DNA of 64,000 nucleotides from Gemmatimonas sp. Lineage in GTDB: Bacteria; Gemmatimonadota; Gemmatimonadetes; Gemmatimonadales; Gemmatimonadaceae. The notes below the pieces were generated by a model, which was not told the DNA's origin, did no database searches, and saw nothing but the letters and a program-made list of their open reading frames with translations. This document shows, piece after piece, positions 1-64,000 of the stretch. Where the stretch lies: the NCBI GenBank assembly GCA_965279375.1, contig OZ257156.1, positions 5,152,001-5,216,000 on the forward strand, written 5' to 3'. A program made the position numbers and the translations under genes. Position 1 is the stretch's first letter; every line of letters begins with the position of its first letter.

Positions 1-455
1 AGCGTCACCGACTGCGCGCGGCTGATGATCGTCGAGTCCACCGACGCGATGCTGGTGCCGACCTTACGCTTCTCCGTCGGCGCCGCCGATCCGGTGACGA
101 TGACTTCGCTCAGATTCACTGCGCTGACGCGCAGCCCAAAGTCCAAAACAGCCGTCGCGCCCGCGGTCACCGTCACCGGCAGCACCAGCGGCGAATAGCC
201 GATGCGCCGCACGCTGATGGCGCGCGGGCCAGCCGGCACCCCGGCGATCACATACTCACCGTTTGTGCCGCTGATCGCTCCCACGCGGGTGCCGGAGACC
301 GTCACCTGCGCCTCTGCCAACCCTCGCCCGTTCGCGGCGTCGGTCACCTTGCCGCGCACCGTTCCGGTTCCTGCCTGTGCCGCCAGCATCGCCAGCGGCG
401 CGAAGAGCGCGATCGCGAGTGCCATCGCGCCGCGCCGCACCTGTCGAAAAATCAT
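1..455 (-). CDS. SusC/RagA-like TonB-dependent receptor, N-terminal part (runs off the window's left edge)
   Basis: Manual translation, absent from the ORF track: MIFRQVRRGAMALAIALFAPLAMLAAQAGTGTVRGKVTDAANGRGLAEAQV...RRIGY...LSEVIVTG...GTSIASV. Signal peptide, carboxypeptidase-regulatory-like domain, EVIVTG and start of the plug. GGAG upstream of the ATG. Confidence 0.85.
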   Translation of the reverse strand, partial: MIFRQVRRGAMALAIALFAPLAMLAAQAGTGTVRGKVTDAANGRGLAEAQVTVSGTRVGAISGTNGEYVIAGVPAGPRAISVRRIGYSPLVLPVTVTAGATAVLDFGLRVSAVNLSEVIVTGSAAPTEKRKVGTSIASVDSTIISRAQSVT

Positions 456-671
456 CCGTGAGCTCCAAGTCTGCGTGTCCACCACAGGCTGACAGGCATG
501 GCAGCCGTGGTCCTGCAAGGTCGCGTCGTGCGTGACATATAGCGGGAGGGGCTGCGTTGATCCACCCGCACCAGAGGACTCTTGTCGAGGAACTAGCCAA
601 AGACCCCGCCGAGGCGGATACTCCCATGCTGCACAAACAATACTGCTCGCTCCTCGCACCTCCGACTGCTC

Positions 672-2981
672 ATGTTCCTCCCATCGAACGGATCGGACAC
701 GCCGATACCGGTTGGCGTGGTGCGCGGTGTCGGCTACGACATTCGCGAGGCCGACGACGTCTGTTTGAGCATCCTCGGCTACTCGCGCGAGGAATTCGCA
801 CGCGGAGGGATTAATTGGCGGGAGATCACGCCCGCCGAGTACCTGCCCCTCGACGACGCCGCCTTTCGACAGCTCATGGGCGTCGGCGGGTTTACGACAC
901 CATGGCAGAAGGAGTACATCCGCAAGGATGGCGCGCGCGTGCCTGTCCTGATGGTGGGAGCACGCGAGCCTGAGTCCACCGATCACTGGATCGGCTTCGT
1001 CGTTGATCTGACATGCCCAGCGGTGCCCCGCGACCATGCCGTCGACTCCGCCGCGAAAGACGACAGGTCGCTGACCTTCCGGCTGGTGGGTGAACTGGTG
1101 CGTGAACGGCAGCGCATGCTCGCGATGCTCGACAGCACGGAAGATCTGATCTGGTCCACCGATCGGGAATTCCGGCTGATCGGCTTCAATCGCGCGTTTC
1201 AGGAACGAGTCCGCGCCGTCGGCGGCCGTGCGCTCGGCATCGGCGATCCGCTCATGGATGCCTCCTTCCCGGCCGACCAGCGCGCGATCTGGTCGCAGTG
1301 GTACGCACGTGCAATCGCCGGCGAGCGATTCAGTGCGCGCGATGAGTTCACGCTCGATGGACGTACCCGGTTCAACGAGTACCGCATTGCGCCCATCAAT
1401 CTGCAGGACGAAGGAATCGTCGGCGCGAGTATCGTCGGCTCCGACACCACGGCTCGTCATCTGGCGGAATCCGCCCTCCGCGTCAGCGAAGCGCGCTTTC
1501 GCACGCTCACCAATGCGTCCCCGCTCGGCATCTTCATCACCGACCTGGACGGCGCCTGCGTGTACTGCAATCCCAAGCTCGCGGAGATCTTCGGCACCGC
1601 TGCCGCCGATCTCCTCGGAAGCGGCTACACCGAACGCATGCACCCCGACGACCGGGACGGCGTGCTCGCCGAGTGCGGTATCGCCATGCAGGCCGGCCTC
1701 GGCTTCGATGCAGACTACCGTGTGCTGCGCCCCGATGGCGTCGAACGTCATGTGCGCATCTGGACCACGCCGATCCACAACGGTGGGCAGCTCGAAGGCT
1801 TCGCCGGCACCGTCGAGGACGACACGGAAAAGCGCGCGCTCGCCGAACGACTCGGACAGCGCGAACGAATGGAATCGCTCGGTACCCTCGCTGGTGGTGT
1901 GGCGCACGACTTCAACAACATGCTGGGGATCGTCCTCGGTCACACCGAGCTCGCCATCGCGGAACTGGAAGAGGGCGGGGGCGCTCATGGCGCTGAGATC
2001 GGCGAGCATCTGCGCGAGATTCAAACGGCGAGTTCGCGCGCGCGCGATCTCGTCCAGCAAATCCTCTCGTTCAGTCGGCGCGCCGAACGAGACATCGCGC
2101 CGGTAGACCTGGGCGTTCTCGTCACGGAGAGCATGCGCTTGCTGCGCAGCGCGTTCCCCGTCTCCGTGGAAATGGCGTGGCAAGTCCCGCCCACACCCGT
2201 CATGGTGCTTGGCGATGCCACCGCGCTGCAGCAGGTGATCGTCAACCTCTGCACCAACGCCGAACACGCGATGCGGGCGAAGGGTGGCGGCGTCCTTTCG
2301 CTCCGCCTCGAAACCGACGGATCAGGCGACACGGGTGCAGCGCGACTGACTGTCTCCGACACAGGCACCGGGATGACGGCCGCCGTGCGTGCGCGTGCCT
2401 TCGAGCCGTTCTTCACGACCAAGGCCGTGGGCGAAGGAACGGGCATGGGACTCGCCGTGGTGCACGGGCTCGTGGAGAGCTACGGTGGCGGCCTCTCGCT
2501 CGAGAGCGTGGAGAACGAGGGCACCACCGTACGGGTCGCCTTGCCTCTCACCGCGCAGCCGACCCGCGCCCTCGCACCTGAGGCGCCCGAAGCGGGCGGC
2601 GTGGGCGAGGTGCTGCTCGTCGAGGACGAACCGGCGCTGGCCCGGTTTGCAGCACGTGCGCTGCAGCGCGCGGGATACGTCGTCACCATTTGCGAAGATG
2701 GCACCTCGGCGCTCGCACGATTCAGAGAATCGCCGGAACGATTCGACATCGTCCTCACCGACCTGACGATGCCCGGCATGTCGGGCGCCCAACTGGCGAC
2801 AGAATTCAAGCGCGCGCGACCCGACCTGCCCATCATCCTGATGTCCGGCTACAGCGCATCGCTCACGTCGCGGAACATGCACGAATTCGGCGTCGAGCTG
2901 TTGCTGCAAAAGCCTTTCAAGGCCGTCGACTTGCTCAGCGGCGTGGCCTCGATACTCCGCACGCGTCGGACGCTGGTGTAG
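672..2981 (+). CDS. PAS-domain hybrid sensor histidine kinase / response regulator
   Basis: Three PAS/PAC-like regions, H-box AHDFNN, N-box NLCTNAEHAM, DTGTGM / FFTTK / GTGMGL, C-terminal REC (LLVEDE, DLTMP). Confidence 0.93.
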   Translation: MFLPSNGSDTPIPVGVVRGVGYDIREADDVCLSILGYSREEFARGGINWREITPAEYLPLDDAAFRQLMGVGGFTTPWQKEYIRKDGARVPVLMVGAREPESTDHWIGFVVDLTCPAVPRDHAVDSAAKDDRSLTFRLVGELVRERQRMLAMLDSTEDLIWSTDREFRLIGFNRAFQERVRAVGGRALGIGDPLMDASFPADQRAIWSQWYARAIAGERFSARDEFTLDGRTRFNEYRIAPINLQDEGIVGASIVGSDTTARHLAESALRVSEARFRTLTNASPLGIFITDLDGACVYCNPKLAEIFGTAAADLLGSGYTERMHPDDRDGVLAECGIAMQAGLGFDADYRVLRPDGVERHVRIWTTPIHNGGQLEGFAGTVEDDTEKRALAERLGQRERMESLGTLAGGVAHDFNNMLGIVLGHTELAIAELEEGGGAHGAEIGEHLREIQTASSRARDLVQQILSFSRRAERDIAPVDLGVLVTESMRLLRSAFPVSVEMAWQVPPTPVMVLGDATALQQVIVNLCTNAEHAMRAKGGGVLSLRLETDGSGDTGAARLTVSDTGTGMTAAVRARAFEPFFTTKAVGEGTGMGLAVVHGLVESYGGGLSLESVENEGTTVRVALPLTAQPTRALAPEAPEAGGVGEVLLVEDEPALARFAARALQRAGYVVTICEDGTSALARFRESPERFDIVLTDLTMPGMSGAQLATEFKRARPDLPIILMSGYSASLTSRNMHEFGVELLLQKPFKAVDLLSGVASILRTRRTLV

Positions 2982-3040
2982 ACACACCGCGCTCTGGCCG
3001 GCGGGCCGCGGCGCGGCTCGACGTGGAACGGCGCGCGCAA

Positions 3041-3886
3041 TCAAGGCGCGACCTGCCGGCGGTACGCGCTCGGCGTCGTCCGAAACGCACGACGGAACGC
3101 CGTCGCCAGATGACTCTGATCCACGAACCCGCAGCTGATCGCGATATCGGCGATCGGGCGACGCGTTTCGCGCAGCAATGTCGCGGCGTGCTCGACGCGT
3201 CGCTGTCGCACGTAGTCTCCCGGCAATTTGCCCGTGTACTGTCGGAAGACGCGTGCGAGATGCACGGGATGCACGCCGGCCTCTCGCGCCACCTCGCCCA
3301 TGCGGACGTCGGAGCCCAGGGAGTCATCCAAGTGTCCACGTGCGCGAGCCAACCACGCCGGTGCACAACGCGATGCCACGGCGCGCGGCAATGTCACAGC
3401 GTCCAGCAAGCCGAGCGCCAGCGATTCACGTTGCAGGACGCCGTCACCGTGCCCGTGTGCGCATGCATCCGCCAACCGTCCCGCGATCACACGGGCATCT
3501 GCCGCGGCGACCGTGACGGCACGCGATGGAAGGTGTGTGGCGGCGTCCTTCGCGGCGTCCACCAGCTCCGAGCCGATCGAAAGCGTCAGGAATCGCCCCG
3601 ATATCACGCGGTCGCGTGCATCGAATCGGTCGCGATGCGTGGTACCGGCAGGATTGAAAATCAGTGTCGGCCCCGCGCTGACCGGCGGCGCGTTCTCCGC
3701 GCTCGAGATGTAGAGACCGTCGAGCACGAACACGAAATGCGCCTCGTCGTGCGAGTGCCGCTCGACGACGCGATGCGGATCGACATCGAGCAGCGCGATC
3801 TCGAGTCCCTGCCCCCGAATTCGCCGATCGACGGTGCCGTAAAAGGCCCCGAACGGCAGCGTCACATTTGCACCAACGTTCAGCAT
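3041..3886 (-). CDS. AraC-family transcriptional regulator
   Basis: Cupin-like HSHDEAHFVFV and C-terminal HTH (GVHPVHLARVF...GFVDQSHLATAFRR). Start moved to MLNVG from the longer track ORF. Confidence 0.9.
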   Translation of the reverse strand: MLNVGANVTLPFGAFYGTVDRRIRGQGLEIALLDVDPHRVVERHSHDEAHFVFVLDGLYISSAENAPPVSAGPTLIFNPAGTTHRDRFDARDRVISGRFLTLSIGSELVDAAKDAATHLPSRAVTVAAADARVIAGRLADACAHGHGDGVLQRESLALGLLDAVTLPRAVASRCAPAWLARARGHLDDSLGSDVRMGEVAREAGVHPVHLARVFRQYTGKLPGDYVRQRRVEHAATLLRETRRPIADIAISCGFVDQSHLATAFRRAFRTTPSAYRRQVAP

Positions 3887-4006
3887 GGCGGAGGAGCGGC
3901 CTCGGGGGGATTGGATCGCATCGTCTTGTCGGTGCAATGCGCGGCAGGCGGATGTTGCGTGGATACAAGACGGTGGCCGTCGCAATCGCGAGATTGACGC
4001 GGACAC

Positions 4007-5737
4007 ATGTCTATCACGAGAGGAATGTCGATGAAGTTTCGAATCTGGTCTCGCCTTCGCGCACCACTGGCCGCACTCGGCCTGTTGCTCGTGAGCGGCC
4101 ACGCGGCGTCGGCACAGACGCCCCGAGCAGGAGACGATCTGCTCGGACTCTGGGGTGCCGAACCGATGCTCGGGCCACAGCTGCGCGGCGAACTGTTGCT
4201 CGACCGGACGGGACGCCTCTGGACTATGCGCCTCGGCGGATTCGAAGCGCGAGCCACGCAGTCGGGGGACAGTGTGAGCCTCAGGCTTCCGGGCGGACAG
4301 GGGGCGCTGCGGCTCTGGGTGGCACCGGCCACGACCGAGGCGTACTGGGTCCAACCTGCGGGGCCTGATCAGGAGTACGCGTCTCCGGTGCGTCTCGTCG
4401 CCCTGGGCACCGACGCGTGGCGAGGCACCGTCGCTCCTATCGACGCGCGATTTCCGCTGTACCTCGCCATCTCACGTTCCTCCGACGGCGAACTACGTGG
4501 CGTCTTTCGCAACCCAGCGCAGAATTGGCCCGGCCGCGTCGCGTACTATGTCGTGGCGCGTGATGGCGACGCCGTGACGTTCACGCACCCGAAGACGGGC
4601 AAGGTGCAATACCGGCAGCCGTACGATTCGACACGCCGCAACATCACGTTCGACTTCGATGCCCCGATCGTGCTCACACCAAGAAGTCTCGAGCAGGCTG
4701 TCGGATTCGCGACTCGCTCGCCATCCCTGCCGCCGTACGAGTACCGCCGTCCCCTGGACATTGGCGATGGATGGACGGTGAGTCGGCCCGAGGCCGTCGC
4801 GATGGACGCGCGCGCACTGCAGGCGACCGTCCGCGCGCTTGGCGCGGTAGACCCATTGAGTGACTCCCTGCCACGCGTCCATTCGCTGCTCGTCGCGCGG
4901 CGCGGACAGCTGGTGCTCGAGGAATACTTCCGTGGCTTCGCGCAGGACCAGCCACACGACTTGCGCTCTGCTTCCAAGACCATGACGTCGATAATGGTGG
5001 GCGCCGCGCAGCAGAACGGCGCGGCAATCTCCAGCCGGACCACGCTCCCCAACTCGCCGATCACGCTCGGCCACCTGCTCTCGCACAGCTCCGGACTCGC
5101 CTGCGACGACGATGACGACGCCTCGCCGGGCCACGAAGACACGATGCAATCGCAGCAGCTGCAGCGCGACTGGTACGCCTTCTTCATGGCATTGCCGAAG
5201 CGCCACGAGCCCGGAAGTACATACGCCTACTGCTCCGCCGGCATCAACATCGTCGGTCAGTTGCTCGGTCGCGCCACACATCGCTGGCTACCGCGCCTCT
5301 TCGAGATGCAACTGGCTCGGCCAATGCAGTTCGCGTCGTACGGCATCAACCTCATGCCCACCGGCGAGGCGTACTCGGGCGGCGGCATGCATCTGCGGCC
5401 GCGCGACTTCCTCAAGTTCGGCCCGCTCTATCTCGACGGTGGTGTCTGGCGCGGCAAGCGATTGGTCAGCGCTGCATGGGTGCGCGAGTCTATCGCGCAT
5501 CGCATCGATCGTCCTGATGGCTCCGACGACGGGCTCGGCTGGCACCGACACGTGCTCGACGTGAACGGGCATCGCTATCAGAGCTACGAGGCCAGCGGCA
5601 ACGGCGGGCAGTTTCTGGTCGCCGTGCCGGAGCTGCAACTCAGCATCGTCGTCACGGCAGGCAACTACGGACAGTTCCAAGCCTGGCGGAAGATCCGCGA
5701 GGATCTCGTCCCAGCAGTGATCCGCTCGGCCCGTTAA
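4007..5737 (+). CDS. Secreted serine hydrolase (beta-lactamase/AmpC/NylB-like family)
   Basis: Signal peptide, SASK (SxxK), HLLSHSSGL, YCS, RDFLKFG and ASGNGGQ motifs. True start may be 4031. Confidence 0.88.
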   Translation: MSITRGMSMKFRIWSRLRAPLAALGLLLVSGHAASAQTPRAGDDLLGLWGAEPMLGPQLRGELLLDRTGRLWTMRLGGFEARATQSGDSVSLRLPGGQGALRLWVAPATTEAYWVQPAGPDQEYASPVRLVALGTDAWRGTVAPIDARFPLYLAISRSSDGELRGVFRNPAQNWPGRVAYYVVARDGDAVTFTHPKTGKVQYRQPYDSTRRNITFDFDAPIVLTPRSLEQAVGFATRSPSLPPYEYRRPLDIGDGWTVSRPEAVAMDARALQATVRALGAVDPLSDSLPRVHSLLVARRGQLVLEEYFRGFAQDQPHDLRSASKTMTSIMVGAAQQNGAAISSRTTLPNSPITLGHLLSHSSGLACDDDDDASPGHEDTMQSQQLQRDWYAFFMALPKRHEPGSTYAYCSAGINIVGQLLGRATHRWLPRLFEMQLARPMQFASYGINLMPTGEAYSGGGMHLRPRDFLKFGPLYLDGGVWRGKRLVSAAWVRESIAHRIDRPDGSDDGLGWHRHVLDVNGHRYQSYEASGNGGQFLVAVPELQLSIVVTAGNYGQFQAWRKIREDLVPAVIRSAR

Positions 5738-6462
5738 CGACGCGTTTCGCAGTGCAACAGCAGCGACAGCGGCCGCCGCGTCTCCGGATGCAGCGGCTCG
5801 TCGAGCTGACGAATGATCAGCCCCGCTTCGTCGAGTTCACGATGCCACGAGCCGAGCGTGCGGAAGTACCAGGGCATCGCCGAGGGAAAGGCGACGCCGA
5901 AGCCCTGGAACTGCTCCTCCCGCCAACCGCACTCGTACGGGCCGTCCCCCATCGCCGGCCACGGGTGCACCGTCTGAATCAGCAAGCGTCCTGCAGTCGA
6001 TAGCCGACGAGCGAGCGCGCCAAGCAGCGGGCTGAGCGGATCGCCCAAGAGTGCGAAGTTGCAGATGATCACGTCCCACGGCCCTGCTGCTGCGTCGGCG
6101 TCGGCAATGAGCCGCTCGTAGCTCACCACCTCGAAAAGCACGCCGGGGACGTTGAGCCGCTGCGCCTCGTCGATCAGCCCCGCACTGCCATCGATCCCCA
6201 CGATCTCTCGCGACTCGGCCGCCATCGCGCGTGAGAGCCATCCCTCACCGCAACCGACGTCCAGAACGCGCACAGGTGTTCGCGACGACGACAGCGACGT
6301 CGACAGCGCCTCGCAGGCGGAGAGAATGGCCGCGTCCGTTCCAGCGCGCCGACTTGGAATTTTCTGCTCGCGAACCGCGGTGGTCCACGCGCTCGCGTTC
6401 GCATCCCAGCTCGACTTGAGGCGCTCGTCCACGGGCGAGGGCGATGAGGAAGAGTGAGTCAT
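5734..6462 (-). CDS. Class I SAM-dependent methyltransferase
   Basis: VLDVGCGEGW motif I, GIDGS, WDVIICNFAL. Start taken at MTHSS. Confidence 0.88.
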   Translation of the reverse strand: MTHSSSSPSPVDERLKSSWDANASAWTTAVREQKIPSRRAGTDAAILSACEALSTSLSSSRTPVRVLDVGCGEGWLSRAMAAESREIVGIDGSAGLIDEAQRLNVPGVLFEVVSYERLIADADAAAGPWDVIICNFALLGDPLSPLLGALARRLSTAGRLLIQTVHPWPAMGDGPYECGWREEQFQGFGVAFPSAMPWYFRTLGSWHRELDEAGLIIRQLDEPLHPETRRPLSLLLHCETRR

Positions 6463-6557
6463 GCGCCAACCTGCCACGCGATGGCGCCGATCGGCAAGAG
6501 GCGCGTGCCCTTCGCAGCTACGGATGAACCCGCCCGTACCGCGTGATAGCTTTCGGC

Positions 6558-6998
6558 ATGCAGCCAACCGATCGAATCAGTGCCATTGCCCATGTCATTC
6601 AAGTCGCGATCGCGCCGGTCTTTCTCCTGACCGGTATTGCCTCGTTGCTGGTGGTGCTCACCAATCGGCTCGGGCGCATCATCGATCGCGCACGGCTCCT
6701 CGAAGGACACCATCACAGCGCCACCGGCGAGTTCCGCGTGTCGATCGGTGCCGACCTGCGCATGCTCTCACGCCGCTCTCGGCTCATCAATTTCGGCATC
6801 AGCCTGTTCACCATCGCCGCGCTGCTCGTGTGCGTGGTGATCGCTGTGCTGTTCGTGAGCGCATTCTTCGACACCGACGTCTCACGTCTCGTCGCGTCCT
6901 TGTTCGTGCTGGCCATGATTGCGCTCATCACCGGACTGGTCAGCTTCCTGCGCGAAGTGCAACTCGCCACCGCCTCGCTGCGCATCGGACCGCACTGA
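6558..6998 (+). CDS. DUF2721-like membrane protein
   Basis: IQVAIAPVFLLTGI...TNRLGRIIDRAR signature, three hydrophobic helices, FLREV near the C-terminus. Confidence 0.8.
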   Translation: MQPTDRISAIAHVIQVAIAPVFLLTGIASLLVVLTNRLGRIIDRARLLEGHHHSATGEFRVSIGADLRMLSRRSRLINFGISLFTIAALLVCVVIAVLFVSAFFDTDVSRLVASLFVLAMIALITGLVSFLREVQLATASLRIGPH

Positions 6999-7044
6999 AC
7001 CATTGGCTCCATCCCCGTCGTCTCGCACGAAAACCTGCGGAGAC

Positions 7045-7072
7045 TTGACGCATCAAGATTTATTGATATTAT
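7045..7072 (+). promoter_or_regulatory. Sigma70-like promoter of arsR with an overlapping ArsR-type operator (ATCAA-N6-TTGAT, 7052-7067)
   Basis: TTGACG (7045-7050), 16 nt, TATTAT (7067-7072). The spacer holds ATCAAGATTTATTGAT. AT-rich island in GC-rich DNA. Confidence 0.75.
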
Positions 7073-7077
7073 TAATC

Positions 7078-7413
7078 ATGCCCACCAAGACCGCCGACCT
7101 CTCCGCCGCTGTGCGACTCTTCCACGCGCTCTCCGACGAGACGCGACTGGGGATCGTGCTGATGCTGCAGGACGGCGAGCAGTGTGTGTGCGATCTGCAG
7201 GACGCGCTCGGCGCGGCTCAGAGCCGACTGTCGTTTCACCTGCGCGTGCTGCGCGAGGCCGGGCTGGTGACTGACCGCCGTGAAGGTCGTTGGTCGTACT
7301 ACACGTTGGTACACGGTGCCTTCGCCGAAGCGCACGACATCGTGCGCGCGCTCGCCCCCGAGACACCGGGTCGTCGCGCCAAGCTTCCACAGTTCGGTAG
7401 CTGCTGCCGTTAG
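7078..7413 (+). CDS. arsR: ArsR/SmtB-family As(III)-responsive repressor
   Basis: FHALSDETRL, EQCVCDL alpha3 site, QSRLSFHLRVLREAGLV, RREGRWSYY, C-terminal CC pair. Confidence 0.9.
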   Translation: MPTKTADLSAAVRLFHALSDETRLGIVLMLQDGEQCVCDLQDALGAAQSRLSFHLRVLREAGLVTDRREGRWSYYTLVHGAFAEAHDIVRALAPETPGRRAKLPQFGSCCR

Positions 7414-7450
7414 CACCCGAAGTATGCAGGGAAGTCGTTGCAGTCTTTAT

Positions 7451-7466
7451 ATCAACATTTTTTGAT
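7451..7466 (+). promoter_or_regulatory. Second ArsR-type operator (ATCAA-N6-TTGAT)
   Basis: ATCAACATTTTTTGAT, same geometry as 7052-7067, just upstream of the GGAGG RBS of the Cys-rich ORF. Confidence 0.75.
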
Positions 7467-7479
7467 GTACGGAGGTACG

Positions 7480-7677
7480 ATGACTAGCTTGGAAGTCACG
7501 GCGCCCGTAGCCGATTCGGTGAACGATTCGACGCGACGCACAGAGCAGACCCAGACGGACAGTGTTGCCGCAACGTCGTGCTGCGCCACGAGCTGCTGCG
7601 GCGGCACGTCGGACGCAGCCGCGGCCGATCGTCCAACAGCCACCCTCACCATCAGCAGCAAGACGGAGGCGCTATGA
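7480..7677 (+). CDS. Small Cys-rich protein (65 aa, SCCATSCCGG), possibly metalloid-binding
   Basis: GGAGG at 7471-7475, ATG at 7480, stop overlaps the arsM start (ATGA). Confidence 0.6.
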   Translation: MTSLEVTAPVADSVNDSTRRTEQTQTDSVAATSCCATSCCGGTSDAAAADRPTATLTISSKTEAL

Positions 7678-8528
7678 GCAGCACCGAACTCACGTCGCTC
7701 GTGCGGGAAAAGTACGGCGACGCCGCCCGGCGTGTCCTCGCGTCGGTCGATGGCGCCACATCCGATGCGTCGTGCTGCGGACCGGCCAACAGCTGCTGCG
7801 GCGGCGCGGCGTTCAACGGCTCCGTCGATCCGATCACGTCCAATCTCTACATCAACGGCGAGGCTGCCGAGTTGCCGTCCGCCGCAATGCTCGCGTCGCT
7901 CGGCTGCGGGAATCCAACAGCGCTGGCCGAACTCACCGAGGGGCAAGTAGTGCTCGATCTGGGATCGGGCGGCGGCATCGACGTGCTGCTGTCCGCGCGC
8001 CGCGTTGGCGCAACGGGCAAGGCCTACGGACTCGACATGACTGACGACATGCTCGCGCTCGCGCGCAAGAACGCAGCCGAGGCGGGTGTGACAAACGTGG
8101 AGTTTCTGAAGGGACAGATCGAACAGATTCCGCTGCCAGACGCGTCTGTGGATGTGATCATCTCCAACTGCGTGATCAATCTCTCCGGCGACAAGAGCCG
8201 AGTCTTTTCCGAGGCGTTTCGCGTCCTCAAGCCCGGTGGACGATTGGCGGTCAGCGATGTCGTCGTGCGCGGTGCCGTGCCGGCGGCCGTGCGTCGCAGC
8301 ATGGAGCTGTGGGTGGGCTGCGTGGCCGGTGCGCTCGAAGAGGCGGAGTTCCATTCGCACCTCTTCGCCGCAGGCTTCACCGACGTGGACATCGAGCCGA
8401 CGCGCTTCTACAAGAGCGACGATGCGCGCCAGTTCCTCGTCGAGGCCGGGATCGACGTGGATGCGCACCTCGAAGAGATCGATGGCAAATTCATGGCGGC
8501 ATTCGTCCGCGCCACCAAGCCCGTCTGA
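7674..8528 (+). CDS. arsM: Arsenite S-adenosylmethyltransferase
   Basis: SCCG N-terminus, SLGCGNP, LDLGSGGGID, IISNCVINLS and WVGCVAGAL conserved Cys motifs; GGAGG RBS. Confidence 0.95.
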   Translation: MSSTELTSLVREKYGDAARRVLASVDGATSDASCCGPANSCCGGAAFNGSVDPITSNLYINGEAAELPSAAMLASLGCGNPTALAELTEGQVVLDLGSGGGIDVLLSARRVGATGKAYGLDMTDDMLALARKNAAEAGVTNVEFLKGQIEQIPLPDASVDVIISNCVINLSGDKSRVFSEAFRVLKPGGRLAVSDVVVRGAVPAAVRRSMELWVGCVAGALEEAEFHSHLFAAGFTDVDIEPTRFYKSDDARQFLVEAGIDVDAHLEEIDGKFMAAFVRATKPV

Positions 8529-8560
8529 CCGCAGTCGTCCTACCACCTCACGCTGGCCAC

Positions 8561-9001
8561 ATGCTACCCAAACTCTTCGACCATCTGCGCTGGGCAGACG
8601 CGCGTACGCTGACCTCGCTGCGCGCGATGCGTGAGGCTCCTCCGCAGGCGATGGATCTGTTCGCTCACCTGCTCGCGGCGCAACACGTCTGGTTGCGACG
8701 TATCGAAGCGGCGCCAACGGCGTACGAAGTGTTCCCCAGGCTTTCCCTCGACGAGATCGAGCGGCTGATGCACGCCAACCACGCGGAGTTCGATCGCATC
8801 GCGCAGGCCAGCGCGTCGGAGCTCGACCGCGTGGTGCACTACTCCAACAGCAGCGGAAACAGCTTTGAGATGCCGGTGCGTGACATCCTGCTGCACGTCA
8901 CGCACCACTCGATGTATCACCGCGGACAGGTCGCGCTCATCGTTCGCGCCGCGGGTGGAACACCCGTGGGAACGGACCTGATCGTCTTCCTGCGCGAGTA
9001 A
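8561..9001 (+). CDS. DinB-family protein
   Basis: HLRWAD, HLLAAQHVWLRRI, HVTHHSMYHRGQV and TDLI signature. Confidence 0.88.
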   Translation: MLPKLFDHLRWADARTLTSLRAMREAPPQAMDLFAHLLAAQHVWLRRIEAAPTAYEVFPRLSLDEIERLMHANHAEFDRIAQASASELDRVVHYSNSSGNSFEMPVRDILLHVTHHSMYHRGQVALIVRAAGGTPVGTDLIVFLRE

Positions 9002-9015
9002 TCGGTCGCGCGCGG

Positions 9016-10242
9016 TCAGCGTTCCGCGAAGACCGCGCGCAGTTGCTCCACGGCCCACGCCAGATCGTCGCGTTCCACGACCAGCGGCGGCGACAGGCGA
9101 ATCACCACGGCGTGTGTCTCCTTGCACAGCACGCCACGCTCCTTGAGCGCCTCGCAAAACGGGCGCGCGGCCTCGTGCAGCTCGATAGCGACCATGAGGC
9201 CGCGACCGCGCACCGCCTTGATGCTTGGGTGCGCGAGTCCTCGCACCTGCTCGAGGAACCATGCGCCGTGTGACGCTGAACGCTCCACGAGGAATTCGTC
9301 GCTGAGCACGCGCATCGCGGTCCGCGCCACGGCGCACCCCAATGGGTTGCCACCGAACGTGCTGCCATGCGAGCCGGGCTCGAACACGCCCAGCACCTCG
9401 CGCCGCGACACGACCGCCGACACGGGATAGAACCCGCCAGAGAGCGCCTTGCCGAGCACGTACATGTCCGGTGTCACGTCCTCGTGATCGCAGGCGAACA
9501 TGCGTCCCGTGCGTCCGAGCCCCGTCTGAATTTCATCGGCGATCAGCAGCACGTTCTCGGTGCGACACAACGCGGACAGCTCGCGCAGAAAACCGGCGGG
9601 TGGCAGGAGCACGCCGGCTTCGCACTGGATCGGTTCGATCAGCACCGCGCACGTGGTGCCGTTCATCGCGGCGCGCACCGCCTCGATATCGCCGAAGGGT
9701 ACGAGCACAAAGCCCGGTGCGAACGGGCCAAAGTGTTCGCGATACGCGGGCTCCGAGGAGAAGCCAACGATCGTCGTCGTGCGCCCGTGAAAGTTGTTCT
9801 CGAACGCGATGATAGTGGCCTGGCCGTCGGGAATCCCCTTCTCACGGTATCCCCAGCGGCGAGCTGCCTTGATGGCGGTCTCCACTGCCTCGGCGCCGGT
9901 GTTCATCGGGAGCACCATCTCCATGCCGCACAGCGCCGCCAGCTCTTCGCAGAAGGCACCTAACTGCTCGTTGCGGAATGCGCGGGACGTCAGCGTGACA
10001 CGCGACGCCTGCTCGATCATCGTCGCCAGAATACGCGGATGACAGTGCCCCTGATTGACCGCGGAATACGAGCTGAGGCAGTCGAGGTAGCGTCGCCCCT
10101 CCACGTCGGTCACCCACGCGCCCGACGCGTGCGCGACGACAAGATCGAGCGGATGATAGTTGTGTGCTCCCCACGCTTGCTCACGTGCGATGCACTCCTC
10201 TGTCGCGTCCATCAGCGAGGCACCGAAATTTGCTGCGGTCAT
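9016..10242 (-). CDS. rocD: Ornithine--oxo-acid aminotransferase
   Basis: AHNYHPL, YSAVNQGHCHP, TLTSRAF, MNTGAEAVE, DEIQTGLGRTG, GKALSGG, HGSTFGGNPL. Confidence 0.95.
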   Translation of the reverse strand: MTAANFGASLMDATEECIAREQAWGAHNYHPLDLVVAHASGAWVTDVEGRRYLDCLSSYSAVNQGHCHPRILATMIEQASRVTLTSRAFRNEQLGAFCEELAALCGMEMVLPMNTGAEAVETAIKAARRWGYREKGIPDGQATIIAFENNFHGRTTTIVGFSSEPAYREHFGPFAPGFVLVPFGDIEAVRAAMNGTTCAVLIEPIQCEAGVLLPPAGFLRELSALCRTENVLLIADEIQTGLGRTGRMFACDHEDVTPDMYVLGKALSGGFYPVSAVVSRREVLGVFEPGSHGSTFGGNPLGCAVARTAMRVLSDEFLVERSASHGAWFLEQVRGLAHPSIKAVRGRGLMVAIELHEAARPFCEALKERGVLCKETHAVVIRLSPPLVVERDDLAWAVEQLRAVFAER

Positions 10243-10256
10243 CGTGGCGTCTCCGA

Positions 10257-11234
10257 TCAGAGAATGCGACGCCCGAAGGCGCTCGCGATGAGGTCAGCAC
10301 ACAGCTCGGCCGTGTGGTTCTGCCGATCGAGAATCGGGTTGATCTCGACCAGGTCCATAGCGAGCAGCGCACCGCTGTCGTGAATGATTTCCATGGCCAG
10401 GTGCGCCTCGCGCAACGTGGCTCCACCACGCACGGGTGTACCAACGCCCGGCGCTTCGCCGGGGTCGACCCAGTCCGCATCGCAACTCAGGTGGATACCA
10501 CCAGTCCCACGGCTCGCGATGGCAACCGCTTCGTCCATCACGGCGCGCAGTCCACGCTCGTCGATGTCGCGCATGGTGAACGCGCGAATACCGCGCGCTT
10601 GGATGAACTGGCGCTCTGCCGCGTCCACATCGCGCAGCCCCACATAGACCAGCTGTTCGGCGCGCACGGCGGGAAAGACCGATGCAAGACGCGACAGACG
10701 CGAATCACCCTCGCCGAGCAAGTGGGCAACGGGCATGCCGTGCACGTTGCCGCTCAACGTGGTGTCCGGCGTGTTCACGTCCGCGTGCGCGTCGAGCCAG
10801 ATCAACCCGACGCGCTCACCACGCTCCGCAAGCGCCGTCGCCGTGCCCGCGACCGAACCTGCCGCCAGCGAGTGATCACCGCCCAACACCAGTGGACGCA
10901 CTCCGGAGCGAACCGCGAGCGCAGTGCGTTCGGCCACCTCACGACAAACGTCGGCGATCGCCGCAAGCAGTGCCCCGGGCGCCGGCGAAATCGAGGCACG
11001 ATCGGGCACCACCACATTGCCCACGTCGGACACAGAGTAGCCCAACTGTTCGAGCAGGGTGGCGAGGTTTGCCAGCCGCATCGCGGACGGCCCCATGTCT
11101 ACGCCGCGCCGGCTCGCCCCCAGATCCATGGGGACGCCAATGAGCTGCACGGCGCCCATCTTCGGTACCGCGGGCGGCATCGCGGCCGTGCGCTCCGCGG
11201 TGCCCGAATGGCCTGAAATCAGTGTGGTAGTCAT
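10257..11234 (-). CDS. rocF: Arginase
   Basis: GVDMGP, GGDHS, DAHADVNT, SGNVHGMP, SCDADWVDP, PGVGTPV, EINP. Confidence 0.95.
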   Translation of the reverse strand: MTTTLISGHSGTAERTAAMPPAVPKMGAVQLIGVPMDLGASRRGVDMGPSAMRLANLATLLEQLGYSVSDVGNVVVPDRASISPAPGALLAAIADVCREVAERTALAVRSGVRPLVLGGDHSLAAGSVAGTATALAERGERVGLIWLDAHADVNTPDTTLSGNVHGMPVAHLLGEGDSRLSRLASVFPAVRAEQLVYVGLRDVDAAERQFIQARGIRAFTMRDIDERGLRAVMDEAVAIASRGTGGIHLSCDADWVDPGEAPGVGTPVRGGATLREAHLAMEIIHDSGALLAMDLVEINPILDRQNHTAELCADLIASAFGRRIL

Positions 11235-11300
11235 GTCTGGAAGCTGCCCGTCGCCAGCGCTAGCAACAAGCGAGCTATATTGACATTTATGCTGCATCTT

Positions 11301-11315
11301 CTGACGTTTCGTCAG
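11301..11315. promoter_or_regulatory. 15-bp palindrome CTGACG-TTT-CGTCAG, candidate Lrp/AsnC site
   Basis: Perfect 6-bp inverted arms around TTT in the AT-rich divergent rocF/lrp spacer. Confidence 0.5.
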
Positions 11316-11361
11316 TCGTTTCTAGCACAATGACTTATCCGACTCGCGCCTCGGCGACCTC

Positions 11362-11784
11362 ATGGATTCTCAGGACCTTCGGCTGATCGGGCTGCTGCGC
11401 GAGAACGCGCGCATCTCCGTGGCGCAGTTGGCAAAGCTGCTTGGCGTGTCGCGTGGCACGGTACAGAACCGCATCGACCGGCTCGTGGAGCAGCGGGTGC
11501 TCCTCGGCTTCACGGTGCGCACCACGCCGGAGGCGGCGGCTTACTCGGTCCGCGCCGTGATGCTCATCAGCGTGGAGGGCGATCGATCCGACGCGATCCT
11601 CAAAGCACTCCGCGGATACCCGGAGGTCCGGTCGCTGCACACCACCAACGGGCGCTGGGACATCGTGGCCGAGTTGGGGACGGATAGTCTGCAGAGTTTC
11701 GACGAGGCACTGCGAAGCATCCGGACGATCAAAGGCATCGCCAACTCTGAGACGAGTCTATTGCTCTCAACCCACAAGGTGTAA
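11362..11784 (+). CDS. Lrp/AsnC-family transcriptional regulator
   Basis: DLRLIGLLRENARIS...LGVSRGTVQNRIDRL HTH and TTNGRWDIVAE effector domain; divergent from rocF-rocD. Confidence 0.92.
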   Translation: MDSQDLRLIGLLRENARISVAQLAKLLGVSRGTVQNRIDRLVEQRVLLGFTVRTTPEAAAYSVRAVMLISVEGDRSDAILKALRGYPEVRSLHTTNGRWDIVAELGTDSLQSFDEALRSIRTIKGIANSETSLLLSTHKV

Positions 11785-11893
11785 CGAGCGAGGGCTCAAG
11801 TCGGCGCGCGCGCACGTCGATACGCACAGTGGATGGGAGAAGCGATGCAGCCGCCACCCGCCGTGTGTTCCCTGCTCGAAGTGGCGCCGCGCA

Positions 11894-14800
11894 ATGGTAC
11901 AACAGCTCGTCCCCGAAGGAACCAAGCGCGCGCACGCCCCTGGGTGGTGGAAGGACGCGCTCCTGATCGTTGTCGCGCTCTTCGCACTCCAGATGGGCGT
12001 GCACTGGCTCGTCGCGCTCTCGCGCGTGACATCAGTGTTCGCGAACGAGTGGCTCGGCGCGTTGTTCATGACGGTGCTGTCCGCGCCACTCATTGCATGG
12101 ACGCTCTATCGTCGTGACCTGGAAAGCACGGCGCCAACGGCCGACCTGACAGCCAAGGGCAGCCCGCATCGCCGCGTCCGCGCTGTGCTGCACGGGACGC
12201 TGGCCGTGTTGGCGCTGACGCTTGCGCTCACCGCCGCGGTGCGGGTCAGCCACATCCGCGCGGCCACCCGTACTCCTGCGCTGGTGAGACTCGCCGGACG
12301 CCAGCACATGCTCACCGACGATGTTGTTCACGAAATCGCGGCGATTGAGCGGAGCGCAGATCAGACGCAACATCGCACGCGACTTCGCGAACTCACGTCG
12401 AGCCTGAACAGCGAGGGCATGCGCCTAGTGCGTGATCTGGACTCGCTCTCGCAGTCCAATGCCTTGCAGTTCGAGTCCGCTGTGAAATCCGCGCACCAGT
12501 CACTGCAGGCACAGCGAGCGTTTCTCGCGCAGGTGCAACGCGTCATCGCGCAACAGGAGTCGCCCACGGAGGACCGCGCGGCATTGGCGTTGGCCGATGC
12601 GGCGCTCCCGCTGATGGAGGCGCTGGACGCGGAGTTGCAGCGTCTGGCGGAACAGCAGAGTCGCGATGCAGCACAGACTGCGGCCGCAGTTGCCGCCATG
12701 TTCCTCCTGTTGCTGCTCGTGACGGCCGTACTGGTTGTGGAGCCGGTGGTGCGCCTGATTCGCCGACAGCACGCGGCCACGTCACATCGTGCGGCGGAAA
12801 TCGAGCGACTCTCGATGGCGGCGCAGCACACCAACAACGCCGTGATCTTCACCGATGCACTGCGCCGGATCACCTGGGTCAACGCGGGCTTCACTCGCTT
12901 GACGGGCCACGCCGAGGCCGACGTGCTCGGCAAGTCTCCAGGCGACTTGGTGCAATGCGCACGCACGGATCCACAAACGATTCTCGCCATGCGCACGGCG
13001 CTGAACGCGGGCGAGTCGTTCCATGGGGAGATCCTCAACGTCACCAAGGATGGCCGCGAGTTCTGGCTCGATCTGGACATTCAGCCGCTGCGTAGCGCCG
13101 ACGGCGTGCTGACTGGCTTCATGGCCATCGAGACGGACATCACCGAGCAGGTCGCGCAACGCGAGCGCCTCTCGACGATCTTCGACACGGTCAGTGAGGG
13201 GCTCGTTCAGATTGGCGCCGATGGCGCCTTGCTGGAGTGGAACACGGCGGCAGAGCGAATTCTCGGGCTGACAGGCGATCAGATCCGCGGTCGCGACGCG
13301 ATCGATCCACGCTGGGGCAACATCCGGCAGGACGGCTCGCCGCTTCCGGAAGAGGAGCTGCCGGCGATCGTCACGCTACGCACCGGTGAGCCAGTTCGCG
13401 GCTTCGTGCACGGCATCCGGCACCCGAACGGCACGCGACGCTGGATCTCCGTCAGCACCGCACCCGCACGTTCGCCACGCGGCGACATCATCGCCGTGGT
13501 CGCCAGCTTCAGCGATATCACCGAGCAGCGCGAGCAGGAGGGCCGCCTGCAGCTCGTTGTAGAGGCAGCGGGGCTGGGCACCTGGGACTGTCTGGTGCAG
13601 ACGCGCGCCATGCGCTTCAACGAGCAGTTCTCGTCTATGCTGGGCTATGCACCGACAGAGTTCGACGCGCATCTGCGACAGTGGCATCGACTGATGCACG
13701 CGGACGATCGCGCGGAGGCATGGGCGGCCCTGCGCGCCCACCTCGAAGGACACCACGCGGAGTTTTCTCACGAGCATAGGCTGCTCCGCGCCGACGGCAC
13801 CTGGGCCTGGGTGCTCGTCACGGGCAGGATCACGGAGCGGACAGACGGCGGCGATCCCCTGCGCGTCGCGGGCGTCGTGCTCGACGTCTCAGTCAGCAAG
13901 CAACAAGAGTTGCGTGCCGCGCGAGCGCAGGAGCGGTTCGAGGCTGCCGTCGCCGGCACCAGCGACGGCCTGTGGGACTGGCACGTTGGCGCCGAGGAGA
14001 TCTGGTTCTCACCACGCTGTTGGGCGTTGCTCGGTTTTCCCGCAGACGGCCCCCGTCCAACGGTAACGCTGCAGAGCTTCAAGGAGCGCCTGCATGTGCA
14101 GGACAGCGAGCGGGTGATTGCCGCGCTCGACACGCTGATCAAAGACGACAGTGCGCTCGACGTCGAACTGCGTCTGCGGTTGCTCGATGGGCAGTTCCGC
14201 TGGTTCCGCATGCGCTGCAAGGCGGAGCGCGGCGAGTACGGCCATGCGCGACGGCTCGCAGGCTCCATTCAGGACATCGAGCAAAAGAAGCAAACGGAGT
14301 GCGAGCTCCAGCGCGCGCGCAGCGAGGCAGAGGCTGCGCTGCGTGAGGTGAACGCATTGCGCCTGGCGCTCGATGAGCACTCGATCATCTCCGTCGCGGA
14401 TCGGCGAGGGCGCATCATCGACGTGAACACCGGGTTCTGCCGAATCACCGGCTATTCGCGCGAGGAGCTGCTTGGGCACGACCACCGACTGCTCAATTCA
14501 GGCGTGCATCCCAAAGCCTTCTGGGTAGACGTCTGGCGCACGATCGGCAAGGGAAGTCCGTGGCGCGGCGAAGTGTGCAATCGGGCCAAGGAAGGCTCGC
14601 TCTACTGGGTGGACAGCACGATCGTGCCGTATCTGAGCGCGACCGGTGAGGTGGAGAAGTACGTATCCATTCGCTTCGACATCACGGCGCAGAAGGAATC
14701 TGAAGAACGATTGCAGAACGCAGCGGGCTCGCTCGAAGAGGCACAGGCGGTTGCCCGCATGGGCAGTTGCTCCTTCGACTTCCGAAGCGGCGCCGTCGAA

Positions 14801-16828
14801 TGGTCGAAGGAAACCTTTCATCTATTCGGCCGACCGATCAGCGATGGCCCGCCCGGCCATCCGGAGCTGCTCGACGATTTCGAAGTCGATGACGGCGTGC
14901 GATTGGAAGTCGCAGTCGCGCGTTCCAGGCAAACGGGTGAGCCATACTCGTTGGTGCTACGCACGAGTGACCGCAATCCAGACGTCCGCTATGTGCGCTG
15001 CGCAGGGCGCCCACAACTCGACGACGCCGGAATGATCGTCGGGATCTTCGGCACAGTGACCGACGTGACGGCCGAAATCGAGCGCGAGGAAGCACTGCTG
15101 GCAGCGCGGCGCGCGACAGAGGAGTTGAACACACGTCTACTCGAGACCAATCGCGTGCTGGAAGTGGCGACGGCGCATTCGACAGACATCGCGGCGCAGG
15201 CGCAGTTGGCGAGTCACGCCAAGAGTGAGTTTCTGGCCAACATGAGCCACGAAATCCGCACGCCACTCACGGCCATTCTTGGCTACACGGACATTCTCCG
15301 CGAAGATGCAGCCGCTGAAGGTCGCTCGACCACGTCGCTGGACACGATTCGGCGCGCGGGCGAGCATCTCCTCGCCGTGATCAATGACATTCTCGATCTC
15401 ACCAAGATCGAGGCGGACCGGTTGATCGTGGAACAGATCGAGACGGATCTGCCGCGATTGCTGTATGACGTGGATTCGCTCATGCGCGCGCGCGCCGTCG
15501 CCAAGTGCGTGGTGTTGACGACCTCGCTCTCCACGCCGTTGCCCGATCGCATGCTGAGCGATCCCACGCGGCTGCGGCAGATCATGATGAACCTCGTCGG
15601 CAACGCGGTGAAGTTCACCGACGCCGGACGTATCGACATTCGTGCCGGCGCCGTGCCGGTCGGCGATCGCACCATGTTGCGCATCGAAGTGCAGGACACG
15701 GGGCTTGGCATGACCGAGGCGGAGGCCGCCACGCTGTTTCAGCCGTTCGTGCAGGCGGACGCGTCGGTCACACGCAAACACGGGGGATCGGGGCTTGGCC
15801 TCACGATCTGCCGACGACTTGCGACGATGATGGGTGGCTCGGTGCACCTCGAACAGACCGCGCCCGGTGGAGGCTCCCTCTTCGCGGTCGAACTGCCTTT
15901 GGTCGCGCTGGCGGACAGCGCACTCGTGACCGATCTCGACCCATGCGTGCCGACAATTGAGTCCGCCGTGGCCGACGCATCGCCGCAATCCATGGTACAA
16001 CTCACCGGTCACGTGCTGCTCGCTGAGGATGGCGACGACAATCAACGACTGATCGCGTTCCTGTTGCACAGGGCCGGCGCGACCGTGACGATCGCTTCCA
16101 ACGGCGCGCATGCGCTGCGGGCGATCGAGGCGGCCGATGCGGAGGGCACGCCGTTCGATCTGCTCGTGACCGACATCCAGATGCCGGAGATGGATGGCTA
16201 CACGCTGGCGCGGACGTTGCGCGCTCAGGGATCCATGGTGCCGATCGTCGCCCTCACGGCACACGCGATGGCTGAGGATCGCCGCAAGTGCCTCGACGCC
16301 GGCTGCGACGACTATGCCACCAAGCCGATCGACCGCCAGCACCTGTTGTCCATATGCGCACGATGGATCGGAGAGTCGAGCACCGCGGTCGAGATCTTCC
16401 CGGACAGCTTCGGCACGTCGCACGGGCTCGATGATCCGGGCATGGAGGAAGCAGAGCTGTCCCACGCGCGGCGACGGACACTCGACGCGCACATCGTCCT
16501 CTACAGCGATCTCGAGAACGATGAGGATCTGGCGCCGCTCATCGATCAGTTCCTCGACGCGCTCGCGGACCGCATCGCCGCGGTGCAGCAGAGCCACGCC
16601 GCGGGACATCTCCTAACCGTCGCCACCGTGTGCCATCAGCTCAAGGGAGCCGCGGGAGGATATGGGTACCCAACCATCAGCGACGCGGCTTTGCGCGTCG
16701 AACAGGCGGCGCGTCATGCCTCGAACGTCGAAGAGCTTAACGCAGCCCTCAGCACGCTCGTGGCGCGATGCGACAGCGCACTTCGCGCCCGACAGGATCG
16801 CCTGCTGAACTCGGGTTCGGATCGGTGA
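11894..16828 (+). CDS. Membrane multi-sensor hybrid histidine kinase (NarX/PilJ-like helical sensor, about six PAS domains, HisKA, HATPase, REC, Hpt)
   Basis: TM helices, LAGRQHML, multiple PAS/PAC, FLANMSHEIRTPL, NLVGNAVKFT, GGSGLGL, DIQMP, HQLKGAAG. Confidence 0.93.
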   Translation: MVQQLVPEGTKRAHAPGWWKDALLIVVALFALQMGVHWLVALSRVTSVFANEWLGALFMTVLSAPLIAWTLYRRDLESTAPTADLTAKGSPHRRVRAVLHGTLAVLALTLALTAAVRVSHIRAATRTPALVRLAGRQHMLTDDVVHEIAAIERSADQTQHRTRLRELTSSLNSEGMRLVRDLDSLSQSNALQFESAVKSAHQSLQAQRAFLAQVQRVIAQQESPTEDRAALALADAALPLMEALDAELQRLAEQQSRDAAQTAAAVAAMFLLLLLVTAVLVVEPVVRLIRRQHAATSHRAAEIERLSMAAQHTNNAVIFTDALRRITWVNAGFTRLTGHAEADVLGKSPGDLVQCARTDPQTILAMRTALNAGESFHGEILNVTKDGREFWLDLDIQPLRSADGVLTGFMAIETDITEQVAQRERLSTIFDTVSEGLVQIGADGALLEWNTAAERILGLTGDQIRGRDAIDPRWGNIRQDGSPLPEEELPAIVTLRTGEPVRGFVHGIRHPNGTRRWISVSTAPARSPRGDIIAVVASFSDITEQREQEGRLQLVVEAAGLGTWDCLVQTRAMRFNEQFSSMLGYAPTEFDAHLRQWHRLMHADDRAEAWAALRAHLEGHHAEFSHEHRLLRADGTWAWVLVTGRITERTDGGDPLRVAGVVLDVSVSKQQELRAARAQERFEAAVAGTSDGLWDWHVGAEEIWFSPRCWALLGFPADGPRPTVTLQSFKERLHVQDSERVIAALDTLIKDDSALDVELRLRLLDGQFRWFRMRCKAERGEYGHARRLAGSIQDIEQKKQTECELQRARSEAEAALREVNALRLALDEHSIISVADRRGRIIDVNTGFCRITGYSREELLGHDHRLLNSGVHPKAFWVDVWRTIGKGSPWRGEVCNRAKEGSLYWVDSTIVPYLSATGEVEKYVSIRFDITAQKESEERLQNAAGSLEEAQAVARMGSCSFDFRSGAVEWSKETFHLFGRPISDGPPGHPELLDDFEVDDGVRLEVAVARSRQTGEPYSLVLRTSDRNPDVRYVRCAGRPQLDDAGMIVGIFGTVTDVTAEIEREEALLAARRATEELNTRLLETNRVLEVATAHSTDIAAQAQLASHAKSEFLANMSHEIRTPLTAILGYTDILREDAAAEGRSTTSLDTIRRAGEHLLAVINDILDLTKIEADRLIVEQIETDLPRLLYDVDSLMRARAVAKCVVLTTSLSTPLPDRMLSDPTRLRQIMMNLVGNAVKFTDAGRIDIRAGAVPVGDRTMLRIEVQDTGLGMTEAEAATLFQPFVQADASVTRKHGGSGLGLTICRRLATMMGGSVHLEQTAPGGGSLFAVELPLVALADSALVTDLDPCVPTIESAVADASPQSMVQLTGHVLLAEDGDDNQRLIAFLLHRAGATVTIASNGAHALRAIEAADAEGTPFDLLVTDIQMPEMDGYTLARTLRAQGSMVPIVALTAHAMAEDRRKCLDAGCDDYATKPIDRQHLLSICARWIGESSTAVEIFPDSFGTSHGLDDPGMEEAELSHARRRTLDAHIVLYSDLENDEDLAPLIDQFLDALADRIAAVQQSHAAGHLLTVATVCHQLKGAAGGYGYPTISDAALRVEQAARHASNVEELNAALSTLVARCDSALRARQDRLLNSGSDR

Positions 16829-16865
16829 CATACACGCGATCGATACCGTCATCAGTGAAACTGCC

Positions 16866-18662
16866 ATGACCGCTCCAGCCACCGCCTCGCGCACCTCGCG
16901 CATCGTCCTCATCGACGATGATCCGCTCATTCATTCGCTCGTTACCGCGATGCTGCGCCCACTCGGCGTGCAGATTGCCTCGGCGCTGAGTGGGGCCGAG
17001 GGGCTCGCGCTCGCCCGCCACGAGGCGGCCGATCTGATCCTGCTGGACAACGACATGCCTGGCGCGACCGGTCTCGACGTGTTGTCGCAGCTCAAGTCCG
17101 ACTCAGCGATCGCGTCTGTGCCAGTCATCATGCAGACCGGGAGCGAGAACAAGCAGACCCTTGCCGACTGCTTTGCGGCCGGCGCGGTGGACTTCATTCG
17201 CAAACCGTTCAGTGCCGCCGAGCTGCGCGCGCGCGTCGGATCCGTGCTCGAGCGGCAGCGCATGCTTGCCGAACTGACTGATGCCGCCAACTCGGACAAG
17301 CTGACCGGGCTCGCCAACCGCGCCGTCGTCACCAATCGCCTCGGCGAGGCTGTGCGTCGCGCGTTGACCGACGAGAGCTACACCTTCACCGTGCTCTTTC
17401 TCGACTTCGACCGATTCAAGCTGGTCAACGATACGCTCGGCCACGACGTGGGCGACGAATTGCTCCGGTCCATTGCCGGACGACTTCGCAACAATGTGCG
17501 CGCAACCGATACGGTGGCTCGCGACGTACCCGGCACGACGGTTGCCCGACTCGGTGGAGATGAGTTCGTCGTAATTCTCTCGGATGTAGGTACGCTCGAA
17601 CTCGCGTCCGTGGTGACCGAACGCCTCCTCTCTGCGCTTGGCGAACCATACCAACTCGGTGCGCACACCGTACGGTCGACGGTCAGCATCGGCATGGTCT
17701 TCAGCTCGCGCGAGTACGCCACCGCCGACGCGATGTTGCGCGACGCAGACATTGCCATGTACGAAGCCAAGGCGCGCGGGCGTGGCTGTGCCGTGGCGTT
17801 TTCTCCGGGCATGCGCGAGGCCGTTCGCGTCCGGCTGGAGACAGAGAACGACCTGCGTGACGCAATCGGGACGTCACAGATGCATCTCGCGTATCAGCCG
17901 ATCGTGTCGCTCGACGATCACGCCATCTGCGGCGTGGAGGCGCTCGCGCGCTGGACGCATCCGACGCGTGGCACCATCACCCCCGACACCTTCATTCCGA
18001 TCGCAGAGGAGACGCGGCTCATCCTGCCACTCAGCGACTGGATCCTCCGTGAAGCGTGCCGAACGTTCATGCAATGGTACGTCGAGTCGCCGGAAAAGGC
18101 CCCGCAGTACATCAGTGTCAATCTTTCGCGCGTGCAGTTCTCCGATCCGGACCTGGTGCCGCGCACGATGTCCGTGCTCGCGGCACTCGGCATGCAGCCG
18201 CACCAACTGCAACTCGAGGTAACCGAGTCGCAGATCATGCAACATCGTCGAGTGGCGCTCGACACCTTGGCGGAGTTGCGTTCGCTCGGCGTCCGGCTCG
18301 CGATGGATGATTTCGGCACGGGCTATTCGTCGCTCTCCTGTCTGCAGGAATTTCCGCTGGATGTGCTCAAGGTGGACCGTTCGTTCGTCGCCAATGCCAA
18401 ACGCGGGCGCGACTTCGCTGCGCTGCTGCACGCCGTCGTCACGCTGGCCGACAACCTCGGCCTCAAGGTCGTCGCCGAAGGCATTGAAGACGAGGAACAG
18501 CTCGTCCTGCTGCAGGCCTTGGGCTGCGCGTACGGCCAGGGCTACCTTATCGCACGCCCGATGCCGGCCGAGGAGATCGCGCGCATGCTCGGTCTCCCGT
18601 CGGCCGCTCATGGCGCGAGCGCGCCAAGCGCGATATCGCGGTCGGCTGCCGTGGCCGCATGA
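16866..18662 (+). CDS. REC-GGDEF-EAL c-di-GMP cyclase/phosphodiesterase
   Basis: LIDDD / LLDNDMP receiver, DFDRFKLVNDTLGH, RLGGDEF, VEALARW, DDFGTGYSSL, VVAEGIE. Confidence 0.95.
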   Translation: MTAPATASRTSRIVLIDDDPLIHSLVTAMLRPLGVQIASALSGAEGLALARHEAADLILLDNDMPGATGLDVLSQLKSDSAIASVPVIMQTGSENKQTLADCFAAGAVDFIRKPFSAAELRARVGSVLERQRMLAELTDAANSDKLTGLANRAVVTNRLGEAVRRALTDESYTFTVLFLDFDRFKLVNDTLGHDVGDELLRSIAGRLRNNVRATDTVARDVPGTTVARLGGDEFVVILSDVGTLELASVVTERLLSALGEPYQLGAHTVRSTVSIGMVFSSREYATADAMLRDADIAMYEAKARGRGCAVAFSPGMREAVRVRLETENDLRDAIGTSQMHLAYQPIVSLDDHAICGVEALARWTHPTRGTITPDTFIPIAEETRLILPLSDWILREACRTFMQWYVESPEKAPQYISVNLSRVQFSDPDLVPRTMSVLAALGMQPHQLQLEVTESQIMQHRRVALDTLAELRSLGVRLAMDDFGTGYSSLSCLQEFPLDVLKVDRSFVANAKRGRDFAALLHAVVTLADNLGLKVVAEGIEDEEQLVLLQALGCAYGQGYLIARPMPAEEIARMLGLPSAAHGASAPSAISRSAAVAA

Positions 18663-19507
18663 TCGTCGAGGCGGCCATCGCGCGGGCGGGCCAGCTCGCG
18701 ACGCTCCCCGAGGTCGCGATGGAAGTCATGCGGCTGTCCGAGGATCCTTCCGCGACGGGCGAAGATCTCGCGCGCGTCCTCTCGAGCGATCCCACGCTGT
18801 GCGCGCGTGTGCTCAGGATCGTCAACTCTGCGTACTACGGCGTTCGTCGGGAAGTCACGTCCATCGGCTCCGCGATCGTCGTACTTGGATTCGGCGCCGT
18901 GAAGAACATCGCCGTAGCGGCGAGTCTGACGCGCATGTTTCGCGCTGCTCCACTCAACAACGGCTTCGAGCCGCGTGATCTCTGGTTGCATGCCATCGCG
19001 GTGGCTACGGCGGCTCGTCACATCGCCAGTCGTCTTCGCGACACGGACCCGAGCGATGCGTTCCTCGCAGGACTGATCCACGACATCGGCGTGATCGTCG
19101 AGTTGCAGGCGTGTCGCGAACAGTTTCTTGCCGTCTTGGGCGCTGCGTCGGACGACCCCTCGCGACCATTCCGCGCCATCGAACGCGAGCTGATCGGGGC
19201 CTCGCACGAGGAGTTTGGCGAAGCGCTGTGCCGCGACTGGCGGTTTCCGCTCGCATTGCAACATGTCAGCGGTCACCATCACGACCCACTGGAGCTTCCC
19301 GCAGAGAATCGTCAGCTCTGCGCCATCGTGCATGTGGCCGACATCGTGGCGGGCCAGTGCGCGCTCGGCTTTGGTCGCACGGCGGAGTCGCCTACCGTCG
19401 CGCCCGAGGTGCTTGCGTGGCTGGGGTTCACTGATGCGGACGTCGCGCAGTGGACGACGGAGCTGCCCGCGCTCTTCGCCGAGGTATCGCCGCTGCTGGC
19501 CGGATAG
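18659..19507 (+). CDS. HDOD-domain protein
   Basis: LATLPEVA, DPTLCARVLRIVNSAYYG, AFLAGLIHDIG, WRFP, HHHDP; ATGA overlap with the upstream gene. Confidence 0.92.
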   Translation: MIVEAAIARAGQLATLPEVAMEVMRLSEDPSATGEDLARVLSSDPTLCARVLRIVNSAYYGVRREVTSIGSAIVVLGFGAVKNIAVAASLTRMFRAAPLNNGFEPRDLWLHAIAVATAARHIASRLRDTDPSDAFLAGLIHDIGVIVELQACREQFLAVLGAASDDPSRPFRAIERELIGASHEEFGEALCRDWRFPLALQHVSGHHHDPLELPAENRQLCAIVHVADIVAGQCALGFGRTAESPTVAPEVLAWLGFTDADVAQWTTELPALFAEVSPLLAG

Positions 19508-19550
19508 GACTGTCACGCGGCGTTAAACGATGCACACCCTCCTTCGCGGC

Positions 19551-21845
19551 TTACTCCGCTCGCTCTGGCGTGGCAGGTCTTGAGTTGAGCGCACGAGACA
19601 CGGCGTCCAGCAGCTCTGCGTTGTGGAACGGCTTGGGAAGATACGGAGTTTCGGAGATCGACATACCGTCGAGCAGCAGCTCGTCGCCCGGAAAGCCGCT
19701 CATGAAGAGCACACCAATGTTCGGACGGCGGCGCAGTACCTCACGCGCAACGCGTGGGCCGGACATGCCGGGCATGACGACGTCGGTCAGCAGCAGATCG
19801 ATTTCCCCCAGCCCCGAGAGCGCCTGCAGTGCGGCCTCTCCATCCGCGAACGACGCGACCTGGTGCCCGACCGACGTGAGTATGCGAGCCGTGGCGGCAC
19901 GCACTGCCGCATCGTCCTCGACGAGCAATACGCGAGCGCGCTGCACCTGCTGCGTCGGCGATGGAGCGACCACCTCTACAGTCGCGGGCTGTTCCCGCGT
20001 GCTGGGTAGGTAGATCGACACGGTCGTACCATGTCCGACCGCGCTCTCGATGCGAATGGTGCCCCCCGCCTGCTGCATCAGTCCATACGCAAGCGTGAGC
20101 CCCAGCCCCGTGCCGCGTCCACGATCCTTCGTGGTATAGAACGGCTCGAAGACGCGCGAGCGCACCTCGGGCGCAATACCGACGCCATTGTCCGACGCCG
20201 TAACGAGGACCCACTCACCGTCCTGTATGCCGACCAGCGCCGCTTCCTCGCGATCGAGACTCACCACCGTAGTGGAGAGACGGAACTGCCCACCATCGGG
20301 CATCGCGTCACGCGCGTTGGCAGCAAGGTTCACGATCACCTGCTCGAACTGGCTGCGATCGATCAACACTACGCTCGGCGGCGGCGCAATCTGCAGCGAC
20401 AGACGGATTGTGTCGCCGAGCATGCGATCGATGAGCGTGGAGATGCCGTTGACCAGTTCGCTCATCTCGACCAGTTGCGGCTGCACGACTTGCTTGCGAC
20501 TGAAGACGAGAATCTGTCGCGTCAGTTGCGTCGCGCTCTCCGCGGACTTGATCACCTCTTCGATGCCGGTACGCGCGCGCTGCTCCTTGGGCAGGTCGGC
20601 GAGGGCCAGCTCCGAGTAGGCGATGATCGCCGTGAGGTAGTTGTTGAAGTCGTGCGCGATACCGCCCGCGAACGCGCCGAGCGCATCCATCTTCTGCGAG
20701 TGACTCAACTGCTCGAGCGACTGGGCCAGGGCAGCGTTACGGTCCACCACCGTGTCGGCAAGCCGATTGAACGCCACGGCGAGCTGTCCGACTTCATCGT
20801 TGGTTTCGACGGTTGTGCGCCGCGACAGATCGCCGTCCGCATAGGCGACGGCCGCCGCCGTCAGCGACTCGATCGGCCCGACGACGCGACCGATGATGCG
20901 ATTGCCGATCCAGAGCAGCACGCCGATGATCAGCGCCGCAACAACGAGGTCCTGCACGAACTGTCGCCGTGCCTCGTCGAGCGTGTATTTGGAGGGAATG
21001 CCGACGAACACGGTCCACGGCGCGCTCTTCGTGCGATGAAAACCGACGAGGCGTGTGAGGCCATCCATCGATTTGCCAAGGGTCACGCTCTCTTCGAACG
21101 GCAGGTCGTCGCGCACGGAGCTATTGACCTCGAACTTGCGACCGACCCAGTGATCCGGATCGAGAGAACGAATCAGCACGGTGGCGGTGGTATCCAGCAC
21201 CGTGAGCACGGAGCTGTCCGGCAGACTGCGCGCTACCTTGACCGCCTCGAGCGAGTCCACATGTACCGACGCGAGGAGGATGCTGCGCACACGGCCGCTG
21301 TCCCTGGCGGTCGGTGGGGCGAGCATCGGCATGGCGAACACCAGCACCCATGGAGCGCCCGGAACGGTACGGGACCGATACGCTTGTCCGACGGTGAACG
21401 ACTTCGTGCGCATCGCCTCGCGAAAATACGGGCGGCCCGCAAACGTCACTCCCTCCGAGCTCGCTTGGGTGGGCAGCGCGGTCGCGGTCGTGAGGCCCAG
21501 CGTGTCGAGCATCCAGATGTTCGTGAAACGCATGGGCGTCTTCACGTACATCGTGGCGAGCTTCACGGCGTTGCCGAGGCTGTCGCTTGGATCCGGCAGG
21601 AGCTCCGCAAGCGTGGCGAGCAGAATGTGCGATTCATCGATGGTCGCATCGAGTGAGCGGGCCGCCGACACCGCCAGCTCCAGCGCCCGCGTCTTGACGA
21701 TGCGCTCCTCGGCAAGCCGTCCCTCGTACGCGCGAGCGATGGCCACGAGCACGAGTCCCACGCCCAGGACGGCCATGATGCGGCGGAATCGACGACGCAG
21801 GCTTGTTCTCTGACTGGTCGACCACGTAGCGGGAGAGGCGTGCAC
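19551..21845 (-). CDS. Cache/HAMP hybrid sensor histidine kinase with REC
   Basis: TM, dCache-like region (RPYFREAM), TM, HAMP (DEVGQLAVAFN), AHDFNN, NLAANARDAM, DVVMPGMSG. Confidence 0.92.
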   Translation of the reverse strand: MHASPATWSTSQRTSLRRRFRRIMAVLGVGLVLVAIARAYEGRLAEERIVKTRALELAVSAARSLDATIDESHILLATLAELLPDPSDSLGNAVKLATMYVKTPMRFTNIWMLDTLGLTTATALPTQASSEGVTFAGRPYFREAMRTKSFTVGQAYRSRTVPGAPWVLVFAMPMLAPPTARDSGRVRSILLASVHVDSLEAVKVARSLPDSSVLTVLDTTATVLIRSLDPDHWVGRKFEVNSSVRDDLPFEESVTLGKSMDGLTRLVGFHRTKSAPWTVFVGIPSKYTLDEARRQFVQDLVVAALIIGVLLWIGNRIIGRVVGPIESLTAAAVAYADGDLSRRTTVETNDEVGQLAVAFNRLADTVVDRNAALAQSLEQLSHSQKMDALGAFAGGIAHDFNNYLTAIIAYSELALADLPKEQRARTGIEEVIKSAESATQLTRQILVFSRKQVVQPQLVEMSELVNGISTLIDRMLGDTIRLSLQIAPPPSVVLIDRSQFEQVIVNLAANARDAMPDGGQFRLSTTVVSLDREEAALVGIQDGEWVLVTASDNGVGIAPEVRSRVFEPFYTTKDRGRGTGLGLTLAYGLMQQAGGTIRIESAVGHGTTVSIYLPSTREQPATVEVVAPSPTQQVQRARVLLVEDDAAVRAATARILTSVGHQVASFADGEAALQALSGLGEIDLLLTDVVMPGMSGPRVAREVLRRRPNIGVLFMSGFPGDELLLDGMSISETPYLPKPFHNAELLDAVSRALNSRPATPERAE

Positions 21846-21917
21846 CGAGCGATTGTACGCATGGTGCTGCCGCAGTTCAATAGCGTGGGCCGAGTCGTTC
21901 TCTCACCATGGAAACGT

Positions 21918-22643
21918 ATGGATTCCCTCTACCATCACACGGAGCACCCGCCGCATCACGAAGAGCATTTCACCGGCAACGAGATGGTCCGCGATGTAGT
22001 CATCGGGATGTCCGATGGATTGACGGTACCGTTCGCGTTGGCGGCCGGAATCTCCGGCGCAGTGGCCGCGACTGGGCTGGTCGTAACGGCGGGGCTGGCG
22101 GAGATCGCAGCGGGCTCGATCGCGATGGGGCTCGGCGGCTATCTCGCCGCGCGCAGCGAGGAGGAGCACTACCACAGCGAGCTTCGACGCGAAGAGATAG
22201 AGATCGTCGAAAAGCCCGACGCCGAGCGGCGCGAGGTGCGCGAGGTGCTGGAGCAGTACGGCCTGACGCCCGACGAAAGCGCGCTGGTGATGTCGGGACT
22301 GGAGCGTCGGCCCGAAGCCTGGCGCGATTTCATGATGCGCTTTGAATTGGGACTCGAAGAGCCGGACCCCAAGCGCGCGCTGCGCAGCGCCGTGACGATC
22401 GCTGCTGCGTACATCGTCGGCGGGTTCGTTCCGCTGGCACCGTACATGGTCTACTCGGACGATGCGCCGAAAGCGTTGATCGTCTCGATTGTCGTCACAC
22501 TGATCGCACTGGCGCTCTTCGGCTGGATGAAGGGACGCTTTACTGGTGTGTCACCGTTCAAGAGCGGCGCGCAGACGGTCACGATTGGCGGGCTCGCGGC
22601 GGGTGCCGCGTTCGGTATCGCGCGACTGATCGAAGCGCATTGA
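21918..22643 (+). CDS. VIT1/CCC1-family Fe/Mn transporter
   Basis: RDVVIGMSDGLTVPFALAAG, GSIAMGLGGYLAA, FMMRFELGL; His-rich N-terminus. Confidence 0.93.
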   Translation: MDSLYHHTEHPPHHEEHFTGNEMVRDVVIGMSDGLTVPFALAAGISGAVAATGLVVTAGLAEIAAGSIAMGLGGYLAARSEEEHYHSELRREEIEIVEKPDAERREVREVLEQYGLTPDESALVMSGLERRPEAWRDFMMRFELGLEEPDPKRALRSAVTIAAAYIVGGFVPLAPYMVYSDDAPKALIVSIVVTLIALALFGWMKGRFTGVSPFKSGAQTVTIGGLAAGAAFGIARLIEAH

Positions 22644-22665
22644 CGGAGCGTGGGTGCGGAATGCA

Positions 22666-22700
22666 ACGAAGGCCGCCGGCATGATGCCGGCGGCCTTCGT
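22666..22700. terminator. Hairpin between convergent VIT1 and csp genes, likely a bidirectional terminator
   Basis: ACGAAGGCCGCCGGCAT-G-ATGCCGGCGGCCTTCGT, a perfect inverted repeat. Confidence 0.8.
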
Positions 22701-22726
22701 CATTCGCGGATCGCGAGATCTGCGGA

Positions 22727-22939
22727 TTAACCGCGGATCTTCGTGACCTGCTCGGCCGCGGGACCCTTCTGACCCTGAACGATGTCGAACTCGACGCGCT
22801 CGCCTTCGGCCAGAGTGCGGAAGCCGCCACCCTGAATCGCCGAGTGGTGGACGAAGCAATCCTTCGAGCCATCGTCGGGCGTGATGAAACCAAAGCCCTT
22901 GGCGTCGTTGAACCACTTCACCTTGCCGGTCGTACGCAT
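22727..22939 (-). CDS. Cold-shock protein (CspA family)
   Basis: [20 protein letters not shown]...CFVHHSAIQ...GQKGPAA; AGGAG RBS. Confidence 0.97.
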
Positions 22940-23178
22940 GGCACTGCTCCTGTTGCTGTGTGTTCGGAGTCCGGCCCTGCCGTACGCACCGAGCACTCGT
23001 TTTCCGCGGACATGACCCCCGCGTGGGGTTGCCGGCATCCGTCGACGCCGGCCCAACACATCACCCAATCCGTAGAGCGCAAAAACGGGGACCCGCGCGC
23101 AGCTAGGTCCCCGAGGTCGCCCGCCTGCATTCGTGTCCGCGCGCCTTAACGCGCACATCTTGAATTTTGTGCTCCAAG

Positions 23179-23207
23179 ACGCTAGCACGGTCCGGACGAA
23201 CTGTCAA
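23179..23207 (-). promoter_or_regulatory. Sigma70 promoter for csp (TTGACA-N17-TAGCGT with extended TG)
   Basis: Minus strand reads TTGACA gttcgtccggaccgTGc TAGCGT, implying a leader of about 230 nt. Confidence 0.7.
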
Positions 23208-23343
23208 CGGGAATTTTTGGCACGCCTGTCAACCCACTGCAACGGCGTTCACCCCGTGCCGTCCGACCCCCTGCCTCGTCAGCCTACAGGGCATCGGACA
23301 GAGGTCCGCCCCCGAGAATTCGCCCTCGCGACCGGACGCCCCC

Positions 23344-23505
23344 ATGCAACGATTGCTGATCACCCTCGCCACCTTCGTCCTCGGCAGCCTTGGCTGGTAC
23401 CTCGGCGAAGGGTTCGGCTATTTCACCGCCTTCGCGCTCTCGATGGTGGGCACCGGTGCCGGCGTGTACGTGGGGAAACAGCTCAACGACCGCTGGGGTG
23501 TCTGA
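23344..23505 (+). CDS. Small two-TM membrane protein (53 aa)
   Basis: MQRLLITLATFVLGSLGWYLGEGFGYFTAFALSMVGTGAGVYVGKQLNDRWGV; GC-rich third codon positions. Confidence 0.7.
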   Translation: MQRLLITLATFVLGSLGWYLGEGFGYFTAFALSMVGTGAGVYVGKQLNDRWGV

Positions 23506-23583
23506 GTGGCTGGCGCCTGACGCCGCTTTACAGCCGCCGCGTTTGCCGCCAACCTCAAGGCACCCTCACTCTCCGGAGCGAAC

Positions 23584-23763
23584 ATGAAGGACTCGCAGCT
23601 GAAGGCCCTGATCAAGAAGACGGCCGCGAAGGCCGCCCAGCCGAAGAAGCAGATCCGCCCCTCCTTCGACCCCACCCTCGAAGCGACCCGCGGCGGCAAG
23701 GAGCCCATTTCCGGCACCGAGGCCGAAGAGATCTTCAAGGAAATGAAGCGGAGAGAGTTCTAA
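23584..23763 (+). CDS. Small basic hypothetical protein (59 aa)
   Basis: Manual translation MKDSQLKALIKKTAAKAAQPKKQIRPSFDPTLEATRGGKEPISGTEAEEIFKEMKRREF; GGAG RBS; strong codon bias. Confidence 0.75.
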   Translation: MKDSQLKALIKKTAAKAAQPKKQIRPSFDPTLEATRGGKEPISGTEAEEIFKEMKRREF

Positions 23764-23893
23764 AGGGGATTCCCTGACGCGGCTGTGGGGAGCAGAGCCG
23801 CCTTTCTGCACCTTCGCCTGACTTTCTTCCGGGCGACATAAGGCGATGCTCATGTCGAGATGCGATTCAGGTTCACCCTTGCCTTCTCGACTC

Positions 23894-24322
23894 ATGCTCT
23901 CTGCCACTGCTGAACATGCCCTGCGCGCGGTGCTCTTCGTCGCGCAGTTCCCCGACCAGACCACCATCGCGTCGGATACCGTCGCGGTTGCCCTCGGCGC
24001 TCCGCGCAACTACCTCGCGAAGACGCTGAATGCGCTCGCCAAGGCGGGCGTCCTGCGCAGCAGTCGCGGCCCAGGAGGCGGATTCTCGCTCGCGGTGCCG
24101 CCAGAACAGCTGACGATCGCTCAGGTGATTGCGCCGTTCACCGAGCAGTCCAAGCTGCCCGTCTGCCTGTTGCACAATCGGCCGTGCGATACCGCGACAC
24201 CCTGCGGTGCACACGCGCAGTGGAGCAGCATCCGCACCAATTTCGTGCAGACGTTCGCGAACACCACGATCGCCGATCTGCTCGTTGGCGCACCGGAAGT
24301 CGCCGTCGCTGCAATCGCCTGA
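23894..24322 (+). CDS. Rrf2-family transcriptional regulator, probably Fe-S binding
   Basis: AEHALRAV, YLAKTLNALAKAGVLRSSRGPGGGFSL, C-x6-C-x5-C-x2-H. Confidence 0.9.
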   Translation: MLSATAEHALRAVLFVAQFPDQTTIASDTVAVALGAPRNYLAKTLNALAKAGVLRSSRGPGGGFSLAVPPEQLTIAQVIAPFTEQSKLPVCLLHNRPCDTATPCGAHAQWSSIRTNFVQTFANTTIADLLVGAPEVAVAAIA

Positions 24323-24380
24323 TCACGCTTGAGCACGGCGACGGAGGAAACTTCCGCCACCCTCGCGCGTACGACCGCGC

Positions 24381-26261
24381 ATGAATCCCCCACACGGCCA
24401 GCCCTTCGTTGAGCTGCAGCGCGCGGTCGCTGGTCGTTTCTCGCTCGAGCGCGAGCTCGGGCGAGGTGGGATGGGTATCGTCTATCTCGCACACGACGTG
24501 CAGCTCGAACGCCCGGTGGCGATCAAGCTCCTCGCGCCGGCGCTGGCCGCGAATCGTGACATGCGACGCCGTTTCCTGCGCGAAGCACGCATCGCGGCCC
24601 AGTGTTTTCATCCGCACATCGTGCCCATTCACGCGGTCGAAGAAGTGGGCGATCTCGCCTTCTTCGTCATGGCGTACGTGCAAGGCGAGACACTCGCCGA
24701 ACGGTTGCATCGCACCGGACCGCTGCGACATGAGCTCATTCAGCGCGTCGGACGCGATGTCGGCTGGGCGCTCGCCTACGCGCACGAACGCGGCGTGGTT
24801 CACCGCGACGTCAAACCGGAGAACATTCTCCTCGAAGACGGCACCGAACGCGCTCTGATCATGGATTTCGGCATTGCCGTACGCGACGATATCGAAATCA
24901 CGCCGCGCCCAAGCGAAGTCTCGGGCACTCCTCGCTTCATGGCCCCGGAACAGGCGCTCGGCGAACCGCTCGATGGACGCGCCGATCTCTATGCATTAGG
25001 CGTCACGCTCCATCTCGCCGCCACTGGGCGATTGCCTTTCGATGGACGCAGCGCGCTGCAGCAACTCATCGCGGGCGCGCCTGCGCCATCGCGGACGGTG
25101 CGCGCGACTGCACCCGCGCTGCCAGTGTCGCTGGCCGATGCGATCGACAAGTGCCTGTCACGCCGCGCCGAGGATCGTTTTGAGAGCGCAGCCGCATTCG
25201 TGCAGGCCATTTCGGACGCCGGAAACGCGCCTCCGATTCCACCGATGCTCCGTCCCGCCGCGTCGAGTGCGAGCGGTGCCCGCGCCTTCGTGTACTGGGC
25301 GCTGGTGTGCATGACGACCACAGTGCTACTCGCAACTGGCGAAACGCACGGATCGCTCGGCATGGCCATACTCTGGGATTTCAATCTCGCCTTCTGCGGC
25401 GTGCTGGTCTTCGCAGGCGCGCTACTCGGAGGCGAGGCGTTGCTGCGTGCGCGACGGGCAATCAGCGCCGGCGCGAGTCCGCACGATGTCGTGCGCAGTC
25501 TGGGCGGTGCGTTGCACACCGATCCATCGCCGCCGCGCACGGTGCGCCACCTCGGAGGACTGCTGGCAGGGGCAGGATTCGCGCTGCTCCAAGGAAAGCT
25601 CTCCCGGCTGCACGGCATGCCGGAGTTGGCCGAGAGTTTGTTGCAGACCGCGCTGGTGGTCGCGCCGCCGCTGCTGATCGGCCGCAGCGTTCAGGGTCTC
25701 TGGCGCGGCAGCCGCGCGGAGCGTTGGATCAACGCGCACGTTACGACACCGCTACTCACGAAAGTCACGCGCTGGATCGGCCGCGGCGTGGTACACCGCG
25801 CGGACACGCGCGCGTTGCCGGCGACCGCGCCAACGGAAGTGCGCCTCGGCAACGCCGCCGATGAGATCCTCGCCCGCTTGTCTCCTGCGTTGCAGCGCGA
25901 ACTGCGCGCGATCCCCGACGCGGCATCGGCACTCGTCCGCGAAGCGGAAGCGCTGCGTCAACGCGACGCCGCTCTCGCCGTGGAAGGACGCAGCCTTCGC
26001 AGCAGCGCAGCCAGCGATGCGATCACCCGATTGGCGAGCGTGGACGCGCAACGCAGTCAGGTGCAGGCACGGCTGGCCACCACGGTGGCCGCACTCGAGA
26101 CCATCCGGCTGGACCTGCTTCGCTTGGAGAACGGCGACGGCACGACGGGCGACCTGACCGAGCATCTGGAAGTCGCGAAAGACTTGCAGCGGCGCGTCGA
26201 TGCGGTCGCCGAAGTGCGCGCCATGCTGCGCGCGCGTGCGCCGGAGCTCACGCCGGTCTGA
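24381..26261 (+). CDS. Membrane-associated Hanks-type Ser/Thr protein kinase
   Basis: GRGGMGIV, VAIK, HRDVKPEN, DFG, GTPRFMAPEQ, DLYALG; then TM helices and a C-terminal coiled coil. Confidence 0.93.
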   Translation: MNPPHGQPFVELQRAVAGRFSLERELGRGGMGIVYLAHDVQLERPVAIKLLAPALAANRDMRRRFLREARIAAQCFHPHIVPIHAVEEVGDLAFFVMAYVQGETLAERLHRTGPLRHELIQRVGRDVGWALAYAHERGVVHRDVKPENILLEDGTERALIMDFGIAVRDDIEITPRPSEVSGTPRFMAPEQALGEPLDGRADLYALGVTLHLAATGRLPFDGRSALQQLIAGAPAPSRTVRATAPALPVSLADAIDKCLSRRAEDRFESAAAFVQAISDAGNAPPIPPMLRPAASSASGARAFVYWALVCMTTTVLLATGETHGSLGMAILWDFNLAFCGVLVFAGALLGGEALLRARRAISAGASPHDVVRSLGGALHTDPSPPRTVRHLGGLLAGAGFALLQGKLSRLHGMPELAESLLQTALVVAPPLLIGRSVQGLWRGSRAERWINAHVTTPLLTKVTRWIGRGVVHRADTRALPATAPTEVRLGNAADEILARLSPALQRELRAIPDAASALVREAEALRQRDAALAVEGRSLRSSAASDAITRLASVDAQRSQVQARLATTVAALETIRLDLLRLENGDGTTGDLTEHLEVAKDLQRRVDAVAEVRAMLRARAPELTPV

Positions 26262-26345
26262 GAGGGAGACGGCGCATGGCGCAGTGCTCTCCCTGCCGCT
26301 CGCGAGCGACCGGTCGCGCCGCGCGCCGATGTGTCACGCGCGACG

Positions 26346-27401
26346 TTACGGCTCGCGCCGATAGTACAGATCGAGCAGTTCGTCGTCGCCCGGTACGCGG
26401 AAGCGCACCCGGACGCCCCGTGCATCGGTACGCGCGGTGTGCGACAGAGGACTGATGTATTCTGACGTGAACAGCAGGTCGTCCGCTCTGGTGCTCACCA
26501 GTCCGCGATCGTACTCGCCCATGCGCGCGCGCACCTGCATGTCACGCCGGCCTCCGATGTCGCGCACGGCGTACTCCACGGCGCGTACGGTGATTTGATA
26601 TCGGGGCACAATGCCCTGACTCAGCGTGAGCGTGCCGTCTTCCATCCAGACTTCGTGGTACTCGCGCTGGCCATCCCAGCTCACAGTGTCTGCGTGTAGA
26701 AGCTTGGGCAGACGCACCCCGCCAAGGTGTGTGAGCGTGAAGACTTCCGCGTCCGGTGAGGGCGGCGCCTCTCCGACCACTTCCACTCGTAGCGACCCGG
26801 AGACGCCCTCCGTCGTCGCGCGCACGAACGTCATGCCCGCCCGCTTCGCGATCACGCGACCTGCCGCGTCGATCGACGCGATCGTGTTGTCATCGCTCGA
26901 GAGCTGCACTGCTCGGCCGAGTAGGTCACGGCCACCCTCCCCCTGCACGCGAACACCGAGCGGCGTCTGCGCACCGACAACCAGCTTGAGTAGTGGCATG
27001 CCTGGATTCACCGTCACGGTGCGAACCGCGGAGCGATACACGGTTAGGGTACGCGTGGCGGATTGCAGTCCATTCCGCACCGTCACGTTCAACGTGCCGG
27101 CGCGATACACCGTGAGCGTACCACCGGCGGTGATGTCGCCGCGCGTCGTATCGCTCACCGACCAGACGAAGGCGCCACCGGGAATCGAGCCGCCGGCGGA
27201 GTCGCGCTGTACCGCTGCGAGGGTAACGACGTCACCTTCGTAGATCGTTGAGTCGGGCACAATCAATTCGAGGCGCGCTGGCCGCGGCGCGGGCGCCGTC
27301 GCGCTGTCGCTGCCGCACGCAGTGGCGAGCAGAAGCAGCGCGGTGATGGCTGCGGTGGCAATGTGCTCCAAGGACACGAAAGGTCTTGCATAAGCGTTCA
27401 T
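26346..27401 (-). CDS. Lipoprotein with bacterial Ig-like (Big_2-like) domains
   Basis: Lipobox LATAC; WSVSDTT..IT..G and SSDDNTIASIDAAGRVIA repeats. Confidence 0.75.
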   Translation of the reverse strand: MNAYARPFVSLEHIATAAITALLLLATACGSDSATAPAPRPARLELIVPDSTIYEGDVVTLAAVQRDSAGGSIPGGAFVWSVSDTTRGDITAGGTLTVYRAGTLNVTVRNGLQSATRTLTVYRSAVRTVTVNPGMPLLKLVVGAQTPLGVRVQGEGGRDLLGRAVQLSSDDNTIASIDAAGRVIAKRAGMTFVRATTEGVSGSLRVEVVGEAPPSPDAEVFTLTHLGGVRLPKLLHADTVSWDGQREYHEVWMEDGTLTLSQGIVPRYQITVRAVEYAVRDIGGRRDMQVRARMGEYDRGLVSTRADDLLFTSEYISPLSHTARTDARGVRVRFRVPGDDELLDLYYRREP

Positions 27402-27512
27402 AGGGTCTCCATTCCTGATATTTCCGTCCGTCGTTCGTACGCACTACTCCACGTCGATGATTCGTGTCACTGTGTGCTCGCGAAAAGCGCTGCACGCGTG
27501 TGAGATTGAGAG

Positions 27513-28286
27513 ATGGCCAACGACTTGTCCGCTGCCGATGGCGTTCGACCCTTTCTGACCGCCTCGTGGCACGACCTGGTGATCGTCAGCTGGTCAATTG
27601 ACCCGGGCATGCTTCGCCCGTTTCTCGCACCGGGCACGACGCTCGATCTCTGGAAGGGTGATGCGATCGTCAGCCTCGTCGCATTCGACTTTCGCGACAC
27701 GCGCGTCCTTGGGTTCCGCATCCCCTTTCACGTCCGATTCCCCGAAGTGAACCTGCGCTTCTACGTGAAGCGCACGATGCCCGACGGTGAAGTCCGTCGC
27801 GGTGTGACGTTCGTGCAAGAGATGGTGCCGCGTCCGGCGATCGCGTGGGTGGCGCGCACCTTCTATGGCGAGCCGTATATCGCGCGCCCCATGCGCCAGG
27901 CCGCTGTCCCGGAAGCACCGCTCACCAACCCCGACTCCACGGCCACACGCTCACTCGTGTACGAATGGAAGCGCCAGGGCGAGTGGGAGCGCGTGATCGC
28001 GCTCATGGATGGTCCACCACGGCCAATGCGGCGCAACTCGACGGAAGAGTTCATCGCCGAGCACTACTGGGGATACACGCGACGCAGCCACAAGCCAACG
28101 CTCGAATACCGCGTGCAGCATCCGCGCTGGAACATCAGCTTGGCCGCCGACTGTCTGATCGAAGCCGACCTCGAATCACTCTATGGCGGTGGATTCGCCA
28201 AAGCGCTCGATGCGCCTCCGCTCTCGACCTTTGTGGCGGAAGGGTCCCCGGTGGCAGTATATCCCGGGCAGCCGATCGTTCCCTGA
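27513..28286 (+). CDS. DUF2071/YqjF-family protein
   Basis: FLTASWHDL, VSLVAFDF, FPEVNLRFYV, FIAEHYWGY, YRVQHPRW. Confidence 0.88.
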   Translation: MANDLSAADGVRPFLTASWHDLVIVSWSIDPGMLRPFLAPGTTLDLWKGDAIVSLVAFDFRDTRVLGFRIPFHVRFPEVNLRFYVKRTMPDGEVRRGVTFVQEMVPRPAIAWVARTFYGEPYIARPMRQAAVPEAPLTNPDSTATRSLVYEWKRQGEWERVIALMDGPPRPMRRNSTEEFIAEHYWGYTRRSHKPTLEYRVQHPRWNISLAADCLIEADLESLYGGGFAKALDAPPLSTFVAEGSPVAVYPGQPIVP

Positions 28287-28305
28287 CCGCCGCCGCCCAC
28301 CACCG

Positions 28306-28902
28306 ATGCGCCCTTACCGACATTTTCGCCGTCGCGGCCTGTTCGCGGCCCTCTTCGCCAGCGCCGCACTGGCCGCGTGCGGCGGCAAGGACTTGCCCGC
28401 GGCGGATACGCTCCGCACGACCGGCGCCGCCTCCCCGAGCGCCGACGCGACGACCGGTCTGCGCGTCCGTAGCGCCCCTGGCTCCGACACCGTGCTCATC
28501 GAAGGAGTGTGGTCCGACGCGGCAGAGCGCTCCAACTGGACCGCAGCGGCGATTCGTGGCTTCATCGTTCGCATTGAAGAGCGTGCGCCTGTCGGCGGCG
28601 ACGATTCGTTCACGCGGCACTTTGCCTTCGACTCCACCGGACAGCTTGTACACGCCGACGATGTCCGCTCGCAGATGGTCGCGAACCCCAGTGCATCGCC
28701 AAGCCTGATGCACGTCGAATCCACGATCGCTTTTCGTGCTGGGGAAGTCGTGAGGGCCAACAAGACGGTCGATGGCGTCCCCGAGCCCGTGCAGCAGTGG
28801 GATATCGAGAACGTGCAGCGCCACGCCGCCGCCCTGCTGGCACTCGCGCGCCCCGGAATCCCGTCTGCCGGCGCGCCCGCTGCCGGTACTTCCCGCCCCT
28901 GA
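28306..28902 (+). CDS. Hypothetical lipoprotein
   Basis: Basic N-region (FRRRG), hydrophobic stretch, lipobox LAAC. Confidence 0.65.
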   Translation: MRPYRHFRRRGLFAALFASAALAACGGKDLPAADTLRTTGAASPSADATTGLRVRSAPGSDTVLIEGVWSDAAERSNWTAAAIRGFIVRIEERAPVGGDDSFTRHFAFDSTGQLVHADDVRSQMVANPSASPSLMHVESTIAFRAGEVVRANKTVDGVPEPVQQWDIENVQRHAAALLALARPGIPSAGAPAAGTSRP

Positions 28903-28926
28903 GTCCGCACCAGACCCATTCCTCCC

Positions 28927-31365
28927 ATGACCGATTACGAAAAGCTGGGCGCGTTCTACCTCGGCAAGCGCTACGACCTCGACGCAAGAAAGCGCAGCGA
29001 GGAGCTGGTGTTGTACGACGCCAAGGACCTCACCACGCATGCTGTGATCATCGGCATGACGGGCAGCGGCAAGACGGGCCTGGGTGTCGATCTGATCGAA
29101 GAAGCGCTGATCGATCGGATTCCCGTCATCGCGGTGGATCCCAAGGGCGATCTGGGCAATCTCGCGCTCCGCTTTCCCGGTCTGACCCCTGCCGATTTTC
29201 GTCCATGGGTGGACCCCCAACAGGCCGCCAACGCCGGAGCGACTCCAGACGCCTTCGCCGAACAGCAGGCCAAAACCTGGAAGGATGGATTGGCGGGCTG
29301 GCAGCAGGACGGCACGCGCATTCAGCGCTTCGTCGATGCCGCCGACGTGACCATCTACACGCCAGGCAGCACGGCCGGCCGTCCGATCTCGCTGCTGCGG
29401 GCGTTTGTGGCACCGCCAGCCGCCATACGCGATGACAGCGAGGCGCTACGCGAGCGCGTGGACGCGACGGCCACCAGCGTGCTCGCCCTGCTCGGCATCA
29501 ACGCCGACCCGATCTCCAGCCGCGAACACATCCTCCTCGCCAACCTGCTCGCGTCGTCGTGGAGTGAAGGCAAGGATCTCGATCTCGCCGGCCTGATCGG
29601 CGGGATTCAGTCGCCGCCGTTCAGCACCGTTGGCGTCATGCCGCTCGACACGGTATTCCCGCCCAAGGACCGCATGGAGCTGGCGATGAAGCTCAACAAC
29701 CTGCTCGCCGCGCCCGGCTTCCAGAATTGGCTCAAGGGCGAGCCGCTGGACACCGCCAATCTGCTCTACGACGCCAACGGCAAGCCGAAGGGTTCGATCA
29801 TCTCCATCGCGCATCTCGGCGACGCAGAGCGGATGTTCTTCATGACGCTGCTGCTGGCCGACATCCTGGCGTGGGTACGCGCGCAACCCGGCACCGGCTC
29901 GCTACGCGCGATTCTCTACATCGACGAGTTGTTCGGCTACATGCCGCCCGTCGCGAGCCCGCCGTCCAAGGTGCTGCTGCTCACGCTGCTCAAGCAGGCG
30001 CGCGCGTACGGCTTGGGCGTGGTGCTCGCCACGCAGAATCCGGTGGACCTGGACTATCGCGGCCTCTCCAATACGGGCACGTGGTTCATCGGTCGCCTGC
30101 AGACCGAGCGCGACAAGATGCGCGTGATGGAAGGACTCGAAGGCGCGTCGGGCGGACAGCCGTTCGACAAGGATGCGATGGAGAAGACGATCGCCGGACT
30201 CGGAAAGCGCGTCTTCCTGCTCCACAGCGTACATGAGTCCGCGCCGGTCACCTTCGAGACGCGCTGGACGATGTCGTACCTCGCGGGTCCCATGACACGC
30301 GAGCAGATCAAGGCTTTGCAGGCTCAGGCCCCTGCCACCGCTGCCGCTGCGGCGCCCGCCGCGAGTGCCATCGCCTCGACCACCGGCGGCGGCATGTCCG
30401 CGCTCGATGCGTCGGCGTCCACGCGTGCCCCCGTGCTGCCGCCGGACGTCCCGCAGTACTTCATTCCGCCGCTCACCGACGACGGCCCGATCAGCTACAA
30501 CCCCGCGGTGCTCGCCCTCGCCGACGTGTCGTTTGCCAGTGCGAAGCTGGGCGTGACGGAGCAGCGCCGTGTGGTGCTGTTGGGGTCCATGGACGACGGA
30601 CCCATTACCCTCGAGTGGGACGGTGCGGAGCGGGTGGAGATCGATCCCGGCACGCTCGAGCGGTCGCCGCGCGACAACGCGACCTTTGGCAGCGTCCCCA
30701 AGGCGGCCACGAGCGCCAAGAGCTACGCCGCATGGAGCAAAGCCTTCCAGAAATGGGTCGTGACCAACGAACAGGTGGAGCTGCTCAAGAGCAGCGCGCT
30801 CAAGCTCACGTCCAACGCGGGCGAGTCCGAGCGGGATTTCCGCATCCGCCTGCAGGTCGTCTCCCGCGAAGCGCGCGACGCGAAGATCGAGACGCTGCGG
30901 CAGAAGTACGCCACCAAATTGAGCGCGTTGCAGGAGCGCATCCGCCGCGCGGAGCAGTCGGTGCAGCGCGAGCAGGCACAGGCGAGTCAGGCCAAGGTGG
31001 ACACCATGATTTCGGTGGGCAGCGCGATCCTCGGCGCCGTCTTCGGTCGCGGCAAGATCGGCGTGGGCACGCTGGGCAAGGTGGGCACGGCCGCGCGCGG
31101 CGTGGGGCGTGCCACGCAACAGAGCGGCGACGTCACGCGAGCGAATGAGAGTGTGGCCGCGCTGCAGGAGCAGTACGCCGCGCTCGAAGCGCAGCTGCAG
31201 GGCGAGATCGACGACCTGGGCGCGGCATTCGACGCGCAGCAGGAAACCCTGGAGCGCACGCCGATCAAGGCCAAGAGCGGCGACGTGCATGTGCAGCTCG
31301 TCGCGCTGGCGTGGGTGCCCTACGTTCGGGATGGAGCGGGTGTTGTCAGCGCGGCCTGGCGATAG
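28927..31365 (+). CDS. HerA/FtsK-superfamily (DUF87/DUF853-like) ATPase with C-terminal coiled coil
   Basis: THAVIIGMTGSGKTG Walker A, DPKGD, LYIDE Walker B, LKQARAYGLGVVLATQNPVDLD. Confidence 0.88.
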   Translation: MTDYEKLGAFYLGKRYDLDARKRSEELVLYDAKDLTTHAVIIGMTGSGKTGLGVDLIEEALIDRIPVIAVDPKGDLGNLALRFPGLTPADFRPWVDPQQAANAGATPDAFAEQQAKTWKDGLAGWQQDGTRIQRFVDAADVTIYTPGSTAGRPISLLRAFVAPPAAIRDDSEALRERVDATATSVLALLGINADPISSREHILLANLLASSWSEGKDLDLAGLIGGIQSPPFSTVGVMPLDTVFPPKDRMELAMKLNNLLAAPGFQNWLKGEPLDTANLLYDANGKPKGSIISIAHLGDAERMFFMTLLLADILAWVRAQPGTGSLRAILYIDELFGYMPPVASPPSKVLLLTLLKQARAYGLGVVLATQNPVDLDYRGLSNTGTWFIGRLQTERDKMRVMEGLEGASGGQPFDKDAMEKTIAGLGKRVFLLHSVHESAPVTFETRWTMSYLAGPMTREQIKALQAQAPATAAAAAPAASAIASTTGGGMSALDASASTRAPVLPPDVPQYFIPPLTDDGPISYNPAVLALADVSFASAKLGVTEQRRVVLLGSMDDGPITLEWDGAERVEIDPGTLERSPRDNATFGSVPKAATSAKSYAAWSKAFQKWVVTNEQVELLKSSALKLTSNAGESERDFRIRLQVVSREARDAKIETLRQKYATKLSALQERIRRAEQSVQREQAQASQAKVDTMISVGSAILGAVFGRGKIGVGTLGKVGTAARGVGRATQQSGDVTRANESVAALQEQYAALEAQLQGEIDDLGAAFDAQQETLERTPIKAKSGDVHVQLVALAWVPYVRDGAGVVSAAWR

Positions 31366-31384
31366 CCGGGTCGCGCGGGCGAGG

Positions 31385-31507
31385 TCAGGCGGAGAGCGCC
31401 AGCCAGGAGAGGAACATCGCGGTCACGAAGGCGATGGCCGGCTCGACCAGCGACGTGCGATCCTTCGGGAGAGCAACGGCGCGGGCGGGGCGATTGGCAT
31501 TGCGCAT
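31385..31507 (-). CDS. Small protein (40 aa) with a C-terminal hydrophobic helix
   Basis: Manual translation MRNANRPARAVALPKDRTSLVEPAIAFVTAMFLSWLALSA; GGAG shortly upstream; fills an otherwise empty gap. Confidence 0.5.
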   Translation of the reverse strand: MRNANRPARAVALPKDRTSLVEPAIAFVTAMFLSWLALSA

Positions 31508-31560
31508 GACAGACTCCGGTTGAAGGCGGACGACGGTGTCAGATACGACGAGACATCGTC

Positions 31561-32472
31561 CTACCGCGTCACGGCGCGCTGGCGCGAACTGTCACGCCGC
31601 GCGAGCTCGGCGGCCTTCGCCTGGCTGTTGAGCGTCCAGTCGAAGGTCGTTTGCCCCGTCATGAAGATGCCGCGCTCCATGCGATCCTTCTGATCGGCGG
31701 GAAACCAGTGCGCGAGAAAGCGCCCCATGTCCGCACGCGTCGCGCCGAAGTCGGCGCGATAGTACGTGAAGATCGGGCTGAGCACGAAGATGCGCGTGCG
31801 CCCTTCCAGCACGATGTGGTTCTTGGCGGAGTCGGAGAGAAAGCGGCGCCCCTGATCTTCCAGCTGCGATTCGAGAATCGCGCCCCGGTACGCCTCGCTG
31901 CGCAGCGGTGGGCTGCCCATCGCCGCGTAGACAAGCGCAAAGTGAATGCGGGGATCGCTGAACTCCTTTCGCAGGATGTGGTGCGCCACGTCGTCGAGCG
32001 TGAGCGTACGCCCCGCCGCGTGCACGAAGGGCGTGCTCCACGGCCCTTTGAGCTTGAGCACACCGAACGTCTTGTCCACGTTGCGAATCGACTGTGTCTC
32101 GCCCGCCTGCGCCACACGCTGGATCGTGAACGCGTTGTAGACGTTGAGCCAGAAGGCCAGTCGCTCTTCCGGACCGAGCGTCGAATCGCGGACGCGATCG
32201 AGCGAGGAGAGATAGCGTGGAAATGCCGGGTCCTTGGCAAAGCCCGCGTAGTCGACGAAGCCGTCCTTCACGTAGCGCTTGAGCAGCGCATCGTACGCGG
32301 AGTGGTCGAAGACGGCCGTCGGCGCAGAGGAGGCAGGCAACGCCTGTGCGCGAGCCAGCGCGATCGGCAGCACGCCAGCCCCCACCCCGATGGCGGTGCA
32401 CCAGACCAGCGCAGCGCGGCGCTGCCGTCTCAGGAAGGCGTCAGATAGCTTGTGCATCGGTTCGCGGGACAA
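31561..32472 (-). CDS. DUF547-domain secreted protein
   Basis: HSAYDALLKRYV..G.VDY, LAFWLNVYNA, DPRIHFAL, PPLRSEAY, LSPIFTYY..DF, FDWTLN. Confidence 0.88.
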   Translation of the reverse strand: MSREPMHKLSDAFLRRQRRAALVWCTAIGVGAGVLPIALARAQALPASSAPTAVFDHSAYDALLKRYVKDGFVDYAGFAKDPAFPRYLSSLDRVRDSTLGPEERLAFWLNVYNAFTIQRVAQAGETQSIRNVDKTFGVLKLKGPWSTPFVHAAGRTLTLDDVAHHILRKEFSDPRIHFALVYAAMGSPPLRSEAYRGAILESQLEDQGRRFLSDSAKNHIVLEGRTRIFVLSPIFTYYRADFGATRADMGRFLAHWFPADQKDRMERGIFMTGQTTFDWTLNSQAKAAELARRDSSRQRAVTR

Positions 32473-32510
32473 GAACGGTCATCGTCGGCCTTCCCTTCTT
32501 TGCCTTGGTC

Positions 32511-32828
32511 ATGGTTCCTGATTGGCTGCTTGGTATCTGGCGACTGCTGCGCGCAGATGCCACTCTCGATTTCGCGCCGGGCGTGCGAATGGAATTTCTC
32601 GACGACGGTCAACTGCACTACCACATCGACGTGGGCGGGCGGGATCAGGTCGTGACGCTGCTGTACCGCGTGGAGGGCGAGGTGTTGCACACCGACAATC
32701 CCTCCGCGCCGCACTCAATGTCGGTGCGTTTCTCGCATGGCGCTGGCGATGTGTTGCTGCTGGATTTCGGCGGCGCCCACGCATCACTGGTGCGCGAAAC
32801 CGATGCGCGCGCGTTGCGCGTGCCCTGA
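32511..32828 (+). CDS. Hypothetical protein, small beta-barrel/lipocalin-like
   Basis: LLGIWRL N-terminal motif and alternating beta-strand pattern. Confidence 0.6.
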   Translation: MVPDWLLGIWRLLRADATLDFAPGVRMEFLDDGQLHYHIDVGGRDQVVTLLYRVEGEVLHTDNPSAPHSMSVRFSHGAGDVLLLDFGGAHASLVRETDARALRVP

Positions 32829-32880
32829 GCCAACCGTCTCCCGTGGTCCCCGCCCTCCTTCGCGATACCCAACCCCGCGC

Positions 32881-33561
32881 ATGAACGCTCTCAGCGAACG
32901 ATATCCCTCGCTCCCCTGGATCGCACCGTTCGCGGTGTTCATGCTGCTCCTGGCCGTGGCGCCGTCGCTCCCCTTCGGCCAACCGTGGGAATCGATCGTA
33001 CGCGTCGGCGTGTTGGTGGCGGTGATTGCCATTGCGTCGGGATCGATCGTGCGTGGGCTGCGCGTGCAGCATGCGGTGGCCAGCATCGCGCTGGGACTGG
33101 CCGTGTGCGCGCTGTGGGTACTTCCGGACGCACTCATTCCGGGCTGGCGCTCGCACTGGCTCTTTCAAAACAGCGTGACCGGCACCATCAAGACGTCGAT
33201 TGCGCCGACCGAGCTCGCGGACCCACTCGTGCTGATGCTGCGCATCGCGCGCGCGGCGATTCTCGTGCCGATTCTCGAGGAGCTGTTCTGGCGCGGTTGG
33301 CTGCCACGGTGGATCGTGAACAACGACTTTCAGCGCGTCCCGCTGGGCACGTACAACACGCTCGCCTTTGTGGGCACTGCGGCACTCTTCGCCAGCGAGC
33401 ATGGCCCGTTCTGGGAAGTCGGCCTGCTGTGCGGCCTGATCTACAACTGGTGGATGTGGCGCACCAAGTCGCTGGGCGATCTGGTTCTGGTCCATGCCGT
33501 CACCAACGGCGCGCTGTCGGCCTATGTGCTGGTGACGGGAAAGTACGAGTACTGGATGTAG
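32881..33561 (+). CDS. CPBP/CAAX prenyl protease-related intramembrane metalloprotease
   Basis: PILEELFWRGW, LFASEH, HAVTNG motifs; multiple TM helices. Confidence 0.9.
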   Translation: MNALSERYPSLPWIAPFAVFMLLLAVAPSLPFGQPWESIVRVGVLVAVIAIASGSIVRGLRVQHAVASIALGLAVCALWVLPDALIPGWRSHWLFQNSVTGTIKTSIAPTELADPLVLMLRIARAAILVPILEELFWRGWLPRWIVNNDFQRVPLGTYNTLAFVGTAALFASEHGPFWEVGLLCGLIYNWWMWRTKSLGDLVLVHAVTNGALSAYVLVTGKYEYWM

Positions 33562-33595
33562 CCTGTCCGGATGTTGCGTGTGTCTGCGTGACACG

Positions 33596-33632
33596 AACGA
33601 GGCCCGTCACCCACATGGGGACGGGCCTCGTT
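33596..33632. terminator. Hairpin between convergent genes, likely a bidirectional terminator
   Basis: AACGAGGCCCGTC...GACGGGCCTCGTT, 13-bp stem. Confidence 0.75.
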
Positions 33633-33634
33633 GT

Positions 33635-33937
33635 TCAGCCACCGTAGACGATCGGGCTGGTGCCGCTGCGAATGTCGCGTGCGCCCGCCGCCACGCCGGA
33701 GCCGACCGCGAGCGCTGCGGTCAACGCGGTGCCGATGCCAACCAGCGGAAGGAACGGTACGACGACCGCTCCAGCCAGAAATGCCGCACCGCCTGCCACC
33801 CACGGTGCGATGCCCTTCTGCACGGCGTCGACGTAACGCAGGCGATTGCGAACGAATCGGCGCGCGGCGCCGTGCAACACAACCGCCGCAGCAGTGGCGA
33901 TCGCGAACGAGATGAGAAAACCGATCAGGGAAAACAT
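33635..33937 (-). CDS. Hypothetical membrane protein (100 aa)
   Basis: MFSLIGFLISF...ARRFVRNRLRYVDAVQK...GARDIR; GGAGG RBS. Confidence 0.75.
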   Translation of the reverse strand: MFSLIGFLISFAIATAAAVVLHGAARRFVRNRLRYVDAVQKGIAPWVAGGAAFLAGAVVVPFLPLVGIGTALTAALAVGSGVAAGARDIRSGTSPIVYGG

Positions 33938-34096
33938 GTGTGCCTCCGAGTGTCTCGCGTTCCGGCGACATCGCCGTGGTTCTGATACCCCTAACGACAC
34001 GGCGGGCCAGAGGTTTCACCCGTGGCCCGCCGCCTGGTCCCGCCCGAGTCGATCCGAGCGTTTCGCCCGTTACGAGGCGCCCGTTCAAGGCGCCCG

Positions 34097-34813
34097 CTAA
34101 GGGCGGCGGGGCATGTCCATCTTCGTGTAGTTGTTCGGGATCGTGAACGGCGCATCGGTCAGGACTCGCTTCTCGATCTTGGTCACTTCGAGCTGAACCA
34201 CGCCATCCTGCCGCTTGACCTTGAGCGGGAAGCCACCTTCCCCCTCGAGCGAGCGCTGCCACGCGGGCTGCGCGCGATTGCCTCGTCCCATGCCGCCCAT
34301 CGCACTCATCGCGTTGACGAACGGGCCCAGCCCCTTGGCGAGGCACACGTCGGACGTCTGCTGCTGTGCTTCAACCGTCACGTGCTCGCACTCGTAGCCG
34401 GCGATCGTTTCCTTCTTGCCGGTGCGCGTGACTTTCACATCGGGAACGTTGGCGCCGCCCGTAGTCGCACGCGCGAGTTCGTTGGAAAGGTTGACCTCCA
34501 TGTACATCGACTGCTGATCGAGCAGCAGATACGTCTTCTTCTCCGTCGGGATACCGATGATGCTCACCGCACCCATCGCGGAGACAACGTTGATACGCAC
34601 CTTGCCGCCGCGCGTGAGATACTCGATCTCCTGCCCCTGAGCACCGCTGGGGCCAAGGCCGGACACGCGCATGGTGATGGCGCCATCAAACGTTTGCGCG
34701 GCAAGCGGCGACGTCATCATCGGCGACGTGATCACCGTCGCGGCAGCGAGAATCGAAACAGAGCGCGCCAGCGGTGTGATGGCGCGCGGAATGCGATGCG
34801 AACTCGAGGTCAT
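34097..34813 (-). CDS. DUF4412-like secreted protein
   Basis: Signal peptide ending AQTFDG; TGKKETIAGYECEH, GFPLKV, FTIPNNY. Start uncertain. Confidence 0.8.
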   Translation of the reverse strand: MTSSSHRIPRAITPLARSVSILAAATVITSPMMTSPLAAQTFDGAITMRVSGLGPSGAQGQEIEYLTRGGKVRINVVSAMGAVSIIGIPTEKKTYLLLDQQSMYMEVNLSNELARATTGGANVPDVKVTRTGKKETIAGYECEHVTVEAQQQTSDVCLAKGLGPFVNAMSAMGGMGRGNRAQPAWQRSLEGEGGFPLKVKRQDGVVQLEVTKIEKRVLTDAPFTIPNNYTKMDMPRRP

Positions 34814-34838
34814 GTATGTCTGCGGGATTCCGGAAGCG

Positions 34839-36203
34839 TTACGCAAGACCGGTCTTCATCGCCTTGAGCACCAGCTCGGCGAAGCGGTCGACTTCATCCA
34901 ACGTGGTATACACGTTGGGCGTCACGCGGATCCCGCTGAACTCCGGATGCACGATCGGCGTCTGCACCACGCGGTGCGTGCCGAACAGCCAATTGCCGAG
35001 CTTACTCGGATCGAGCCCATCCACGGCGAAGTTGCCGATGCCGCCGCCCCACTTGGAATCCATCGGCGTGAGGATCTTCACGCGTCCGTTGCCTTCGGCG
35101 AGCAGGCGCTTGGCCCAGCGATCGCGCAGGTAGACCAGACGCGCGAACTTGCGACCGGCACCGATGGCGCGATGAAACGCGAGCGATACGGCGATCGCGT
35201 TGTGGTTTGCCGCCGGATGCGTCCCGATCTCTTCGTATTTGCGGATGTTGTCGTCCTGCTCGATCGACGCGGCCATCAGCGGCCAGATCGCCTTCTGCTT
35301 GGACTTGCGCACGTAAAGAAATCCGGTGCCGATGGGCGCAAGCAGCCACTTGTGCAGACTCGTGCCGTAGTAGTCCACGTCCATGTCATCGCGAGACATC
35401 GGGAACTGCGCGAACGCATGCGCGCCGTCCACGAACACTTCGACGTTCTTGGCCCGCGCCATCTGCACGATCTCCCGCACGGGGAGAATCTGGCCAGTCA
35501 GATTGGTGATGTGCGTGATCTCGATGACCTTCGTGCGCGGCGTGATCGCGGCGGCAAAGCGATCGACCATCTCCTGTGCCGAGGTCGATGGTACGGGCAT
35601 CGAGATCTCTTTCAGCACGATCCCCTCGCGGCGCGAGCGCTGCTTCCACGCGTTGATCATGCGCCCGTAGTTCTGATTGCTGATGAGCACCTCGTCACCG
35701 CGCTTGAGATCGATACCGAAGATCAGCGTTTCCAGCGCTTCGGAGGCATTGCGCGTGATCGCCATCTCCTCGGTGTCGCAGCCAAACTCCAGCGCCAGCT
35801 CTCGTCGCACGATTTCGAGCCGCGGCTCGAGGTCGCGCCACATGTGAATCACCGGCAGCTCGTTCGAATAGCGCAGATCGCGGAACATCTGCTCCATCAC
35901 GTGCGAGGGAGCCGGCGAACAACCGCCGTTGTTCAAGTTGATCCACGTGCGATCGAGATCGAACGCGCGCTGAATCGGCTCCCAGAAATCCTCGTCCGAT
36001 GCGAACGCAGCGTCCTGCGCGGCATTGCCGCGCCAGGCCGGTGCCTCAGGATCGAGCAGCCGCACCCCTCGACTTCGGGCCACGCCCGCTGCATCCAGCA
36101 GGCGACGCACGGCGCCGGGGGCAAAGGTCGGCGAGAGCGCGGAGGCCACGGCGGGCGTGGCGGCAGCTCCTGCGAGGGCGGAGACAAAATGGCGGCGGTC
36201 CAT
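34839..36203 (-). CDS. Tat-exported class V PLP-dependent aminotransferase-fold enzyme (isopenicillin N epimerase / selenocysteine lyase-like)
   Basis: MDRRHF twin-arginine signal; NLNNGG, TRNASEAL, VDGAHAF, SLHKWLLAPIGTG. Confidence 0.9.
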   Translation of the reverse strand: MDRRHFVSALAGAAATPAVASALSPTFAPGAVRRLLDAAGVARSRGVRLLDPEAPAWRGNAAQDAAFASDEDFWEPIQRAFDLDRTWINLNNGGCSPAPSHVMEQMFRDLRYSNELPVIHMWRDLEPRLEIVRRELALEFGCDTEEMAITRNASEALETLIFGIDLKRGDEVLISNQNYGRMINAWKQRSRREGIVLKEISMPVPSTSAQEMVDRFAAAITPRTKVIEITHITNLTGQILPVREIVQMARAKNVEVFVDGAHAFAQFPMSRDDMDVDYYGTSLHKWLLAPIGTGFLYVRKSKQKAIWPLMAASIEQDDNIRKYEEIGTHPAANHNAIAVSLAFHRAIGAGRKFARLVYLRDRWAKRLLAEGNGRVKILTPMDSKWGGGIGNFAVDGLDPSKLGNWLFGTHRVVQTPIVHPEFSGIRVTPNVYTTLDEVDRFAELVLKAMKTGLA

Positions 36204-36298
36204 GCCCCGAACATGCGTCTTTCTCGCGTGGCGCGCGAGAGGGCGGACCCATAACGTTAGCCCGCGATTCCGCTCTACGGACACTCACCGGGGTACCC

Positions 36299-39200
36299 AT
36301 GCATCTGAAGGTTTGGCGAACGTGCGCACTGCTGCTCGGCGCCGGATTCATCACGGCGGCCGCCGCGTGCCGATCCAAACCCGCCGCATCCCCCGAGGAG
36401 CTCTACAACACGCGCACCCTTGGCCTCGGCTACCTCTACCGCAATCAGTTCGCCGAGGCCGACTCCCAGTTCCGCAAGCTGATCGCGCTCGCGCCAGACG
36501 ATCCGGCCGGGTACGCCAACCTGGGGCTGACCTACCTGCAGTCGGGGCGCTACGCCGACGCCGAGCCGCAGTTGGAGCGGGCGCGCAAGCTCGACCCGAG
36601 CGCGGTGAACGTCTCCCTGATGCTGGCCAAGCTGTACGCGCTGACCGACCGTCCCGCCGACGCCAAGGCGATGCTCGAGGCGCTGCACACCAAGGCCCCA
36701 CGCGATGTGAACGTGCTGTACGGACTGGCTGAGCTGGACTCGAAGCAGACCGACAGCGCGTCGGTTGGCCGCTACGTCGAGCGCCTGCGTGAGCTCCTCG
36801 TCGTCGTGCCAGCCAATCTCGCAGTGCGTGTGAAGCTGCTGGGGGCGCTGTCGCGCGTTGCAGAACCGGACAGCCTGGTGCGCCATCTTGAGGAGATCCG
36901 ACGCATCCCTCCCGAGCCGCCGCGTGAAGCGCGGGTCTACATCGATAGCACGATCGCCCTGCTGCAGGGGGGCCGACGTGTAGAGTCGCAGGCGACGCTC
37001 GATCGTGTGATCTACCTCATCGAGGGCAGCGCGCCGTATCAGGCCGCGCTCGAGAACGTGCGCACGACCGAAGCACCGATTCCGGGCCGTCTGCTGCTCA
37101 ACTTCGCGCCGCGCGATTTCGTCTCGCTGAATGGCGTGCGGACCGAAGCCACGACGGACAGCGCGCGATATGTGGACGCCACTGAGGACGCTGGACTTTC
37201 CGCTGTCGGGACCACCTCCGCGCAGGCGCCGCTGGCGAGCGCGATCGCGTCCGCAGAGATCGACGGCACCAATACGCTGGCGCTGTTCATGTCGCGTTGG
37301 TCGCCCACAGCCGGCAAGTCAGTGGCGCAGCTGTTTCGCGTACAGAGCGGCATGGTGCGCGACGTGACGACGCAGTCGGGCATTTCGCTGCCGCAGGGCG
37401 CGGTGTTCGCCGTCTTTGCCGACTACGACAATGACGGCTGGCTCGATCTCTTCGCGATTGGCGGCGAAGGGCGCGGCCATCTGTTCCGCAACAGTGGGAC
37501 GGGAACCTTCGTCGAGACGACCGCGCAAGCGCGCGTGGGCGACGTTCGCGGCGCACACAAGGCGATCGTCGCGGACCTCGACCACGACGGCGATCTGGAC
37601 CTGATGCTCGTCGGCTCGGGACCGCGTACGGTGTACCGCAACAACCTTGATGGCACGTTCACCGATGCGACGAGCGCGATGGGACTCGCGGCGTCGGACG
37701 CCGGCAGTGCTCAGGCCACCGATGCTGCGTTCGGCGATGTGGATGGCGACGGTCGCACCGACGTGATCGTTGGCAGCGCGACGTCCGGCGGGAGGTTGCT
37801 GCACAACGGCGGAGCACAGCGTTTCAGCGATGTCTCCGATGCGGCCGGCACCGCGAGTGGTGCTGGATTTGCTGCGGTCGCCATCGGCGACTGCAACAAC
37901 GACGGATTTCTCGACGTGGTCGCGCTCGACGCGAAGAGCGGCGCGGTGCTGCTGCTGCTCAACAACGGATCAGGACGCTTTTCGGCAGACCGTCGAGCGA
38001 CGGCCGCGCTCAAGCCGACTGGCAGCGCCGCGAACAGCGTCGCCACTCTCGTGGACTACGACAACGATGGGTGGCTCGATCTCGTCGTCGGCACGTCGGG
38101 TGCACGCGCTGCGAACGCACCGTCGCTCTTTCTGTTCCGCAACGATGGCAGCGGGAAGTTTGTCGATCGGTCTGCCGCGTTACCCACGGCGATGCGCATT
38201 TCGGGTGCTGCGGCGATTACTGTCAGCGATATCGACGATGACGGCGACGAGGACCTTTCCTTGATCGACGCGACTGGCGCCTCACGCATACTGCGCAACG
38301 CGGCGGGCAACGCGAACCTCGGCGTGAACGTGGAGCTCAAGGGGCTGCGTAACGGCAGCGGCAAGAACAACAGCTTCGGGGTTGGTGCGCGCGTGGAACT
38401 ACGTGCCGGTACGCTCTATCAGACACGCGTGGTGACCAACGCCAAGACGCACTTCGGACTGGGGCCGCATCTCAAGGCGGACGTCTTGCGCGTGGAATGG
38501 ACCAACGGCGTACCGCAGACGGTGTTTCTGCCGGGCTCCGATCAGGATGTGGTCGAGCAGGAGATCCTCAAGGGATCCTGCGCGTTTGCATACACATGGG
38601 ATGGCAAGCAATTCCGCTTCGTCACAGACGCCATGTGGCGCAGCGCGTTGGGGATGCCGCTCGGGCTCATGGGAAGCTCGAGCGCGTTCGCACCCGCGGG
38701 TGCATCGCAGGAGTATCTGCGTATCTCGGGCGATGCACTCAAGCCGCGCAACGGCCGCTACGTCATGCAGCTCACCGAAGAGCTCTGGGAGACGGCGTAC
38801 GCCGACGAAGTGAAGCTGCTGACGGTCGATCATCCGGATTCCATCGACGTGTTTGTGGACGAACGCTTCGTGCCGCCGGGCCCGGTGACGCTGCGCCTCT
38901 TCCACGTGGGAAAGCGCGAACTTCCGCGCACCGCCACCGACGCGACAGGGCATGACCTGCTGCCCGCGCTCAAGGCAAGCGACGATGTCTACGTGTCGAA
39001 CTTCGTACCCACGAAATACCAGGGCGTGGTTGAACCACACGAGCTCATTCTCGATCTGCCGGACGTCGCCGGCACACCGGGCAGCGCGCTCTTCCTGCGC
39101 GGCTGGATCTACCCCACCGACGCCAGCATCAATGTCGCGCTCGGCCAGCAAACCGCGCTGAGCGTGTCGCCGCCATCGTTCGAAGTGCGTGACGCGCGCG

Positions 39201-39883
39201 GCCAGTGGAAGACCGTGGTGGCGAACCTCGGATTTCCGTCCGGAAAGGACAAGACGATGGTGATCGACCTGGCGGGCAAGTTCTCAACGGCGGATCGGCA
39301 TGTACGCATCCGTACGAACCTGCAGATTTACTGGGACCAGGCATTCGTCGCGCGCGATCTTCCGGGCAGCAACAGCAAAGTCGAAACGCTGGCGCCCCTG
39401 TCGGCCAACCTGCACGCGCGCGGCTACTCGCGCATGTATCGCAAAGGCGGCCGCTACGGCCCGTATTGGTTCGACTACGCCAACGTGGAGCAGAACGCGC
39501 CGTGGCGTCCGATCACTGGTGCCTTCACCCGCTTTGGGGATGTGTTGCCGCTGTTGGACAAGGCGGACGACATGTACATCATCATGGCGCCCGGCGATGA
39601 AACGACCATCGAGTTCGATGCGCGGTCAGCCGAGTCGCTACCGAAGGGCTGGCGCCGCGATTTCCTGCTCTACACCGACGGCTGGATCAAGGACTCCGAC
39701 CTCAACACGGCGTTCGGTACGACAGTCGAGCCGTTGCCGTACCACGGAATTGGCAGTTACCCGTACGGCCCCACAGACCGCTATCCCACCGACTCTCTGC
39801 GCACGCGCTATCGTCGGGACTACAACACGCGCATCGTCGGCGGTCGGACGCTCGCGCGATCCTCTAACACGGAGCAGCGATGA
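36299..39883 (+). CDS. TPR + FG-GAP/VCBS + ASPIC/UnbV lipoprotein (CRTAC1-like) with a long C-terminal domain
   Basis: AAAC lipobox, TPR-like helices, repeated DYDNDGWLDL / DLDHDGDLDL / DVDGDGRTD, GVGARVEL...HFGLG, KGSCAFAYTWDG. Start set at MHLKV. Confidence 0.88.
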   Translation: MHLKVWRTCALLLGAGFITAAAACRSKPAASPEELYNTRTLGLGYLYRNQFAEADSQFRKLIALAPDDPAGYANLGLTYLQSGRYADAEPQLERARKLDPSAVNVSLMLAKLYALTDRPADAKAMLEALHTKAPRDVNVLYGLAELDSKQTDSASVGRYVERLRELLVVVPANLAVRVKLLGALSRVAEPDSLVRHLEEIRRIPPEPPREARVYIDSTIALLQGGRRVESQATLDRVIYLIEGSAPYQAALENVRTTEAPIPGRLLLNFAPRDFVSLNGVRTEATTDSARYVDATEDAGLSAVGTTSAQAPLASAIASAEIDGTNTLALFMSRWSPTAGKSVAQLFRVQSGMVRDVTTQSGISLPQGAVFAVFADYDNDGWLDLFAIGGEGRGHLFRNSGTGTFVETTAQARVGDVRGAHKAIVADLDHDGDLDLMLVGSGPRTVYRNNLDGTFTDATSAMGLAASDAGSAQATDAAFGDVDGDGRTDVIVGSATSGGRLLHNGGAQRFSDVSDAAGTASGAGFAAVAIGDCNNDGFLDVVALDAKSGAVLLLLNNGSGRFSADRRATAALKPTGSAANSVATLVDYDNDGWLDLVVGTSGARAANAPSLFLFRNDGSGKFVDRSAALPTAMRISGAAAITVSDIDDDGDEDLSLIDATGASRILRNAAGNANLGVNVELKGLRNGSGKNNSFGVGARVELRAGTLYQTRVVTNAKTHFGLGPHLKADVLRVEWTNGVPQTVFLPGSDQDVVEQEILKGSCAFAYTWDGKQFRFVTDAMWRSALGMPLGLMGSSSAFAPAGASQEYLRISGDALKPRNGRYVMQLTEELWETAYADEVKLLTVDHPDSIDVFVDERFVPPGPVTLRLFHVGKRELPRTATDATGHDLLPALKASDDVYVSNFVPTKYQGVVEPHELILDLPDVAGTPGSALFLRGWIYPTDASINVALGQQTALSVSPPSFEVRDARGQWKTVVANLGFPSGKDKTMVIDLAGKFSTADRHVRIRTNLQIYWDQAFVARDLPGSNSKVETLAPLSANLHARGYSRMYRKGGRYGPYWFDYANVEQNAPWRPITGAFTRFGDVLPLLDKADDMYIIMAPGDETTIEFDARSAESLPKGWRRDFLLYTDGWIKDSDLNTAFGTTVEPLPYHGIGSYPYGPTDRYPTDSLRTRYRRDYNTRIVGGRTLARSSNTEQR

Positions 39884-40833
39884 CTCGCCAACTGACGACA
39901 GGCGCACCGATGCGTCGACCCACCGCGCTGCACTCGCTGCTGGCCGCGAGCCTCTGTCTTGCCACGAGCGTTGGTGCGCAGACCACATCCGCGACTGCCG
40001 GTGCAAAGCCCGCCGCGCTCGGCGACTTCCGCGCACCAATGGGCGTGCAGCTGTGGACGTTCCGAGAGCAGGCCAAGCCCGATCCGGCCGCGATGTTTCG
40101 GATGGCCCGCAAGATGGGCATCACGCACGTGGAGACGGCGGGACTCTACGACATGCCAGTGGCCAAGTTCGCCGCTGCGCTCAAGACGGCGGGGCTGCGG
40201 GCGACGTCGATGCACGTGGGATACGACGACCTCAAGAAGTCGCCTGATGTTGTCATCGCCAATGCCAAAGCGCTCGGAGCGCAGTACGTGGGCATCGCGT
40301 GGTATCCGCACGAAGGTGCGTTCACCGAGGCCGATGCGCGCAAGGCGATCGCCGACTTCAATGCGTTCGGTCGCACGCTCAAGAGCGCCGGGCTCAAGTT
40401 CTTCTACCACAACCACGGCTACGAGCCGGTCCCGTTCGGTAAGGGGACGCTCCTCGACCTGATCATCGACCAGACCGATCCGGCGCTCGTGTCATTCGAG
40501 ATGGACGTACTATGGACTTGGCTGCCGAACGTAGATCCTGTGGCACTGATCCGGCGTCATCCCGGACGTTTCCGCCTCATGCACATCAAGGATATGCGTC
40601 CCGGAATCGCGCGTGGCTCGCTCTCTGGCGGCCTGCCCGCAGAGCAGCAGGCCGTGATCGGACAGGGACAGGTGAACTGGCCTGAACTGCTCGCTGCGGC
40701 GCAGCGTGACGGCTTCGCCTTCTACTACCTCGAAGATGAGACCACCGATCCGGTGAAGAACGTCCCGCCGAGCATCTCGTATCTGACACAGCTCAAGTAC
40801 CCGTCCAACGCTGCCACCGGCGCGCGCAAGTAG
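39880..40833 (+). CDS. Secreted sugar-phosphate isomerase/epimerase (xylose-isomerase-like TIM barrel)
   Basis: Signal peptide; GVQLWTFR, YHNHGYE, FEMDVLW, MHIKDM, GQGQVNW, YLEDE; ATGA overlap with the upstream gene. Confidence 0.88.
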   Translation: MTRQLTTGAPMRRPTALHSLLAASLCLATSVGAQTTSATAGAKPAALGDFRAPMGVQLWTFREQAKPDPAAMFRMARKMGITHVETAGLYDMPVAKFAAALKTAGLRATSMHVGYDDLKKSPDVVIANAKALGAQYVGIAWYPHEGAFTEADARKAIADFNAFGRTLKSAGLKFFYHNHGYEPVPFGKGTLLDLIIDQTDPALVSFEMDVLWTWLPNVDPVALIRRHPGRFRLMHIKDMRPGIARGSLSGGLPAEQQAVIGQGQVNWPELLAAAQRDGFAFYYLEDETTDPVKNVPPSISYLTQLKYPSNAATGARK

Positions 40834-40862
40834 GGTATTCTCTCCTGCGCTGCAGTCGAGCG

Positions 40863-42473
40863 TTAGACGAACACAGGTTCTGGGCCCAGACCACGCAGTC
40901 CAGGCAACGCCTCGATCAGCGCTTCACGAGATAGACCAAGCAACGCGTGGCGCTCGACGAGCACGTCGAGATCCACCGGGTACATGTTCTGCCGCGCAGC
41001 GTCCGCCAAACCGGCGACGTTGCGCGGTTCGAGCATCCGGGTCAGCCATTCGGTAAACTCTCGTCGCTCCGCTGCGCTGCCGATGTCGCCGCGACCGTTG
41101 GTGATGGCGCGCAGGCGGCGCAGTGACTCCTGTGGCAGCTCCACCAACACGCTGTCGTCTACGCCGAGAAATCCGCGCCAGGCCACGTCAGCCGTTGGCG
41201 CGATGCGCTGTTGCGTTTCGGCGTACGACACGGTGACGAAGTAGAGCATCGCCTGCGCAGCGAACAGGTCGAAATGCGCCATCGCTTCGTATGCGCCCGC
41301 CACGACGCGATCGATCTGCGTGGCCTCGCGATCGAGCGCGGAGGCGTAGCGAGCGAGCACCGGCGCCGATGGAAGGCGCGTACTGTTTGCGGCCGCTTCG
41401 AACTCGAGCGCGAGGCGTTCGATCGCACGCAGGCTCCACGCGATCCCCGACGAGAACAGCGGATCGACGAAGGCGTACGCATGCGGCAGCATCGCCCAGC
41501 GCGCCCCGGCCGCATGCGTGAGCCTATGTTGTTGCGCCGGTTGAAAGGCAATCGGTCGCAGTGGAACGGCATCGGCGTACGCGCTCGAGATGGTCGGATA
41601 TCGTTGCAGCAACGCCCGCCAGATCTCCTCGGCGCCGGCGTCGTCTCCGATTTGCAGCGACGCGAGTCCGTGCGGCGTGAGCGAGAAGCCCGCGCTCGTG
41701 ACGCCGTCGTCGAAGCGCAGGGCGTACATCCACCCCTCGTCGATGAGGTGGTGTACCGCAGCCCAATCGTCAGGGTACGGACCTGGTGGCAGCCCATTCA
41801 CCACCTCGGGCATGCGCTTCACGCCGGTGAAGTGACTGTACACCACCGCGGATTTCGTCTCGGTGTGCGTGACGGCAGATGGCAGCGAAAGCTGGCGCGC
41901 GAGAAAGCCGCCGGGTCCCGTCGCGTCGATGAGGAAGTTGGCGCGAAGCGAAAATTGCTCGCCGTGGCGACTTCCGCGCAGCTGAATGCCGTCGGCGTCG
42001 AAGTCCGCTCCGAGCACGTCTGCGCCATCGCGATAGTCCACCCCAGCGTCGATCGCCTGCCGCACGAAATGGTGATCGACATCAGCGCGCATCCAATGCG
42101 TGTCGGCCAGCGCGTCATCGGGGCTCGCTGCAACGAGCAGGCGCTCGGACGACATGCCGCGATTCTCGAACGCCTCGTGTGGATGATGCCGATAGAAGGT
42201 GAACCCGCGTTTGAGGCCGCGCCGCACCTCCGGCAGATGCGTAATCCAACGACCGTGCGTGGCGAGCTGGTAGCAGTCTTCGAGACCGTAGCGAACACCC
42301 AGCCGCTCCAGCGAAAGATTGCCGAGTGGTGTGGTGGACTCGCCGATGGCAAAGCGCGGGTGCGAGCCGCGTTCCAGCATCATCACGCGGTATCCGAGCT
42401 TGGCGAGAATGCGCGCGAGCAGCGAACCGGCGAAGCCGCTGCCGACGATCAGGACTTCACAGGCATCCGTCAT
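40863..42473 (-). CDS. FAD-dependent halogenase-like flavoprotein (PrnC-like)
   Basis: IVGSGFAG, HPRFAIGES, GLKRGFTF (candidate catalytic Lys), RADVD, IDATG, FVDPLFSSG; GWMYALRF in place of WxWxIP. Confidence 0.85.
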   Translation of the reverse strand: MTDACEVLIVGSGFAGSLLARILAKLGYRVMMLERGSHPRFAIGESTTPLGNLSLERLGVRYGLEDCYQLATHGRWITHLPEVRRGLKRGFTFYRHHPHEAFENRGMSSERLLVAASPDDALADTHWMRADVDHHFVRQAIDAGVDYRDGADVLGADFDADGIQLRGSRHGEQFSLRANFLIDATGPGGFLARQLSLPSAVTHTETKSAVVYSHFTGVKRMPEVVNGLPPGPYPDDWAAVHHLIDEGWMYALRFDDGVTSAGFSLTPHGLASLQIGDDAGAEEIWRALLQRYPTISSAYADAVPLRPIAFQPAQQHRLTHAAGARWAMLPHAYAFVDPLFSSGIAWSLRAIERLALEFEAAANSTRLPSAPVLARYASALDREATQIDRVVAGAYEAMAHFDLFAAQAMLYFVTVSYAETQQRIAPTADVAWRGFLGVDDSVLVELPQESLRRLRAITNGRGDIGSAAERREFTEWLTRMLEPRNVAGLADAARQNMYPVDLDVLVERHALLGLSREALIEALPGLRGLGPEPVFV

Positions 42474-43444
42474 ACCGCAACGCTCGCTGCGTCGCAGCGG
42501 GCGCAGGCAACGGCGGGTTCCAGTATTCCTGACACGTTCTGCCGATGCAAACGTGCAACGCGATCAGCGCGACAGTGCTCACACGCGGGCAGTCGTTCGG
42601 CGTCCCACATGTCGGCGGTGATGACGGCTGGAGACACTCCCAGACATTGATCGAGCGCTCGCTCTAGGTCACGAAGCGTGGGCGGCGTGAAGTGTCCGAG
42701 CGCTTGCAAGCGCTCGATCTCGCCATTGCCACCGCGTACCGGAATGATGGATACCACGCTCGCGCCACGAGCGGCGGCGTACTCCACGGTGCGGACCGTC
42801 CACTCGATCGATGCGTCCGCCGGCACGTACGGAGCCCCCAGCAACACGAACACGCGCAGGTCGATGTCGTTCTCGCCAAGCAAGTCCGCCGCGCGCGCGA
42901 ACGCATCGAGATCGAGTCGCTTGTTGAGATGCGCGGTCGCTGTGGGTTCGATCGTCTCCAGTCCAACCGCGACTTCCAGGCGGCTGCCGATGCGACGCGC
43001 GAAGTCTATTGTGGCCGGACCAATGGTGTTGACGTGCGACTCTACGGTGAGCGCGCTGTACGCATTCGTGATCTCCACAATGCGCGGCACGTCATCCGGT
43101 GGCACCGCGCGTTTGTCGAAGAAATTGCTCGCATTGTAGAACTTGATGCGATCCGGTCGAGGGCCCGAGTGCTCACGCAGCGCCTGTTCCAACTGCCTGG
43201 GCAGCGCTCCGAGTGGTGTGGGCCCATCAATGGTGTACTGCCACAGATCGCAGAACGAACAGGTGAACGGACATTCCGCGCCCGACAAGAACACGGTCAG
43301 TGCGCGTTCGATCGTGCCATCGGGGCGTCGTTCGTCTTCCAGCGTGCTGCCCTGCGGCGTGAACGCGTCGATGGCGCGCTTGGCCGGCCGCAGGGAGCGA
43401 ATGCGTCGATCGGCGTCCGTCGCGCTCTCACGGAGCGAACTCAC
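42470..43444 (-). CDS. Radical SAM protein, TIGR01210/RaSEA-like
   Basis: CPFTCSFC (CxxxCxxC), IKFYNASNFFD, VESH, EVAVGLET, LNKR; C-terminal CEHC...CARC; GTGA and ATGA overlaps. Confidence 0.85.
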   Translation of the reverse strand: MSSLRESATDADRRIRSLRPAKRAIDAFTPQGSTLEDERRPDGTIERALTVFLSGAECPFTCSFCDLWQYTIDGPTPLGALPRQLEQALREHSGPRPDRIKFYNASNFFDKRAVPPDDVPRIVEITNAYSALTVESHVNTIGPATIDFARRIGSRLEVAVGLETIEPTATAHLNKRLDLDAFARAADLLGENDIDLRVFVLLGAPYVPADASIEWTVRTVEYAAARGASVVSIIPVRGGNGEIERLQALGHFTPPTLRDLERALDQCLGVSPAVITADMWDAERLPACEHCRADRVARLHRQNVSGILEPAVACARCDAASVAV

Positions 43445-44775
43445 ACGGAGCGTGCGTACAGTGTCTCGAAGTGACCGCGATAGCGCGCTTCGTTACGCGG
43501 GAACAGTTCGTCCACGCGGGACGCTGCCACCGATCCATGCTGAAAGCGTCGCTTCTCGAACACCGGCATCTCGATGCCAAGCACCGCGCGAATGCCACGC
43601 GAGACGACTTCGCCCTTGAGCGCGTACAACCGCTCGTGCGAACCCGAGGTCAGCTCCGCAAATGGCAACGCTTCGGCAACCGCGATCACCGACGGACGCG
43701 TGTAGGGGCTGAAGGACTCGAAGCCGTACTCCCGCGCGCAAGCGAAGGCGCGCACGCAGCCGCGGCTGTAGCCACCCGAGTAGGTGAGCGAATGCTTGAT
43801 CGACTCCACGCCCCACCCTTCCTGATAGAGCATGCGGTTGTTCACGACACTCCGGATGGTGAGCTCGCGGTTTTCCTCGATGGGATAGTCCTTGAGATTC
43901 TCGTCGCCACCGTCGCCATCCACCAGCAGCTTCCACTCCGGATAGCGCTCTCTGATGCCGGCAAGCAGCGCGAGATTCACGACCGCGCACTCGACATCCA
44001 GTGGCTTGTAGTCCTCGATGACTGCCACGGCGCGCAACGGATCGAGCGCACTCGACGCAACGTCGATGACTTCGCCAAGCATCTCGAGATTGGTGCGGCG
44101 CAGGAACTCACGCGCCTGCTTCGCGTCTTCGCCTTCCCCGTCGACCGACAGGGTGAACGCCTTGAGCCGCGCCGGTGATTGCCCTTCGTTGAGGAGCAGC
44201 GCGTTCAGACAGAGCAGGATCGCACCGCTGTCGATCCCACCGGAGAAGGGCACGCCGATCGGCGCGGACGGGTCCTGCACGGACAGCCAGCGACGCAGCG
44301 ACTCGTACAGCGCCTCGATGTAGCGGCGGCCGGCGCCATCGAGATCGGTGGAGACGCTGTTGCGCGATGGCTCGAAGAAGCGCCGATGCACCGGATTCGG
44401 ATCGGGACAGCCGATCAGCCGCAGCGTCGTCACGTGGTGCGCGGGCACCATGCGCGTGTAGCTCGGATGGAACTGGTCCAACCAGCCGTGTCGCGCCAGC
44501 TCTGCCGCAATCTCGTCGATTCGTTCGGCGACAATGAGTACCGGGCCCGCAACGGCCTTGGCCAGGAAGTAGCGCATGGGGCGGTCGAGACTGCGCGCGA
44601 GCAGCACGCGCTCGCCGTCCTGCGCCATCAAGGCGAACGACCCTTCGATGGCGAGCACCGCGTCGGCGTTGGTGTCGAGCAGCAGGCGGCAGGCGTCAGC
44701 GGAGCTCATCGACCACAGACGCTGCGACTCGTCGGCGATGAGATTGATGACGTTGGCGATGTAGAGTTGAGACAT
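43441..44775 (-). CDS. Asparagine-synthetase-like ATP-dependent ligase lacking the N-terminal glutaminase Cys
   Basis: GSFAL, ARSLDRPMRY (degenerate Ntn domain), FSGGIDSG PP-loop, DGDGGDE, SPY, KRRFQHG. Start at MSQLY; the track ORF's upstream extension is antisense to the next gene. Confidence 0.85.
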   Translation of the reverse strand: MSQLYIANVINLIADESQRLWSMSSADACRLLLDTNADAVLAIEGSFALMAQDGERVLLARSLDRPMRYFLAKAVAGPVLIVAERIDEIAAELARHGWLDQFHPSYTRMVPAHHVTTLRLIGCPDPNPVHRRFFEPSRNSVSTDLDGAGRRYIEALYESLRRWLSVQDPSAPIGVPFSGGIDSGAILLCLNALLLNEGQSPARLKAFTLSVDGEGEDAKQAREFLRRTNLEMLGEVIDVASSALDPLRAVAVIEDYKPLDVECAVVNLALLAGIRERYPEWKLLVDGDGGDENLKDYPIEENRELTIRSVVNNRMLYQEGWGVESIKHSLTYSGGYSRGCVRAFACAREYGFESFSPYTRPSVIAVAEALPFAELTSGSHERLYALKGEVVSRGIRAVLGIEMPVFEKRRFQHGSVAASRVDELFPRNEARYRGHFETLYARSV

Positions 44776-44934
44776 GGCCAAAAAGTATCGATCGCCATCG
44801 AGCGCGACTAGTCGAAATGCACGCTCGGCGTACCTTGACGAAGCGCACCATCGACCGTAGTGATGCCGAGGTACTGGTGCGGTACCGCCGTGTCCGTCGG
44901 CACACGGTGCGTGCGTCCTTCCTCCGTCCCTCCC

Positions 44935-47900
44935 ATGAACATCGTGTTGCACATCGTGTTCGAGACGATTGCACGCCTTTGCTCCCCGCGACGTACCGCG
45001 GGTGTCGCCGCTCTGCTCTGCCTCGGCGGCTGCAGCACCGCCTCGGAACCGCCGGTCTTCAGGCTCCTGGATGCCGGCAAGACAGGCGTGGACTTCGCAA
45101 ACACGATCACCACGTCCGATTCGCTGAACGCGCAGAGCGACCCGTACGTGTACAACGGCGCTGGCGTCGCCGTGGGGGATATCGACAATGACGGGCGCCC
45201 GGACCTGTTCTTTGCCGGCAACATGGTCTCGAGCCGTCTTTACCTGAACAAGGGCGAGATGCGCTTCGAGGACATCACCACGGCGGCCGGCGTGCGTACC
45301 TCGCGCTGGGCGACAGGGGTGACGATGGCGGACATCAACAGCGACGGCTGGCTGGACGTGTACGTCGCCGTGTCCGGTCCGCCGTGGGCCAAGGGCGCAG
45401 ATCGCACCAATCAGCTCTTCATCAACAACCACGACCGCACCTTCACGGAGTCCGCCGCGAAGTACGGCGTTGCCGACAGCAGCTTCACCACGCACTCGGC
45501 GTTGCTGGACTACGACCGCGACGGTTGTCTCGATCTCTTCCTGCTGAACAACGCGCCGACCGATTTTGCACGCGGCGACGGGGGCATGGGCTCCGCCAAC
45601 CGAAAGGGGCAGTCGCCGGGCAGTCTCAACGTGCTCTATCGCAACGACTGCCACGGACACTTTACCGACGTCTCGCTGCAGGCAGGCATCGTTCCGGTCC
45701 CGGGGTACGGACTCGGCGTTGCCGTTGCCGATATCAACGGAGACAGCTGGCCCGACATCTACGTGTCGAACGACATCGGCCCCAACGATGTGCTGTACGT
45801 GAACAATCGCGACGGCACGTTCACGGACAAGGCGGCCCAGTCGCTCAAGCACACGAGTCTTGCCGGCATGGGCGTCGACATCGCCGACTTCAACAACGAC
45901 GGCTGGCCGGACATCGTGCAGGTGGACATGTGGCCGTCCGACCTGACGCGTCGCAAGCGCATGAGCGGGTTCGCCACGTACGATGGGCAGCTCGCCGCGC
46001 GCAGCCGCGGCATCCGCGAGGATGTCAGCGCCAACGTGCTGCAGCTGAGCAACGGCGTCACGCCCAGCGGAGATGTCGTCTTCAGCGATGTCGCGCAGAT
46101 GGCCGGCGTTGCCGCCACCGATTGGAGCTGGAGCGCGCTCTTCGCCGACTTCGACAACGATGGTCTCAAGGACATTTTCATCGGCAACGGCTACCCCAAG
46201 GCGGTCAATGACCTGGACTACCAGACCGCTGCGAATGGAGCGGTGCGCGCGGGCGACACACAGCGCGCACTCAAGTTGCTGAGCGATCTGTACGCCTACG
46301 AATTACCCAACTACGTCTTCCGCAACAACGGCGACCTCACCTTCTCCGATCAGAGCAAGGCGTGGGGTATCGACAAGCCGGGGTTTGCCTATGGCGCGGC
46401 CTACGCCGATCTCGATGGCGATGGCAAGCTGGATCTCGTCGTCAATAACATCGACGGACCCGCGTCGATCTACCACAACGTGCGCCCGACCGATGAAACG
46501 CATCACTTCCTCGCGATCCGGTTGCAGGGCGACTCGCTCAACACGCACGGCATTGGCGCATCGATCGCACTCAGCGCCGGCGGCGTCCAGCAGCATCTCT
46601 ACAACGCGCCGTCGCGTGGTTTCATGTCGAGCATGGATGGCCCGCTCCATTTCGGACTCGGCGGCGCCAACCGCGTAGACACGGTCGCCGTGGTGTGGCC
46701 GGATGGACGGCGACAGCTGTTGACGAATCTCGCAGCGGATCGCGTCGTGGACGTGAAGTGGGCGGACGCCTCGCCACCTACTGCGGGATCTGTCACGCCG
46801 ACGACGTCATCGAAGGTTGCCGCGACCGAACAGTATTTCACGCAGGCCGATGCCTCACAGGGACTCGCGTTCACGCCGCGCCCACCGTCGCTCGTGGACT
46901 TCCACGTGCAACCGCTGCTGCACTACATGCCGTCCCGCCAAGGGCCGCCCACTGCCGTTGGCGATGTGAACGGCGATGGGCTCGACGATGTCTTCGTTGG
47001 CGGCGGCAGCCGTGCGCCTGGCACCCTGCTCGTGCAACAGAAGGACGGACGTTTCGTGGCCTCCACACAGAACCAGCCGTGGACGGCAGACTCGCTGTTC
47101 GACGATTGGGGCGCGCTGTTCTTCGATGCAAATGGCGACGGACGCCCCGACCTGTACGTCGCGAGTGGCGGCTATCAACTCGCGCCCAACTCCCCGCTGC
47201 TGCAGGATCGACTCTATCTCAACACGGGAACGGGCGCCTTCGTCAACGCGCCGGCCAACGCGCTCCCAGCCATGCCAACGAGCACCGCTGCGGTGCGTGC
47301 TGGCGACTTCAATGGCGATGGCAAGCTCGATCTCTTTGTGGGCGGACGCCTGTCACCTCGCGAGTATCCATCGCCCGCTCGCAGCTACGTACTGCGCAAC
47401 GACGGCGATCACTTCACCGACGTGACCGGCGAGGTCGCGCCGGAGTTGGCGAAGCCGATCGGCATGATCACGGATGCGACGTGGGTCGACTTCGATGGCG
47501 ACGGCAAGCTGGATCTCGTCACGGTGGGCGAGTGGATGCCCATCGACTTCTACCGCAACGAAGGGACCCGCCTGCGCAACGTCACGAGCTCGATGAAGCT
47601 TCCGCCGCAGCGCGGCTGGTGGTACAGCCTGGCGGTGGCCGACGTGGACAAGGATGGTCGTCCGGATCTCGTGGCCGGCAACGTTGGACTCAACGTGGCG
47701 TATCAGGCGACGCCCGAGAGCAAGTTCGGCATCTACGCATCGCCGTTCACCGGCGGACAGAACACCGACATCGTGCTGACGCAGCAAGTCGGTCCCAAGG
47801 AAGTCCCCATCGCGTCGCTGGCGACACTCGGCCACGAGATGTACACGCTCGGCGTGAAGTTCCCGACGTACGGCTCGTTCGCGTCAGCGTCGATGGATCA

Positions 47901-48357
47901 ACTCTTCGGGCAGTCCGAACTTCAGCGCGCAGTGCACTATCAGGCCGACACGTTTGCGAGCGTGCTGCTGCACAATGACGGCAACGGCGCGTTCAGCGCC
48001 ACGCCGCTACCATCACTCGCGCAGGCATCACCGATTCGCGGCATCGCGCCGGTGGACGTGGACGGCGACGGCCATCTCGATCTCGTTGTCGCCGGAAACC
48101 TGTACGACATTGAGCCGAACACGCCGAGGGCGGACGCGGGGAACGGGGTCTGGCTGCGTGGCGATGGGCGTGCGCATTTCACTGCGGTATCGCCGCGCGA
48201 GAGCGGCTTTCTTGCACCACACAACGCGGCAGGGCTGGCGCTGCTCACTACCACGGCCGGCAAGTCACTGCTCGTGGCCAACACGGGCGATGCGCTGCAG
48301 CTCTTCTCACTCGGCAAACGCAAACACGGCACCGGTACCGAAGTACCAGTGCCGTGA
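44935..48357 (+). CDS. FG-GAP/VCBS repeat + ASPIC/UnbV lipoprotein
   Basis: LGGC lipobox; YNGAGVAVGDIDNDG, many DxNxDGxxD repeats, TDWSWSALFADFDNDG, RGFMSS...HFGLG; second propeller at the C-terminus. Confidence 0.9.
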   Translation: MNIVLHIVFETIARLCSPRRTAGVAALLCLGGCSTASEPPVFRLLDAGKTGVDFANTITTSDSLNAQSDPYVYNGAGVAVGDIDNDGRPDLFFAGNMVSSRLYLNKGEMRFEDITTAAGVRTSRWATGVTMADINSDGWLDVYVAVSGPPWAKGADRTNQLFINNHDRTFTESAAKYGVADSSFTTHSALLDYDRDGCLDLFLLNNAPTDFARGDGGMGSANRKGQSPGSLNVLYRNDCHGHFTDVSLQAGIVPVPGYGLGVAVADINGDSWPDIYVSNDIGPNDVLYVNNRDGTFTDKAAQSLKHTSLAGMGVDIADFNNDGWPDIVQVDMWPSDLTRRKRMSGFATYDGQLAARSRGIREDVSANVLQLSNGVTPSGDVVFSDVAQMAGVAATDWSWSALFADFDNDGLKDIFIGNGYPKAVNDLDYQTAANGAVRAGDTQRALKLLSDLYAYELPNYVFRNNGDLTFSDQSKAWGIDKPGFAYGAAYADLDGDGKLDLVVNNIDGPASIYHNVRPTDETHHFLAIRLQGDSLNTHGIGASIALSAGGVQQHLYNAPSRGFMSSMDGPLHFGLGGANRVDTVAVVWPDGRRQLLTNLAADRVVDVKWADASPPTAGSVTPTTSSKVAATEQYFTQADASQGLAFTPRPPSLVDFHVQPLLHYMPSRQGPPTAVGDVNGDGLDDVFVGGGSRAPGTLLVQQKDGRFVASTQNQPWTADSLFDDWGALFFDANGDGRPDLYVASGGYQLAPNSPLLQDRLYLNTGTGAFVNAPANALPAMPTSTAAVRAGDFNGDGKLDLFVGGRLSPREYPSPARSYVLRNDGDHFTDVTGEVAPELAKPIGMITDATWVDFDGDGKLDLVTVGEWMPIDFYRNEGTRLRNVTSSMKLPPQRGWWYSLAVADVDKDGRPDLVAGNVGLNVAYQATPESKFGIYASPFTGGQNTDIVLTQQVGPKEVPIASLATLGHEMYTLGVKFPTYGSFASASMDQLFGQSELQRAVHYQADTFASVLLHNDGNGAFSATPLPSLAQASPIRGIAPVDVDGDGHLDLVVAGNLYDIEPNTPRADAGNGVWLRGDGRAHFTAVSPRESGFLAPHNAAGLALLTTTAGKSLLVANTGDALQLFSLGKRKHGTGTEVPVP

Positions 48358-48393
48358 TTGTGTAGTGTAGCGACCGCGAGGTGCGTTACCGAC

Positions 48394-50166
48394 TTACCAG
48401 CCGGTGTTCTGCGTGAGCCCTGCGCCCTTCGCCTTGCTCAGCTGCACCTGAATCTGCGGGATCGGGAACAGCGCATGGCGCGCGGCCACGGCGGCGGCAC
48501 CACCAAGCTGCAGGCGACGCGTCTTCTCGACGGCCAAGTAGGAGTTGAGCACCGACTCCGCGATACCCCAACGACGCAGGTCGAAGAAGCGGGTGCCTTC
48601 CATGGCCAGTTCGAGGCGGCGTTCGTCGCGCACGGCGGCGCGAGCGACCGTCTGCGAGGTCCACGGCGTGGTGTAGAGTCCGATCTTGTAGTTCGCCCAC
48701 GTGATCCGAGGATCGTTGATGGGCACCGCAATCGACGCGACATCCGTTCCGGGGCCCTGCACGCGCGCACCGGCGCGAGTGCGAACTTCGTTCACGATGG
48801 CGCGCGCGGTTTCCATCGAGCCGGCTTCCACTTCTGCTTCCGCCAGCAACAGCAGCGCATCGGCGTAGCGGAAGATGTGTATGTTCACCGCGTTCAGCTG
48901 CGTGTTGTTCCAGCCGACGGAGCTGACGGCACCGCTGGCCTTCTCGTGCATGTTCTTCTTGTTGCTGTACGGGCCACCGTACGAGGCTGAACGAATCCAA
49001 TCCGGCGCGTGCGGGCCCCAGTCCTTGTACGGCACGCCGTCGCGACCGACCGTGTAGTCGAGGCGCGGGTCAACCGGCGTCTTGTTGGAGGAGGTGAAGT
49101 TCGCGTTGTTGGCGTTCCAGGCCGCGTTCGTCTGCGACGCCGGCAATCCGGTGTTCGGATCGGTGGCGAAGAAGTTGACGAGGTTCTGCGACGGCTGATG
49201 GAAGCCGCAGCAACCGAACGGGCTGCCCGAGTGCGGAAAGGTGAGACGTCCACCGTAGTTGGAGTTCGTGCCGTCCGCCTGACCGTCGTTGGCCGATGCC
49301 TGATAGGCCAGGATCGTCTCACGACCGTTCTCGTACTGCGAGAAGCCCGTCCACACGCGATCGTAGCTGGCTTCGAGAGCGTACGGTCCGGTGGCGCGCA
49401 CTTCGCGAAGCGTGGTCAGCGCCGCGGCGTACTCGGCGTTGAACATCTGCACGCGTCCCTTGTACGCCTTGGCCGTCCACGAGGTGACACGAGCGACGTC
49501 GCTGTTGCGCGGGGTTGCCGGCAGCAGCGCGATCGCGGCGTCGAGGTCCTTGATGATTTCCTTCGCCGCTTCGGCCTTGGTGATGTTGGGCTTGGCGAAG
49601 TCGGTGTCCGTCTCGCGGTAGTACGGGATGTTGCCCCACATCTTCCACGCTTCGAAGTGATAGTGCGCGCGGAGGAAGAGGGCCTCGCCTTCGATACCCT
49701 TCTGGTCCGCCGTCGAAATTTCCGACGGCTTCGCGGCGACGACATCCTTGAGCAGCTTGATCGTGGCGTTGGCGCGAACGACCCCTTCGTACGTCGCGCG
49801 CCACTTGTCATTCAGCTCGCTTTCCACGCCCGGCGCCGACCACTGATACTGCTCGATCGGGTCGATGTTGGGCTGGTCGGTGGCTTCCGAACCCTTGTAG
49901 GCGTCGTCGCTGGCAACGCTGCCCCAGATCCAGTTGCTCGCGGCGGAGCCCCATGCTCCGCCGACACCGCTCGTGAAGTCGAGCTGACGGTACGCGGCCA
50001 TCAGCGTGCCTTCGACGCCGGCCTTGTTCTGAAGGGTTCCGGCATCGAGCGTGCCCTGCGGCACGGAGGCGTCGGTCAGGAACTGGTCGCACCCGTAGAA
50101 CACGCCCGCCGACAGCGTCAGCAGTACCATGCCGAGGAGCGCTGGCTTCCTCGATCCGTATGTCAT
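48394..50166 (-). CDS. RagB/SusD-family lipoprotein
   Basis: FYGC lipobox, GEALFLRAHYHF, WGNIPY, FRYADALLLLAEA, ERRLELAMEGTRFFDLRRWG, LTQNTGW. Confidence 0.95.
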   Translation of the reverse strand: MTYGSRKPALLGMVLLTLSAGVFYGCDQFLTDASVPQGTLDAGTLQNKAGVEGTLMAAYRQLDFTSGVGGAWGSAASNWIWGSVASDDAYKGSEATDQPNIDPIEQYQWSAPGVESELNDKWRATYEGVVRANATIKLLKDVVAAKPSEISTADQKGIEGEALFLRAHYHFEAWKMWGNIPYYRETDTDFAKPNITKAEAAKEIIKDLDAAIALLPATPRNSDVARVTSWTAKAYKGRVQMFNAEYAAALTTLREVRATGPYALEASYDRVWTGFSQYENGRETILAYQASANDGQADGTNSNYGGRLTFPHSGSPFGCCGFHQPSQNLVNFFATDPNTGLPASQTNAAWNANNANFTSSNKTPVDPRLDYTVGRDGVPYKDWGPHAPDWIRSASYGGPYSNKKNMHEKASGAVSSVGWNNTQLNAVNIHIFRYADALLLLAEAEVEAGSMETARAIVNEVRTRAGARVQGPGTDVASIAVPINDPRITWANYKIGLYTTPWTSQTVARAAVRDERRLELAMEGTRFFDLRRWGIAESVLNSYLAVEKTRRLQLGGAAAVAARHALFPIPQIQVQLSKAKGAGLTQNTGW

Positions 50167-50196
50167 CGTCGTCCTCTGATTGGAGTATTTCATCGG

Positions 50197-53100
50197 TCAG
50201 AACGAAGTCGTGATGCCGAGCGAGAACGTGCGGTTGCTCGGGTATACGCCACGATCCACGCCACGGAACTGGTCACGGATGTCGCCGGCAGCGCCGAAGA
50301 CGTTCGCGGTCGGCAGCGACGGATCGAGTCCGTTGTAGCCGGTGATCGTGAACAGGTTTTCCGCCTGTACGTACACGCGCGTCGCGCTGATCCAACGCGC
50401 CATGGACGCCGGCACGTTGTAGCCCAGCTGCAGGGTGCGCATGCGGACGTACGAGCCGTCCTCGACGTAGTAGCTGCTGATCGCCTTGCTGTACGTGTCG
50501 TTCTGGTCGAGACGCGGGTACTTGGCGTTCTGATTCGTCGGCGTCCACGAGTTCTCGAGCAGGTCCTTCCGCACGTTCGTCGAGAAGTCGCGGAAGATGT
50601 AGAAGTCCTTCTGCGCGTCGAAGATCTTGTTGCCGAAGCTACCGAACACCGAGGCGCTGAGGTCCCAGTTGCCGTGCCTGTAGCCCACGTCGAAGCTGGA
50701 CGTGAAGTTCGGGTGCGGCGAGCCGATGATCGTGCGGTCGGCGGCGGTGATCTGCTTGTCACCGTTCACATCGACGAACTTGATGCGACCCGGCGCGGCG
50801 CCGTCCTGTCTCGCATGAGCAGACACGTCGGCGGCGTCCTTGAAGAAGCCGTCGGCCTTCAATCCGTAGAACGAGCCGATCGGCTGTCCGACCTGATTGA
50901 TGATGGCGTTGCCGATGCGCGTCGAGATCGGGCCATAGAAGAAGTCCTGCTGGCCATCGATGGAGACGATCTTGTTCTTGTAGCGGCTGAGCTGGAGGCT
51001 GGCGTTCCAGGAATTGCCCTGGTGGCCGAGGGAGATGTCAAAGCCCTTGTTGCTCATCTTGCCGATGTTGACGATCGGCGGTGCCGCGATGCCCGCCGTG
51101 CCCGGCAACGCGGGATCGAAGAGCAGGTTGTTGGTGGCGCGCTCGTAGACGTCGATGATGACGCTCAAGTTCGACTCGAAGAGCGAGAGATCGGCACCGA
51201 AGTTCGTGGACCGGTTCTCTTCCCACTTGAGGTTGGAGTTACCGAGCGAGGTCTGGCGATAGCCTGCACGCACGGTCGTGTTGGAACCCGTGATGTCGTA
51301 GTACGTGTCACCGTTGCTGCCGCCGAACTGATTGAGCGTGCGGCCGGACGGAATCGACTGATTGCCGGTGACGCCGTATCCGACGCGCAGCATGGCGTCC
51401 GAGACGATCTTGTTGCCGGTCAGGAACTTTTCCTTCGAGATGCGCCAGCCAAGTCCAGCGGCCGGGAACGTACCCCAGCGATTGGTCTCGCCGAGTCGCG
51501 ACGAGCCATCGCGGCGCACGGTCAGGCTCGCGATGTACTTCTCGTCGAAGTTGTAGTCGGCCTTACCGAAGTACGAGAGCAGCGCGCTCTCGCCACCGGT
51601 GCTGTTGACTGCCTTGGTCTTCGCATCGGCGAGGGCGTCCTGGATGTAGCGCGCCGCGAGATCGGTCGAGAGCAGGTTGGCCTGCGAAGCGCCGAGGAAC
51701 CGGTTCGTACCGGCGTTCGCTTCCTGTCCAACCAGCACCGACAGGCTGTGCGACGAGAACTGCTTCGAGTATTTCGCCGTGTTGCTCCAGGTCCAGTCCG
51801 ACGACTGGCTCTGGTTCTCGTTGATCGAGTTGCTGAAGCTCGGCTCGGAGTTTTCCGGTGTGATGGCGCTGTAGCCGGTGAAGCCGCCCTGGTTGACGCT
51901 GAAGCCCAGGCTGCTGCGCAGCGAGATCTGCGGGTTGACCGTGAACCCGGCGAAGATGTTGCCGAAGACTCGGTTGTTCTTGGTGATGTTGTTGCGAGCT
52001 TCGTACGCCGTCTTGAGCGGGTTGGTGTTGTTGCCGAGGCCCACCGCCTTGCCCGACGCGAAGTTGCCCCTGATGTCGTAGATGGGCACCACCGGCTGCA
52101 TCAGGATGTTCTTGCCGATCAGATCCGTTTCGCCGCCCTGGTCGTCCGGCAGACCGCCGAACTGACGCTCAGCCGAGATGCCGATGTTTTCGCCGAACGT
52201 CAGCTTGTTGCGCGTGAACTGCGTGTTGGCGCGAACGCTGATGCGGCGGAAATTGCTGTACGCCGCCGTGCCGTCCTGATTGAAGTAGTTGAACGACACG
52301 CCGTACTGGTTGCCGGCGCCGGCGCCTGTGATGCTCAGGTTCGCATCAGTCACCTTTCCGGGATCGCCGAAGACGGCCTTCCACCAGTTCGTGCCGGCGC
52401 TGCCGGGCATGATCAGGCTGTTCGGATACGAGTACTTGGCGGGATCGACGCCCGACGGCCGCCCGAACGCGTCGGTGCCGGCGCGCGTGTCGGTCGCGGC
52501 GAAGGTGTACTGCGGCACCGTCGGGTTCTTCGGATCGCCGTAGATGTTGGTCGGCACCGGAAGCCCCGCGTTCTCATACGACGTCTTGACCACTTTGTAG
52601 TAGTCCAGCGCATCGGTGATGAGGAACTTGTCGTAGCCGTTGACCGGATTCGCCATACCCGTGCGAATCGTCGCCGTCATCTTCGGCGGCCCTGATGCAC
52701 CACGCTTGGTGGTTTCGATCAGGATGACGCCGTTGCTCGCGCGCGAGCCGTAGATCGACGACGCCGAGGCATCCTTGAGCACCTGGATCGACGTGATGTC
52801 GTTCGGGTTCAGGAAGTTGATGTAGGAGTCCTGAACCGGCACGCCGTCGATGACGTAGAGCGGGTCGTTGTTCTGGAAGGAGCTGATGCCGCGGATACGC
52901 ACCGTGCTGCGCGATCCCGGCGAACCGCTCGTCGCCACCGTGATACCGGGCACGGCATCGAGACGCTTGAGAATGCTGGCGCCGGTTTCGCGCTTGGCCG
53001 CATCGACATCCAGGCTCGCCACGGCGCCGGTGATCTCCGATCGGCGCGTTTCCGTGTACGCGGTGACCACCAACTGTTCGAGGTAGGCGACCGACTCCAT

Positions 53101-53433
53101 CGTGATGTCGATGCGGGTCCGCCCCTCAACATTGGCCTGTGCGGGTCGCTTGCCGAACGCCACATACGTGAGCACGGCGGTCGACGGCGCTTGAATGGTG
53201 TAACGCCCGTTGTCTGTCGTGAGCGCGCGGACTTCCGTGCCCCGAACGTTCACCGTGACGCCGGAGATCGGCGCACCGGTGGTACTTGTGACCGTTCCGC
53301 TCACTGTGACCGTCTGAGCTTGCGCGGCCGTGCTCGCAGCGAGCGAGAGCATCAGCACGAACCGGGCGACACGCCAGCCCGAATGGGGCCGACTTCCGCG
53401 CGATCGAGGCACCGACAACAGCGTGTCCATCAT
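50197..53433 (-). CDS. SusC/RagA-family TonB-dependent transporter
   Basis: VRIRGISSF, PLYVIDGVP, LKDASASSIYGSRASNGVILIETTKRG, RRDGSSR, LKWEE, terminal Phe; GAGGAG RBS before ATG at 53433. Confidence 0.96.
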   Translation of the reverse strand: MMDTLLSVPRSRGSRPHSGWRVARFVLMLSLAASTAAQAQTVTVSGTVTSTTGAPISGVTVNVRGTEVRALTTDNGRYTIQAPSTAVLTYVAFGKRPAQANVEGRTRIDITMESVAYLEQLVVTAYTETRRSEITGAVASLDVDAAKRETGASILKRLDAVPGITVATSGSPGSRSTVRIRGISSFQNNDPLYVIDGVPVQDSYINFLNPNDITSIQVLKDASASSIYGSRASNGVILIETTKRGASGPPKMTATIRTGMANPVNGYDKFLITDALDYYKVVKTSYENAGLPVPTNIYGDPKNPTVPQYTFAATDTRAGTDAFGRPSGVDPAKYSYPNSLIMPGSAGTNWWKAVFGDPGKVTDANLSITGAGAGNQYGVSFNYFNQDGTAAYSNFRRISVRANTQFTRNKLTFGENIGISAERQFGGLPDDQGGETDLIGKNILMQPVVPIYDIRGNFASGKAVGLGNNTNPLKTAYEARNNITKNNRVFGNIFAGFTVNPQISLRSSLGFSVNQGGFTGYSAITPENSEPSFSNSINENQSQSSDWTWSNTAKYSKQFSSHSLSVLVGQEANAGTNRFLGASQANLLSTDLAARYIQDALADAKTKAVNSTGGESALLSYFGKADYNFDEKYIASLTVRRDGSSRLGETNRWGTFPAAGLGWRISKEKFLTGNKIVSDAMLRVGYGVTGNQSIPSGRTLNQFGGSNGDTYYDITGSNTTVRAGYRQTSLGNSNLKWEENRSTNFGADLSLFESNLSVIIDVYERATNNLLFDPALPGTAGIAAPPIVNIGKMSNKGFDISLGHQGNSWNASLQLSRYKNKIVSIDGQQDFFYGPISTRIGNAIINQVGQPIGSFYGLKADGFFKDAADVSAHARQDGAAPGRIKFVDVNGDKQITAADRTIIGSPHPNFTSSFDVGYRHGNWDLSASVFGSFGNKIFDAQKDFYIFRDFSTNVRKDLLENSWTPTNQNAKYPRLDQNDTYSKAISSYYVEDGSYVRMRTLQLGYNVPASMARWISATRVYVQAENLFTITGYNGLDPSLPTANVFGAAGDIRDQFRGVDRGVYPSNRTFSLGITTSF

Positions 53434-53902
53434 TCTCCTCCAGAATCCACGTGGGTGGGAACCTCGACGCGTCTGGACCGCATACTGCCGGGCCGCAGAC
53501 CGGGGTGGAGCCCGGCCGACGACGATCACCGATGGTCGGCGACCGACCTTGCCTGAACAGCACTGGTGCAACGCGGGCGCCGCAAACTCCCATCACGTGG
53601 AGAAAGGGGATGCGCGGCTGGGGGCGGTGGCGGGGCGAAACGAGAGGTGGGAGTCAGCGAGGCGGGACGGAGCGACGTGGTGCAATGAAGCCGACGGGAC
53701 GGTCTGACTTGCTACTGGGGTGGACCGCGCCAGACTGATGCCGGACCACTTTCTGCCAATTGGTCCCTAGGTACGGCCCGCAGAGCGTCTTGTCAAGAAG
53801 TCTTCGTCACGCCCTTGCGTCCGCTGGCCGTTCTTCGCAGTTCTCAGGGACGACTTTGCACAGTCGGATCGGATAGCGACCTCGACCGCGGAGGATCTTC
53901 CC

Positions 53903-54343
53903 ATGGTTGCGCCACACCGAGTTATGACGCGCCGACTTGCCCCGCACCGATGGCTTTCGGTGCTGCTCCTCGCGGCAGCGTGTGCCTCCCCGCGCCCTTC
54001 CGACACGGCGTCGCCGCGCGCGCAGCAGGACCCGCGCTCCATTTCCGCTGTGGAGTTGCGAGATCCGGTTGTCGCCAGCATGGACGCGATGAAGGCGATC
54101 CGGTTCCTGCGGCCGAACTTCTTCCGCGTCTCCGGCCCGCAAAGCTTCGTCAACGGGGACGCCGGCAAGGTCCAGTACTCGATGGACTTCGGCCCCGTGC
54201 GACCGCTCAGCGAGCTGTCCACGCTCACCACCGCGATGCTCGTCGAGATCCGCTACCTCGACGCGAACGACGCGCAGAATCGTTTCGGCCTGCGAGCCAA
54301 CGGCGGGCCGGTCATCGTCCTCCTGAACAACAAGGTGCCGTAG
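53903..54343 (+). CDS. Small lipoprotein resembling an isolated TonB-receptor plug domain
   Basis: LAAAC lipobox; ISAVELR...AIRFLRPNFF...VEIRYL...RFG...GGPVIVL. Confidence 0.7.
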   Translation: MVAPHRVMTRRLAPHRWLSVLLLAAACASPRPSDTASPRAQQDPRSISAVELRDPVVASMDAMKAIRFLRPNFFRVSGPQSFVNGDAGKVQYSMDFGPVRPLSELSTLTTAMLVEIRYLDANDAQNRFGLRANGGPVIVLLNNKVP

Positions 54344-54440
54344 GGCGAATCGGCACGCGGAACCGCGGGCGACTGACGTGGCGCACTCGCGCCCCGCCCC
54401 GTATCGTCCAGCGGTAATGACTCTGTCTCACGCTCTCGAC

Positions 54441-56402
54441 ATGGCGCGCGGGGTTCCGCGCCAGCCGATCTCGCTCGGCCGCGCCCTCGCGCAGCTCGTT
54501 CCAACGCTCGTCTCGCCGCTCGCGCTCGTGCTTCTGAATGCCTGCGCGCAGCCGCTGACGCTCGCTCCCAACGACGCCGACCGCGTCCTCGCGCATCGCA
54601 CCCTCACCGCGCCCAACCCCGGCGAGAAAGGACCGCTCTCAGTGAAGCGGCTCTTCTACGGCACCGGTGGCGACAAGCGACGCGCCGAGTATCGCGACTC
54701 GCTCACGTACAAGACCGGCACGGTGGACGCGTCGCCGTACGCAAAGATGGAGCCCGCGTCGGCCAAGAGTCGCAAGAAGTACTGGGGCTTCGATAACACC
54801 AAGTTCCCGCTCAACGCGCGTGTCTGGTATCCCGACGGCGCCGGCCCCTTCCCGCTCGTGCTCGTGGTGCACGGCAACCACGACATGACCGACTTCTCCG
54901 ACCCGGGCTACGCCTGGCTCGGCGAGTTGCTCGCGTCCCGAGGATTCATCCTCGCCTCGATCGACGAGAATTTCCTGAACGGCGGCATTCGGGGCGAGAA
55001 CGACGCTCGCGGATGGGTGCTGCTCAAACATCTCGAAGTCTTTCGCGCGCTCAACGACAGCGCCGGCAAACCCCTCGCCGGCAAGATCGACATGTCGCGC
55101 ATCGCACTCATGGGCCACTCGCGTGGTGGCGAGGCGGTCGCGATCGCGGCTGCGTTCAATCGCCTGCCGTTCTATCCAGACGACGCGTCGCAGAAGCTGG
55201 GCTTCAACTTCTCGATCAAGGGCGTGGTGGCGATTGCCCCGGTCGATGGCCAGTATCGCCCTGCCGATCAGCCCACGCCCGTCGCGGACTACAGCTATCT
55301 CGTGATTCACGGCTCGCACGATGGCGACGTCTCGAACTTCATGGGACTCGCGCAGTACAACCGCCTTCGCTACACCAAGCCCGGCCCCGACTTCAAGAGC
55401 GCCATCTGGATGTACCGCGCCAACCACGGCCAGTGGAACACGGTGTGGAACAACAAGGACAACGGCGACTACTCGGTCCGCTCGCTCAATCTCAAGGCGC
55501 TCGTCCCCGGCGAGCAGCAGCGGCAGTTCGGTCGCGTGGTGATCAGCGGCTTCCTCGAGACGGTGCTGCACGGCAAGGAAGAGTATCGCGAGATCTTCCG
55601 CGATCACCGAAGCGCCGGTGATTGGCTGCCCCCGACGATGTATCTCACGCGCTACGCCGACGCCAACGCCCGCTACCTCGCGACGTTCGACGAAGACGTG
55701 GACGTGACCACGGGTGCGATGCCGGGCGTGCGCATCTCCACCGACTCGCTGTCCTCGTGGAAGGAGAGCGACGTCACCATACGCTCACGCGGCGGCAGCT
55801 TCCGCAGCAACGTGGCCACCGTCGGCTGGAACAACGCGCCGATCGGAAAGGACACAACGCTCAAGCGCGCACCGGCGCGTATGACGATCTCCATTTCCGA
55901 TTCGCTGCGAGTCGCGTTGCGCCCCACGGCGCAGTCGGCGCTGTTGCTGACCGTCGGCACCACCGATCAGACGCCCGGACCGCGCAAGATCGCGCGCGAT
56001 ACCACGATCAAGACGGACAGCGCGGCTGCAAAGAAGCCGGCCGCCAAGAAGCCCGCGGCACCCAAGACCAAACCGCCCAAGGACTCCACGCCGCCCGACT
56101 TCACCGTGGAGCTCGAAGACACGGCCGGACACATTGCGCGCCTGCCCCTCTCGGAATTCGGTGCTGTGCGTCGTCCGCTCGAGAGCTACATCTATCGCCG
56201 CAAGGGCAAAGACAAGACGAACTTCCCGACGCTTGCCGAGCCAGTGATGCAGACGTACGTGATGCCTGCTGCGCGTTTCGTGCAGGCCAATACACAGTTC
56301 GACATCGCCGCCCTCAAGTCGATCCGCTTCGTCTTCGATCGCACGCGAGCGAACGCCGTCATGCTCGACGACATCGGCCTCACGCTCGGCGGCACGCGAT
56401 AA
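54441..56402 (+). CDS. Alpha/beta-hydrolase lipoprotein (chlorophyllase-like fold)
   Basis: LLNAC lipobox; PFPLVLVVHGNH, GHSRGGEA nucleophile elbow, HGSHDGDV, ANHGQWN. Start uncertain (54378-54441). Confidence 0.85.
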   Translation: MARGVPRQPISLGRALAQLVPTLVSPLALVLLNACAQPLTLAPNDADRVLAHRTLTAPNPGEKGPLSVKRLFYGTGGDKRRAEYRDSLTYKTGTVDASPYAKMEPASAKSRKKYWGFDNTKFPLNARVWYPDGAGPFPLVLVVHGNHDMTDFSDPGYAWLGELLASRGFILASIDENFLNGGIRGENDARGWVLLKHLEVFRALNDSAGKPLAGKIDMSRIALMGHSRGGEAVAIAAAFNRLPFYPDDASQKLGFNFSIKGVVAIAPVDGQYRPADQPTPVADYSYLVIHGSHDGDVSNFMGLAQYNRLRYTKPGPDFKSAIWMYRANHGQWNTVWNNKDNGDYSVRSLNLKALVPGEQQRQFGRVVISGFLETVLHGKEEYREIFRDHRSAGDWLPPTMYLTRYADANARYLATFDEDVDVTTGAMPGVRISTDSLSSWKESDVTIRSRGGSFRSNVATVGWNNAPIGKDTTLKRAPARMTISISDSLRVALRPTAQSALLLTVGTTDQTPGPRKIARDTTIKTDSAAAKKPAAKKPAAPKTKPPKDSTPPDFTVELEDTAGHIARLPLSEFGAVRRPLESYIYRRKGKDKTNFPTLAEPVMQTYVMPAARFVQANTQFDIAALKSIRFVFDRTRANAVMLDDIGLTLGGTR

Positions 56403-56410
56403 CGCGCGCC

Positions 56411-56527
56411 TCAGCGCACACCGTGCAACCGCTTCAGCACTTCGAAGAGGTTCACGGTGTGCGCGCTCCAGAACAACAGGGCCAGCACGATCGCACCAGA
56501 GACGAGCCAGACGGTACGCGATTTCAT
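56411..56527 (-). CDS. Small membrane peptide (38 aa) downstream of the ABC permease
   Basis: Manual translation MKSRTVWLVSGAIVLALLFWSAHTVNLFEVLKRLHGVR; AGGAG shortly upstream of the ATG. Confidence 0.7.
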   Translation of the reverse strand: MKSRTVWLVSGAIVLALLFWSAHTVNLFEVLKRLHGVR

Positions 56528-56615
56528 GTGATCTCCTACAGCAGCTGAATGTGAATGGGCGCCGTCGCGTGCTACGCGCGCGCGCGGTTTGTGAACGGTG
56601 CGAACAGGCGCGCGA

Positions 56616-59123
56616 TCAGTTCACGACAAAGGTCTGTCGAATGGTCATGCGTGCCGCCTTTGCGGCGGGCCAGAGACTCACAACGATGGCGCCGCTGGAC
56701 ACGACGATGAGCCAGAGTGCCGTGGCAAAGGGCGACAGCTGCAGCACCAACTCCTGCGCGGCGACAGAAGCGATCACCCCGCCGACGACGGCTGATAGTG
56801 GAATGGCGCTCGCGATGGCGACGCCCGCACTCAGCCCCGCGACAAGTAGCCCTTCGATCACGATCATGCGCCGAATCGATGAGCCGGTCGCGCCGATGGC
56901 GCGCATCACCCCCAGCTCCCGCGTGCGCTCGATGACGGAGACACCAAGCGATGATGAGAGACCAAGCAGTCCCACGACCGTCATGATCAGCGCGATCAGC
57001 ACCAGCGCAACGATGAGGATGTACACGTGGCCACCCTGCGCGACCGAGAAGCGTGACTCCGTAACCACCGACGACACCTCAAGGCCGGCTCGCTCGAGGG
57101 CGGCGAGAATCTCACGCGTGGATGCCTCGTCGGTAGCGGCGCTGCGCGCTGCATCGGCAAAGCGAACGCGCACAGCGTTCGTCGATGCCTGGGGTGTGGA
57201 CGCCTGACGCGTTGACGCCTGACGTTGCGTGACGCGCGCGAATGCAGCGGGATGCGCGTATACCGCGCCCGGTGTCAGCAGCTCCTTGGTGATGCCAACG
57301 ATGCGTAACGCGACTGCGCGCTCATCCACCTGCAGTTCGACGACGTCGCCAACGCGCCTCCCGTAGAACGGTCCCTTCGCGGCGACGGAGTTGATGACGG
57401 CTCCCGTAGCGCCGGCGACGGTGTCGGCATCGGTCAGCCATCGCCCGCTCAGCATCTCATGGCGAATGAGACGCGTATCCACTGGAGCGCCGCGCAGTGC
57501 AAAGCCTCCATGCGCACCGTCAGGGTATGCGTGTGACAGCGCAATGCGCTGCGTATCGGCCACTGTCGCGCGTGCTTTTCCCCAGGACTCCACTCGCGCG
57601 ACGGCTGGCAGCGCGGCGAGCATTGTAGCTACCGTATCCGCCGAGACGTCGTGCGCGAAGCCCAGCTCGAGATCGTAGGAACGGCCGCGGGCAGAAGCAT
57701 CGACCGTGCCTTCCCACGCCGCGCGCAGATTGAGGCTCGTGATGCACATCGCGCCCGCGCCCGCGAGCGGCACGATGGTCAGCACGAGACGCCCGCGCCG
57801 ACGCACTGCGTTGCGAAACGCCAGCACCACTGCCGGTGACGTGAACGGCAGCCGACGAACCACGCGATCGAGAACGCTCTGCGCCGACGTGCTGGTCATC
57901 GTTCCACCAGCATCCAGCGCCTGACGCACGGTGCGGCGCGCGCCGACGATGATTGGAACCAGCGCGGTCAGCACCGGCAGGGCGATACCAACCGCGAGCG
58001 TACCGGCGTATGTCCACCACGGCAGTGAATTCGACGCGATACGCAGATTGAGCAGCTGCGCGGTCACGCTCACGAACTCGCGCCCCATCAGCAATCCGGC
58101 CGGCAGACCAAGCAACAGCGCGGCGCAGGACAACGCGGCAACCAGTGTCACGTACATCGTGGTGATCTGCCGTGACGTGGCACCAATGGTTTTCATGATG
58201 GCGATCTGTCGAAGCTGCTGCGCCAGCAGTCCGCCGATGATCGTGGCGGTCAGCAGCGCGCCCAGCGCGAGTGCGAGCATGCTGAACAGCAGCAGCATCT
58301 CGATGACGGCGTTCATCTGTCCTTGATGCGGATGTCGCCGCGGCGGTGGAACGCGCAGCTCGTGCACTTCCACTCCGGCCTCTGACAGCATGGCGACGAC
58401 GCCGCGCGCCGAACGCTCGATCGCGGCCGCATCGTTGGCGCTGTCGCGCACGACCAGCTTGACGATGTCGAGCGGAACGTCGACGCCGAGCGTGGCCAGT
58501 GTGGTCCGTTCGACGTAGCCGTAAACGGTTTGCTCCTGCCATGCGGGGGCGACTGCGGGATCGTGTACGGTGCCAGCCATCGGCACCGTGCGACGTCCCA
58601 CGCCGCCAATGTCCACCGTGACCGACGCGCCGATGGACTTTCCGGTGAGGTCGAGCGCGCTCCGCTCGATGAGCATTCCGCCAACCGGCGCGGGCCACGC
58701 GCCCGCCTCCGGCGAAACCGTGCTGATGGAATCGGCGTCGAAGCGCTCCACCACGAACAGTCGCATGGGCACCCACGTACCGTTCGCGGCTTGCAGCCGC
58801 CCACCAACCGCCGCGGCGCGCGTCGCCATGCGCACGTTCGGGAACCTGCGCACGCGTTGCAGCAGCGAGTCGTTCAGCTCTGTGGAAACCTCGAGCTGTG
58901 CCGACGCAGGATTGGTTTGCTGGTAGTTGCGCGGTACTTCACGCGTCAACACCTGATACGTGCTGAGCATGGTGACGACACCGGCGATACTCGCCGCGAG
59001 CGCAGCGACGATCATGACGAAACGCCCGGGCGCGTCTTGCACATCGCGCAGCAGCTTGATCCACGGCGTGGTCAACCGGGTCGTGAATCGTGTTGTGAAT
59101 CGTGTCGCAAGCGGTGTGGGCAT
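56616..59123 (-). CDS. FtsX/MacB-like ABC transporter permease with duplicated architecture
   Basis: QLRQIAIMKTIGAT and ERTRELGVMRAIGAT FtsX motifs; two extracytoplasmic domains. Confidence 0.92.
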   Translation of the reverse strand: MPTPLATRFTTRFTTRLTTPWIKLLRDVQDAPGRFVMIVAALAASIAGVVTMLSTYQVLTREVPRNYQQTNPASAQLEVSTELNDSLLQRVRRFPNVRMATRAAAVGGRLQAANGTWVPMRLFVVERFDADSISTVSPEAGAWPAPVGGMLIERSALDLTGKSIGASVTVDIGGVGRRTVPMAGTVHDPAVAPAWQEQTVYGYVERTTLATLGVDVPLDIVKLVVRDSANDAAAIERSARGVVAMLSEAGVEVHELRVPPPRRHPHQGQMNAVIEMLLLFSMLALALGALLTATIIGGLLAQQLRQIAIMKTIGATSRQITTMYVTLVAALSCAALLLGLPAGLLMGREFVSVTAQLLNLRIASNSLPWWTYAGTLAVGIALPVLTALVPIIVGARRTVRQALDAGGTMTSTSAQSVLDRVVRRLPFTSPAVVLAFRNAVRRRGRLVLTIVPLAGAGAMCITSLNLRAAWEGTVDASARGRSYDLELGFAHDVSADTVATMLAALPAVARVESWGKARATVADTQRIALSHAYPDGAHGGFALRGAPVDTRLIRHEMLSGRWLTDADTVAGATGAVINSVAAKGPFYGRRVGDVVELQVDERAVALRIVGITKELLTPGAVYAHPAAFARVTQRQASTRQASTPQASTNAVRVRFADAARSAATDEASTREILAALERAGLEVSSVVTESRFSVAQGGHVYILIVALVLIALIMTVVGLLGLSSSLGVSVIERTRELGVMRAIGATGSSIRRMIVIEGLLVAGLSAGVAIASAIPLSAVVGGVIASVAAQELVLQLSPFATALWLIVVSSGAIVVSLWPAAKAARMTIRQTFVVN
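57181..57225. repeat. Three imperfect 15-bp in-frame tandem repeats (QASTR/QASTP/QAST) in the permease
   Basis: gtcgatgcctggggt gtggacgcctgacgc gttgacgcctgacgt. Confidence 0.6.
59068..59103. repeat. Three imperfect 12-bp in-frame tandem repeats (RFTT/RFTT/RLTT) at the permease N-terminus
   Basis: gtggtcaaccgg gtcgtgaatcgt gttgtgaatcgt. Confidence 0.6.
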
Positions 59124-59128
59124 CGGTG

Positions 59129-59911
59129 CTACCGTGCCGCGAGCAGGGACGCGCCGGTATCCGATGCGAGCGTTGACCCAGTGTCGCTTTGCACCACACC
59201 ATCACGCAGAAGAATCGTGCGCGAGAAGTACTCCTGCAGCTCCGACTCGTGCGTCACGGTGACGACGGTCTTGCCCTCAGCAGCGAGCGCCGCCAGCAGT
59301 TGCATTACATCCCGCGACGTGGCCGAGTCGAGATTGCCGGTGGGCTCGTCGGCCACAAGCAACGGCGGATTGTTGGCCAGCGCGCGCGCGATGGCGGCAC
59401 GCTGCTGCTGTCCACCCGAGAGATCGGCCGGCAGCTTGTCTGCCTGATCGCGGATACCCAGCCGATCGAGGAGCTGCAGTGCGCGCTCACGCCGTTCACT
59501 GCGCGCATGCACATCGCAAAAGTCCATCGGCAACAACACGTTCTCCACCACGGTCAACGTCGGCAACAGTTGGAAGAACTGGAAGACGATACCGACCTGA
59601 CGGCCGCGCCATACCGCCAGTTCCTCCTGCGACATTCCGTGGATCGCGCGCCCGCCCACGTGCAGCGAGCCACTTGTTGGCGAGTCGATGCCTGTGAGCA
59701 CGTTGATCAACGTCGTCTTGCCACTCCCCGACTTGCCCACCACCGCGACGCATTCCCCCTCGGCGATGGTGAGTGAGACGTCGCGCAACGCCGTGAAGTG
59801 CGTGGCGCCGGAGTGATAGTCCTTCGAGACCTTGTCGAGCGAGATGAGCGACCCTGCGAGGCCATTGGACGCGACCGCGTCCCTCCGGGATGCTGGCGTT
59901 GTGCGTGTCAT
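59129..59911 (-). CDS. ABC transporter ATP-binding protein (LolD/MacB-like)
   Basis: GKSGSGKT, FQFFQLL, LSGGQQQR, VADEPTGNLD, VTHE. Confidence 0.95.
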   Translation of the reverse strand: MTRTTPASRRDAVASNGLAGSLISLDKVSKDYHSGATHFTALRDVSLTIAEGECVAVVGKSGSGKTTLINVLTGIDSPTSGSLHVGGRAIHGMSQEELAVWRGRQVGIVFQFFQLLPTLTVVENVLLPMDFCDVHARSERRERALQLLDRLGIRDQADKLPADLSGGQQQRAAIARALANNPPLLVADEPTGNLDSATSRDVMQLLAALAAEGKTVVTVTHESELQEYFSRTILLRDGVVQSDTGSTLASDTGASLLAAR

Positions 59912-59945
59912 GTCCCGAACGTACTGTGAGCCGCTCTGGGGGTCT

Positions 59946-59997
59946 AAACAGTCCACCCCGATGTGTTCATTTGCGAACAATCTCCGCGCTTTTGTTC
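59946..59997. promoter_or_regulatory. Two tandem RAACA-N13-TGTTC inverted repeats, candidate TetR operators
   Basis: AAACA-13nt-TGTTC (59946-59968) and GAACA-13nt-TGTTC (59975-59997) in the divergent ABC/tetR spacer. Confidence 0.6.
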
Positions 59998-60007
59998 AGG
60001 ATCTGGT

Positions 60008-60586
60008 GTGCCCACCGAGATCAAGTCGCCCGATCGACGAGTCCAACGCACGCGTGATCTGCTGCTCGACGCGCTGGCGAGGCTGCTGATGGAGCGCGGC
60101 TACGAGCAGATCACCATCCAGCACATCCTCGATCGTGCCGGCGTGGGGCGGGCTACGTTCTACACGCACTTCGACAGCAAGCTCGATCTCTTGGTGTGCA
60201 GCATCGGTCGACTGCGCGACATGCTCGCCGCGCATGCACGCGATCTTCCCGGCACTCGTCTCGGCTTCTCTCTCGCGTATTTCGAACATATCCACTCGCA
60301 CCGGGCGATCTATCTCCACACGGTGAGTCGCGACGATGAGATAACGGTCGAGCGCGAGTTCCGTCGCATGCTACGCGAACTGGTGCAGCGCGATCTGTCC
60401 ACGCGGCGCACGCTCACAGATGTTGAGACGCTCGCGGTCGAATTCGTCGTGAGTGCGATCTGGTCCACGACCGTGTGGTGGATCGACAGCGGCTCCACAC
60501 TGACTCCGTTGCAGATCAACGCCTACTTCGAGCAGCTCGTTTTTCCGGGTCTCAACGGCATTCTCAAGGGGACGCACTTTACCTGA
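60008..60586 (+). CDS. TetR/AcrR-family transcriptional regulator
   Basis: DRRVQRTRDLL...GYEQITIQHILDRAGVGRATFYTHF..K. Start placed at GTG ~60008; the track ORF starts at 59963. Confidence 0.92.
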   Translation: MPTEIKSPDRRVQRTRDLLLDALARLLMERGYEQITIQHILDRAGVGRATFYTHFDSKLDLLVCSIGRLRDMLAAHARDLPGTRLGFSLAYFEHIHSHRAIYLHTVSRDDEITVEREFRRMLRELVQRDLSTRRTLTDVETLAVEFVVSAIWSTTVWWIDSGSTLTPLQINAYFEQLVFPGLNGILKGTHFT

Positions 60587-60686
60587 CGATTCGGACGGCG
60601 TGCAACGGCACAACGTCTAGTGGCAATGCACGCGATGGTTGTACGCCAGCGGATCCATACGCGACCCATCGATCGCGTCGGCGCGG

Positions 60687-63398
60687 TCAGAAGCTGGTGC
60701 GCAGTCCGAAGGAGAGCGTGCGGCCTGCAGTGACGGTCGCGTTGTCGGGCGCGCCACGCTGCACGTTGAGCAGGTTGTCGCCACTCAGTTGCAGGGTGAT
60801 CTCCCGAACCAGGCGATAGTTCAGATTGGCGCGCACGCGCGTCACCCCGCCATAGCGCACCCAGAAGTCGCGCAGCCTCGCTCCGCTGATCTCGCGCTCG
60901 CGCTCCTGATCGACCAGCGCGCGCCCGATCGCCAGCCGATCGTACCCGATCCAGTCCGCAGCGCGCGACACGGTGGACCCAGCAGACCACCGCGACGCAT
61001 TCCATGTGGCGCTGAGACTCGTGGTGCGCGCCGGGACGTCGAGCATCCGGTCGCCAACGCGCAGGTCGCCGCGATATCCGTACGCCACCTGATCCACGCG
61101 GCTGTCCACCGTCGAGAAGGTGCCGGCCAACGAGAGCTGGTTGAGCTGCTTGCTCGCCTGAAATTCCCAACCGCGATTGGTGATGGCGCCGACGTTCTCG
61201 AGTAGATACGACATCGAACGCACGTAGCGACCGCCGGGAAGCTGCATGGACGTCGTGACGGCAACGGGCTGAATCAACCCCGACGCGCGCTGATCGAAGC
61301 GTGTGACGTGCAGCTGCCACGAGCGACCGAGCAACAGATCGAGTCCCGTCTCTACACCCGACTGCGACTCGGGCTGCAACGAGCTCGACGCCTGTACCGC
61401 CGTGCGGCCCATCCAGCTGGTGCCACGCGTCAAGCTCTGCACCGGGCGAATGCCCGTACCGTACGCCACACGTCCCTTCACTACCGCACTGCCCACGTCG
61501 CGCACGTGCGAGACGCCGAGCATGGGCAACACCTCCACCTGCGCTTGTGGCGTGATGCCGGTGCTGCGTTCCACGCGTCCGCCCGCGACCACGAACCAGC
61601 TGTCGTTGTACGACAGATTTGCCTGCGCGAGCACGCCACCGTTCTGCGCCCATGTGGTCCGCAACGACGTCGTCGCGATCGTCGCGGCCGGAACCGGTGG
61701 ACTGAACGCGGTTGCGTTGCTGCGCGTGAGCACGGGTTGCCCAGCTTCATCCTGAACCTGCCGCAACACCGCCTGCTCAGCCGCGAAGGTGAGATTGAGC
61801 GAGGTGCGCTCGGCGAGATCGAACCGTCCGACGGTGCGCAGTCGCAACGTGGAGCGATCGGCAGCGCCCTGCGCATCGGTCAGTGAGGACGCGCTGATGT
61901 TGGGCGTGGGCAGGCCGCCGCTCGTGAGTCCGCGCAACCGATATCCGTCCACGCCAGCGATGATGGTGTTGGTCCATCGCATCGACGGCATGAACGTCGC
62001 TGTGCCACCCACGGTGTACTGCGAGACTTCCTGTCCGCCTGTGCTGTCGCCGGAGAACGGCATCGTGTCGCGCGGCGCCGGATACGGCGAAGCGCCGCGC
62101 CCAGAATCTGGCGGCGCCATCGAGCTGGCCGCGCGCGCGAGCAATTTGTAGTCGGTGGCCTGCGAGTTCTTCACGCCGTCGAACGATGGCGTCAGTCCAC
62201 CCAACACGAGGTTGCTGCTCGCATTGGCACGCTGCATCGAGAACCGCGCCGTGCCGGTGAGCACGCTGCGCGAACGCACCACGCGCAGGTCGGCATCGCC
62301 AAGCACACGCTGCTCCGACGCACCGGGCACGTACGCACCCACCGTGCCGAGGTTGAGCCCGAGTCCGAACGTGCGCTTGCCCGAACCGCCACGCAACGAG
62401 AGGGTGTGCTCCTGCACGAACGCATCGCGCGGCGCGTACGATGTCGCCGACATGCCTGCGCTCGTGGAGAGCTGCAGTTGCATCGTGCCGGCCGGCGTGC
62501 CGTCATGCCGCGTGAGAATGTTCACCACGCCGCTGATGGCATCGGCGCCGTACAGCGCGGCGCCCTGCGGCCCACGAATCACTTCCACGCGATCCACGCG
62601 CGCTGGATCGATTTGCGTGACGAGCAACGGGTTCGCCACCTCGATGCCGTCCAGATAGATCTTGGGCGCGCTCACACCAAACGAGCTCGCGCCGCGAATG
62701 CTGCCGTAGCGTGCCGACACCGAGCCCGCGGACGTGCTCCAGCTCCAGAGACCGGGCACCGCCATGTCGAGCGCTTCGGCCAGTGACGACGTGTGCTGCT
62801 TGGCCAGCGTCGCCCCTTCGATGACATCGAGCGCAAAGGGCGATCCGCGCTGCGACGCGCCATCGGGCGTGCCCGTGACCACCACGCGATCGAGCACACT
62901 GGCCCGACGCGCTGTGATACCGACATCGAGCGAGTTGCCGGTGCGCGACGGCGCCAGAATGACCTGCGAGGTGCCGATCACGATGGGTCTGAGCGTCGTG
63001 CCCGCGAGCAGCGTTTCCAGCACGGCACCAATGGCCACGCGCTCGAGCGACACGCACACTTTGCGGTCACGCGGCAGCAGCTCCGCGCTGTACGACAGCT
63101 CCACCTGCGCGCTGCCCGCGACCTTGTCCAGCACATCGCGCAGGATCGCGTCGGACTGCCGCACGGTCACGATGCGATCAAGCGGCGCCGCCCACGACGA
63201 ATTCCGATCGGCCGTGCTGATGCGTGACACACACGAGGCTTCGGCGGTGGCGACCGCCTCACGGGCCCGCACGCGCGTCGGTGCGGCCTCCAGCAGTTGC
63301 GCGTGCAGCAGTTGCGGACACACGAACGCCGCGGACGCGATCAGTCGCGCGATCGCCCCCGCGACGAACTGTCGCTGTCCTGCACCGTGTGCCCGCAT
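60687..63398 (-). CDS. TonB-dependent receptor with an N-terminal signalling (STN-like) extension
   Basis: LRDVLDKVA...LSYSAELL...VLETLLAGT extension, DRVVVTG, RVEVIRGPQGAALYGADAISGVVNI plug, terminal RTSF. Confidence 0.88.
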   Translation of the reverse strand: MRAHGAGQRQFVAGAIARLIASAAFVCPQLLHAQLLEAAPTRVRAREAVATAEASCVSRISTADRNSSWAAPLDRIVTVRQSDAILRDVLDKVAGSAQVELSYSAELLPRDRKVCVSLERVAIGAVLETLLAGTTLRPIVIGTSQVILAPSRTGNSLDVGITARRASVLDRVVVTGTPDGASQRGSPFALDVIEGATLAKQHTSSLAEALDMAVPGLWSWSTSAGSVSARYGSIRGASSFGVSAPKIYLDGIEVANPLLVTQIDPARVDRVEVIRGPQGAALYGADAISGVVNILTRHDGTPAGTMQLQLSTSAGMSATSYAPRDAFVQEHTLSLRGGSGKRTFGLGLNLGTVGAYVPGASEQRVLGDADLRVVRSRSVLTGTARFSMQRANASSNLVLGGLTPSFDGVKNSQATDYKLLARAASSMAPPDSGRGASPYPAPRDTMPFSGDSTGGQEVSQYTVGGTATFMPSMRWTNTIIAGVDGYRLRGLTSGGLPTPNISASSLTDAQGAADRSTLRLRTVGRFDLAERTSLNLTFAAEQAVLRQVQDEAGQPVLTRSNATAFSPPVPAATIATTSLRTTWAQNGGVLAQANLSYNDSWFVVAGGRVERSTGITPQAQVEVLPMLGVSHVRDVGSAVVKGRVAYGTGIRPVQSLTRGTSWMGRTAVQASSSLQPESQSGVETGLDLLLGRSWQLHVTRFDQRASGLIQPVAVTTSMQLPGGRYVRSMSYLLENVGAITNRGWEFQASKQLNQLSLAGTFSTVDSRVDQVAYGYRGDLRVGDRMLDVPARTTSLSATWNASRWSAGSTVSRAADWIGYDRLAIGRALVDQEREREISGARLRDFWVRYGGVTRVRANLNYRLVREITLQLSGDNLLNVQRGAPDNATVTAGRTLSFGLRTSF

Positions 63399-63403
63399 GC
63401 GCC

Positions 63404-64000
63404 TCAGGGTGTCGTGCTTCGTCCCGTCATCTGCAAAGTGACCGTATCGCCGCGCTGCACTGCGTCCGCGCCGAGGATCAGCGCGATGGCATTGATCACC
63501 GTGGTCACCGAGTCCGACGGGAGCGACGCGGTGAGCGTGCGCTGCGGCAGCTCGGCGCCTTCCAACTTGAGCTCGATGCCATACCAGCGACGCAGATCTG
63601 CCTGCACCTCGGTCATCGGCGTGTCCCGGTACGACAACTTGCCATGCGTCCAGGAAACATCGTCTTCCGTCACGATACCGCGCGCGACCTCGACACGTTC
63701 CCCTCGCACGACGCCGCGGTCGCCCGCGCGCAACTCAACCGGCGCCTGCTTCCCCGACTTGGTCTCGGTCAGCGCCACGATGCCGTGCGTCACGGCGACG
63801 GACACGCCACCGTCGTCCGCCCGAACCGAGAACGCCGTGCCGATGTCGCGAATCTCGGCGCCACGTGCGAGTACCGTGAACGGATGCGCGCCGTCGTGCT
63901 TCACATCAAAGAAGGCCTCGCCTTCGAGCGTGATCGTACGCGACTCGACACCAAAACCCGCAGCCACCGTGAGCTTGCTGCCCGGGGCCAGAATCACACG
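63404..64000 (-). CDS. FecR-family anti-sigma factor, C-terminal part (starts beyond the window's right edge)
   Basis: LAPGSKL, LEGEAFFDVKHD..HPF, DIGTAFSV, SWTHGKLSY...DLRRWYG. Confidence 0.92.
   Translation of the reverse strand, partial: RVILAPGSKLTVAAGFGVESRTITLEGEAFFDVKHDGAHPFTVLARGAEIRDIGTAFSVRADDGGVSVAVTHGIVALTETKSGKQAPVELRAGDRGVVRGERVEVARGIVTEDDVSWTHGKLSYRDTPMTEVQADLRRWYGIELKLEGAELPQRTLTASLPSDSVTTVINAIALILGADAVQRGDTVTLQMTGRSTTP

Follow-up and report, generated by a model that had tools for sequence, protein, structure and literature searches.

Beta-lactam synthetase is an intramolecular enzyme. Radical removal of an amino-acid adduct is described for tRNA: in a passage of PMC11298593, RaSEA turns a lysine adduct into archaeosine, and a section of 10.64898/2026.05.18.725915 describes MnmL/YhcC trimming a glycine adduct. 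The flavin-dependent halogenase PltM acts on free phenols, according to part of PMC8407142.

Here, we analysed a 64,000-nucleotide stretch of Gemmatimonas sp. DNA (the window) in which an AsnB-like ligase, a RaSEA-like radical SAM enzyme and a halogenase-like flavoenzyme are encoded by three consecutive genes. The first-pass annotation placed these genes on the minus strand with two 4-bp overlaps, and its coordinates were reproduced exactly: GTGA at 43444-43441 joins the ligase and radical SAM genes, and ATGA at 42473-42470 joins the radical SAM and flavoenzyme genes. The features of the locus are as follows.

43441..44775, minus strand: predicted glutaminase-less ATP-dependent amide ligase of the AsnB/beta-lactam-synthetase fold, 444 aa, core gene (Pfam/NCBIfam, structure model)
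44227..44244, minus strand: PP-loop motif SGGIDS of the ligase, residues 178-183
42470..43444, minus strand: radical SAM enzyme of a RaSEA sister family, 324 aa, with a Cys-rich C-terminal tail, core gene (TIGR01210 below cut-off)
43250..43273, minus strand: radical SAM CxxxCxxC cluster motif, C58/C62/C65
40863..42473, minus strand: flavoenzyme of the PltM/tetracycline-7-halogenase type, 536 aa, accessory gene (PDB sequence matches; Lys88 and FxDPxxSxG retained; WMYALR in place of WxWxIP)
36299..39883, plus strand: predicted lipoprotein with TPR, FG-GAP and ASPIC/UnbV regions (lipobox-like AAAC; domain matches)
38564..39883, plus strand: unnamed C-terminal domain (CTD) of the lipoprotein, about 430 aa, subtype A (K858, W880, W930, Q1008, P1039)
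39880..40833, plus strand: gene for an IolE-like TIM barrel, convergent with the trio (29 bp between them)
44860..48357, plus strand: FG-GAP/ASPIC-UnbV protein, divergent from the ligase, a frequent neighbour (33 of 112 loci)
48394..53571, minus strand: SusD-like and SusC/RagA TonB-dependent pair, a frequent neighbour at Gemmatimonadota loci

The three enzymes almost certainly belong to one pathway. Their genes stand in the same order at 55 of 57 informative loci, these being loci flanked on each side by 1.5 kb or more, drawn from the best 80 of 589 matches and biased to close relatives. Among 201 genomes of the planctomycete phylum, ligase, radical SAM enzyme and flavoenzyme occur in an identical set of six; in three of these the genes are scattered, on separate contigs or 236-308 kb apart, and all three are still kept. 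The coupling is well beyond chance, and the single conserved pathway and conserved gene neighbourhood expected at first pass are borne out both by synteny and by co-occurrence where the operon is broken up. A ligase gene without the radical SAM gene was never seen in the 201-genome sample searched for both, and no flavoenzyme was found in six genomes having the pair. Because the flavoenzyme is dispensable, the system is a core pair with an accessory enzyme and not the obligate trio supposed earlier. The radical SAM family is encoded on at least 589 GTDB stretches (one genome per species) from Gemmatimonadota, Acidobacteriota, planctomycetes, Bacteroidia and Deltaproteobacteria, lineages that live mainly in soil and sediment and from which few metabolites are known. 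Its occurrence is patchy (16/201, 6/201, 4/201 and 12/163 genomes in four samples; 0/5 in other genomes of the window's genus), and phyla are intermixed in the ligase tree. In one genome, G046 of genus g25, another cassette occupies the slot of the trio.

The ligase matched Pfam Asn_synthase at 38.4 bits in the profile search proposed earlier. As first described, it contains the SGGxDS PP-loop and no N-terminal Cys; its relatives share the same start position, and therefore the glutaminase N-terminus is genuinely missing and not lost through a start-site error. The features of an ATP pyrophosphatase of this fold are present, namely SGGxDS, an acidic GxGxDE, a C-terminal Lys and two domains. 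DGDGGDE, which aligns with SGEGSDE of ASNS, occurs in 90 of 92 sequences, and K408, which we take to be the equivalent of the AsnB catalytic Lys, lies within KxRFQxG in all 92. The structure model (pLDDT 86) returned beta-lactam synthetase as the top Foldseek match (E 1.4e-14, TM ~0.6), followed by ASNS/AsnB and then carbapenam synthetase. The model thus supports an amide ligase lacking glutaminase, with beta-lactam synthetase as the closest fold, and the enzyme very probably forms an amide bond. An ammonia-dependent asparagine synthetase flanked by bystander genes would fit the Pfam match and the best PDB sequence matches, which are human ASNS; it is hardly credible in view of a TIGR01536 score of 39.7 bits against a cut-off of 267.1, the presence of the radical SAM gene in every ligase-bearing genome of the 201-genome sample, and three Cys-type AsnB-like genes lying elsewhere in the window's genome, which uphold the earlier distinction from the cell's asparagine synthetase. 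Beta-lactam synthetase proper, which closes carboxyethylarginine or carboxymethylproline intramolecularly as part of a clavam or carbapenem cluster, is unlikely, the neighbouring genes including none of such a cluster and the aligned identity being 14-19%. A lasso cyclase was ruled against, as no conserved small ORF (at least 40 aa), RRE or protease lies beside the trio at 96 loci.

The radical SAM enzyme had been matched by eye to TIGR01210. The motifs CPFTCSFC, KFYNASNFFD, VESH and EVAVGLET are indeed present, and TIGR01210 is the nearest named family and the single NCBIfam match. However, the score was 61.6 bits against a cut-off of 212.15, with 74.8-108.9 bits for seven relatives versus 291-396 for nine metagenome RaSEA controls. 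A quick tree with long outgroup branches set 27 family rows apart by a split with an SH-aLRT of 95 and nine RaSEA rows by another (97); a position outside TIGR01210 was among the outcomes named at first pass as refuting its proposal. Much of the core is shared with the nine true RaSEA sequences: 17 conserved positions are common, among them C58, C62, C65, K101, F108, D110, E135, G161, L162, E163, C288 and C291, so that the cluster cysteines, GLE, K-x-x-x-x-x-x-F-x-D and the C-terminal CxxC are all retained. By sequence, the enzyme belongs to a sister family of RaSEA and is not a member. It and RaSEA disagree at 13 conserved positions, of which several lie on barrel strands (R to H137, K to R197, Y to F199, N to I234), and it has Cx3CxxC in place of the Cx4CxxC of the RaSEA sequences displayed, so its chemistry may differ; C-N trimming is close to an even call, falling slightly on the doubtful side. 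The best fold match is Elp3, and TIGR01212 reached only 21 bits on one family member. Databases label the enzyme "archaeosine synthase beta-subunit" or "TIGR01210 family" and the ligase "asparagine synthase"; both labels fail membership tests. Remoter RaSEA-like enzymes are encoded on Streptomyces plasmids, in clusters that also specify a P450, a glycosyltransferase and a serine hydroxymethyltransferase.

All named relatives of the radical SAM enzyme (RaSEA, MnmL/YtqA, Elp3) act on tRNA, and the genes survive scattering as housekeeping genes do. This would suit an undescribed tRNA or nucleoside modification in which the radical SAM enzyme trims an amino acid that the ligase has put on a carboxylated base, comparable to the archaeosine and mnm5U routes. 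Yet the patchy occurrence argues against it, the AsnB-fold ligase model matched TtuA-type tRNA enzymes at a TM of only 0.25, and no tRNA or que gene is among the conserved neighbours. The median pI values of 5.8 and 6.0 also argue against it, an argument that is weak because true RaSEA spans 5.7-9.4. A tRNA role would further leave the free-substrate halogenase and the lipoprotein partner unexplained, and it appears improbable.

For the flavoenzyme, the earlier description as PrnC-like was right about the halogenase type, and the catalytic Lys is retained; PrnC itself is absent from the 18 PDB matches, of which PltM (160 bits, E 7e-46) and tetracycline 7-halogenase (142 bits, E 2e-40) are the best. 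GxGxxG is present as GSGFAG together with Fx.Px.Sx.G, and K88, presumably the catalytic Lys by its role in PltM, lines up with the Lys in GIKLGF of PltM. GxKRGF is kept in 80 of 82 sequences and FxDPxxSxG in 66 of 82 by strict pattern; an unaltered WxWxIP occurs in just 2 of the 82. In a family profile, the subfamily scored 1e-127 or better and other PltM-like proteins 1e-70 to 1e-90. Judged from these sequence features, the enzyme probably halogenates. The motifs are named as in PMC10377541 and PMC8407142; a passage of the latter proposes that WxWxIP blocks monooxygenation. The altered WxWxIP, and the loss of the flavoenzyme and not of the other two, would also agree with an aerobic counterpart of the radical SAM enzyme that either hydroxylates or carries out the same C-N trimming, much as MnmC1 works alongside YhcC; a portion of 10.64898/2026.05.18.725915 reports that E. 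coli has both a FAD enzyme dependent on O2 and a radical SAM enzyme for one and the same trimming step. This is a long shot: the flavoenzyme groups with PltM and tetracycline 7-halogenase, MnmC gave only 17 bits, and WxWxIP is also missing from several true halogenases, as stated in a section of PMC8407142. The quinone-cofactor maturases QhpG (the top NCBIfam match, a CTQ maturase), GoxB and LodB were ruled against, scoring 69.5, 34.4 and 33.7 bits, below curated cut-offs of 240, 400 and 400.

At the loci compared, none of the conserved neighbours of the trio encodes a flavin reductase, an exporter, a regulator or an enzyme of amino-acid supply, and the IolE-like gene is not conserved beside it. 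Nor do these neighbours include a gene resembling ArcS, the partner with which RaSEA works in a complex on preQ0-Lys tRNA. ASPIC/UnbV FG-GAP proteins (18 of 112 loci) and an NQR2/RnfD-like membrane protein of 280-300 aa (22 of 112) are frequent neighbours; the RnfD-like protein had no match anywhere in the window's own genome. A DAHP synthase (447.6 bits, above cut-off) lies at 2 of 4 loci in the order of genome G202, and in that order only. At Thermoanaerobaculia loci, the trio stands alone among housekeeping genes. This isolation, the mixing of phyla as with mobile clusters, the Streptomyces plasmid clusters and the intramolecular enzyme heading the ligase fold matches are consistent with a stand-alone secondary-metabolite cassette for lactam closure or joining of two building blocks, other radical tailoring and halogenation, its tie to the lipoprotein reflecting only common habitat and common genomic islands. 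Retention of the trio after dispersal would be odd for a disposable cluster, and the distribution of the lipoprotein also counts against such a cassette, which we regard as rather unlikely.

The lipoprotein frame is open from 35999, with a likely start at 36299; the gene is single-copy in the window's genome and lies 1 kb downstream of the trio. Searches of Pfam, NCBIfam, PHROGs and the PDB brought up nothing convincing for its CTD. The CTD occurs in 35 of 38 radical-SAM genomes (14/16, 6/6, 4/4 and 11/12 by sample; no match in the other 3) versus 163 of 766 genomes overall (40/201, 57/201, 4/201 and 62/163), and in the order of G202 it is confined to exactly the 4 of 201 genomes having the radical SAM enzyme. 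Trio genomes mostly carry one CTD subtype: within the planctomycete phylum the W motif is found in 6/6 versus 1/24, and within the phylum of genome G608 in 18/21 rows versus 5/30. The lipoprotein, subtype A included, is nevertheless encoded by many genomes that lack the trio, and related genomes are not independent, so shared lifestyle could explain part of this nesting. A functional tie between trio and lipoprotein is likely; this link, absent from the first-pass annotation, is new here.

Subtype A is marked by K858 (92% vs 0%), W880 (97% vs 0%) and W930 (99% vs 0%), and S860-C861 is universal. These residues may suggest that the enzymes modify the lipoprotein before export, forming a CTQ/TTQ-like cofactor or cross-link from K858, W880, W930 and S860-C861. 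The QhpG match would agree, as would the ligase N-domain, conserved like the synthetase domain (36/101 vs 85/251 near-invariant positions) as a binding surface might be. However, K858 is missing in 4 of 6 trio-bearing planctomycete genomes, the trio is often missing where subtype A occurs (32 of 77 subtype-A rows), and PltM far outscores QhpG, albeit in different programs. The lipoprotein resembles a Sec lipoprotein, whereas the trio is without signal peptides by eye and hydropathy. Moreover, ligase and CTD distances are uncorrelated across phyla (rho 0.016, 585 pairs), a result easier to square with a metabolic tie than with a physical one. Modification of the lipoprotein is quite improbable.

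Our best, tentative reading is a cytoplasmic module that ligates, then trims and in some lineages halogenates a small aromatic acid, which would serve the FG-GAP/UnbV envelope system. The ligase would adenylate a carboxylic acid (ATP to AMP and PPi) and couple it to an organic amine; since the enzyme is unable to free ammonia from glutamine, the likeliest partner is an amino acid, for instance Lys or Gly. The radical SAM enzyme would then take a hydrogen beside the new amide nitrogen and break the C-N linkage so that a primary amide or amine remains, by analogy with RaSEA and MnmL/YhcC on tRNA amino-acid adducts. In some lineages, the flavoenzyme would use O2 to halogenate the free scaffold on an electron-rich ring. 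The case for an aromatic small-molecule substrate is evenly balanced, a small aromatic acid being the most likely scaffold. The TPR/FG-GAP/UnbV lipoprotein, with its unnamed CTD, would handle the product or a precursor. A more far-reaching and doubtful proposal casts the pair, with the optional halogenase, as the cytoplasmic part of an envelope system that is widespread and so far undescribed, producing a new halogenated amide cofactor or signal, or a new protein-derived cofactor on Lys/Trp/Trp/Cys of the lipoprotein. That system may comprise the lipoprotein, a UnbV/UnbU-like pair, a multihaem cytochrome, an AhpD-like selenoprotein and SusC/D.

The ligase/radical SAM/halogenase-like module represents a widespread undescribed pathway. 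Its three soluble enzymes, encoded in 3.9 kb, are simple to co-express, and therefore a role of RaSEA-type chemistry outside tRNA is directly testable, and so is the function of the FG-GAP/UnbV lipoproteins, an abundant and uncharacterised group. Lineages without the flavoenzyme, and G046 with its other cassette, offer natural contrasts, and the flavoenzyme may add a new halogenase subfamily from organisms relevant to soil organohalogens. If the envelope-system reading is true, archaeosine-type radical chemistry would here be seen for the first time at work outside tRNA, and a first handle on bacterial CRTAC1/UnbV proteins would be gained.

In comparison with known systems, the ligase shares with beta-lactam synthetase and CarA the AsnB fold without glutaminase, the PP-loop, the acidic GxGxDE and the C-terminal Lys motif. 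It differs in its low identity, its TM of 0.52-0.65, its short and strongly conserved N-domain and its invariable place beside a radical SAM gene, away from carbapenem or clavam genes. The flavoenzyme has GESTTP, Lys88 and FxDPxxSxG in common with PltM and tetracycline 7-halogenase (PrnC-type), but forms its own subfamily with mostly WxYxL(R/P) for WxWxIP and no PKS or NRPS neighbour. UnbV (E4) and UnbU (E5) are, we assume, enediyne cassette proteins, a cassette not found in our literature searches; the ASPIC/UnbV FG-GAP neighbours and, as putative UnbU counterparts, the NQR2/RnfD-like ones resemble them, whereas no enediyne PKS or thioesterase was seen near the trio. Compared with ArcS and RaSEA, the radical SAM enzyme belongs to a family scoring 61.6-108.9 bits against 212, in a separate clan with Cx3CxxC and 13 changed positions; its partner is an AsnB-fold ATP ligase and not the TGT-like ArcS, and the trio is bacterial and patchy, with no tRNA link in the gene neighbourhoods. 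RaSEA is nevertheless its nearest named family, with the 17 positions and a Cys-rich tail in common, and here too the radical SAM enzyme is paired with an enzyme able in principle to install an amino-acid adduct. Finally, MnmEG with MnmL/YhcC (TIGR01212) and MnmC1 acts on tRNA and uses an MnmC-type rather than a halogenase-type flavoenzyme, but it shares the proposed logic, in which an adduct is trimmed by an Elp3-like radical SAM enzyme with an O2-dependent flavoenzyme alongside.

The three genes studied here encode a ligase of the AsnB/beta-lactam-synthetase fold, a radical SAM protein related to RaSEA (the radical SAM enzyme of archaeal archaeosine synthesis) and a flavoenzyme of the halogenase type. 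As the first-pass annotation had described, they lie on the minus strand and are joined by GTGA and ATGA overlaps; both the coordinates and the joints were found again in the sequence.

Genes of the trio (all open reading frames)
44775-43441, minus strand: ligase, 444 aa
43444-42470, minus strand: radical SAM protein, 324 aa
42473-40863, minus strand: flavoenzyme, 536 aa

The trio is bordered upstream by a divergent FG-GAP gene and downstream by a converging IolE-like gene. The genome carrying the window is a single 5.31-Mb contig, and the GC content of the trio (0.647) is in line with that of the genome (0.654). A riboswitch was found neither in the window nor in the 14 loci scanned, promoter and terminator scans performed no better than chance, and no match was obtained for the ligase on the plasmids searched or for the radical SAM protein in the phages searched. 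Six longer ligase relatives, considered as fusion proteins, look like read-through or frameshift products, with out-of-frame sequence preceding or separating the domains, and do not count as evidence of fusion; the inspected case of an in-frame TAG among the radical SAM matches of g25 (the genus of genome G046) is a true stop.

Relatives of the radical SAM protein are encoded by at least 589 of at least 600 matched stretches (one genome per species). The best 80 of these 589, a set biased to close relatives, comprise Gemmatimonadota, Acidobacteriota, one planctomycete, one Bacteroidia and one Deltaproteobacteria record. Among them, 57 loci possess flanks of 1.5 kb or more on each side; the ligase is present in 56, and the order ligase, radical SAM protein, flavoenzyme, which the annotation had proposed for a neighbourhood check, recurs in 55, one of which carries a 4.4-kb insertion. 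The ligase is the best-conserved member (54-84% identity). Across 201 sampled genomes of the planctomycete phylum, strong matches of all three profiles fell in the same six genomes, or about five independent cases, since two of the six are near-identical; a seventh genome has a distant radical SAM protein only (66.6 bits), and in four more the only matches are shorter PltM-like proteins. The genes lie on three contigs in G323 and G205, the flavoenzyme is about 308 and 236 kb away from the other two in the single-contig genomes G300 and G275, and it occupies a different contig from them in G406. Because of the synteny, the co-occurrence within genomes and a link that outlasts the break-up of the operon, the trio is almost certainly one pathway.

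Within this pathway, the ligase and radical SAM protein form the constant pair. In the order of the Bacteroidia record G202, the radical SAM protein occurs in 4 of 201 genomes with the ligase adjoining in each, and no match of the flavoenzyme profile fell below E 2e-5. For the phylum of G608, 12/12 loci have the ligase adjacent and 10/12 the flavoenzyme (unpublished G640 left out), and a genome-wide profile search of the remaining two gave no match. The same profile does detect the flavoenzyme in other genomes; as the genomes without a match are drafts, the absences are to be read only as "not found". Should the order of G202 be the Bacteroidales, which are mostly anaerobic, loss of the flavoenzyme would fit an O2-dependent enzyme.

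The predicted ligase model (pLDDT 86) best matches beta-lactam synthetase, followed by ASNS/AsnB and carbapenam synthetase. The reported lack of the N-terminal Cys and retention of the PP-loop were both seen in the sequence. DGDGGDE, which aligns with SGEGSDE of ASNS, is present in 90/92 ligase sequences and KxRFQxG in all 92. The shortened N-domain, which contains an invariant GCPDP, equals the synthetase domain in conservation (near-invariant at 36/101 versus 85/251 positions), which hints at a surface for binding or for a second function. Plain asparagine synthesis by the ligase is highly improbable: it scores 39.7 bits, compared with an AsnB cut-off of 267. At other sites the genome has three AsnB-like genes of the Cys type, and also QueC. 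At L091:17224-19382, roughly 5 kb away from the trio, lies another full-length AsnB-like gene, followed by a 77-aa ORF that by eye resembles a lasso precursor.

The radical SAM model (pLDDT 96) matches Elp3 best, though weakly (TM ~0.5). TIGR01210, to which the protein had been assigned, is its nearest family, but membership did not hold: the window protein and seven relatives scored 61.6-108.9 bits, against 291-396 for nine RaSEA controls. These controls came from metagenomes, where 80 listed loci yielded 50 motif-bearing frames, 13 complete proteins and 11 after thinning, of which nine were used. A quick tree of 43 rows, with long outgroup branches, placed 27 family rows (support 95) and nine RaSEA rows (97) in separate groups; 17 conserved positions are common to both and 13 have changed. 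Together, the score gap, tree and changed positions make the family a sister of RaSEA; judged on sequence, it is not an RaSEA, although it possibly works like one.

In the same quick tree, two Streptomyces plasmid proteins (173 bits, below the cut-off) lie closer to RaSEA than the window family does. They are encoded first in clusters on pFRL5 and pFRL3 (L224:14968-26112, L225:14680-25826) with genes for a P450, serine hydroxymethyltransferase, GT9 glycosyltransferase, carbamoyltransferase and heptose functions, a second bacterial use of the RaSEA-like clade. A distant RaSEA-like domain (43 bits) also forms the C-terminus of a 671-aa protein in G231 (L140:2419-7012); its gene comes after one for an AAA ATPase, and the region is rich in insertions.

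RaSEA releases piperideine as a by-product. It converts a lysine adduct to archaeosine and forms an obligate complex with ArcS (PMC11298593). A glycine adduct is trimmed by MnmL/YhcC, with YhcC acting under anaerobic and an FAD enzyme under aerobic conditions (10.64898/2026.05.18.725915). A role of the trio in tRNA modification, for which these systems would speak, is unlikely. That the flavoenzyme is an aerobic stand-in appears slightly less likely still, given on one side the FAD enzyme of glycine trimming and on the other the halogenase features of the protein.

The nearest solved relatives of the flavoenzyme are PltM and tetracycline 7-halogenase. It retains Lys88 and FxDPxxSxG, and WxWxIP is unaltered in only 2/82 flavoenzymes. 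According to a review, several true halogenases lack WxWxIP, Fx.Px.Sx.G marks the active ones, and PltM halogenates free phenols (PMC8407142; PMC10377541). The flavoenzyme is a likely halogenase. Two Acidobacteriaceae loci carry, immediately upstream of the trio, an additional, distant flavoenzyme from the halogenase/reductase superfamily (L117:6385-7680, L119:6218-7600). A nitroreductase-family gene (Pfam), whose motif we take to recall iodotyrosine deiodinase, lies a few kb downstream in Multivorans-type loci (L107:16433-17131 and eight others); this may be mere synteny.

Clustering of neighbours across 96 loci revealed FG-GAP/ASPIC-UnbV genes in 48, besides SusC/D pairs, an RnfD-like membrane protein, an AhpD-like gene and multihaem cytochromes. 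Next to many Gemmatimonadota loci, the AhpD-like gene is interrupted by an in-frame TGA in C-x-x-stop, as seen in the three cases checked (L065:7981-8600, L046:13150-13770, L043:9500-10300), and likely encodes a CxxU selenoprotein; unsplit copies with Cys occur in L186 and near position 2,147,924 of the window's genome. DAHP synthase, flanked by two genes for branched-chain/urea-type substrate-binding proteins, adjoins the lipoprotein gene and the pair (L185:17204-19850, L186:1-2437). Three genes directly downstream of the trio in L036 (1317-4003) presumably correspond, by their motifs, to LarC, LarE and LarB, and a LarE-like gene lies near the trio in L026 as well. Divergent from the lipoprotein gene, window 34839-36284 (minus strand) encodes a class V PLP enzyme, best matched in NCBIfam by the periplasmic pyoverdine-tailoring PvdN (128 bits, cut-off 650); a related gene lies near the trio in L113.

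The lipoprotein itself is a predicted TPR/FG-GAP/UnbV protein (36299-39883, plus strand) whose C-terminal domain (CTD, 430 aa) is unnamed; the gene is present once in the genome, and its end lies 1 kb from the trio. The CTD occurs in 35/38 radical-SAM genomes versus 163/766 genomes overall, and in 31/34 once the four centre genomes are set aside.

CTD in radical-SAM genomes versus background
Own phylum: 14/16 versus 40/201
Planctomycete phylum: 6/6 versus 57/201
Order of G202: 4/4 versus 4/201
Phylum of G608: 11/12 versus 62/163 (12/13 and 65/166 with unpublished G640, G665 and G768, on which no claim relies)

The hypergeometric values are small, but overstated, because related genomes do not count as independent cases and trio-adjacent CTDs were used to build the profile. 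Nine further trio genomes (G608 being the tenth) all contain the CTD, mostly distant from the trio; the radical-SAM genomes lacking a match (G073, G152 and G724) are all drafts. In a tree of 126 CTDs, subtypes A and B separate with support 97: A contains 45 rows from trio genomes and 32 from genomes without the trio, and B 47 rows without it and two extra copies in trio genomes, where the trio-less CTDs (24/51 for the planctomycete phylum, 30/51 for the phylum of G608) were picked mostly among higher scores, so that the sampling favours A among these. Subtype A is marked by K858, W880, W930, Q1008 and P1039. The trio persists almost only where subtype A occurs. Ligase and CTD distances show no between-phylum correlation (rho 0.016; 585 pairs, 41 genomes), which speaks against co-transfer with the lipoprotein; therefore, the trio moved independently. 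The correlations inside phyla (rho 0.44 and 0.53) can be explained by shared ancestry. The converse fails: subtype A is present and the ligase search without a match in G046, G131, G082, G248 and G657; in G046 (L204:4797-9420), a multihaem cytochrome and an 839-aa UnbV-like gene take the trio slot of its congeners, a natural cassette swap.

Searches of PDB sequences, Pfam, NCBIfam and PHROGs gave nothing convincing for the CTD, and its best 120 homologues are named only "hypothetical", CRTAC1 or ASPIC/UnbV. Its invariant polar residues (window 38564-39883; S860-C861, E931, D936, D944-H945, W1112-D1113, K1231, D1234) give it the appearance of a separate enzyme domain. The co-occurrence might also mean that the trio modifies the lipoprotein itself, which is improbable: the Lys of LKGSC, considered as the modified residue, is missing in 4/6 trio planctomycete genomes. 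In Thermoanaerobaculia, the trio stands amid housekeeping genes, as a stand-alone metabolite cassette with other radical chemistry could; set beside the CTD association, this reading is conceivable, if doubtful.

We tentatively favour a ligate-then-trim route on a small molecule. The ligase would adenylate an acid and form an amide with an amino acid, the radical SAM protein would cleave the C-N bond to leave a primary amide or amine, the flavoenzyme could finally halogenate an aromatic ring, and the lipoprotein system would handle the product or a precursor. There is a thin indication of an aromatic substrate, because of the likeness to PltM and the DAHP synthase in 2/4 loci of the order of G202. 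In the mostly non-subscription literature searched, we found no published link among the trio families and nothing on UnbV/UnbU function. All three enzymes represent new subfamilies of known folds, and the system would be categorically new if its link to the envelope system turns out to be chemical. The ligate-then-trim logic is already known from tRNA, where RaSEA and MnmL/YhcC act on an adduct; our proposal borrows this logic for a small molecule.
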